From Guillardia theta CCMP2712 (lineage: Eukaryota > Protista > Cryptophyta): DNA of 41,123 bases. Position 1 is the stretch's first letter, and every line of letters starts with the position of its first letter. Where the stretch lies: NCBI RefSeq assembly GCF_000315625.1, contig NW_005434433.1, positions 1 through 41,123 of the forward strand, given 5' to 3'. Shown piece by piece: positions 1-41,123 of this stretch. The notes beneath the pieces were generated by a model, which did not search any database, had not been told where the DNA came from, and saw only the letters and a program-made list of their open reading frames with translations. The translations under genes were made by a program, and so were the position numbers.

Positions 1-30
1 GTGGTGCAAAATGAACGCCTCGAATCCCGG

Positions 31-732
31 GAGACAAGACTTTTTATATCGCAGATCCAAAAACCCATAGGACATTTCTCCCAGGGGGAAGAAAACCTCC
101 CTTGACCCCCCTGTTTCTCGACGGATCCTGCCGGCCGGGCCCGTCAGTAGACCGACTGCAGCCTTCAGCCCCGCCTCAGACCCCCTGGAGGCCCGCCAGG
201 AGGCTAAGTGTCCGGAGATTGGCCGGGGGCCTGATCTCTCCGGGCGGCCGTGACCGGTCAGCGGACCGTGTCAGCAGGCCCGTGACATGTCAGCCGGCTG
301 ACAGGGGCCGTGACCCGGCTGACAGGCTCACCTGACCGGTCACGTGACACATCACGTGACCGAGACAAGACTTTTTTATATCGCAGATCCAAAAACCCAT
401 AGGACATTTCTCCCAGGGGGAAGAAAACCTCCCTTGACCCCCCTGTTTCTCGACGGATCCTGCCGGCCGGGCCCGTCAGTAGACCGACTGCAGCCTTCAG
501 CCCCGCCTCAGACCCCCTGGAGGCCCGCCAGGAGGCTAAGTGTCCGGAGATTGGCCGGGGGCCTGATCTCTCCGGGCGGCCGTGACCGGTCAGCGGACCG
601 TGTCAGCAGGCCCGTGACATGTCAGCCGGCTGACAGGGGCCGTGACCCGGCTGACAGGCTCACCTGACCGGTCACGTGACACATCACGTGACCGAGACAA
701 GACTTTTTTATATCGCAGATCCAAAAACCCAT
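31..732 (+). repeat. Left array: ~2.1 tandem copies of a 332-bp GC-rich unit
   Basis: GAGACAAGACTTTTT starts at 31, 362 and 694. Copies are near-identical (T5 vs T6 in the T-tract). The match ends at AAAAACCCAT (732). Confidence 0.97.
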
Positions 733-758
733 TCAAGCAGATTGCAATCGTGCCTATT

Positions 759-1559
759 ATGGACATATATGCCGTGGATGGGCTATTGCCGCGTGTTACG
801 AACGAGGCAAATGTTCGTCTGCATGTCCGCATATTGCAGGATACCTACGCATTTCTCTGCAAGAAGTTCATTTACGACGCGATGTACAGATGCCCTTGGC
901 AGCGAGTCCTTGCTTACCGTCGCATGTGCTCCAAGGCACCGCCAGCGCCGTCCAAGTGGTCCAGACTTCCCAAGTTGGATTTCAAGGACCTCCCCGTGGA
1001 TGTGCACTTGAAGATCTTTCAACACCTCTTCAACATAACCACGTTTCCCAACACTTGTATCACAGTGAAGCGCCCGTTTAACCACGGTGCGCTAACTGGC
1101 ATAGAGTTTATCAACCGGATGCGAGACACTAACGTGGCGAATGCGTCTGTTGCTGCCATGGCATTCTCTTCGCTTCCATACATGGAACATGTTGACGATT
1201 CCCTCCTGTTGGCGGTTCTACCTCGGCCTGAGGGTCAGGTTCCCCTTCACCATGAGGAGCAGGACATTGTCAATGCCAAGGTAAATGTTGGTGTCAGCTT
1301 GACAATCCAAACTGGTCCGAGGCAAGTGTTTAGACTCGATCAGCCCAAGGACTCGCAGACACATGTCAACTTTGACGATTTCGTCCAGTACATAACCGCG
1401 ATCTTTCAGTACTCCACTGTGGCTCGTGCTGAATGGCGTGCGCAAGCCATTGAGGATGGATTCATCCAGGAGCCTGTCACTGCCACTAGCATGCCTGGCA
1501 TGGACTCCGCTTCTCTCTTCTATTACATACAGAAGCGCATGAAGCGCAATATCTTCTAA
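759..1559 (+). CDS. Hypothetical protein with internal F-box-like motif
   Basis: First Met outside the repeat is at 759; the frame is open from the repeat junction, so it may be 5'-truncated. DFKDLPVDVHLKIFQHL fits the F-box consensus LxxLPxEIxxxIFxxL. Confidence 0.6.
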   Translation: MDIYAVDGLLPRVTNEANVRLHVRILQDTYAFLCKKFIYDAMYRCPWQRVLAYRRMCSKAPPAPSKWSRLPKLDFKDLPVDVHLKIFQHLFNITTFPNTCITVKRPFNHGALTGIEFINRMRDTNVANASVAAMAFSSLPYMEHVDDSLLLAVLPRPEGQVPLHHEEQDIVNAKVNVGVSLTIQTGPRQVFRLDQPKDSQTHVNFDDFVQYITAIFQYSTVARAEWRAQAIEDGFIQEPVTATSMPGMDSASLFYYIQKRMKRNIF

Positions 1560-1636
1560 TTACTAGGCGTGTTGAGTGTTGATTTGCAGTAAATTCCAAA
1601 ATTCCACAAAGTCCACAGCTAAATGCACACCGTGAT

Positions 1637-2398
1637 TTATTCTTTAAAAATACCACTGATGCCTAACAGGAACGTGTACGTAAAGTTGTGTATCTCATTT
1701 TGGACACATGCCAGAACGGCCTCGTCAAAGTATTGGCGAGAGAGGAATGGCTGGAGCACTGAGAGCACTGTCATTACCGGTCTTTTGCAAGCGATTCTCT
1801 TTCGGTAGTCCACGAAGAACTCATCGATCTTGCGCATCAGGGCTTCATCCTCCAACGTAATAGCGGTTGTTCCGTCATCGACAAGGCAGAGCATCTTCAC
1901 GATCTGAAAAAGAACCCTCTCGAGGTGCCTGACCCTCTGGACGGGTGTATCATCCGTGTTGATGATAATCACATGACTCGGAAGACACACCACACCGCGA
2001 TCATCTATCATAAGATCCAACTCTGCCACATCTCTGCGCAGTATGCATCCGTGCTGCTGCAGAACCACCCATGTACGGACAATGTCCTCGACACAGGTAA
2101 TCCAGCAAATCGATCCACGGGATTTTCCAAACGATCTGTAATTGGGAGCTCGATAAGGATAGCAGCAACCTGTGTCTATGAGTGCCATACTACGGTCATA
2201 GACGCCATACATGCAGCACATCTCCACAACCCAGCGGATCAAGTCGGCATCTAAGCGGGTAAGAATACAGCCGTGCTCCAAGCGACTATTCACAGCGAGA
2301 AGCACGAGCAGCAGAACCTCGCGGTTCACCCATGCCAGAGCCAGGACTTCCCTTGTTCGGCTCGTGGGTGTAAAGCAATGGGAACAATATTTGGGCAT
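1637..2398 (-). CDS. Hypothetical protein (N-terminal CxxC)
   Basis: 253-aa ORF; TATTTAAG 28 nt upstream of the ATG; stop codon overlaps AATAAA on the - strand. Confidence 0.75.
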   Translation of the reverse strand: MPKYCSHCFTPTSRTREVLALAWVNREVLLLVLLAVNSRLEHGCILTRLDADLIRWVVEMCCMYGVYDRSMALIDTGCCYPYRAPNYRSFGKSRGSICWITCVEDIVRTWVVLQQHGCILRRDVAELDLMIDDRGVVCLPSHVIIINTDDTPVQRVRHLERVLFQIVKMLCLVDDGTTAITLEDEALMRKIDEFFVDYRKRIACKRPVMTVLSVLQPFLSRQYFDEAVLACVQNEIHNFTYTFLLGISGIFKE

Positions 2399-2435
2399 TG
2401 GGTCCGTTTATCGTGTTTCACCTATCTTAAATACA

Positions 2436-3683
2436 CTATACATACGACAAATGATAGAGGTCTACGGCGGCCTTTCTCGCCTCCTCAATATGAATTCTTG
2501 ATCCATACCGCACGTCCACCTTGACAAAGTGCCAAAATGGCATCTTGAGCGGTTCCCCTTGATTGGAAGGCATTCCCTGAATCAAATACATACAGTCTAC
2601 TATACCGTCCCAGTGCTGGGGTAACAGTGTCTGCTCCATACCTATCTCCTCAATATCATCCATATCATCCTCTTCGCTATCGTCCCCTGTCTCCCAATCC
2701 GAGGAAGACTCAACCTCTGGGGTTCCATTCACTTCCTCTACGACGACATCAAACCTGTCACGATCCTTGACTACGATGCCTCGATCACACCTTATGGGTT
2801 CCAGCTTATCATGGAATCGCTCCTTGAACGCGTTCAGCATCAACGTAGCAAACTTAGAATTGAGACGGCATGTCATAACCAAAAACACCAATGCCTTCCT
2901 AGCAAATTGCACGTCTTTGCTCAATGCAAAGTAACTGTGCTGTATGAAGATATCGAGTGAAAACGCGTTGATGTCAAAAATGTAACACTCATCCGAGGGT
3001 ATAACCATATGTTCCACGATCATACGAGTGAACTCAGAGTGCAACCCGAGTTTCTCGCATACAATTCCCTCGGTCGCAAAAAGATACCGATCACCAATCG
3101 TCTTCAGATGCTTGCGCAAGATATGATTGTAACACTTCTCAAACATACTCCAAATGTCCTCCACCAAACAGGGGAGCATGGCATTCATCGAGAAGCTGTG
3201 CCAAGGGTTCATCTCCATGCACCAAAACCCAAACACAGAGGTGCGACGGCCCTCGTAACACACAAACTGAACCCTGTCGACATTCACCCTGAAACGATGC
3301 GTATACCCGTAAAGTAAAGTATAGCACCAGTGTGCCATGTCAACGCTATTCGCCATCCCCAAAACGTCCTCTAATTCCTTTGTCCCTCGCAGAGAAAACT
3401 CTTCCTCCGTTGCAGTCACCAAGATGATCTTGTAGTTTCCGTATTGCATGAACTCGTAGTCAAACAGATAACCATTGCGATAGGGCGACTGGTCCAAGCG
3501 GATGTCCTTGAATACCGTTGCAATCATATCCTCGTAATACAATATAACTGAATTAGAGAGCCTTTTCAGACGTTTCTGTGTCCCGTATCGTGGTTGCATG
3601 TACTTGTGAATCTCCATGATGTCGAGGTTGGTCATGCGTGCGGACATGGTTGTTTCCACCAAATCTGGACAGTGTGCTTTCAT
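2436..3683 (-). CDS. Hypothetical protein with acidic patch
   Basis: ~415-aa ORF, first ATG at 3683 (exact start uncertain); acidic stretch ETGDDSEEDDMDDIEE. Confidence 0.75.
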   Translation of the reverse strand: MKAHCPDLVETTMSARMTNLDIMEIHKYMQPRYGTQKRLKRLSNSVILYYEDMIATVFKDIRLDQSPYRNGYLFDYEFMQYGNYKIILVTATEEEFSLRGTKELEDVLGMANSVDMAHWCYTLLYGYTHRFRVNVDRVQFVCYEGRRTSVFGFWCMEMNPWHSFSMNAMLPCLVEDIWSMFEKCYNHILRKHLKTIGDRYLFATEGIVCEKLGLHSEFTRMIVEHMVIPSDECYIFDINAFSLDIFIQHSYFALSKDVQFARKALVFLVMTCRLNSKFATLMLNAFKERFHDKLEPIRCDRGIVVKDRDRFDVVVEEVNGTPEVESSSDWETGDDSEEDDMDDIEEIGMEQTLLPQHWDGIVDCMYLIQGMPSNQGEPLKMPFWHFVKVDVRYGSRIHIEEARKAAVDLYHLSYV

Positions 3684-3691
3684 AAGCAAGA

Positions 3692-3816
3692 TCTAGCACC
3701 CACGTCTAGCACCCCTATCTAGCACTCAGATCTAGCACCCACGTCTAGCACTCAGATCTAGCACCCACGTCTAGCACTTACGTCTAGCACCCCTATCTAG
3801 CACTTAGATCTAGCAC
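3692..3816 (+). repeat. 10 x TCTAGCAC-N5 array with strict 13-bp period
   Basis: The invariant 8-mer occurs at 3692+13n (n=0-9), with variable 5-nt spacers (ccacg, cccta, tcaga, ttacg, ttaga). It lies between divergent genes, just before TATAAAA (3835). Confidence 0.95.
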
Positions 3817-3872
3817 CCAGGGCAGGGCCATGCCTATAAAACCCCACAACGGCCCAGGGGACGGCAGAAACC

Positions 3873-5183
3873 ATGTCCTCCACGCAGATGACTGTCTATG
3901 GAAAGGACAATGTCCTCTCACTTTTTCACCACCTTTCCACACAAGAGGTATTCCTGCACATGAGCATCATCTTCTTCCCCTTTCGAGGCATCGCCCATGG
4001 CGACGTTATGGGATTCCGATACAGTAATTTCAAGGGCAAGCCGTTGCGCCGCCAGCCCATTACGGACCTGTACGAGTTTATTCGGAAAAACGACATCTGC
4101 TCTATCCACCTTGGCGGCGAGCTGGATCCAGCGGTCAGGGGCACTCAGATCACCTACACGCTTCGCCATCGCATGTTTGTTATCGACATCGACACACAGA
4201 CCCTAGATCCCCAGGTTCATCTCCTTATGGTGAGTTTTATTGCCGCCAACGTTTATCAGAGCTTTATCCGTGAATCCACAAAAGACATGCAACAGATCCT
4301 GGTTTGCTGCAGTGGAAAGGGATGGCACATCTATTTTGCATTCCGTCAGCTATACTGGAGTGTGCAGTCTGAAGACTGGCAGCGCGATTTAGAGAGAGAT
4401 CTGCGCAAAAGCATCATGCGCTTTGTGAATCCTGTACCCATCCTGAGTGCCCGGAGCCCTTCGGATTCGTACATTACGTTTGCTAGGCAAGACTATGCCT
4501 GGAGAAACGAGACTCTTGAGGGCACAGAGGGCACTGTGTGGATCCCCTATTGGTATCGAGAATGGTACGCTATCATTGAACCCCGCTTTGTCGACGCCTG
4601 CACAAACCACACACAGTGGTTGTCACAGTATGGGCCTATCAAGTCCGTCCTCCATCAGATGTGTTGCTTCGTCGATGGTATGGAAAAGAAGTTTATGCTA
4701 CACCTGTTTCAATCTGTATCTACCATGACCAGCATCAAGGACATCTTTCGCTGGGTCCAGTCCATGCGCGAGAAAGTTTCATGGTTTCAAGCGGATTGCA
4801 TGTTCAAGACGCCGGAATTGGTGAAAGTATCCATTGCATATGCTTGTATCGAGCTGGAATGTCGCAAGACTGGGTTCTTTATCGACATGGGTCTTGCCGA
4901 TCCCACTCATATGCTACGGGCACCTTTTTCTCCAAAGATCTGGGATAACGGCGACGACGGTTTTATCTCTCTCCCTCTTGGGGATCCCTACACCGCCCTG
5001 AGCGCCACCAACTGCACCATGCGGGTCAGTGAGTTTACACCAGATGCCATCGCTCCAAACGTTGCCCACTTCAAGAATTGGTACAACCACTCTATGCCCA
5101 AGATCATACCCAGGGAACCCATGCCCGCCAACAAAAAGGTCATCGCCAGGGCCTCGCCGTATAAAACTTACGAGCTATTCTAG
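3873..5183 (+). CDS. Archaeo-eukaryotic primase, small (catalytic) subunit-like
   Basis: AEP motif I FVIDID, motif II SGKGWH, motif III region IDMGLADPTHMLRAPFSPK (cf. eukaryotic PriS RLD...HLLKSPFSVH). TATA box upstream. Confidence 0.85.
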   Translation: MSSTQMTVYGKDNVLSLFHHLSTQEVFLHMSIIFFPFRGIAHGDVMGFRYSNFKGKPLRRQPITDLYEFIRKNDICSIHLGGELDPAVRGTQITYTLRHRMFVIDIDTQTLDPQVHLLMVSFIAANVYQSFIRESTKDMQQILVCCSGKGWHIYFAFRQLYWSVQSEDWQRDLERDLRKSIMRFVNPVPILSARSPSDSYITFARQDYAWRNETLEGTEGTVWIPYWYREWYAIIEPRFVDACTNHTQWLSQYGPIKSVLHQMCCFVDGMEKKFMLHLFQSVSTMTSIKDIFRWVQSMREKVSWFQADCMFKTPELVKVSIAYACIELECRKTGFFIDMGLADPTHMLRAPFSPKIWDNGDDGFISLPLGDPYTALSATNCTMRVSEFTPDAIAPNVAHFKNWYNHSMPKIIPREPMPANKKVIARASPYKTYELF

Positions 5184-5190
5184 ATTAGAT

Positions 5191-5745
5191 ATGAGTGTCT
5201 TTAATTTGGCTGTTTCTACGTATGTAAAAGCGTACACATTTGCTTGCTACCACCGGAAAATACTTCTTGGTATCCCAGAGGACGACTCTCACTATGCCCA
5301 TCTTGGCCATGTGTTGGGGCCCATGACCTTTGTCCTCTTCTTTGTACTCATGTGCATGCTGCCAACCCTTGTGTTTAAGATGGACTTGGCCTCTGTACGC
5401 TTCCTCTCACATTTTCTCATGGCCTGGCTCGTGTACCTTTTCGTGCTCTCTCGCACCATATTCTGGTTCCCAAACGCCACGATGCTGTGCGGGCTCATGT
5501 TTGCAGTCCACATGCTACACGGCGTGCAGGGCAGCCTTGCTGGGCTATCCAGCCGCAAGCTATTCATGGGCAAGACGATCAAGATAACACTGAGCGTGGC
5601 CATGGTGGTACTGCCATGGGGCTTCGAGCTCTCCCCGACAAGGGTGTACCCTTATCCCAGCGAGCTCATATTCATTGCCTTCGCACCCGAACTCATAGGC
5701 AGTGCAATCGACACAGGGCTTCACATTATTGACATTGTATTGTAG
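5191..5745 (+). CDS. Multi-pass membrane protein, unknown function
   Basis: ATG at 5191 just after the primase stop; 4-5 hydrophobic segments. Confidence 0.7.
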   Translation: MSVFNLAVSTYVKAYTFACYHRKILLGIPEDDSHYAHLGHVLGPMTFVLFFVLMCMLPTLVFKMDLASVRFLSHFLMAWLVYLFVLSRTIFWFPNATMLCGLMFAVHMLHGVQGSLAGLSSRKLFMGKTIKITLSVAMVVLPWGFELSPTRVYPYPSELIFIAFAPELIGSAIDTGLHIIDIVL

Positions 5746-5779
5746 TATATATTACACATATTCTAACACAAGACTCAAG

Positions 5780-6322
5780 ATGGAATACAACCAATTAACC
5801 TGGCCGCCTGGCATGCATGTGATTGAAATCGACAATCTTATGATGGTGTATGGCCCAGGGTATGTTGCCTATGCCACCAGTGGCGATGCCATGGACTTCT
5901 TCGAGTACCTCGCCGATTATGTAAACAATCCGGAAAACCCACCGCAGTATCCGCATCGGCATAACCTCGAGATCCATTACAAGGTCGTCCAAGGAACCAT
6001 CCCATTGTATGTCTTCCATCGTCTCGAGCGCTTCCGCATGCATGGCAGTCAAGTGACATCTTGGGATAACTTGGTTAACACCCACGCACTGCGCACCCAA
6101 GTTCACCAGACCATCCAAAACGCACCCGACTTCCTGCACCACATGGCCAGAGCACATCGCAGCCACTCGTTGATTTTGGCCGAGATATATCGAATCATGC
6201 AGGGCCTTACACCACAGAGCCCCATCCCAGACGTCAACGATGATTTCCGCGAGCTCTGTGCCAATCACAGGAGGTTATACCACTCTATTTTCCTTCTCTT
6301 TGCCATGGACTTGCTTGAATGA
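5780..6322 (+). CDS. Hypothetical protein
   Basis: ATG at 5780 (MEYNQL) after an AT-rich spacer containing TATAT; 180 aa, tiles with neighbours. Confidence 0.7.
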   Translation: MEYNQLTWPPGMHVIEIDNLMMVYGPGYVAYATSGDAMDFFEYLADYVNNPENPPQYPHRHNLEIHYKVVQGTIPLYVFHRLERFRMHGSQVTSWDNLVNTHALRTQVHQTIQNAPDFLHHMARAHRSHSLILAEIYRIMQGLTPQSPIPDVNDDFRELCANHRRLYHSIFLLFAMDLLE

Positions 6323-6327
6323 ATGGC

Positions 6328-6927
6328 TCAGCACTGGCACATGTCTGTTATGAGCAGCTTCCAGATTTCGTTGGCCTTTGAGTTGACAAGACTAGTAATC
6401 TGTCCCTGCATAAGGGAGACAAACCACGGCATTTCTTCGTATTCGACATGTATTTCTGCAAATGGGGGTCGCCCCGCTTGAAGTTCACTTCGCACCGTAA
6501 TCTTCAGGCTTTTCACCATCGGAAGGTTTGAAATGACGCATGTCTCCAAGAACATGTAGCGATCGTTCATGTTACAGTTGAGTATGGATTGGTGCTTGTC
6601 CTGTTGTATTAGCGTCTGTGAAATAAATGGTGTGAGGAATGAAGGTGGGTCGATAAACGTCCGGTATTGCACGTCACGTTCCATCTCGTACAGGTACGGG
6701 CATGTGAACGTGTTCCCCGGCTGTGAGAGCTGGACCTGGGTCCCCTTCCATTCTGTCGAGGTGAAGTCATGCACGGAAGGATTCCACTTCAACAGTATGG
6801 CTTTCATGTGGTCGGCTGTGAGCTGTGCAAAGTAAGCCTTGTCTACCTTACACTTACACTGTGGGATGGACCAATACGTGGCATCCGATGCAGAAACGAG
6901 CAGAATTATTAGAAACAATAGCTTCAT
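6328..6927 (-). CDS. Secreted protein, possibly START/VASt-like lipid-binding fold
   Basis: Clear signal peptide MKLLFLIILLVSASDA. A beta-rich core followed by an amphipathic C-terminal helix (PWFVSLMQGQITSLV) suggests a helix-grip fold; the fold call is weak. Confidence 0.65.
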   Translation of the reverse strand: MKLLFLIILLVSASDATYWSIPQCKCKVDKAYFAQLTADHMKAILLKWNPSVHDFTSTEWKGTQVQLSQPGNTFTCPYLYEMERDVQYRTFIDPPSFLTPFISQTLIQQDKHQSILNCNMNDRYMFLETCVISNLPMVKSLKITVRSELQAGRPPFAEIHVEYEEMPWFVSLMQGQITSLVNSKANEIWKLLITDMCQC

Positions 6928-6962
6928 TCTATTTATTTTACATACAGACTATTTTTATACGA

Positions 6963-7403
6963 ATGCCTCTCCAAATACCGGAGAGCGCCGAACAAAGCGA
7001 AACTGCAAGGCTGTTTCACGATGTGGTCATTCGGGATGCATACGCGATGATCCTATCCTGCCCCGATCCCGCTATGCTCTTAGATCGGTATAACCGCAAC
7101 ATACTCATAGCACACCAGTCCCTTCTACACACCAACAGCGATATATGCCTACCTCTGTCACAGAAGCAATCCATCCTGACCGACCGCTTGCTGCTACTAG
7201 GGATTGCTCATGCACACATGCTCAACATCTGCCAACCCCTACCGCTCCAAACCAGGGGTTACAGCATCCACCTTAAACCCACAAACAAATGCAAGGGCAA
7301 CAATGTGAGGCGTTTCGGTTCCACTTTATTCCATCGTTCTACCTCCAAACCAGGCCCGTATTCTGAAATCCCTTCACATGGGTGTACCAGTTGGGATATA
7401 TGA
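6963..7403 (+). CDS. Hypothetical protein
   Basis: ATG at 6963 (MPLQIPES), divergent from the 6927 gene across a 35-nt AT-rich spacer; 3' end overlaps the next gene. Confidence 0.55.
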   Translation: MPLQIPESAEQSETARLFHDVVIRDAYAMILSCPDPAMLLDRYNRNILIAHQSLLHTNSDICLPLSQKQSILTDRLLLLGIAHAHMLNICQPLPLQTRGYSIHLKPTNKCKGNNVRRFGSTLFHRSTSKPGPYSEIPSHGCTSWDI

Positions 7404-8433
7404 TAAACAGATCCTTTCCAGTGACCATCCATTCACCGTTCTTTACAATACAGGATTCCATCGGAACAAACACGTCTTTCACATGTGCATATGACATGTG
7501 CATGATATCCTCAGTCTGCACAACGACAGACAAAAATTGAAAAAGCTCATATTGCTTGATGCCCAGTTTTTCATAGCACATCGGACCAAACATTTCCCGA
7601 AGATACATGATGATGTAGTTTGACTCGTCCGTGGTCCCTTGGCACCAAAGGAATCGAAAGAACGACGGATCTCTAAAGAAGATTTGATTGCATCTCATCC
7701 AAAAAGCTATAAACCAATTCAAATGGAACGTAAACGGATTCCTGGTTTTACTGCTGTGTACGTTCTTGGCATACCAGACCGGTAATCCACGCAGTTCATA
7801 ATTCATCAGGACATGCCCAACCGTCTGTAGGATAGAATATGTGACCACCGTGAGTCCTTCAAGCTCCGGCACGTATTTTCTCGGGTGTACACTGTCCAGC
7901 ACGTCCGGGAAGTATCTCCTTCTACACCGGATGACACCGGGAAACGTGCATTGTAGGGGTTCAAATGGGAAGCAGACAAACTTGTGTGTAGGCGTGACAA
8001 AAAGTGTTCCCCAACTGACAAACGTGAACACTTTCATCGTCTTATACAACACAACCGCATCACGGTACAACTGCACGCAGTTCTCCATGAACATTGCGAT
8101 ATTTTCTTCATCGACTTCCAGCTTTTGAATGGGCTTCGATCCTCGTGGACATACCTGAACACCGTAGTAGTATTCCATATTATGCACGGTTACAGCTCCC
8201 ATCTTGTTGTAAGGACAAATTACTTTAATTAGGCCATCTGATGATGCCTTCTGGATTAAAGAATTAACCTTTACCTGCCTATCGTAACCTTCCTTGTTTC
8301 TGAATATGGTAACCAGACGGTCCGCTACACGGTGTATGGTTGCCGTCTTACATGCGTCTACAAATTCAATGTCTTCCCGCTGTAGATCATTCTCGTCCCC
8401 TGAAATCTCAAACAGAATATCGTGGAGGAACAT
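7339..8433 (-). CDS. Hypothetical protein, possible degenerate protein-kinase fold
   Basis: 364-aa ORF. Spacing of VFTFVSWGTLFV..KFVCFPF..KYVPE..TVGHVL recalls kinase subdomains VIb-IX without the catalytic HxD/DFG. CDS is solid; the fold is speculative. Confidence 0.6.
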   Translation of the reverse strand: MFLHDILFEISGDENDLQREDIEFVDACKTATIHRVADRLVTIFRNKEGYDRQVKVNSLIQKASSDGLIKVICPYNKMGAVTVHNMEYYYGVQVCPRGSKPIQKLEVDEENIAMFMENCVQLYRDAVVLYKTMKVFTFVSWGTLFVTPTHKFVCFPFEPLQCTFPGVIRCRRRYFPDVLDSVHPRKYVPELEGLTVVTYSILQTVGHVLMNYELRGLPVWYAKNVHSSKTRNPFTFHLNWFIAFWMRCNQIFFRDPSFFRFLWCQGTTDESNYIIMYLREMFGPMCYEKLGIKQYELFQFLSVVVQTEDIMHMSYAHVKDVFVPMESCIVKNGEWMVTGKDLFIIYPNWYTHVKGFQNTGLVWR

Positions 8434-8497
8434 GCTTCAAACTTTTGCCGTGCCGTCCCTGAGCACACTCTGTCTTATATTCTCCGTTCCGGGTCAA

Positions 8498-8610
8498 GTG
8501 CTACATCGGGGGTGCTAGTCGTAGGTGCTAGACGTGGGTGCTAGACGTGGGTGCTAGACGTGGGTGCTAGACGAAGGGGCTGGACCTAGGTGCTAGATTT
8601 AGGTACTGCA
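8498..8610 (-). repeat. Second TCTAGCAC 13-bp-period array (reverse orientation)
   Basis: GTGCTAGA exact at 8525, 8538, 8551, 8564 and 8590; degenerate copies at 8498, 8512, 8577 and 8603. Confidence 0.92.
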
Positions 8611-8699
8611 TCTATTCATTCCAGAAAAAACATCGGGGTCCCCATTAAATGAAATAAATTCAATTAAATAAATTAATTCATTAATTCATGGGCATGTAT

Positions 8700-8945
8700 G
8701 GGGATGTGGTCACTTCAGACTTTCTCTCCAGTCAGGGAGGGGGGGGTCTCCATTAATTCATTAATTCATTAAATTAAATAAATTAAATTAATTCATTTAT
8801 CCTGTTCTTCTAATAATAAATAAAATAAATAAGTTTCACAGGACAGTATAATTAAATGAATTAAATGAATTAATGAATTAATTAATTAAATGCCTCCCCC
8901 CCCCCCTCCCTCTGGCCGGAGAAAGTTGAGATGACCACATCCCCC
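8700..8945. other. Large imperfect palindrome with AT-rich core; candidate replication origin
   Basis: Arms: GGGGATGTGGTCA 8700-8712 / TGACCACATCCCC 8932-8944; ACTTTCTC 8719-8726 / GAGAAAGT 8919-8926; GGGAG8 8735-8746 / C8TCCC 8899-8910; inner ATTAATTC repeats vs GAATTAAT repeats. The palindrome is seen; origin function is inferred. Confidence 0.7.
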
Positions 8946-9014
8946 TACAAACCACTTGTCAGTGAAGTGCAACATGAGTATTTAAGCCATGTTTTGGGCA
9001 TGCCCAGATTTGGT

Positions 9015-9248
9015 ATGTCGACCGAACTCTCTCTTCAAGAATTGTCGCATGAATTCAGAACCTCATGCAAGGCAAAGTACGATGCTGTGAAAGAGTTAAA
9101 CTGCGGATGTTTTCAAGTGTTGAACGACAATTGCACTAATCCGGAGTCATACAACATTGTTTATTGTTCCGACACCCATCACAACACGCTATGTGAGGAA
9201 TGTATGAGTGACTTCATTTTCTGGCAGCTATCGGAAGCTTGTCAATAA
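9015..9248 (+). CDS. Small Cys/His-rich, probably zinc-binding protein
   Basis: C-terminal CSDTHHNTLCEEC. The ATG at 8931 lies inside the palindrome arm, and TATTTAAG at 8979-8986 favours a start at 9015. Stop overlaps AATAAA. Confidence 0.55.
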   Translation: MSTELSLQELSHEFRTSCKAKYDAVKELNCGCFQVLNDNCTNPESYNIVYCSDTHHNTLCEECMSDFIFWQLSEACQ

Positions 9249-9252
9249 AACT

Positions 9253-9987
9253 CTAAGAAACAACACACTTCATTTTGTCTATGGTGTGAAACACGGTGTA
9301 TGTGACATACAGAGCTGCGTTGGTGGCTCCAATGAAAAAGTACATGAAGTATTCAAGCCAGACGGTTGTAGTCTTGCAGTCGCCGTACTTGTAGAGCAGT
9401 GCATTGAGGGTGAGAATGACCAATGTGACGATAGACAATACTCGACATATCCATAGCCAGATGGTAGCACGCAAGTTGTCAATGACGTCCTTTGCCGAAA
9501 AAGCAAACGCGAGCAGGAGTTGACCAAATATGAAGGCGGTGCAGAGCTGTAGAGCACCGAGGATGTGCATGTTATGCTGTCGGTCAATCTCGTGCTGGAA
9601 GTCGACAGGGGATAGGTTGCTGGCTATGTCCTGATCGTACATGAGGACATTCAACGCACCCGAGAATGCCACGACGGCAAGGATTGTGCAAGGAACTCGG
9701 GAGATGATGTCACCCGGTTGGAAGCGGGAGGCGATGGACACAAGTACAAACCATGTGGGGTACATGAGAAAGACCATGACGCTGGCCACCCCCTTCTGCA
9801 CGGAGATGTTCTCACTGATGTACCTGTATTTGTCGCAGTATGGCAGGTTGTTGTTGTAGATGAATGGCTCGGAGAACATGAGGATGAAAAAGAGACAGAT
9901 ATGCCCAAAGAGCACTGCCCCTTCCATGCATGTGAGCTCAAGGAGATCGTTCCAAAACACATAGGACCACAGTCCGGCAAAACTCAT
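9253..9987 (-). CDS. Frag1/DRAM/Sfk1-like multi-pass membrane protein
   Basis: About 6 TM segments, with family-like motifs YISE after TM1, HILGA in TM4 and LEY in the last TM. Confidence 0.6.
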   Translation of the reverse strand: MSFAGLWSYVFWNDLLELTCMEGAVLFGHICLFFILMFSEPFIYNNNLPYCDKYRYISENISVQKGVASVMVFLMYPTWFVLVSIASRFQPGDIISRVPCTILAVVAFSGALNVLMYDQDIASNLSPVDFQHEIDRQHNMHILGALQLCTAFIFGQLLLAFAFSAKDVIDNLRATIWLWICRVLSIVTLVILTLNALLYKYGDCKTTTVWLEYFMYFFIGATNAALYVTYTVFHTIDKMKCVVS

Positions 9988-10091
9988 TTTACTGGGAACA
10001 AGTAAATGAATTATATAGTAAAAAAAAGAGGGGAGAGAGGGTATATGAAGGGCGGGGAAGGGAGTGATTTTCCAAAGACAGTGCCACGGCC

Positions 10092-11615
10092 ATGTCTGCC
10101 ACGTTTCTCAACCCAAACAATATTTGGCGGGAAATGTGCAACTTTCCATCAAGCAGCTCAAGCCCTGATAACCTCATTCTCTGTGTAAACCTCGACGACA
10201 TATTCTGCAGCACCGAGACATACAGCAGCAACAAAGCAAAGAGAAGCTGGAAGAACAACGAGTCAAAGTGCCTGAACTGCAACCTCGCTGTAATCACCCC
10301 TTACAGTGCAGGATTTTCTAAGGCACCGTACTATGGACAAGGGAAGGCCACGCCTGAGGCACAGCCCTTGAGCAAGATGGTGGTCGACGACACTGGTCGT
10401 TCCATGTCCCTGTATTCCTTTATGAGGGACAAGAATGCAAAGTACCGCGGACCGATATGTCCTGAGCTGACGGGGAGCATCATGGAAGGGAGCTCCTTGC
10501 GCTTCATGGTGACGGAGCACACGTTTGAGTTTGAGAATGAGAAGGCGACCACTCAGAAGAAGCTCTTTCCCGACGTGGATGTCATCCCTGCGTTCTCTAC
10601 CCTGCTGGTCTCTGTGCGTGTGAGGAACAACCTCAAGGCGCAGGACGGTGAGATGTTGAAGATCACCTGCATCGAGTTTGCCAACCGCGGTCTCAATGCC
10701 TTCCTCCCGGTGTTGGACCGCCTCCCCACAAGCCTGGATCACCAGAACCAGATCAACGATAGATGCAGGCAATTTTCTTCCTGTCAGAACCTTTTTTCCA
10801 AGAACGGTGATTTTTTCATGTGCCCAAAAGCCTCCGAATCATCGGTTTTCCAAGTGGATAACGATCATAAGGTGATCAAGGTGTTCAACTGGCACCACAG
10901 CAACAGTGGTGAGGCAATCGAACAAGTGGACATCCCCTTTTACGTGGTGGAGAAGCAGCTCAATTTCAAATGCATGGAGAAGGCGAGGAGGTTGCTGGAG
11001 CTTGTGAGCAGCCTTGGTTGCCTTGCGCTATTCGTGGGCAAGAACAAGGTCTATACGAAGAACGGCGGCTCGGACAACGTGCCTGGACTCTCATCGTTTC
11101 GCTGCATCCCTGTAATCCGTTACCACAAGATGTTCGGCATGGAACATGATCAGGAGAATAGTCTGATCTCGAGCATTGCAAACGTTTGCAACAACCGGGA
11201 GCACCCATTCACACAGGTGTTGCATAATGGGTACCAAGTGGAGTATGATCCTACGGCGAACTTCCTCCTCGTCAACACTGGGAAGCGTCTTGCGTATGAG
11301 CGCGAAGGCGCCCTGGTGTCCCGAGAGATATGCTTCCGCTTCGATCTGCTCGTCTTTGTAGACAACACGGTGAGCGACATGGATGTTTGTGATGGCAATA
11401 CGGATACCCAGATCTATCACAAGTCGATGAAACTTCGCAAGTACACCAGGATCCACGTGGACCTTGGGCCCGATGGCGAGGATGGGAGATCCAAGCTGGA
11501 CTACATCTGCCTGGTTATGGACATCAACAGTTACAACGTGCAGAGCAACAGCACCGCCCTACCTATGAAGCGCAAGAGTGTGGAGGAGGAGGATGATGAC
11601 TCGTTTGATGATTGA
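10092..11615 (+). CDS. Hypothetical protein with basic-then-acidic C-terminal tail (possible ssDNA-binding/replication accessory protein)
   Basis: 507-aa ORF ending KRKSVEEEDDDSFDD; AATAAA at ~11640. Function is a guess from the tail only. Confidence 0.7.
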   Translation: MSATFLNPNNIWREMCNFPSSSSSPDNLILCVNLDDIFCSTETYSSNKAKRSWKNNESKCLNCNLAVITPYSAGFSKAPYYGQGKATPEAQPLSKMVVDDTGRSMSLYSFMRDKNAKYRGPICPELTGSIMEGSSLRFMVTEHTFEFENEKATTQKKLFPDVDVIPAFSTLLVSVRVRNNLKAQDGEMLKITCIEFANRGLNAFLPVLDRLPTSLDHQNQINDRCRQFSSCQNLFSKNGDFFMCPKASESSVFQVDNDHKVIKVFNWHHSNSGEAIEQVDIPFYVVEKQLNFKCMEKARRLLELVSSLGCLALFVGKNKVYTKNGGSDNVPGLSSFRCIPVIRYHKMFGMEHDQENSLISSIANVCNNREHPFTQVLHNGYQVEYDPTANFLLVNTGKRLAYEREGALVSREICFRFDLLVFVDNTVSDMDVCDGNTDTQIYHKSMKLRKYTRIHVDLGPDGEDGRSKLDYICLVMDINSYNVQSNSTALPMKRKSVEEEDDDSFDD

Positions 11616-11666
11616 ATCGATTGAGTTGTGGTAAATTGTAATAAATTACGAAGTTACCGGAGCTAT

Positions 11667-11951
11667 CTATGCATGGTTGGGCTTGCGCTTGGGGTAGCTC
11701 CAATACACGAGATCACCGGGGGTCAGGTTCTTCCAGAGTGCCCGTAGACTTCCAGAGTATGTGGAATGGCTGGAGAGGTTGCCCGCCTTGAAGACCAGCA
11801 CGTTGAAACGCTTGAGGGACTTCTCTCTCACCTGCTGGCGTTGCTCGGCAAGGATCTTCACGAATGGTTCCAGGGCAGGTTCCTTCACGCCCTTGGGGTA
11901 CTTCTGTAGTTCGTTTGCTTCTCCGTTGTTCACAATTTTGGCCCAGGGCAT
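11667..11951 (-). CDS. Small basic protein (likely paralogue of the 11930-12319 gene)
   Basis: 94 aa; TATTTAAG 25 nt upstream; shares the pattern LV[FW]K..H..NxxPGD..K-rich with its neighbour. Confidence 0.7.
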   Translation of the reverse strand: MPWAKIVNNGEANELQKYPKGVKEPALEPFVKILAEQRQQVREKSLKRFNVLVFKAGNLSSHSTYSGSLRALWKNLTPGDLVYWSYPKRKPNHA

Positions 11952-12319
11952 TGTGTATCAGTAGTTTGATGCGACCTTAAATATTGATTCTTTTTTTTGG
12001 GTTTGAATTTGCGTTGGTTGATCACATCTCCCGGCCTGGCATTGAGAAGGTAGTTGTAGTAGGACTCGATTGTGTACAGCGGTGTGGGATTGTGCTTGTC
12101 TTTAGAATTGGATTTCCATACCAGAAACTCAAGTAGCTGCTTTCTCTCCTTGGCGATCGAGATCTCGCGTTGGATGATGGCATTGATCTGATCGTCGGGC
12201 AGCCCAAGGATTTGTGACACTTCCGTAGCGGTTGGAACAGGGTCCTGTTTCCATGATGCCCTCTGGAGCTTGCGAAATCCCTTCTCTTTGTTGTCAATCT
12301 TGGTAACAGTAAACCACAT
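11930..12319 (-). CDS. Small basic protein
   Basis: 129 aa; TATTTAAA 24 nt upstream on the - strand (12343-12350). Confidence 0.72.
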   Translation of the reverse strand: MWFTVTKIDNKEKGFRKLQRASWKQDPVPTATEVSQILGLPDDQINAIIQREISIAKERKQLLEFLVWKSNSKDKHNPTPLYTIESYYNYLLNARPGDVINQRKFKPKKKNQYLRSHQTTDTQCPGPKL

Positions 12320-12378
12320 TTTCTGGGACAGCGCGGTGTGTGTTTAAATATCGAAGCGTCTACGAGTGTGAATTGAGT

Positions 12379-12750
12379 ATGAGGGAAGTGGACATTGGAA
12401 GGAACCTACTGATACTAGCTGGAAAAAGCTGGGACCATGAGATGAACCCCTGTTGCAAGGCCATGATTGGGCACCTTGTTCGCCGGGAGTGCTACTGCTC
12501 CTGGTTTCAGCCCATGGGTGGGTCTGTGTTCGACCAGTTCCCAGCCATCCGGATCGGAGAGAAGTACTTCACGCTAAGCCTCAGGGTCCAGAAGGCCATG
12601 TTCCGGCATGTGCGGTTGACCAAGAATTTCAACAATGTCGAGCGGCTCCCTGATGGCAACCTGAAGCTCCGCATACCCACCCAACTCCTTATGGAGAAGC
12701 AGCGGACGGCGTCGCGGTTTAATGTATTGCAAATGTGCATTGTATTTTAG
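12379..12750 (+). CDS. Hypothetical protein (possibly spliced via 12724-12771 to the next ORF)
   Basis: ATG at 12379 (MREVDIG), divergent from the 12319 gene; candidate 48-nt GT-AG intron near its end. Confidence 0.6.
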   Translation: MREVDIGRNLLILAGKSWDHEMNPCCKAMIGHLVRRECYCSWFQPMGGSVFDQFPAIRIGEKYFTLSLRVQKAMFRHVRLTKNFNNVERLPDGNLKLRIPTQLLMEKQRTASRFNVLQMCIVF

Positions 12751-12774
12751 GACCTTAATGTTTCCTTGTAGGTT

Positions 12775-13137
12775 ATGCGAAGCAAGGACGGAAGTGAGCA
12801 GCCATGTAAGAGAGCAAGGTTGGACAAGAAGTGGAACACCACAGAAGTGTTGGATATCACCGATATCATCGACAACATCCTGATGCCTATGAAGGACAAG
12901 GCGACCTACACCACCTTCGGGTTGAACGAACTGGAAACAGCGGAGACCATCCTCCATCACCTGCTCAGGGAGTGTCCCAAGCTGACGCAGTCGAGGACAG
13001 ATTTTGTCAGGTATACAAGGTGTGGGACACGGGGGCTGCCTACATCTCTAACTACCAGCTCTACCCCGACCTGCAGAACCTTGGATTCATCATCGACAAT
13101 GTGTACAACCCCTCGTTCATCCAGCAATCGGTGCTGA
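12775..13137 (+). CDS. Short ORF or exon with NLS-like KRARLDKK; coding-like only to ~13005
   Basis: G/C-ending codons up to ~13000, after which the coding bias moves to the giant-ORF frame. Confidence 0.45.
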   Translation: MRSKDGSEQPCKRARLDKKWNTTEVLDITDIIDNILMPMKDKATYTTFGLNELETAETILHHLLRECPKLTQSRTDFVRYTRCGTRGLPTSLTTSSTPTCRTLDSSSTMCTTPRSSSNRC

Positions 13138-16100
13138 ATTGCTTCTCCGAGTCCGTGCGCGTGGGAACCGGAACGGATGCCTGCCTCCTCGGCTACCTCA
13201 CCCTGATGAACACAAGCCGTGTGAATTACTTCCTGTATAGCATCGCAAGCTTCTCCTCCGACAATGCGGACTATGCAGACATCGATGGCTGCGAGGTCTT
13301 CACGGGTCCGGCACAGAACCCCAATCCGGCGATTGCCCACGAGTTCAGCCAGTGCCTCAGCACCTCGCTCTCCTCACAGTGCCAGCTCCCACAATACATC
13401 TGGTCGGGGAGGACGAGCAACCGCGTCCCGATCGCCTCGCTGCATGCGGTGAGCTACGTGCCCGGATCGCAGGCCCTGTACCAATCCGTTCAGGACGAGT
13501 ACGATGCGGTGGCGGCGGAGGCCAGGGCGCTATTCACACCCGAGGTGCTGGGCTGGTCCAACACAGAGCTGGACCTCAACTTCTTCTCGATGGAGGGGGA
13601 TGTCATCCACCAGCTCTTCGACTGTTACTTCCTAGGGCCGTTCTCCGCAGCCGAGCTCTGGCCGTCGGGCGGATCGCGCTCGCTTCAGGTCCTTCAGTAC
13701 TACCGTTCCTCTACCCTGGATCGCACATTCCAGATTCCATCGGCAGGCTGCGACCCGGCACAAGACGCATGCTGCCCACAGGTCTCTCCCTTCTCCTGCG
13801 GCGGGCCGGGAAGGATGGCAATTATCCACAGCTTCATCCAGACGCTGAAGAGATTCAACACCGATAGCAGCAACAACCTGCTCCGACAGGCCGTGCAGAA
13901 TGGAGTGAGGGCGAAGCTGAGGCAATTCCGCGATGTCCTCACAAACACCCTCCTCTTTGGCTGCCAGTGCGGAGACGGAACGAACAACCTCCGTTGCTGC
14001 AAGGCCAACGAGCCGGACCTCTGGACTTCGAAGGACATCCAGGGCATCAACTTTGACATCCTAGAGACGGAGGATGTGCTCTCGGGCATCTACGAGAAGA
14101 TCAACCAGCACATCATCGACATCTACACCAATGTGACAATGTTCAATGAATACTCCTCCAACCTCACGGAGAGCCAGAAGACGCAGGCCAAGGATGAGTC
14201 CCTGTTTGACACCTCGAAACCCATCCTCCGGTACGACACGGAGGACATACTCGACCCGAAATCGTCGCAGAACCTCTGGCAGGTGTGCACCAACGTTCTC
14301 TCGCAGACCTTTGCCGTCCTCCCTCTCAACAGCACGCTGGACGGGCTTGCCCTCGACACCATCTACAGCGCCTACCAGCACGATGCCACTGCGAACCCCT
14401 CCTCGGCATACGTTGACGGCATCGAGGAGACGGTACAGACACTGCTCTCCAAGGCCAAGGCAGAGTCGCCGTTCTATCACGGATTCAGGGGAGGGGATGT
14501 GAGGTACATGCCATCCAAGAGCCAGCGGTGCAGGGACTCCCAATCCACAGTCAGGCCTATCGCCTATGACATTCTCCCCTCGGCCTCGGGCAACCGCATC
14601 ACCCNNNNNNNNNNNNNNNNNNNNNNNNNNNNNNNNNNNNNNNNNNNNNNNNNNNNNNNNNNNNNNNNNNNNNNNNNNNNNNNNNNNNNNNNNNNNNNNN
14701 NNNNCCGCTGCTACTGCGGTTGGAAATCCACAGACGGCACAAGCTGCTCTGTTCCCACGGGTGTTTGCCAGACGGCGTCATTGCAGGGGACCGCTCTGGA
14801 TGCCGCCACGACGCAGGAGTTCTNNNNNNNNNNNNNNNNNNNNNNNNNNNNNNNNNNNNNNNNNNNNNNNNNNNNNNNNNNNNNNNNNNNNNNNNNNNNN
14901 NNNNNNNNNNNNNNNNNNNNNNNCGGTTTACCGTAAGATGGAGGAAGTGTGGATGCCCACCTGGGTGTGCAGAGATATGCAGCTGTCGGATGTCTGGGGA
15001 ATTGTGAGCGACACCAAGGTGGACAAGTGGGCCGCGGGGGTGCAGGGCTCCCTCTTGGGGGGTTACGACTTTGACTGGGCGGACCTCCTCACGCATGGCA
15101 CATCTGGGTTGAGGCTTGCCAACATGGATTACCTACAGCAGAACTACCCGGAGTTCCTCAATCCCTCGTCCCGCAAGCACAAACTGTACAATGCAGACAC
15201 CGACACCAGTGCTGCCATCGAGGATTGCATCGATGACACCAACAGCGATCACTCCAGCAATGGGTTCAAGGACTACGTCAAGGACCTGGCAAGGGTGGAT
15301 GCACACTTCCGCGATCATCTGATGCCCATGGCGAGGACGGTTCACTCCTCGTCCACCGAGGCGTTCTGCTCAAGGTTCGTGCTGGAGCTGGCACGGCTGG
15401 AGGCCCTGCTGCACGTAGACGCCATCTATCAATCCACCACACCGAACCCAGAGATAGGGTCACAGAGGACAACGGTGGATCTCTGGAGGCTGCGATGTGT
15501 CACACAGGTGCGGCTTGTCTCGCTCTGCAATCTGCATGGGATCTACGACATTGTGCCATCTGGCGGCCTCTCCGCCACCTTTGACAGCTCCAAGTGCCCC
15601 TATTCTCATTCTGTGAGCTGCACCAATGCCTACGCAACCTCGGACTGCCTTGTGTACTGCGACGGGGTCTTCCACGACCCGTGCCTCTGTGCAAGCCTGC
15701 AGGGTGTGGCATGCAAGGGATACACCTGGTCCGACACCACCGGCACCTGCAAGCTCCCCATCGATCCGCGCACCCTCGACGACGACGACATGCGCCTGTC
15801 CACCATGACCGTGCCAACGGTGGTTCCGAGCGAGGAACTGCAGAACACAGGTCTATCCGCTGCGGACATGCAGACCCTCGCATCCAGCATCAACACCTAC
15901 GAGCAGCAGTATATCGACACCTTCCAGATGACTCTCAACGACAGGCGCAACCTGCAGACGGTGTCGATCCTCGGTGGAAGGCTCGGGGAGGGCCTCCTAG
16001 CAGGGACGACGCTGGGGAGCAACGAGCACGCCGATGCCCTCCTCGACTACTGGCCAAGCCACTGGATCCACCCGACGGGTTACCATGTCACCACCGGCTG

Positions 16101-19100
16101 CCGGCACACGGAGACGGCATACAGGGCATTCGACACCTGGATGTCCGTCGATTACGACACTGCCACCGACGAGCGCTACCTTGTGCTCGACACGCGGAGA
16201 CTGCAGAACGAGACGCTGCTTCGCAATTACTTTGGTGCCGCCTCCACCTGCAGCTCGGCATCCTACGGCATGCCCATGTGGGAGACCAACAACGTGAGGC
16301 TCCAAAGCCGATGGGCCAGCGGGCAGAGGATGGATCCCACACAGCCCATCAAGGCGGACACCGCCCCCTCTGGCACCTTTGTGCAGTCCACGGCTGCAAC
16401 GAGCTGGAGCGATGTCCCAAGCAACGGCCGGCAGTCGGACCAATCCTTCCCATCGTCGGGCATGCTATACCGCTGGTGGCCAGGCATGCTCCCAGCGGTA
16501 TCCTGGCCCCAGTCGAGCACCGACCTGCAGCGCTACCGCCTCCCCAATCACACGGCGGTGGGATGGAACGGGGACTGCGGCCAGACCGACTTCTTTACCT
16601 GCACCGCGGACGGGGACTGCGTCTCACTCTATGGGGAGGGTTTCAAGTGCCTGAGGGCATGGTCGGACGCGGAGGGGAAGGAGATGGACGGGGTGTGCGT
16701 AGTGCAGAATGCATTGGCAATGGAATGCTACCAGAACTATCACTGCGGTGCTTCCGGAAGGGTCTGCACCGGCATGGGAACCTGTGTGGATCCGCACGTC
16801 ATGCTGCGGAACTACGCCCCGTGGCCCGTGGAGATGCATGTCAATTCGGAGGCATGCGGCACGGAGACCCTCGGTCATTCACCCTGGCAGAACTCGCAGG
16901 ACTTCCTCTCCCGGCACGGGCTCTGCGGCTTCCGCTCCTGGTTCGAGTACGAGCAGCTGATCGCCCGCTCCGGGGTTGCGGGTGCTGCAACAGCGACACT
17001 GGCAAATATCCCCGATGACATCCAATGGCCCAGCACAGACCCATACCTCACCGACGCGCAGATACGGCTCGACATGTTCGACCGCGGGATCCTGAAGATG
17101 GAGCCTCACACCTGCGATATGGACTACCAGTTCCAGTTCCCATCCTGTGTCGGCAATCCATCCACCACCGTTGACAGCGTCGGGATCCCCTTGCCGGTGG
17201 AGGCACAGGGGGAGACTACCAGGACCTGGGTCTCGTCGGGTGACAACAAGTGGTCCCTGCAGCTCTGCAAGCTCGGCAGCCTGGAGAGGAAGAGGACGGG
17301 ATTCCTGGCCCCTTACCAGGGGTACAACCGTGAGGACTCCTTTGGGAACATATCCCTCTCCCTCTCCATGTGCTCCGAACTGCAGATCTGCTTCTTGCAG
17401 GACTTCTATGTCATGGGATACAAGATGCAGGGCAGGTTGATCAACAGGCTCAACCTGCAGAACCTTGGCACGAGGAGGGACGCCTACACCCTGCAGGACG
17501 CGCTGTATTGCGGCAGTGCCGGATATCTTGTGGATCTGTCAACCTCCTCCACAACCCTCACGGATGGGGTCCCATGCCGTATGGACCCATTGACCAACCC
17601 CATCGCGCGCATGCTATGCGAGGACTACGACGTCCTCAAGGCCTCCTGTCAGTTCAATCCTTCGTACATCAACGAGCAGGCAGTAGGCACCCTCTGCCGC
17701 TACTACAAATACAGCTATGCATTGGCAGACCGGAACAAGGTGGCAAGCGCGTTGAACGACATCCTGCTCCGTGGTTTCAAGCGAGGTTTCAACACCTGGG
17801 AGGAGTACCAGCAGCAGGCAGTGTGCATCGCGAATGTGTACAATACGATGTCGCTCTACGCGCAGTCCGAATCAACCAACGAGGCAACACAGTGGTATGC
17901 ATACGAGTTCGAGCCCGGGGTGCCCACCTACTTCTACCCCTACATGACGCTGTACTTTTATGATGACGCCTCACAGATGGAGATCCCGATGAAGTGGTGG
18001 GCGCAGTGCGTCATTCTAGACGGCGACGTGAACATCGACGGCATGATCGCCGGCAACATCGATCAAGTGCCCTGTGCGGGCTGGAAGAACTCACACACCG
18101 CGGGCTATCAACCATCGACGGTGAGGCAATTCCTGATGATGGCCAATGCGCTGTACCTGCAATCATCGAGGCGGGCGGTGGTGAACCAAGACCAGATTGC
18201 CCTCAGCATCTACGACACGCTGTACTCGAAGCTGCTCCAAGCGCAGGCCGACGTCACGGCAGCGATGGGCTATTCCTCGCACCCTGAGTACATCAACCTG
18301 ACTTACGTGCAGCTGCGCAAGCTCCAGAGCCGTTACAACCACGATTGGGCGTACAACCAATACACCACCTCGAGCGATGTCATCTCCGACAGCACCAAGA
18401 TCACCAACACGGACCCTGTCTATCAGGACGACGGCGGGCTCCCAGCCGACGACGGAATCCCAGCGCTGCTCACCCAGGTCCTGCACTTCATCCTCAGCGG
18501 TGACATCAACCTGGGATACGCCGCTGCCAACTCGGGGGTGAACCGCACGGCGAGGGCAAACCTGGCATTCCAGAGGGCGGATTTCGCGGCAGACTTCCTC
18601 TCGCGAGACAAGCAGTACTTCGATGCCACCAGCGGCATCCTGCAGTACAACTTCCCGAATATCTTCCGGCGATTCCTAGACTCGGAGCTCGACTCGATCC
18701 TGTCCTCCGTGCTGCGTGAAGATGAGCCGCTGGAGGATTTTACCTACGGAGACGTGCAATACAACGGTGCACTGTTTCGAAAGTATCAGAGCCTCATACG
18801 GGACAACACGCTGCAAACCACCGCATGTCTGTACAGCAACTTCCCCAATTACGAGCCTGGGATCACCAAGAACCTAGATCAAGATCCCGAGGTGCGACTC
18901 TGTGACTCTGCGCAGAACTGCCGTTCCATCAATGTCTGCAATCCAACCCCATCCTACGACCAACGCACGGGGCAGTCCTGCGATTTGCTTCATGCTTCGC
19001 AGGATGACAGGTGCACCAACACGTACCTTAACGCCCCAGGGGTGAACGGTGGGAATAACATCTCCATGCAGACGCATTGCAAGCAGTTCCTCTTTGTGCG

Positions 19101-22100
19101 GGACATACAAAGCGCCGTCAACCCTTCGCTGACCTCGGTGCAGTTCACAACCATTGATCTCGACGTCACCAACCCAGCTGGCGACATCTGCTTGCGCACC
19201 GACTCCACCTGCCTGCGGGACAGCCAGTCGCTCGGCGGGTTCTCCACCCCCGTCGACCTTGTGCAGTCCGTCAGGGGTGTTGACATCTACGTGTTCTACC
19301 GCGACGGGACGGCGGGGAGCCGCGATCCCAATGCGGACGAGTTCTACTCTGCGGAATACCCCAGGACGAGCACGAGATGGTACCCTGCCTGGGTCGACTG
19401 CTTCAATGTCACGGGGGTGAACAAGAGCCACCTGCTGTCATGGACGGGCTGGGATGCGGAGACGGTGGGATCGGTGCAGAGCACGCTGAACTCATGGTAT
19501 GCCGGGACGGGGCAGCAGCCCAACTTCGCCGTCCTCTCCAACGAGGCAATCTGGAGCCGGTACGGGGCAAGGCCCACTGGGGTCTCTACACGCTGCAGCA
19601 CCGATTCCTGCACTACGATCCTGGGATCGGTGAGCCCCTGCCCTGGCAAGGTCTGCAATGTTGCCCGCGACAACAGCCTCGTGCATGCCATTGCCCTGCA
19701 TCTGCAGAATGCAACGGAGATCTTCTGTGCCAGCAGCGCGACGGACGCGCTCTCCAAGTGCCCGCTGAGGTCGGTGAATCAGAGCGTATTGGCAGAGATC
19801 ATGGACAACCTCTGGATCTGCAAGAGTGACTGCGCCCGCGTGCCGTTGCTCAAGTATATCGGAAAACACCTCTACCGCTACAGGAGGATCGACGAATCCG
19901 TTCTTGGCTTCACAAGCTCTGACAGGAACTACATCGGCCTCACAGGGCAGAGCTCAGCGGCCAATGGGTATACACAGAAGGATGCATTCCGGCTCATGCA
20001 CTTTCTTGTGTCAAGGCAGATCACGTCTGGCAACGGCCTTCTCCCTTCCGACCTGTACAACCAGCTGTGGATAACGCCGGATTTCCTCAGCCTTGCATTC
20101 ATGGACACCAACGACAAGTATCCAGACACAACGCTGAACCTCTACGAGCTGAACAGCTACAGGGCACAGGCCGAGACTATGCGTCTCCAACCCCTCGACA
20201 AGTGCATCAACCAGATTGTCAAGACCACCGAATGCACACCGGCGTCACACAGGGAGAGCCTCAAGTCGTGCCTTGCGCAGTACAAGCGGAAGTCTGCAAG
20301 CGTCGCTGACCTCGAGCAATCCGTGCTAACCAAGCTCACGGCTGCACAGGTGACCTCGATGCACAGCCTGCACTGGGCCAAGGCTGCGAGGCCGTCGCGA
20401 GATCAATACCTCGATTGGGTGCTGAGCGATATGCGCTGCGAGGAGACGCTGCAGTCCGAAGCCGTTTGCTACAGGACCTTCGACGGCTACGTGCTCTCGC
20501 TCAACCCATGGCTGGGCGGGGGCTTCAACATCAGGGATGCCTGCGACACGGTGGTGCTCCCCAATGAGTTCAGCACCGTCATCAGCGGGGGTTGCAAGAC
20601 CGGGATCTCCGCCTGCACGGAGTACAACTCCCTGGTCTATGCCCAGTGCATCACAAAGAACAACCAGCCCCCATCCCGCATCGACATCCTGAGCACTGCA
20701 GGCAACAACCTCTGCAACCGCGGGATTCGCGTCAACACAACCTGCCTGCACGAGCAGGGGAGCTTTGGCGGCGGGTCCGGGACGACGATGGAGGATCTCT
20801 ATACACGCCCGGCCACCTCCATGCCTTACTCGGGCATCTTTGGCTCGAATCCAAACCCCGCGTTCCAGGCCCGCTCGCCACAGTTTGGCATCCTGAGGCA
20901 GTCGCAGATGGACATCGGGGGGTCGCTCCTCGTCGCCGACCTCGCCCCGCTGCCCGACGGCGTCACGCACAACCTGCTGCCGAAATGCCTGCCCCTTGCC
21001 TATGCAACCAATGCGGATACCTCCCCGAGCACCCCAGGGATCGACCCATGCGCATCCAACAACCTCGATTGGCTCAAGACCTACGCCATCGATTCCCGCT
21101 CGGATTACGATCTGAATGCGGCCGAGCTTGGCAGCGCATCGCAGAACGGGGCGGTGTCCTGGGACTGCCCTGTGAGGGAGATGCACTACTGGGGAGGATC
21201 ATCGCAGTCCTTCCGTCCCAAGGCACCCTACGGGCCCCGTGCAGCGACGATGTTCTCGGAGACCAACCAGATGGGCGGCACGGTAGGGAACGGGATGTCC
21301 AACCCCATGCAGCCCTTTGGAACCACGATCCCAGACCTCGCAGACCCATTCTTCGTGAGCGAGATCTGCAGCTGCTCCTCGAAGTCCGACTGCTCCTTCC
21401 TCACCACCGACACGGCGAGCAGCTGTGGGCTGTACCAGACGGTCGATCTCCTCACCGGGAACCAATGGAAGACCAAGCAGAGCTACGCGGGAACTCAGGG
21501 ATGCAAGCGGAGCCTTGACTGGCCCAACACCAAGGGCGTCCTCCGCGACGGTACCGACCTAGGGAGTGCGGCACAGAACACAGACTGCCCCGTCCACGAT
21601 CGTCTCAGGGAGTTCCAGCTCAGGTATCTCCCTGTGAGCATCACGGCGGATGCCGGCATCACCACCCTGGACGCGGGAGGGGAATGCCACACAGGGCGCC
21701 TCGTCCGCGTCCCAAGCACCGTTCCCATCGGGGGGAGATGCCACCGGTACAACTTCTCACACCTCGAGTGCAGCATCACAACCCTCATCGCAGGGAAGCC
21801 AGTGACGGACACCTCCTTTCACGCCCTCGACGTCCCATCCCCAACGGACTTTGTCACGCAATTCCAGGCCAATCATAGGAGGACATTCCAGGAGTGCCAG
21901 CCCTCCCCACAGCTCAGATCCTACGTCGACAGAACCGACAACGCCAGGAACCCCGTATCCAGCAGCATGAGACAATTCACAAGCTTTGGGGTTCCCGTGA
22001 GGCTCTCCCTCTCCCGCACGATGGCACAGGACCTCCGAAGGCAGATCTGTGGCAATTCCATCGATTGCCCGTTGCTCGACAATGCCATCGACCCGAGCAA

Positions 22101-25100
22101 GTGGACCGTCGACAGCTTCCTGCAGGCCTACCTGCAGGATTTCACCTCCCTCTTCCAGATACAAAGCAGCGCCTCCATCTCCACCCCGGCGCCGCCCAAT
22201 CCCGTGAATGACAGCAAGTTCTGGGACAGGGAATGGGTCTTCTGCTCTGACAGCGACCGGTACTCCAAACCCTACTCCAACAGGAAGTGCTACGGATCCA
22301 TCCCGAAAGAGACCTGGCTTGACCCTAAGCAGCGCTTCGGTGCGTGCCGCGATGCCATGTCGGCGGCCCCAACCACCAGCACGATGATCCCCATACGCAT
22401 ATGGACGCTCGACTCTACGATGAACAACCTCTCAACGCACGTCGCCAGCCTCCTGCAGAGGATACAGGCTGCCAACTGCAAGGCCGCGGGGGTGTGCGTC
22501 GAATCACGCTTCCTCTACAACCCGTCGGCCTACAGCATATCCAACCAGGCCTTTGTGACGCAGACGGTGCTGGACTTCTACCAGTCGGTGAGCAGCGAGG
22601 CGTGCTCCTCGGTGTACACCACGCAGGAGATCCAGGCGGTGATCGCACAGAACAACAACATGAAGAAGCAGTGCGCGGCAGAGTTCCTTGTCCCTATCTA
22701 CAAGCTGTTTGGGGACCTGAGGCAGATCGTTCAGACCATTGTCAAGCTCGTCTTCTACGCAGGGATGATGGGGTTCAACTTCATGCAGCTGCTGCTAGGC
22801 ATCAACTCCGATCAGGTCATGCCACAGGTGATGCATTGGTTCAACATGTTCATCAACGAGGCAAGGGTGCTGTTTGAGCAGATCGGGAACATGGTGTTTG
22901 AGCTCATACGCTCCGCTCCCTTTGGGGATCAGCTCATGAAGATCATCAAGATCATCTGCACCATCATCAACTGGTTCCTGAACAATTTTTTCTTCCCTGT
23001 CATATGCCCCATCCTGCACTTTGTAGGTGACGTGTGTACGGGCATCGGGAATGCCCTGAAGACAATCCATGACATCAGCATCATCGGGATCAAGCCCTTC
23101 ACCTGGATCGTCTACCAGATATACCTGGATGTAGGCAACAAGCTCAAGTCGATCGATTGCAATGCCAGGAATGTCCTCAAGTGTGACATTGGGAATGCCT
23201 TCCCACCTCAGGCGGAGGATGGGACCCTGCCGACGCCCACCCGCTGCTGGGCCAGCTACATCACCAGCGTGAGCGACGGGGCCCGCCTCTCCTGCTCCGC
23301 CTCGGACACCTGCCTTCGCGCCACGGCCTCGAGCGGGTCGGACACGATGGTGTGCGACGCATGCCCCTACGGCGGATCCACCAGCACGGTGGCAAGGTAC
23401 GGGTGCGATCCCATACGGAAACAGTGCATGTGCAACGTGATGCAGACCTACGAGACGCCGTGCATGACGCACGAGCAGTGTGTCAACCAGATCGATGCCA
23501 CCTGCGTCTTCATGAACAGCGACATACAGCCGACCTTTGGAAACATCCCGTGCGCACAGTGCACAACGCAGCCGATGTGCATCCTGCAACCCGGAAAGAC
23601 CTACGGCTCTTGCTCCTGCTTCCTCACGCGGGTGGACCCACAGGGCTGCTCCATCAGCGATGTCACCAAGGCGGTGGCACCGAAGCTCTCCGGCCTCTGC
23701 CTTGCGCAGGTGACCACCTCCATGGGTGGGTTCTCGGCATCCTCCAGCGCGACCTACACGATAAGCTACAACAACCTCCTCGCCACACCTTGCTACAACA
23801 GCAACTACGACCAGGTGTATTGCTACAGCGTGTTCAGCTCGTTCTTCAGCTTTGCACCGATGCTCGTCTCCATTGGCATCAGCGGCATGTCTGGCGCCGG
23901 CGCCTCGGGCCCTTACGGCCGCCGCCTCCTCGGTTTGGACTCCCCAGAGTTCTACAGCCACGACGCCACCTGCATGGACGCCTACGACGAATACCTCCTC
24001 TCCAACCGCACCACCCGCGTGTTTGTCTCTTGCATCACCAGGTTCGCTGCAACCTACGATGTTGCAAGGCGGCACGGCATCGAGGATCGCATCCCTCCCA
24101 ACATGTTTGTGAGCCTCACCGACCTGATGGAGACCATAGGGAATGATCCCACCGCCCTCCTCCTCCTGCTGTACAATCCCACCCTCGTGCTGGAGCTTGG
24201 CATGCAGACCAGCATCTTCCAGCGCTTGCACCGCTACTACCACGTGTGGACGAGGGTGTTCCACGACCTCTACTACGAGATCGCAATCCACGGCACGAAG
24301 AGGAACAACAGCCTTCATTATCGCATAGATATCGACGGCGGGATGTATATCCACGGTGACAACATCAGCGAGACCACGCTCCTCCTCCTCAACATCCTCC
24401 ACAGCCTCTCCTCCCACTTCAACCGCTCGGGGGTAGACGGCCCGCTGGCGATCCAGAACCAGCTCGCGATGAAGCACATCCTCAGCATCGCCGCCGATGG
24501 GCCTTTTGCCATGCACCTGCTCGAGAACATCACCAACGCATCCATCGGCAGGCACCTGCTGCAGACCTCATGGCAGACACAGAGGAGCGAGGTGAAGCGG
24601 TTCACCGCCTCCACCTCCCTGAATGACGGCATTGTCGAGCCAGTTGGGGCGGCGACCAGCAATGCCTGGGTGGACAGCCCCTTTGCATGGCCCGTGAATT
24701 ACGACATCCCGCAGACCCTCGGGTCCTGTGCGCTCCTGTCCAACACACTGACTCTGACGAGGAACGCCTTTGGCAACGTTACACTGTTCTACACCCAGGG
24801 CTCCCTCCTCGCCGCCAGCCCCCGCAAGGTGGTTTCAGGCAGCTGGCCCCTAAGCGGCCTGCCGCAGACCAAGACTGTGCCACCGCTGCAGAGGCCCGTC
24901 AACGGGGATTGGATCTCGACAATGGTCTTCACTGTCGTGTCCGCACTGGAGCACACGCCGTTCAATCGGCAGTTCTTCTACAATGCGCTCATGGCATCGC
25001 CTGGATTCCTGCAAGACTTTCTCCGGTGCGACCGGTCGGCCGTGATGCTGTGCTCCAAGCACAAGTACACACTGCTGGTCTCCGGCATCGTCGTAGGGAT

Positions 25101-25740
25101 ACTGCTCGCGGGGACCACTGCGGTGATCACTGCCTTCCAGATCCCCTACGTGAGCACATTCCTCTGGGGCACGTACCCAGTCATCACCAGCTACTACGCC
25201 TTTGGTGTCTCCCCCTTCTGCGCACCGATGATCCCGACGTGCTTCATTCAGGACTTTGTGGATATTGCCAACGTGTTCTTCCCCTCGTCCTTCCGCTTCC
25301 CCGACAGCCTACAGACCTCACCTGGGTGCCTCAACGACCCGGCGGTGGTCAATAGGGAGGCATGCATCATCCCCTGCAGCGACGCGCCGTTTGAATTCAA
25401 TACGTGGGAATCCGAGATCGCATGGTGGACTTGCTTCATCTCTACCGACCTCTGCAGGTCTCTGGGGGCGTCCATCGCTGGATTCCCGGCCGCGGTTCAG
25501 TTCACCTCGCTCAACCGGCACATATCTGTCAAGGCAGCCATCATCGATGCATACCAAGAAGACATGATCAACGCACAATTGGTTTGCGGCACGCTGAATA
25601 TCTGGCGGGTCATACCAATCTACATCATCATATTCTTCCTCCTCTACGTCATAGGCCTCCTCGTGAGCTTCCCGGTATTCCTCCTGAGGGAGGTACTGAA
25701 GCTCATCATCGCGACAGTCATAATGACACATATAGATTAA
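13011..25740 (+). CDS. Giant (~4200 aa) cysteine-rich membrane/surface glycoprotein, true 5' end unclear
   Basis: Coding-like across two 100-N gaps (frame across the gaps is unreliable). Many small Cys modules and NxS/T sites, an internal hydrophobic helical block (~22690-23130), RRLL (~23920) and RHLL (~24550) motifs, C-terminal TM helices. No signal peptide or in-context ATG. Confidence 0.85.
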
Positions 25741-25815
25741 AACTAGATATTAGAATTAGTCAACCACAGGGGAGGGGCCTTTAAAAGGGGACCGCACGTG
25801 GGGGGCTTCCATCGA

Positions 25816-26781
25816 ATGTCCGAATCCTTCCCCCTCCCACGCATACGCCACACGGAGCTCCACAACACCAAGAAGACATACACCATACTGCTCGAGGTTG
25901 TCCGCCACAGCAGGCAGATGCGGGATCTCAGAGGCATCCGCTTCTTCTATCTCGGGGAGGGTGTCTCTGGCAAGTGCTTCCTTGCCAAGCAGGAGGGGCA
26001 TGCCTTGGTGATCAAGCTCTTTTCAAGTCCAACGCTCTTCATGGAAGAGACCCAGATCAACCGATACCTTCTCGATCAACTCTCTGACTACAGAGAGAGG
26101 GACCATATCGGCACCTGGTCGGGATTTGGGATGTTGAAGAAGGAATACAACCGAATCATGTACGCCATCCTCCCCTACCTCGGGGTGCCGACACCGCGTT
26201 TCATCTCATTCTATCAACCACACATGCGGGAGAAGCTAGTAGAGAGCTTCCAGAGGATCTGCCGCCAACTGGCCCGCCTGCACTCCCTCTCGGTCTATCA
26301 CACCGACATCCGAAACCACAACATCGTCATCAACGAGGATGGCTCTGCTTATCTCATCGACTGGGGGAATGCTTTCATCCCAAAGCTCCACCCCAAGGCT
26401 TACAACAAGGACGGGACAATATCCCACCTGCCCAATCCGACCCTTTGCCCCGAATCCATCAAGCTCAAGATATCCTGCATGACCAAGAACACCATGGATT
26501 ATCCGATCGTGTGCAGGGCCAATGCCTTCACCTACCACGACCTGGAGGCCACGGACTTCTACGCACTGACGATGGTGTTTGTCAAGATCTGCAAGGCATG
26601 CATCCAGAACGATATACACCTGCGGGATGCCATCGGCGGGTTCCTGCAATGCATCTACGAGAATTGCAACAACAACCAGGACATATTGAGACCATTCATA
26701 CTGGAGGCGATCATGGAGCACTTCGACGCACACCAGTGCATGGAATTCTTCAAGGCATGGAGTATATTGAACTCGAATTGA
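25816..26781 (+). CDS. Ser/Thr protein kinase
   Basis: Gly loop LGEGVSGKC, VIK lysine, helix-C Glu, HTDIRNHN catalytic loop, LIDWG. AATAAA directly at the stop. Confidence 0.92.
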   Translation: MSESFPLPRIRHTELHNTKKTYTILLEVVRHSRQMRDLRGIRFFYLGEGVSGKCFLAKQEGHALVIKLFSSPTLFMEETQINRYLLDQLSDYRERDHIGTWSGFGMLKKEYNRIMYAILPYLGVPTPRFISFYQPHMREKLVESFQRICRQLARLHSLSVYHTDIRNHNIVINEDGSAYLIDWGNAFIPKLHPKAYNKDGTISHLPNPTLCPESIKLKISCMTKNTMDYPIVCRANAFTYHDLEATDFYALTMVFVKICKACIQNDIHLRDAIGGFLQCIYENCNNNQDILRPFILEAIMEHFDAHQCMEFFKAWSILNSN

Positions 26782-26787
26782 ATAAAT

Positions 26788-27351
26788 CTACGCGTAAAAC
26801 TCTGGGTTCGAGCTGTAATAGCACGCAAGCTGCAGTGCGATGCAAACGTCATCCTTCATGCCTCCCACCTTTCCACTGAGCGCCATCTGATCCTTGTTGA
26901 ACACACTGGCCGCGCTCTTGAACTGGTAGGAGTAGATCTCCAGCTGCTCGCGAAGCCGACGCTTCATGCCCCTCGGATCGCGGCTCACGAAATTCTCCCA
27001 GAGATGCACCCTCCCCTCCCTCAGCAGTGAGTTCAGCATCGTGCACATCGCATGCTTGATCTCATGCGTGGTGAGGACGCCGTAGCGCTGGGCCTTGTGG
27101 TCAACCCTGAATCTCACATTCTTCATGCCGTTGAAATGGCGCTGGTGATACTCCGCCTCGAACCCAAGGTTCCGCTCCACCATGACAATGATCTCGGATA
27201 CTACAAAGGCCGTGTTGCAATCCCTCAGGCGCTGCATGTGCTCGGCGAGGAGATCGAACTGCTTGTCTGGCTCTGCAGTGCAAGAGGTTAAAAAATGCAT
27301 CAAAAGGAAGCGTTCACCCTTGCATCCGGAGAGGACGTCCATCCCGACAAT
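26788..27351 (-). CDS. Terminase large subunit, final exon(s): RNase H-like nuclease C-terminus
   Basis: MVERNLGFEAE and LSGKVGGMKDDVCIALQLACY match herpes-type terminase (VEGN; SGK..DDLxVAxxMAxY). Acceptor CTGAC..TTGCAG| at 27352. Probable in-frame 45-nt intron at 27273-27317. Confidence 0.9.
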   Translation of the reverse strand: MVGMDVLSGCKGERFLLMHFLTSCTAEPDKQFDLLAEHMQRLRDCNTAFVVSEIIVMVERNLGFEAEYHQRHFNGMKNVRFRVDHKAQRYGVLTTHEIKHAMCTMLNSLLREGRVHLWENFVSRDPRGMKRRLREQLEIYSYQFKSAASVFNKDQMALSGKVGGMKDDVCIALQLACYYSSNPEFYA

Positions 27352-27365
27352 CTGCAACGGCAAGA

Positions 27366-27761
27366 ATGTCAGTGCCACAGAGAGACATCCTCTTCCACAT
27401 CCTCTACAACAACGACATGAAGACAACAATGAAGCTCTGCCGGGAATCTGCACAGAGGCTTGCCAACATATTGAAAGACCCGCTCCCCTCCAAATTGCTC
27501 GACATCGCCAGCAGGAACGAGCACATGGCGCGGTGTGTGCTGATCTTGCTGCTCAATGTTGACATGGGTCTCAAGGAGACATTCACAAAGCCCTACGTCA
27601 TCGAGGAAGCCGAAGTCACCCTCCAACCCCTCTGCGGATACAAGGCCCCCGTGTTTTTCAAGGCGATCGACAGCACTGTGATCCCAAACTTCCTCCGAGA
27701 CGAACTCAAGACCACCATCACCTTCGAGCAGGAGATCCAGGAGATGTATCAATGCTCATGA
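27366..27761 (+). CDS. Hypothetical protein nested in terminase intron
   Basis: 131-aa ORF (start could be 27417) wholly inside the intron, antisense to the terminase. Confidence 0.7.
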   Translation: MSVPQRDILFHILYNNDMKTTMKLCRESAQRLANILKDPLPSKLLDIASRNEHMARCVLILLLNVDMGLKETFTKPYVIEEAEVTLQPLCGYKAPVFFKAIDSTVIPNFLRDELKTTITFEQEIQEMYQCS

Positions 27762-27777
27762 GCATGGCATCGCCTGG

Positions 27778-27785
27778 TATTTAAA
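27778..27785 (+). promoter_or_regulatory. TATTTAAA promoter box
   Basis: 25 nt before ATG 27810; the same motif at similar spacing recurs at six other genes. Confidence 0.65.
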
Positions 27786-27809
27786 CTTGCAGACCCAGTT
27801 CAGTTAACC

Positions 27810-28490
27810 ATGATATCGGGTCTGAAAGACTTCACGTCCTTTCTTGCGAGCACCATTGACGATGCAGAACGTGACATTTGCAAGGTTGTGCTCCACCTGG
27901 AGTACAACAGGGAGAGAATCTGCAATGCTGACCTTCAGCCACTGATTCTAGACACTAAGGTGGTCCTGTTGATCGTCGCTTCCTGTACCAGCTTCAACAT
28001 CCCCGAGAAGACCATGATCTGGGAAACGATGATCAAACACCAGGGCACATGGCAAGAGTTGGTGCTCGAACTGAAGAAGCACGAGGATGATGCCCAGTGC
28101 TCGGAACTCTGCAAGGACCTCGACGAAATCCTTCTCTATCTCGATATGTATCGACATGGAGTTGACCTGAAGCCTGAGGTTTTCCAGACTATCTCGGAGC
28201 TGAACACCTTCACGATGCCGTCAAACGGCAAGGTCCCCGTGTGCATCATCAATGCCCTGCACCTCATGCAACAACAGCATAGGTACATGCCTGAGCACAT
28301 GGTCCAGGATCCGACGTACGGTGATTTCATCAAGCTCCTCGCACTGGCCAACAACATCCCCGTGCGCAAGAGCACAATGAGCAAGGTCCAAGATGCTGCC
28401 TGGATGGTTGTCACCTTCGTTGTGAAGCACTGTATCGGATTCACGATATATGTGTTTGAAAAGTACACCCTCAGACACATCCTTTGGTAA
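27810..28490 (+). CDS. Hypothetical protein nested in terminase intron (C-terminal hydrophobic segment)
   Basis: 226-aa ORF with its own TATTTAAA and a downstream AATAAA (~28533), all within the intron. Confidence 0.8.
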   Translation: MISGLKDFTSFLASTIDDAERDICKVVLHLEYNRERICNADLQPLILDTKVVLLIVASCTSFNIPEKTMIWETMIKHQGTWQELVLELKKHEDDAQCSELCKDLDEILLYLDMYRHGVDLKPEVFQTISELNTFTMPSNGKVPVCIINALHLMQQQHRYMPEHMVQDPTYGDFIKLLALANNIPVRKSTMSKVQDAAWMVVTFVVKHCIGFTIYVFEKYTLRHILW

Positions 28491-28563
28491 CCCTGCGGAA
28501 TCGCGCAAAGGAAATCCCACTGGTGTTTGCAAGAATAAAACACGCACACATCCCTGCACTTAC

Positions 28564-29121
28564 CGTGATCAACCCCTTGTGCCTCACGATGCTCACCACC
28601 GCGTAGTCACTCTGCGGGCCACCCGCCGCTGGGTCCACCACAAGGTAGATGTTCTGGTTGCTGACAAACGGGGGCGCCTGCTGCGACAGCATGGCCTCGA
28701 TGTCCTTCACCCTGAACGCCTGCTGCAAAGAATCGAACGCCAGCCCCGCCAGCTCCGACTGGATGAGGTCGGGCCTGTCTTGCATCACCACCTTCAGCCT
28801 CCTGTGCCTCTCCCCGCTCTGCCACTGCGGAACGAGATGCAGCATGTGCACACACTCATGGCTCTTCCCGTCCTCCTTGCACTGCTGGCAGGCGAGCTCG
28901 ATGCACTTGACGGCAAAGAGCGGGCGGCCAGTGTCGGGATCGCGCATCTTGATCAGCCTCGTGTAGAAATTGATTTCGGAGGTGAGCGTGGAGATGCAGA
29001 GCAGGGAGGTGCTGCCAATCGATAGGATTGGCGCGACGGTCTCATAGAAGAAGGTCGAATCGCAGTAGGCTGCCTCCTCCAAGATCAGGCAATCCCCGCC
29101 CGTGCCCTTGGTTGTGCCAAT
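28564..29121 (-). CDS. Terminase large subunit, internal exon: Walker B, coupling motif, Zn-binding segment, first nuclease Asp
   Basis: KGTGGDCLILEEAAY (cf. herpes RGQDFNLLFVDEANF), CIST, CQQC..C.H, YLVVDPA. Bounded by acceptor CTGACACTGTCTGTTTTGCAG| (29122) and donor GTAAGT. No ATG start. Confidence 0.9.
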
Positions 29122-29239
29122 CTGCAAAACAGACAGTGTCAGAGCCAACGCGCACACCAGCCGTCCACTTCCACCCTTATATCACTCGGCGCTGCATCGT
29201 ATTTAATACCGCGTAGCAACACACAAGCACTACAGAATC

Positions 29240-29554
29240 ATGTCTGAACCTATCAATATGAGGCAGACACTGGAAGATATCGCCAGCAAGCTCGACATTG
29301 TGTCGAGGCATGGTGATCAGGACGAGTTGATCAACGCTGGTATCACGGCAAGGAACCTGAGGAATGCAAAGAAGTTGAGCGACAAGCTACAGCATGCACC
29401 CAACACCAAGGAGCTCATCGATTCGTGCCATTCGCAGTGCAGGAATCTGATCTCCGCGCTCTCCGACAGGGAGAATAAGCAAAACGTGCGTGCGATCCAC
29501 CAGAATCTCATGCGAATCGCATCCCCAGGAAAGCAGAAGAAGACGAAGCACTGA
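29240..29554 (+). CDS. Small helical basic protein
   Basis: 104 aa; TATTTAAT at 29200-29207; C-terminal KQKKTKH. Confidence 0.7.
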   Translation: MSEPINMRQTLEDIASKLDIVSRHGDQDELINAGITARNLRNAKKLSDKLQHAPNTKELIDSCHSQCRNLISALSDRENKQNVRAIHQNLMRIASPGKQKKTKH

Positions 29555-29677
29555 GCGATACACCGTTGATACAAGATGCATTAAACTTGTAATCGACCCC
29601 ATCCCCCCTCTGACCCCCCCCTCTTGGGGTCTATATAAGCCCTCCCTCCCCCTCCCCCTCCCCCAACCCACCAGACC

Positions 29678-29992
29678 ATGGACTCTAAGCCCATGCTTTT
29701 TCACAACAACCTCCGCAGGCTTGCCCGCACCCTGGTGCATGCCAGGCACCCCACCAACTCGCAGACTGCAGAGTTTGTCGAGGAGCTCGAGCGTCTCACC
29801 AAGACGACCTACGAGGGTGTCACCGGGCTGTCCAGTGAGGACCGTCGCAGGTGCATTGACATTGCGACAGAGAACATGTGGCTGCTGCGCTACCTCGAGC
29901 TCTACACGCAGACCAACGCGGCGCGCTTCAAGCGCTCGACGCACGACTACGTCGGGCGCTTGCTCAACCTCTCCTTGGACGTTGTCTTCTAG
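29678..29992 (+). CDS. Small hypothetical protein
   Basis: 104 aa; TATATAA at ~29632, ACCATGG start context, AATAAA at ~30016. Confidence 0.75.
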   Translation: MDSKPMLFHNNLRRLARTLVHARHPTNSQTAEFVEELERLTKTTYEGVTGLSSEDRRRCIDIATENMWLLRYLELYTQTNAARFKRSTHDYVGRLLNLSLDVVF

Positions 29993-30063
29993 ATTGCACT
30001 GAGCCCTAAACATGCAATAAAGAATCTTAACCTATAAAAGCCTTGTCTTTGCAACGCTCACAA

Positions 30064-33000
30064 ATGCATCCCGCCGATGCAATAAACCACGCGTCAAACC
30101 TGAGCCTCGACTACGATGGCATCCGCATCGTGTATCCCAACACCACCTTTGGGCCAGGGCTCGGTGAGGATCTCGAGGCAGAGGCGGAAGCACTGCTCGA
30201 TGAGATCTCCGCAATGCCGATCCTCGAGATGGTGGAGAGCGCAGAGCCAGATCACGAAGAGCTCAGCGAGCACGTCGAGGAATGCCTAGACACGGAATTC
30301 CCGCAGCTCGACGCAGTCTACGATGCATCCATCGAGAAGGACATCCAGATGCTTTGGCAGAACGTTAAGGGGGTTGCGCTCCTCACGGACCGCCCGTTCC
30401 GGATCAGGGCTAGCAGGAAGACATTCGAAGACGTCGACTCCGAGGAGGAATTTAACGAGCCCGACAGCAAGAAGCGGATGGGGCCCGAACCGGAGAACCC
30501 ACCGGAGGATATCGTCTATGCTAACGAGGATGAGGAATTCAAGCAGAGGATGCAAAAACGCATCGACAACCTGAAGCGCAAGCAAAAGCTCTACTGGAAC
30601 AACGACGTGAACGACCAGGCCTACTATCTGGCCTTGCAGATCATAGCGGCCCAGAAGGCCACCAGGGGGTATCTGCAACAACTGCGCAAGGCGCGACGTG
30701 AAAATCCGGCTATAGTCGATATGATGAAGCAGCTGCTCGATGTAGAGATCCAAAACCTGCGATCGCTCCGCAAGAAGCAAGAGGATCTCATGCAGATCTC
30801 GAGTGTGAAGGAGCAGAACATGCTCATCAAGAAGATCCGTTTCTACGAGAACCTCTTGCGATCTGCCACCCAGCGTGTGGACATCCCGGATTTCCTCAGC
30901 CTGCAGAAAATGGAGGAGCAGAGCAAGATGGCCTTCTTCGGCGTCACACTGCCGCCCAAGGTTCAGGGCCTTCAACCCTCCGAGATCACCAGCAAGCGGT
31001 ACGATCTCATCCCGAACAAGCAGGAATTCCCAGAGGGTCCAGATGGCATCCTGCAGTTCTTGGAGTCCAAGAAGCCAAAACCCATCGAGAACGAGTGGCT
31101 GCCATCCGGCATCTACACCCTCATCCACCTCGAAACGCTGCGGATGGAGTTGAACGAACAACCGGACGAAGACCCGTTCTGGGAAAAGGAGTTGCAGGAC
31201 GCAGCGGAATTCCTCCGTAACGAGATCTCGCAGCATGACCTCGATACATACTGCTCCCATTACGGACAGGTGATGCGCAACATGCGGAATTCCATCTTCC
31301 GCGAGGTGAAACTCCTGCGCAACCACTACCTCCATCTGCACGAGAGCGCCCTTGTCCGATATCAACAGGCCAACCTCGACGGGACGAGCGATTTCTACAA
31401 CGAGTGCTTCCAATACCTGATCAATTGCCAGAATCTCGGGGATACCGACAAGGCCAAACTGATCAAGACGATCACGAAGAAAAACCTGACGTTTTTCATG
31501 CAGAATTTCCAGGACACACGCTGGATGGCACTGATCGTGGGCGACAAGGAACTGTGGAACAACAGGGTGCGTAAAATCAAGCGCAACTCGAGCGAGATTG
31601 CATCCGAGAAGTGGGACCTCTTTGTGATGGCCAAGACCAAGGCCATCGAGGCCTGCATCTCCAAAATCACACAGGCACGGACGATCCTGCAGCTGCACAC
31701 ACTGCAGAACTACGATCGGACGCAGCTGACCACCCCGACCAAGGTGCAGGCCATCATGCTGAGGGGCATCATCGCCATACACAATGCCATGACACAGGCA
31801 CCGGTGAGGATGAACATCCAGGAGCTCATGTCTGACGTCAACATAGCCAACCTCCCCTTCTTCGGGAGAAACCAAGGCATCATGCGGGCACTCCGTGGTT
31901 TCAGCCCCTTTGTCTTCATGCTCAAGCAAAACGACATCATAGAGAGCCTCATGCAAAACTTCAAGGGCATACCCCCGCCAACGATCCCAAGCGCCACGGC
32001 GAAGCTCAAGGACCGCGTGGAATGCCTCAAGAACCTCGATCGGTGGATGCGGCGCCTCATGCCGATCTACACCTTCTTCAACCTGCAGAACAACACCTAC
32101 AAGGATATCAGCAAGTTATTCCCGGAGACCACAATGCAGGCCTCGAGCCGATTCGAGGCGTTCAAGCAGGCGGTGCTCGATCTACGGCAGCAGACGCTGG
32201 AGCGCTACAAATCCATCATGGACTCTAATTACATCTACCTGCGCAACATTCAGCCGGAGGCGGAGGAGCCGGCAGAGAGCATGCAAGAGGCCGAGGAGGT
32301 GCAACCGCCCGAGAGCGAATTCACCGAGCAATCCGAGTTCAGCCTGGGTGCAATCATCGGGATGCCAATCGTTCTGCAGAGAAGGAAGAAAAAGGTGAAG
32401 GTCGCACGCAAACCGGCATCGACAAGCAGGCGACACCAGAGAAACATGCAAAGGATCACTCTAGCACGATTCATGTCCTACTGCAAGGCATCCAGGTCGA
32501 TGCTCAAGGATCTCTTTCAGACAGGTATCCTTGTCCTGACACACACCAAGATGAAGACACAGAGGCTGCAGACCTTCATCCCTTACTTCGGGGTGCAGCA
32601 AGCGGGCTGCACGCAGCTGATCATACAGAGCTTCACCTACGCCCTCTCCAACACGTCGGCAGGGCATCGCAAACTGCTCGAGACCCTCAATGATTACTTC
32701 AAGGCCAATCTCGATGCATTCAGCCACACCATGTATTACATCCTCCTGGCATTGAACAACATACCGAATGCATCGAACCTGCTCAAGAACAAGATATTCC
32801 AACTTCAGGAGCAGGTGCAATCCACGCTGGTGATTACGAACAGCCTGACAACAGAGATTGCCATGAATAACAAGCAAAAGAAGGACTTCCTGCTGAAACT
32901 CAACGCATCCCTGACAGAGTACCAGCGATGCACCAACACACTGAACCGCGTCCTGCACCAATTCTCGGTCGAGCAATCCAGCAACATCCACCTCCATCAC

Positions 33001-36000
33001 TTCCAGACGGCTTGCATTCAGGTGTTCCTGAAACGCCTCATGTATCTGTCCCCCGAGATGAAGGTCGACGTCGACAACGAGTTGGAGATGCTGCATTCCA
33101 TCATCTTCAATGTGGAGCACCTGCCCAAGTCCGCAGCGACACTCCATCAAGCGACCCTCGGTGTGCCTTTCACAGCAGATTCAACATCTGAGATAGAGCC
33201 CGAAGAGGCCGAGACAGCATCTGCGGCAGATGCCACCTCTGAGCAAGAGTCAGAAGAGGCCGAGACACAAGCTGCCACCAATGAAGAGGAGGACGATGGC
33301 GTCGATGTCAATATGGACCCACAAAAAATCGAAATAAAGAAGCATGACAATGCTGAAGGTTCCAATCCTGAACAGCTGCAGGAACAGAAGGCAGCACAAT
33401 TCAATGGTTTCTTTGTAGTCCGGCCCAACAAACCGTTCTACCCCTTGCTGGACCAGGAGGATGCAAGTTTCGTCGGTGGCTCAGAAAAAGGGCTGTACAT
33501 TGCACAAACCATACAGCAGACCTACAATGACCTAAAAACATTCATCCGAACTACAGTGCTGAACATAGTCCAACAGAACGTCATCCCCTTTATGCAGGCT
33601 GATCAACAGATGCTCCCAGCCTTGCAATACGTCCATGCTGAAGAGGTGCATCGTCAGATCCTTGACTTCATGAACATGCATGAACTAACAAGTGATTTGA
33701 CCACACTCAGTCAGCGGATGAAAAGGTTCAATGCTTACCAGATAGTCATGAGGATGGGTATCGAACCTCCAAGAAGTAACTGGGTGGTTGGAGTTGTCAA
33801 GCTGTGGCACAGCATCTTACTCATGCTCCTGCGATTCGACGCAAAACTAAACGTAAAGTTCAACGAGATCCCCATTTTCACGGGTAGAGAGATGACATTG
33901 AGCAACATCAATCCGCAACTGAGCAAGCACGACGTCCTTGATCTGATCTTCGACCATTTCGCATACGATTGCTGGGTGCCAACAAACAGGCCAGCCCTAG
34001 GCAACCCACCCGTCTTTGCGCAGGCCGGAGCGCACAACAAAACCTACCTATTCTACAACATGCAACCCATACAATGGAATCAAGGCGAGGATTCATCCAG
34101 CATACAACTGATCTTCAATTATGCTGCAGATGCCAAGGTGTTCAGAGACACCATCATGCGGATGAGCGACAGGCATGCTGCGAAGTTATTCATCGACGGC
34201 AAGCCCGAGGTCTCGGAGGATGCAGACACCCTCGCGCTGCTGCCCGCCGCATACACAAAGGTATTCGTCAACAAGCTCGAGACCGCAACACACGAGCTTC
34301 TGAACGACTTTGCCAGCATCAACGAGAAGTACCTGATCGCATTCGGCATCAACAGGACGACGATCAACGAGCGCTTCAAAGCACGGCAGGATGCCTGCTA
34401 CAGGCTTGGGAACTCTGTACAGTTTACGACGTTCACCATAAAGAACCGATTGCACAACATGCTGTTCCAAACGCCGAGTTTCAAGGAGAACCTGCGGGCT
34501 GAGCTCGATCACATCTGCGACATTGTCAAGACATTCACCATTGAAAATTTCGCACCGTTCGTCAACCGGATGCAAAAGCTAGAACAGATCCCTACGTTGT
34601 ACGCCGAGCCCAAGCCCATGACTTGTCACACCTACGTCATGTACGAACGCATGAAAAACGGTTACATGCAGCACGTGCTGGACAAGCAGGACGATTTCAA
34701 TGACGTGCATCGACTCTCCGCCCTGTGCCTATTGCAGGAGTCGCTGATCGAAAGGAGGAAGAACATGGAGAAGCTCTTCCCGATCAACCACACCAACTCC
34801 GAATTCACCTCCAATCTCGAGTTCGACACCAAGCAAGAGCTCTACGATCACCTCTCCCACGAGCTCAAGAAACACCTCGAGGTATTCGTAGAGCAGAACA
34901 ACGTGGTGGAATCAAGGTACGATGCATATGCTTGTGCTCTCCCACGGCTTGATGCATTCTCACAGGTAAACCAATACCCCACTCCCATGCAACGATACAA
35001 CGACACACAATACAGCCCACACGTGGGGCAGGCGATCTTCGACCAGGGATCGCAAACCGGCCTGCCGTTCAACAGGTTCATGTCCAACAGCGACCCAGAG
35101 AGGCCGTACCAGGCACGCGAGGACATCCAGAAGATCTCGGTCGTGCACTGGGGGCAGCGCAAGCTGTTCGTCGCGGAGATGTCGTTCCTCTCGGCACACT
35201 ACACCCCATCCATCACGACCGTGGTGTACGCCGGTGCCGCGCCAGGGACACACTTGGTCGAGCTCATGCTGAAATTCCAGAAGCTCTCATGGGTGCTCGT
35301 CGACCCCGAGCCCTTCCATCACAAATTGCGCGATTTCTACTCGTCGAGCGTGACGCTCATCCAAGACCGCTTCACCGACGCGTTCGCGGCCCAATTCGCA
35401 GGGAGGAACGACGTCCTGTTCATCTCGGACATCCGCACTGCCGATCACAACCGCGACAACAAGGAGGAGAACGAGCGGAAGATTGCACAGGACATGCAGA
35501 ACCAGAAGCGATGGTTCCGGATCATGAATCCAGTGGCCGCACTCTTGAAGTTCAGGCTCCCCTGGGACAATAGGATGACAACCTACCCCATGGGAAAGAT
35601 CCAGTATCCCGTCTGGGGGCGCGTGTCCACGACGGAGACACAGCTTATCGTGCTTCAAAACGCTCCCGACACGGTGTACGACAACAAGAGGTACGAGAGC
35701 AAGATGTTTTATCATAACACGATCGCGAGGGTGGGGAGATACCTGGAGGGTATCGAGGATACAGGCATCCAGTTTGATTTCTGCTATGATTGCACGGCAG
35801 AGATCCAGGAATGGAAGAACTACAACCAGTGGCAACTGGCCTATGAGTGGAGCCAGCACGTCCAAGCAAAGAAGATCAAACCGAAGAGCATGCAGCGCGA
35901 GTGGGAGAAGTTCCAGGCAGACTTCTGGAGACGGACCAGCATCCCGTCGCAGGCAGGCAAGCTCTCCGTCGCCCTGGGAGGGCAGAACACCGAGTTGATC

Positions 36001-36129
36001 AAGAAGCCGCCAGATGCAACGTCCTCCTCCGGTTCGACGTCGGCCGCATCCAACAATTCCAACATCACGGGAGAGATGCAAAACGCCTGCGTGGGATGCG
36101 GACAACTCCTCTTCACGCATATCGAATAA
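30064..36129 (+). CDS. ~2020-aa helical protein with C-terminal VP39/poly(A)-polymerase-regulatory-subunit-like cap 2'-O-methyltransferase domain
   Basis: Domain at ~35100-35810: HWGQRKLFVAEMSFL, VVYAGAAPGTH, WVLVDP, LFISDIRT, LLKFRLPW, STTETQL, CYDC. TATAAAA at 30033; first ATG at 30064. Confidence 0.88.
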   Translation: MHPADAINHASNLSLDYDGIRIVYPNTTFGPGLGEDLEAEAEALLDEISAMPILEMVESAEPDHEELSEHVEECLDTEFPQLDAVYDASIEKDIQMLWQNVKGVALLTDRPFRIRASRKTFEDVDSEEEFNEPDSKKRMGPEPENPPEDIVYANEDEEFKQRMQKRIDNLKRKQKLYWNNDVNDQAYYLALQIIAAQKATRGYLQQLRKARRENPAIVDMMKQLLDVEIQNLRSLRKKQEDLMQISSVKEQNMLIKKIRFYENLLRSATQRVDIPDFLSLQKMEEQSKMAFFGVTLPPKVQGLQPSEITSKRYDLIPNKQEFPEGPDGILQFLESKKPKPIENEWLPSGIYTLIHLETLRMELNEQPDEDPFWEKELQDAAEFLRNEISQHDLDTYCSHYGQVMRNMRNSIFREVKLLRNHYLHLHESALVRYQQANLDGTSDFYNECFQYLINCQNLGDTDKAKLIKTITKKNLTFFMQNFQDTRWMALIVGDKELWNNRVRKIKRNSSEIASEKWDLFVMAKTKAIEACISKITQARTILQLHTLQNYDRTQLTTPTKVQAIMLRGIIAIHNAMTQAPVRMNIQELMSDVNIANLPFFGRNQGIMRALRGFSPFVFMLKQNDIIESLMQNFKGIPPPTIPSATAKLKDRVECLKNLDRWMRRLMPIYTFFNLQNNTYKDISKLFPETTMQASSRFEAFKQAVLDLRQQTLERYKSIMDSNYIYLRNIQPEAEEPAESMQEAEEVQPPESEFTEQSEFSLGAIIGMPIVLQRRKKKVKVARKPASTSRRHQRNMQRITLARFMSYCKASRSMLKDLFQTGILVLTHTKMKTQRLQTFIPYFGVQQAGCTQLIIQSFTYALSNTSAGHRKLLETLNDYFKANLDAFSHTMYYILLALNNIPNASNLLKNKIFQLQEQVQSTLVITNSLTTEIAMNNKQKKDFLLKLNASLTEYQRCTNTLNRVLHQFSVEQSSNIHLHHFQTACIQVFLKRLMYLSPEMKVDVDNELEMLHSIIFNVEHLPKSAATLHQATLGVPFTADSTSEIEPEEAETASAADATSEQESEEAETQAATNEEEDDGVDVNMDPQKIEIKKHDNAEGSNPEQLQEQKAAQFNGFFVVRPNKPFYPLLDQEDASFVGGSEKGLYIAQTIQQTYNDLKTFIRTTVLNIVQQNVIPFMQADQQMLPALQYVHAEEVHRQILDFMNMHELTSDLTTLSQRMKRFNAYQIVMRMGIEPPRSNWVVGVVKLWHSILLMLLRFDAKLNVKFNEIPIFTGREMTLSNINPQLSKHDVLDLIFDHFAYDCWVPTNRPALGNPPVFAQAGAHNKTYLFYNMQPIQWNQGEDSSSIQLIFNYAADAKVFRDTIMRMSDRHAAKLFIDGKPEVSEDADTLALLPAAYTKVFVNKLETATHELLNDFASINEKYLIAFGINRTTINERFKARQDACYRLGNSVQFTTFTIKNRLHNMLFQTPSFKENLRAELDHICDIVKTFTIENFAPFVNRMQKLEQIPTLYAEPKPMTCHTYVMYERMKNGYMQHVLDKQDDFNDVHRLSALCLLQESLIERRKNMEKLFPINHTNSEFTSNLEFDTKQELYDHLSHELKKHLEVFVEQNNVVESRYDAYACALPRLDAFSQVNQYPTPMQRYNDTQYSPHVGQAIFDQGSQTGLPFNRFMSNSDPERPYQAREDIQKISVVHWGQRKLFVAEMSFLSAHYTPSITTVVYAGAAPGTHLVELMLKFQKLSWVLVDPEPFHHKLRDFYSSSVTLIQDRFTDAFAAQFAGRNDVLFISDIRTADHNRDNKEENERKIAQDMQNQKRWFRIMNPVAALLKFRLPWDNRMTTYPMGKIQYPVWGRVSTTETQLIVLQNAPDTVYDNKRYESKMFYHNTIARVGRYLEGIEDTGIQFDFCYDCTAEIQEWKNYNQWQLAYEWSQHVQAKKIKPKSMQREWEKFQADFWRRTSIPSQAGKLSVALGGQNTELIKKPPDATSSSGSTSAASNNSNITGEMQNACVGCGQLLFTHIE

Positions 36130-36140
36130 ACGGTTTTATT
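36125..36140. terminator. Back-to-back polyadenylation signals of convergent genes
   Basis: AATAAA (36125-36130, +) and TTTATT (36135-36140, -) each contain the TAA stop of the respective gene. Confidence 0.65.
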
Positions 36141-37591
36141 CCTTATCCCCTACCACGACTACCGATTTCTTCACCGCTGTCCCCACTGCCTTTGCAACCT
36201 GCTTTTTCACCTTGCTCTGCTGCACCTTTTCTGGCACCATTGATTCCACCACGGGTGCGGAGACACTATCCTTGCAACAGCTCACCGACGGCAGCTCGAA
36301 CCTCTTTTTGGGTGCTTCCATCGGCGCTTGCACCGACGGCAGTTTGAAGCGCTTTGCACTGCTCTCCAACATCACACCCTCGGCATTCTCCATGTCGTCA
36401 TCCTCATAGGCCCAATCTAAAGGCATCGGACAGAAGTTTGCCTGCAGCAACGCACCGCGCATAAACACCTCGTCGTCTAGGAAGTAATGCATGGCATTCA
36501 TCCCGAACATCATCTTGTAGTGCTGCTGTGTTGTCCCCACGTACCATACGGACTTGCTCTGTTGCAGTTTCTCGTACTCCACCGACGAGGGATCCATCGA
36601 CAACTTCCTCAGGTCCACGCGGTATGGCATCACATCGGGGATTATCACAAAGAAGTCACGATCAATCTCTCCACCCACGATCATGCACGGTGTGAAATCC
36701 ACCTTGATGATGCGCTTGTAGAAATGATTCAAAGTCGCGGTGAGCAGCGGAGTGTCGTTGGGCATTGGCATCATCCCCAGCCTGAAGCACAGCCGGTCTC
36801 CCGAATTCAGCTCGATGTGCCGCCAGTAATTGATGAGGTCCTTCGTGTGCCCCTCCACATTCATGCTCGTGACGTGATTCACCGCCAGCATCACAGGGCT
36901 CATCCCCACCTCGTGCATCCCGCCCTGTTTCTCCGACCCAGCACACACCCCAAAGGGGACCACGGCATTCAGGAAGATCGCCAACACATCCCTGATCTCT
37001 CGATCCTTGAAAACCTTGAAGTCGGAGTTCGAGACCGTCTGCCCAAGGATGTCCATGAGGAAATTCCTCCACTGTGCGTCACTCAGCGATGGGGTCCAAT
37101 CATCGAGCCTCACCCGCCTCCAGACATGCTGCAGGCCAAAGAGGATGTAATTCAGCGTTGGCAAATTGATGAATGCAGTCAGGTGCGTGCCGCTGTCCTT
37201 CACACCCTCGGCAGCCTTCACGGTGACACCCAGCGTGTTCTGCACAGACCGCAGCCTCAGCGACCAGGCGATGTCACCGTAATCCACCGCGTGCGAGATG
37301 CGCACCATCCCCTTGCCGTCGCCAATCGGTGGCAGCATGATCTCGGGCACAATCTTCTGTATCCTGTACGGGACATTGAGGTAAGATGTCTGGGTGCTGA
37401 GCCTTGCGGAATCCCCATACACGTAAGGGGTGATGCCCCCCCAGCAACGCGTTGTTGTAGTTGATCCGCGCATCGGGAGTCCCATTGAGGCCATATGGCA
37501 GACCCTCCGTATTAAGGGGCGGCAATGGCCCGCTGTTCATCACCACCTCTGGCATACGCGGATTGCCTAGATTCCCGTAAAAGTCAGACAT
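36136..37591 (-). CDS. ~484-aa protein interrupted by one extra base in a G7 run; possible capsid triplex-like protein
   Basis: ORFs 37274-37591 and 36136-37494 join as NNALLGG-ITPYVYG if G7 (37436-37442) is G6. TATAAAA lies upstream. The triplex idea rests only on the VEG..NYW..SGDRL pattern and genomic context (weak). Confidence 0.7.
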
Positions 37592-37783
37592 TCCTGCAAT
37601 TCTCTAGGGTACACTGAAGGGCAGCTCTTTTATACACTCGTAACCGCATGTACCCTCATATTATCTACCATCTTTTGAGCATCGCCGGAATCATCCAAGA
37701 TACGCCACAAGATGGCGAGTTTGCAGAAGACCGCATCATCCCATGGCACACAGCCTACGCGTGAGAACAAAAGGCATTTCTTG

Positions 37784-37791
37784 TATTTAAA
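37784..37791 (+). promoter_or_regulatory. TATTTAAA promoter box
   Basis: 25 nt before ATG 37816, the same spacing as the 27778 box. Confidence 0.65.
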
Positions 37792-37815
37792 TCTGCACAC
37801 ATCTTCCTGACAAGG

Positions 37816-38271
37816 ATGATTCGATTCCAATCTTGCACATACGACATCCAATGCGAGGGGAAAGACGTAGCCATTCTCACACTAAGAGATCCAACTGAAT
37901 ACTTCGTCTTGGCTCTTGAGACATCGACAGGCAATATGGAAAAGCACCTCAGTGGCTTGAAGCATTCAGAGAACATCCAACACCTTGCAAACAAGGGGTT
38001 CCGAACTGATTACGTCCAAGCTCTGAGAGACATGTCCCCTCAAGCATACCCCGCTTTTCGTCAAAAGCTGTTGGACCCAACATGGAAATTCGAGTATCAC
38101 CAAGCCCTGTGCGCTCACAAAGATATCCTCAAAAAGGCCAAACGTTACAAGAAGGCCATGAAAGAAGGGAGGTACGTTGATTGCATGGACTTGTCACCGA
38201 TGCATATGGACAGTCTCAACAAGACCAACAACTTCATTGAGAAGGTCATTGCTGAAACATTTTTTGTTTGA
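37816..38271 (+). CDS. Hypothetical protein
   Basis: 151-aa ORF with upstream TATTTAAA. Confidence 0.75.
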   Translation: MIRFQSCTYDIQCEGKDVAILTLRDPTEYFVLALETSTGNMEKHLSGLKHSENIQHLANKGFRTDYVQALRDMSPQAYPAFRQKLLDPTWKFEYHQALCAHKDILKKAKRYKKAMKEGRYVDCMDLSPMHMDSLNKTNNFIEKVIAETFFV

Positions 38272-38370
38272 TTGTACAATATAGCATTGGATGTGATAAA
38301 CATCGTTAAAACAAAAAAAATTGTTCGCAAACGCTCGCTCACCTTGTCCCACCACCCCCCACACCACATT

Positions 38371-38700
38371 ATGTCATGGGATTCCAACGAGGAGATCATC
38401 AGCTATCTGATCGCGGCGCAGATCTGCCCACCGCTCCCCATGGTGATGCTGCACGAGGCAACCGGGGAGAACAAGATCTGCAACTCCCACGACCTCCTCT
38501 TTGAGATGACAAGGCAGTGCTTCCAACACGCGGAGGCTCTCAGCGACGAGACGCGGAACCGCATGACGGCACAGAAGATGCAACTCTACGACGGCCTCGT
38601 CGCAGCCCTCTGCAATATCGACACAGGGATGCCAAGAGATGCCGACCCCGCATCCTGGAGCATGCAATCGCGGCAGACCGTCTACAACCTTTTATTTTAA
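38371..38700 (+). CDS. Hypothetical protein whose stop codon is at the start of the right repeat array
   Basis: ATG at 38371 (MSWDSNEE) after a C-rich leader; TAA 38698-38700 coincides with the first bases of the repeat. Confidence 0.65.
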   Translation: MSWDSNEEIISYLIAAQICPPLPMVMLHEATGENKICNSHDLLFEMTRQCFQHAEALSDETRNRMTAQKMQLYDGLVAALCNIDTGMPRDADPASWSMQSRQTVYNLLF

Positions 38701-40762
38701 AAAAGTCTTGTCTCGGTCACGTGATGTGTCACGTGACCGGTCAGGTGAGCCTGTCAGCCGGGTCACGGCCCCTGTCAGCCGGCTGACATGTCACGGGCCT
38801 GCTGACACGGTCCGCTGACCGGTCACGGCCGCCCGGAGAGATCAGGCCCCCGGCCAATCTCCGGACACTTAGCCTCCTGGCGGGCCTCCAGGGGGTCTGA
38901 GGCGGGGCTGAAGGCTGCAGTCGGTCTACTGACGGGCCCGGCCGGCAGGATCCGTCGAGAAACAGGGGGGTCAAGGGAGGTTTTCTTCCCCCTGGGAGAA
39001 ATGTCCTATGGGTTTTTGGATCTGCGATATAAAAAAGTCTTGTCTCGGTCACGTGATGTGTCACGTGACCGGTCAGGTGAGCCTGTCAGCCGGGTCACGG
39101 ACCCTGTCAGCCGGCTGACATGTCACGGGCCTGCTGACACGGTCCGCTGACCGGTCACGGCCGCCCGGAGAGATCAGGCCCCCGGCCAATCTCCGGACAC
39201 TTAGCCTCCTGGCGGGCCTCCAGGGGGTCTGAGGCGGGGCTGAAGGCTGCAGTCGGTCTACTGACGGGCCCGGCCGGCAGGATCCGTCGAGAAACAGGGG
39301 GGGTCAAGGGAGGTTTTCTTCCCCTGGGAGAAATGTCCTATGGGTTTTTTGGATCTGCCATATAAAAAAAGTCTTTGTCTCGGTCACCTGATGTGTCACG
39401 TGACCGGTTAAGTTGATCCTGTTAGCCCGGTTCCGGCCCCTGTCAGCCAGTTGACTTGTCACGGGGCTGGCTGACACGGTCCCCTGACCGGTCCTGCTCC
39501 CCCGAGAGATTAGGTCCCCGGCNNNNNNNNNNNNNNNNNNNNNNNNNNNNNNNNNNNNNNNNNNNNNNNNNNNNNNNNNNNNNNNNNNNNNNNNNNNNNN
39601 NNNNNNNNNNNNNNNNNNNNNNGTGACCCGGCCAGGGAAGCCTGTCAAGCGAGGGTTCCCGGCCCCTGTCAGCCGGACTGACAATGTCAACCGGGCCTGC
39701 TGGACAACGGGTCCGCCTGACCCGGGTCTCGGGCCGCCCCGGGACCAGATCAGGGCCCCCCGGCCCAATCCTCCCGGGACAACTTAAGCCTCCTGGCGGG
39801 CCTCCCAGGGGGGTTCTGAGGCGGGGGGCTGAAAGGCTGCAGTCGGTCTACTGACGGGCCCGGCCGGCAAGGATCCGTCGAGAAACAGGGGGGTCAAGGG
39901 AGGTTTTCTTTCCCCCCTGGGAAAAATGTCCTATGGGTTTTTGGATTCTGCGATATAAAAAAGTCTTGTCTCGGTCACGTGATGTTTCACGTGACCGGTC
40001 AGGTGAGCCTGTCAGCCGGGTCAAGGCCCCTGTCAGCCGGCTGACATGTCACGGGCCTGCTGACACGGTCCGCTGACCGGTCACGGCCGCCCGGAGAGAT
40101 CAGGCCCCCGGCCAATCTCCGGACACTTAGCCTCCTGGCGGGCCTCCAGGGGGTCTGAGGCGGGGCTGAAGGCTGCAGTCGGTCTACTGACGGGCCCGGC
40201 CGGCAGGATCCGTCGAGAAACAGGGGGGTCAAGGGAGGTTTTCTTCCCCCTGGGAGAAATGTCCTATGGGTTTTTGGATCTGCGATATAAAAAAGTCTTG
40301 TCTCGGTCACGTGATGTGTCACGTGACCGGTCAGTGAGCCTGTCAGCCGGGTCACGGACCTGTCAGCCGGCTGACATGTCACGGCCTGCTGACACGGTCC
40401 GCTGACCGGTCACGGCCGCCAGGAGAGATCAGGCCCCGGCCAATCTCCGGACACTTAGCCTCCTGGCGGGCCTCCAGGGGGTCTGAGGCGGGGCTGAAGG
40501 CTGCAGTCGGTCTACTGACGGGCCCGGCCGGCAGGATCCGTCGAGAAACAGGGGGGTCAAGGGAGGTTTTCTTCCCCCTGGGAGAAATGTCCTATGGGTT
40601 TTTGGATCTGCGATATAAAAAAGTCTTGTCTCGGTCACGTGATGTGTCACGTGACCGGTCAGGTGAGCCTGTCAGCCGGGTCACGGCCCCTGTCAGCCGG
40701 CTGACATGTCACGGGCCTGCTGACACGGTCCGCTGACCGGTCACGGCCGCCCGGAGAGATCA
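38698..40762 (-). repeat. Right array: ~6 tandem copies of the 332-bp unit, inverted relative to the left array
   Basis: AAAAAAGTCTTGTCTCGGTCACGTG recurs with 332-bp spacing (38714 to 39046). A 100-N gap (39523-39622) makes the copy number uncertain. The match ends at GAGAGATCA (40762). Confidence 0.97.
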
Positions 40763-41123
40763 CATAGCGTTGTCGCTCTCAACTGACCCCTCTGGTTTCC
40801 AATAGTTTTCTGTGGGGGTATCCTTCCACACATGTGAATAGCAAATGGCAGTTGGGGTCTGGGGTGGGTCAGTCGGCTGGGAGCTGATTCAAATTGGTTG
40901 GGACCTGTTTAAGGGGGTAGGGTACTTCCTGGTAGCAAATAATTGTACCAACAGTACCAATTTTATGGTACATATTCGAGTACTGTTAGGAAAACTTGTA
41001 CCAAAATAGTTTATGCGGTACCTCCCCTGTTCAAACTATGATGCTTTGGACCCACCTGTTTCCCAGTGAAAGTGCCTTCTCCGATGGGGTCAAGTTTTGG
41101 ACCCTACCCTGCCTCCGACCAAC

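Follow-up and report, generated by a model that had tools for sequence, protein, structure and literature searches.

Predicted intron layout of a mirusvirus-type terminase C-terminal half in the Guillardia theta assembly, with two antisense genes in one intron

Guillardia theta is a cryptophyte alga, and its assembly supplied the window examined here, the whole stretch of DNA that was analysed (41,123 nucleotides). A sequence-only reading of this window described a terminase gene of three exons, with two genes nested on the opposite strand in the longer intron, and regarded the nested layout as a new arrangement. The locus raises the questions of whether the introns are real, whether the spliced product is a complete terminase, and whether the nested genes serve the intron that carries them or the virus as a whole. 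The first exon was 100% identical to G. theta GUITHDRAFT_121626, and the accessible part of one report lists the assembly with mirusvirus capsid proteins of clade E03 (PMC10827195). The features of the locus are as follows.

29176..29181, minus strand: TATAAG, 55-60 nt upstream of the acceptor
29122..29142, minus strand: splice acceptor with CTGAC branch point, CTGAC...TTTTGCAG
28564..29121, minus strand: exon 1 of the terminase C-terminal half, 558 nt, 186 codons, spanning the presumed Walker-B-like ILEEAA to the presumed first nuclease-like acidic motif VVDPA
27352..28563, minus strand: intron 1, 1212 nt, GTAAGT...CTGAC...TTGCAG
27372-27368, minus strand: branch point CTGAC of intron 1
27318..27351, minus strand: micro-exon, 34 nt
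27273..27317, minus strand: intron 2, 45 nt, GT..AG, in-frame
26788..27272, minus strand: last exon, 485 nt, remainder of the nuclease domain
27366-27761, plus strand: nested gene A, 131 aa, inside intron 1
27778-27785, plus strand: TATTTAAA, likely promoter of gene B
27810-28490, plus strand: nested gene B, 226-aa orphan, inside intron 1
28534-28539, plus strand: AATAAA, after gene B

Exons, introns and product

The exon and intron coordinates proposed earlier were exact to the base when checked against the window, and, as read from the DNA, the layout is that listed above. The joined exons comprise 1077 nt, or 358 codons and a stop. The claim of a 358-aa product running from Walker B to the nuclease domain stood as regards the joining of the exons and failed as regards a whole protein, since it covers no more than the C-terminal half of a terminase of the mirusvirus type. 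ILEEAA and VVDPA in exon 1 are taken to be the Walker-B-like and first nuclease-like acidic motifs, and VERN and KDD in the last exon are presumably acidic motifs of the nuclease domain.

The window exons themselves had no Pfam or PHROG match. Three intron-less homologues matched the PHROG family phrog_2, terminase large subunit (E 6e-5 to 1e-3), in agreement with the identity first assigned, while the N-terminal half of one relative gave a weak match to phrog_38 (E 0.011). A sequence search of the PDB returned at best the Walker B region of a phage terminase with an E of only about 1. Together, these weak profile matches and the presumed motifs suggest that the gene is a terminase.

The introns were compared with those of relatives, defined as the best 80 of 464 confirmed metagenome stretches. 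Both flanking exons were present in 67 of these loci, which were considered informative and in which the last exon was matched by tblastn; the other 13 were shortened or lacked a match at the start of the last exon. Both introns occurred at the same sites in 65 of the 67 informative loci, so the layout is not a matter of chance, and both were missing from the remaining two, the near-identical L060 and L061. With the window included, the borders were GT..AG in all 66 rows for intron 1 and in 62 of 66 for intron 2. These borders and the shared sites bear out the proposal that the introns are spliceosomal. The micro-exon was found in every one of the 65 intron-bearing relatives and lay flush in the alignment with intron-less homologues. 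Exon 1 had 1051 homologues of similar length, and a scan of viral contigs with exon 1 gave no match. A search of positions 26500-29700 against Rfam also gave no match, so no self-splicing intron or RNA gene was seen in that interval.

The in-frame intron 2 required separate consideration, as a 45-nt segment could be read as retained coding sequence. It was the shortest of the 66 rows (window included) and had a GC content of 0.42, compared with 0.56-0.61 in the exons. Retention was ruled out by two observations, 1) among the 48 distinct sequences at this site, 37 had lengths that were not a multiple of three and 2) nine intron-less homologues had no space for 15 extra residues, the three window exons abutting on these proteins without a gap, an outcome in keeping with the check on homologues that the sequence-only reading had set. 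The 45-nt intron is therefore real. A T-run near the donor was present in 37 of the 48 distinct sequences, as against 12.6 (maximum 20) in 500 shuffles; it is not specific, as U-rich introns are common. Intron 2 also holds an A-tract on the plus strand (27288-27295) that is a possible promoter of gene A. A distant terminase, L082, which was 38% identical, had intron 1 at the same site and lacked intron 2, an absence that weakened the case for intron 2 as an obligate promoter module. The L082 terminase (10001-11610) also holds an antisense ORF, which was not recognised by the profile of the gene A family described below and to which that family could not be tied (probability 0.3%).

The missing ATPase half

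Position 29121 had been taken as the start of the gene. It is preceded by CTGAC...TTTTGCAG, which the sequence-only reading did not mention; the branch point lies 21 nt before the first codon of exon 1, and there is no in-frame ATG from which the exon could start. Among the best 80 of 464 loci, an AG preceded the first codon in 77, and, counting the window, 42 of 49 distinct upstream regions had no in-frame ATG ahead of a stop. The acceptor at 29121 is, judged from these sequence features, likely joined to a remote exon carrying Walker A, the ATPase exon. Such an exon (TPRRFGKT) was found in five of the 80 loci (L029, L035, L039, L052 and L080), in each case on the same strand and 1-3.5 kb upstream. 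In L035 the N-terminal half ended at a phase-0 GT donor and continued into the frame of exon 1. The best tblastn hit for an N-terminal half in the 41-kb window had an E of 0.022, and there was no profile match.

According to the accessible parts of Medvedeva et al. (Nat Microbiol 2025, PMC12768974), most mirusvirus terminases of this kind are assembled by trans-splicing close to Walker B, a finding backed by RNA. The window shares with the trans-spliced mirusvirus and alloherpesvirus terminases a C-terminal half whose first codon follows a canonical acceptor immediately ahead of Walker B, but it differs from them in that no partner exon was found in the 41 kb and no RNA junction was seen.

We consider it probable, at roughly 0.7, that the locus encodes a terminase C-terminal half with two introns at conserved sites, likely transcribed from its own promoter and likely trans-spliced to a Walker-A exon outside the window. 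The pre-mRNA of this half would be made in the host nucleus, where introns 1 (1212 nt) and 2 (45 nt) would be excised by the spliceosome of the host and the acceptor at 29121 would be joined in trans to the remote ATPase exon to give the full packaging motor. Intron 1 would be neutral space for the terminase and carry genes of the opposite strand. The nuclear, spliceosome-dependent expression proposed at the outset is supported to the extent that we infer it from the splice sites. TATAAG (29176..29181) is a possible promoter of a separate C-half transcript. In 19 of 42 distinct loci, compared with 7.2 in shuffles, a TATA-like motif preceded the acceptor by 40-130 nt; on the opposite strand the figure was 17 of 42, compared with about 7, so that the enrichment is not strand-specific.

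Joining in cis, in the style of herpesvirus UL15, is rather improbable. It would place the ATPase exon over 12 kb upstream on the terminase strand, past the repeat array described below, and the genes at 29240-36129 would be antisense within one giant intron. The three genes adjoining the acceptor are indeed antisense, cis-splicing explains equally well the five relatives that have both halves on one strand, and the alphaherpesvirus UL15 has such a layout (accessible part of PMC3079670). However, no N-terminal half was found within 12 kb upstream in the window, and the interval contains a same-strand gene whose stop (36136) is marked by AATAAA, so cis read-through would be cut. In L035 and L052, too, the two halves are separated by same-strand genes, and the halves are on opposite strands in some of the genomes covered by the accessible parts of PMC12768974.

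The same-strand gene (36136-37591, minus strand) corresponds to a single conserved gene in relatives and is here divided between two frames, with the break in a G run near 37435. Its homologue was found head-to-head with the terminase, 0.3-1.9 kb before the acceptor, in 20 of the best 80 of 464 loci. The adjoining plus-strand gene (30064-36129) encodes a 2021-aa protein with a C-terminal PF01358 domain (poly A polymerase regulatory subunit, cap methyltransferase-like; E 1e-21).

UL15 had also been used earlier as the model for the nested genes. It is a spliced terminase with UL16 and UL17 in its intron (accessible parts of PMC3079670 and PMC13595911), and the resemblance extends to two antisense genes in an intron. 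The comparison was nevertheless made with the wrong junction. In UL15 the intron stands between the ATPase exon and the nuclease exon, and its counterpart is the junction at 29121, whereas the gene-bearing intron of the window lies 186 codons beyond this pre-Walker-B junction. There was no sign of a relation of gene A or gene B to UL16 or UL17.

State and setting of the element

It is very improbable that the locus is a silent, decaying endogenous relic, that is, an inherited architecture no longer expressed in G. theta. The RNA depth was near zero over 19.9 kb in one raw-read run; in run X5, of which about 6% was read, a stretch of 4.6 kb had 5 reads and one of 19.9 kb had 33, none of them across a joint and too few to speak for or against splicing. 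Another run, X6, gave no contig. The frame shift in the conserved neighbour near 37435 and the long branch of gene A in the tree of its family also point to decay. Against this, every exon is intact, as are the splice signals and the two nested ORFs; the shift at the G run may be an error of sequencing, and silence in a single culture fits latency equally well. Moreover, the differences between copies, as seen in two DNA runs, were mostly synonymous (6 of 7 sites in the terminase and 5 of 5 in the kinase). Those in gene B comprised two changed codons and two silent sites.

The neighbouring genes have a near-identical copy on another record of 259.8 kb, and the two DNA runs differ at many sites of the element, which is therefore likely multi-copy. 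Arrays of a 332-bp tandem repeat (31-732 and 38698-40762), inverted and 98-100% complementary, enclose a gene-dense block of 38 kb; they could mark an invertible segment, an origin or packaging repeats, or an assembly edge. Inverted tandem arrays of 13 bp (3664-3819 and 8498-8625) surround a 4.7-kb block. The window also contains a giant Cys-rich ORF (13206-25740, plus strand) of more than 3500 aa, with a predicted membrane end, no Pfam match and two N gaps. A protein kinase gene (25816-26781, plus strand; PF00069, E 1.4e-8) lies tail-to-tail with the terminase stop, 6 nt away.

The nested genes

Two plus-strand genes had been proposed in the long intron; both ORFs, 27366-27761 and 27810-28490, are present and both have homologues. 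The layout as such proved not to be new. Mirusvirus terminases were already known to have gene-carrying introns at one fixed position in their nuclease region, published as MING-1 introns, with 271 cases (Medvedeva et al., PMC12768974), so the finding is ordinary for mirusviruses. In the accessible parts of the source table, where MING-1 is named 'MNGF-1', the antisense genes have 77-271 aa and the introns about 390-1070 nt. The window shares with these introns the GT-AG borders, the fixed nuclease-region site, an antisense gene of about 130-150 aa with a confident fold, and the CTGAC branch point, which is reported there for Styxvirales. It differs from them in the length of the intron (1212 nt compared with about 1070 nt in those table parts), in a second, unrelated gene of 226 aa, and in its origin from the assembly of a cultured cryptophyte and not from a metagenome. 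The layout is thus mostly known, and the second passenger makes it a variant. The authors of 2025 named the lack of cultures as a block to the study of MING-1 (accessible part of the review file of PMC12768974), and it is in this respect that the assembly of a cultured alga is of value.

Gene A fits MING-1 by site, strand and size and is here called MING-1-like. Among the best 80 of 464 loci, all 65 introns held an antisense ORF, 110 aa or longer, that starts near the acceptor. A profile, designated family A, was built from the intron ORFs of 47 relatives with the window left out; it matched gene A (E 5.8e-20) and 74 of the 80 loci, the six misses being contigs that end early. The ATG of gene A overlaps the branch point of intron 1 by one base. 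The AF2 model of gene A was predicted with a pLDDT of 94 to be mostly helical, and Foldseek found no match to it in the PDB or BFVD at E<=0.001; the best VIA match had Z 5.2, rmsd 5.2 and 88 aligned, and no structural match was clear. The ESM Atlas contained no usable match for gene A or gene B.

The terminase tree was calculated from 44 rows, 31 loci having been dropped as duplicates, shortened or further split. The nine intron-less terminases fell into two separate starred groups, and a single clade was rejected (p-AU 5e-5, 25-row subset) in a test whose group was set by intron state but which came after the first tree. This implies that both introns were lost precisely at least once, and twice if the tree is rooted outside the two groups. 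The trees of gene A and of the terminase have their main split in common. In the intron-less L060, a family A gene (5509-5871, minus strand; E 6.6e-24) lies 1.1 kb past the stop of the terminase C-terminal half, and the last 26 residues of such a gene are found in the same place at the contig end of L061. The free-standing L060 protein is recorded on 27 contigs. In the gene A tree it groups with L055, L057, L058, L062 and L076 (93/89, not starred), and the terminase groups roughly alike.

MING-1 was proposed to be an RNA chaperone and its genes were sought only inside introns (accessible parts of PMC12768974), so a free-standing homologue such as that of L060 was outside the published method. 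No mention of a free-standing MING-1 was seen in the papers retrieved on MING-1, mirusvirus terminases and their introns; the supplements of PMC12768974 may list such copies, as well as introns with two genes. The agreement of the trees and the free copy fit vertical co-descent and relocation rather than homing, and the free gene together with the two intron-less groups argues against a pure intron-chaperone role, this evidence being from one lineage. As judged from the sequences, gene A would most likely act in trans as a virus-level, packaging-linked factor and not as the chaperone of its own intron. The complex predicted for an N-terminal half, a C-terminal half and the MING-1-like protein of L060 had a score of 0.00, computed with no alignments and with halves from different viruses, and speaks neither for nor against such a factor.

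The least credible reading takes intron 1 for a mobile intron of the homing type (shintron) and gene A or B for a diverged endonuclease or maturase by which the intron is spread or folded: shintrons are likewise gene-carrying spliceosomal introns with antisense cargo in genes of the virion module, the insertion site is fixed, intron-less alleles exist and the proposed chaperone role would suit it, but genes A and B had no HNH, GIY-YIG, VSR or PD-(D/E)XK Pfam match, the 46 members of family A had no credible Pfam match and no Pfam nuclease family among them, their alignment had a single invariant residue, the gene A tree follows that of the terminase, and the L060 homologue is outside any terminase intron.

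On the trans-spliced reading, the MING-1-like gene at the 3' end of intron 1 would be vertically inherited, and the unrelated gene B, which has a TATA box to itself, would have been inserted later as a passenger, behind the MING-1-like stop and ahead of the poly(A) signal. More generally, MING-1 could be a vertically inherited, trans-acting, packaging-linked protein that survives intron loss as a free neighbour, with the intron as a cargo bay for repeated insertions behind it; this generalization is tentative and on balance doubtful. If it were true, a cultured alga with this element would be a system in which to test a trans-acting MING-1.

The TATTTAAA and AATAAA ascribed to gene B were both located, and TATTTAAA-like motifs were present 30-45 nt before several other genes of the window. 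No separate AATAAA followed gene A within 120 nt, and the two genes may therefore share a 3' end at 28534-28539. A poly(A) signal near the donor is not a general trait of the family, as it was present in only 12 of 51 cases. Gene B had two homologues among 1.84 billion representatives, 46-48% identical over the full length, and is therefore a real gene; none was found in the best 80 of 464 loci, in L081-L082 or in the viral contigs. A tandem duplication of gene A was rejected as its source (hhalign to family A, probability 1.8%). Its model (pLDDT 65) was predicted to be helical and had no match in BFVD; elsewhere it resembled generic helical bundles (best Z 10.4, rmsd 2.7, 106 aligned), below the bar that the search tool sets for bundles.

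The second gene accounts for the length of intron 1, which in the 65 intron-bearing relatives among the best 80 of 464 is 355-761 nt. The window shows that a MING-1-type intron is able to take a second full gene, and its relatives bear on the role of MING-1, as co-descent and the free copy, from one lineage, point away from a role confined to the intron. Other second passengers are present in at least three relatives. A conserved second ORF of about 75 aa lies between the MING-1-like stop and the donor in L046 (6558-6850) and L047 (2843-3110), L044 (596-920) has a second antisense ORF of 80 aa in the same intron region, and L049 (1019-1675) may have another. The space behind MING-1 thus appears to take passengers repeatedly.

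Follow-up and report, generated by a model that had tools for sequence, protein, structure and literature searches.

Position 29,122 on the minus strand of the 41,123-nt stretch of Guillardia theta CCMP2712 DNA analysed here (the window) is very probably the point at which splicing enters the 3' half of a mirusvirus terminase (the DNA-packaging enzyme) whose gene is split; the Walker A half likely resides in another part of the virus genome and would be attached by spliceosomal trans-splicing. This proposal is built on directly observed features, namely the site itself, two exons, a nested antisense gene, the absence of a 5' half, a conserved acceptor, a matching AAG/GT donor in relatives and a non-colinear order of the halves in one relative.

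The 3' half is composed of two minus-strand exons. Exon A (28564..29121, 186 aa) encodes TTKG, Walker B (CLILEE), a Cys/His-rich stretch and the first nuclease motif VVDPAAGG, followed by a GTAAGT donor at 28563, and exon B (26788..27351, 187 aa) encodes the remaining nuclease (VERN, GKVGGMKDD) and the stop codon. Exons A and B alone matched nothing in Pfam or PHROGs, and a profile of three sequences matched no solved structure. That the 3' half, with its Walker B and RNase H-like nuclease, is homologous to large terminases was recognised with a family profile of the window exons and relatives, which matches T4 gp17 (E 1.9e-5) and HSV-1 pUL15 (E 1.7e-4), and the relative P0042 matches the PHROG terminase large subunit (E 8.3e-10). 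The exon A homolog search returned 53 longer proteins of 328-432 aa, none of which is a full-length terminase, and the homologs reaching the exon start mostly begin with Q-[IV]-x-TTKG, in which the Q corresponds to the acceptor CAG. Neither the single sequence nor an alignment of exon A retrieved a relative from viral_contigs, and the N-half profile found 15 distant loci there (35-41%), 11 of the 13 looked at having an uninterrupted terminase ORF. A protein kinase gene (25747-26781, plus strand; PF00069, E 1.7e-8) converges on the terminase stop.

A preliminary description of this DNA had reported a branch/acceptor signal opening an exon four residues before a KG motif, and exactly this was found. 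A CTGAC branch motif at -21, a pyrimidine tract and a CAG acceptor run from 29142 to 29122 on the minus strand, and the exon opened at 29121 in phase 0 starts with IGTTKGTGGDCLILEEAAY, reading I-G-T-T-K-G with Walker B CLILEE downstream. Both terminase acceptors share the -21 spacing of CTGAC, and by inspection both satisfy the combination of a CTRAC branch motif with at least 9/12 pyrimidines, which occurs at 4 of the 2,241 YAG sites on the two strands of the window; the signal at 29122 is more than chance would supply. The metagenome scan for relatives yielded 273 confirmed loci, the best 80 of which were used, and 71 of these 80 (57 distinct contexts) carry AG at the base equivalent to the 29122 acceptor. 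The acceptor is not peculiar to the window element: the clade conserves it at the head of the terminase 3' half, for which the stretch 29122..29142 is likely the trans-splice acceptor.

The arrangement of the two halves differs among the relatives. In four loci among the best 80 of 273 (L036, L040, L044 and L050), the N-half precedes the C-half by 1.2-3.5 kb on the same strand. In all four, which are the loci with a complete N-half, it ends at an AAG/GT donor in phase with the window acceptor, so that the split comes immediately ahead of Walker B and uses canonical splice sites that are conserved in the clade. The layout of these close relatives permits ordinary cis-splicing, which is a point against trans-joining. 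In L080 the order is reversed, the N-half following the C-half on the same strand at a distance of ~8 kb, and cis-splicing could not join such halves on a linear template. Upstream DNA extends for 9.9 kb or more in 14 of the best 80 of 273 loci, and 12 of these 14 lack the N-half; within about 10 kb a missing Walker A exon is the normal state of the clade. A quick version of the tree, with rows of <140 residues and duplicates left out, groups the four cis loci as a single nested subclade (100% SH-aLRT), with the window as sister to the larger group that contains them.

No Walker A exon had been noticed on either strand in the preliminary description, and its absence from the 41 kb was confirmed by motif scan, by comparison with relatives and by profiles with a control. 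The motif [PA][RK][RQK]xGK[ST] occurs in none of the six frames of the window, the relatives P0042, P0043 and P0045 match the window at exon A solely, and degenerate DNA scans of the window for donor and Walker A motifs gave chance-level matches only. N-half profiles of 120 and 204 sequences, run over 1,696 stop-to-stop segments in six frames, reached best E values of 6.6 and 0.5, respectively. In a positive control with pieces of 8 held-out N-halves, recovery at a threshold of E<0.05 was 36/36 for 30 aa, 51/56 for 20 aa, 62/76 for 15 aa and 36/116 for 10 aa; since pieces of 15-30 aa are mostly recovered, only a gene built almost wholly of ~10-codon exons could escape. A Walker A half hidden in cis as short exons, the arrangement that the preliminary description had set against its own proposal, is unlikely, as none was detected with a control sensitive to ~15 codons, down to which size this candidate was ruled out. 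The Walker A half is not adjacent to the 3' half over 41 kb of both strands, in agreement with the earlier view that the upstream exon lies outside the window. Its absence is sufficiently explained by the size of the window element, since ~38 kb represents ~15% of the average genome, 265 kb, of mirusviruses, which are large viruses of unicellular eukaryotes.

That the two halves belong together is supported by P0042, P0043 and P0045, which are 71-73% identical to the window over exon A and have an uninterrupted ATPase, with SYPSKIGTTKG read through without a break. The N-terminal part of these proteins matches 727 proteins; among the 120 listed, all (120/120) contain TPRRFGKT, and only P0042, P0043 and P0045 continue to Walker B. 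A search from the sister clade of the window gave 1,099 N-half proteins, 117 of the 120 listed ending in SYPS-KV and 0/120 reaching Walker B. The only organism-named N-half among the matches listed is P0113 from Rhodomonas salina, which together with the virus group points to a protist, perhaps a cryptophyte, as the likely host. No N-half attributable to the host of the window stands among the top 120 of 727 and the top 120 of 1,099, most rows of which bear no organism. On balance the partner Walker A exon is probably still present in the host, and it could quite conceivably have been lost.

Exons A and B are separated by a cis intron of 1,212 nt in the nuclease region (27352..28563, minus strand; GT-AG, CTGAC at -21), with GT after the same residue in 71/80 relatives (best 80 of 273). 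Within it lies an antisense gene of 131 aa (27366..27761, plus strand) that has homologs in relatives; an antisense homolog is found no more than 700 nt past exon A in 63 of the 70 loci with enough downstream DNA, the 10 others among the best 80 of 273 being too short. According to the available text of PMC12768974, MING-1 genes occupy an intron whose position in the terminase nuclease is fixed, and the window likewise has a small conserved gene in an intron at one fixed nuclease-region site. Judged by position only, the intron is likely the MING-1 intron and the nested gene likely MING-1. A second antisense ORF inside the intron (27810..28490, plus strand) yielded no homolog.

According to the proposed mechanism, the 3' half would be transcribed from its own promoter just upstream, and a short leader would carry the branch point. 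A separate Walker A transcript ending in ...SYPSK would be paired with the 3' half by the spliceosome to give the product SYPSK-IGTTKG, as in the uninterrupted relatives, while the MING-1-type intron would be removed in cis. A TATA-like element revealed by motif search at 29177..29181 (minus strand), 60 nt upstream of the acceptor, is a possible promoter of the 3' half. TATA-like words at -130..-50 of the acceptor are present in 26 of 51 distinct relatives (from the best 80 of 273), whereas 200 shuffles averaged 15.6 and never exceeded 24, kinship being uncorrected, and two windows farther upstream showed no such excess. The signal is modest, varies in its distance to the acceptor and is present also in 1/4 cis loci; the enrichment hints at a separate promoter for the 3' half, and these words may instead serve the divergent gene. 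Three divergent plus-strand ORFs lie directly upstream of the acceptor (29207-29554, 29639-29992 and 30031-36129), none of which is a terminase. The last encodes 2,032 aa and has at its C terminus a PF01358 domain (poxvirus VP39-type cap methyltransferase, E 1e-21), and a stand-alone homolog of this PF01358 protein is located upstream of the terminase acceptor in L082.

Trans-splicing, which had been raised in the preliminary description as one way of joining the exons, emerges as the likely mechanism in view of a metatranscriptome precedent. The available text of PMC12768974 (Medvedeva et al. 2025) reports mirusvirus terminases split near Walker B, with trans-splicing confirmed by metatranscriptomes, halves about 30 kb apart in one example and on opposite strands in some cases, and a split site that differs among clades. 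These trans-spliced terminases of Mirusviricota (Okeanovirales, Styxvirales and cryptic orders), as far as that text describes them, resemble the window in being split just before Walker B at canonical spliceosomal sites and in having a non-adjacent Walker A half and a gene-bearing intron at the fixed nuclease site. The window differs from them in that its 3' half lies in a 38-kb repeat-bounded piece from species-labelled runs instead of a metagenome-assembled genome, the joining is predicted, and the nuclease intron has a second ORF. The split, trans-spliced mirusvirus terminase has already been published, and the window is a probable further case and a modest addition. Cryptophyte assemblies are among those with mirusvirus signals in the accessible part of PMC10827195.

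A relation to the herpesvirus terminase intron, placed by the preliminary description within about two codons of the site, holds in part. The family profile sypskvktlrgvggdvillEE aligns without gaps to ASSHNTNGIRGQDFNLLFVDE of HSV-1 pUL15; the match is weak over this stretch (2.3 bits), with RG and Walker B as its anchors, and in this gapless local register the window split falls between N and T of HNTNGIRG, two codons before GIRG. The boundary of HSV-1 UL15 exon 2, which we take to lie at GIRGQ, was positioned from the junction of duck enteritis virus. In the text available from PMC3079670, the mapped exon 2 start of duck enteritis virus reads S-L-R in phase 0, corresponding to the GIR position, and the donor as printed there gives no clean translation in phase 0. 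The window site lies ~6 nt (two codons) upstream of the alphaherpesvirus exon start; the distance was right, but the positions are not identical, and the codon and phase of the UL15 intron are not those of the window, UL15 exon 2 beginning 6 nt downstream.

Other intron positions are found close by. L069 and L071, together with proteins P0055-P0123, represent a sister lineage whose terminase is split 4 nt downstream of the window site in phase 1, and 58 N-halves among the 120 listed end in the matching KIG, while further introns occur within some 50 nt in the distant L008 and L014. The region just before Walker B is rich in intron positions, and with the split site, the phase-1 site 4 nt away and the uninterrupted P0042/P0043/P0045, a span of two codons shows three states, for which intron sliding or independent gains may be responsible. 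The suggestion of an ancient intron position common with orthoherpesviruses draws weak support from the 6-nt distance, but the sites differ, a second site lies 4 nt away and some relatives are uninterrupted. An ancient position common to mirusvirus and herpesvirus terminases is thus weakly indicated, and the window and herpesvirus introns may possibly have a common ancestry with sliding. Some mirusvirus sites match alloherpesvirus sites exactly, exact matches being reported in the available text of PMC12768974 for alloherpesviruses only, and the spliced terminase structure common with herpesviruses has already been remarked on in that of PMC13595911.

Orthoherpesvirus UL15, as far as described in the available portions of PMC13595911 and PMC3079670, has two exons and a ~3.5-kb intron with antisense UL16/UL17. 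It encodes a homologous protein (the pUL15 profile match above) and is split, like the window, between Walker A and Walker B; unlike the window, it is cis-spliced and colinear, with the downstream exon start already noted. Alloherpesvirus terminases (e.g. SalHV-1 ORF72/80/82, in the available text of PMC13030845) have three exons and share with the window a three-part coding with exons dispersed among other genes, and trans-splicing has been hypothesised for them in the available part of PMC12768974.

Another reading is that the element is a decaying relic, a silent host fragment that has lost its Walker A exon and in which nothing is joined today, its origin being compatible with trans-splicing; this is judged possible but rather doubtful. 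In its favour, a triplex-1-like capsid gene assigned by homolog model (36136..37591, minus strand) occupies two reading frames in the window, with a G-run at the break near 37,445, and is a single ORF in relatives; the independent contig of run X3 agrees with the window there with 0 gaps, and the break is probably not a sequencing error. The triplex-1-like assignment is of low confidence, a model of the homolog L068 (pLDDT 51) having given a best Z of 6.9 and an rmsd of 7.0 over 201 aligned residues against herpes capsid chains, presumably triplex 1 by chain length, with Foldseek rows at E>0.3. In the relatives this gene stands head-to-head with the terminase 3' half, whereas in the window it is 7 kb off on the same strand. 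Near-silence in one raw-read RNA run also fits a relic: X9 (same species label, ~6% of the run sampled) gave 11 reads over 15.4 kb, with 0 in the acceptor bin and 0 joints. Few conserved genes are present, those conserved relative to 944 kb of related loci being the terminase exons, the nested gene, ORFs 12313 and 10068, the methyltransferase domain and 36136-37591. The lack of a host-attributable N-half among the top 120 of both searches points the same way, but those rows mostly carry no organism. Against a relic, no damage is seen in either terminase exon, either acceptor or the donor, and the 2 differences between X3 and the window inside the terminase exons are both synonymous, as are 9 of all 14 coding differences (5 non-synonymous), which are too few for a selection test. 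Very long ORFs also remain open (2,032 aa, and 3,745 aa through two N gaps).

The longest of these belongs to a giant cysteine-rich ORF pair (12810-25740, plus strand; 708 and 3,745 aa) with hydrophobic segments at its end, for which no Pfam match and no homolog in 95 loci were found. An ORF at 3840-5183 (plus strand) has DID and SGKGWHIY motifs, which to us recall an archaeo-eukaryotic primase, and has no Pfam or PHROG match. Inverted arrays of a 13-bp unit (3689-3819 and 8498-8890) surround a 4.7-kb block that might resemble a replication origin or an invertible block, and an AT-rich repeat stretch lies past the right array. Of the HK97-fold major capsid protein (MCP), portal and triplexes that characterise Mirusviricota, the low-confidence triplex-1-like gene is the one candidate in the window, neither MCP nor portal having been recognised there by searches that had no dedicated MCP/portal query.

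Far less probable is a multipartite endogenous mirusvirus made of ~40-kb pieces bounded by inverted 332-bp arrays, in which the terminase halves would lie on different pieces and RNAs from different DNA molecules would be joined. Repeat search identified a left array of 2.1 copies (31..732) and, inverted relative to it, a right array of ~6 copies with one 100-N gap (38698..40762); the two are 98-100% alike and enclose ~38 kb of unique DNA. Reads were placed on 25700-41123 only, a region covered near-identically by contigs of runs X1 (kind unrecorded) and X3 (guessed to be DNA). In both runs, depth over the 332-bp repeat and the right flank greatly exceeds that over the unique DNA, and the X3 depth is 140 over 25.7-29.6 kb and 70 over 29.8-38.7 kb, depth not being equal to copy number. 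The flank 40763-41123 has ~16-20x the depth of the unique DNA in X1 and X3 alike and is therefore itself repeated. On the other side, no second piece was seen, the clade includes long continuous contigs of 200-233 kb (L019 and L062), and a 29-nt word of the repeat is absent from viral_contigs. The arrays join the unique DNA at different phases of the 332-bp unit, and the ORF at 38272-38700 has its stop codon within the first repeat bases of the right array, to which insertion or recombination into a host satellite fits equally. That the upstream exon resides on another segment or was rearranged through the repeats is conceivable, but its absence within ~10 kb is normal in the clade, and the repeats are not needed to explain it. 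If the repeat-bounded piece were one segment of several, the herpes-like lineage would include a large DNA virus with a segmented genome; a non-exhaustive literature search found no report of such a virus, and the word 'segment' does not occur in the available text of PMC12768974.

Around 29565-29850 the X3 depth halves, and a variant contig of X1 departs from the window at 15 sites in 29731-29818, 14/15 of them within 29731-29799; there may be a second copy with different upstream DNA near 29.6 kb. Equally improbable is a long cis intron, with the Walker A exon upstream on the same strand, past the right array or in such a second copy, and ordinary splicing across antisense genes as in UL15, because, although this layout is seen at 1.2-3.5 kb in 4/80 relatives (best 80 of 273) and the depth step and variant contig hint at other upstream DNA, the intron would have to be longer than 11.6 kb and to span both a same-strand gene and a repeat array, the four cis loci form a nested subclade without the window in the quick tree, and the halves of L080 are in reverse order.

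With trans-splicing as the preferred reading, the relatives display near-cis layouts in a nested subclade and distant or reversed layouts at one identical splice site, which bears on the interconversion of cis- and trans-spliced introns. The published evidence comes from metagenomes and metatranscriptomes, whereas here species-labelled runs carry a copy of the element, and RNA-seq and ChIP-seq exist. Provided that the partner exon has survived, a laboratory host could serve for the study of viral trans-splicing and of the MING-1 intron.
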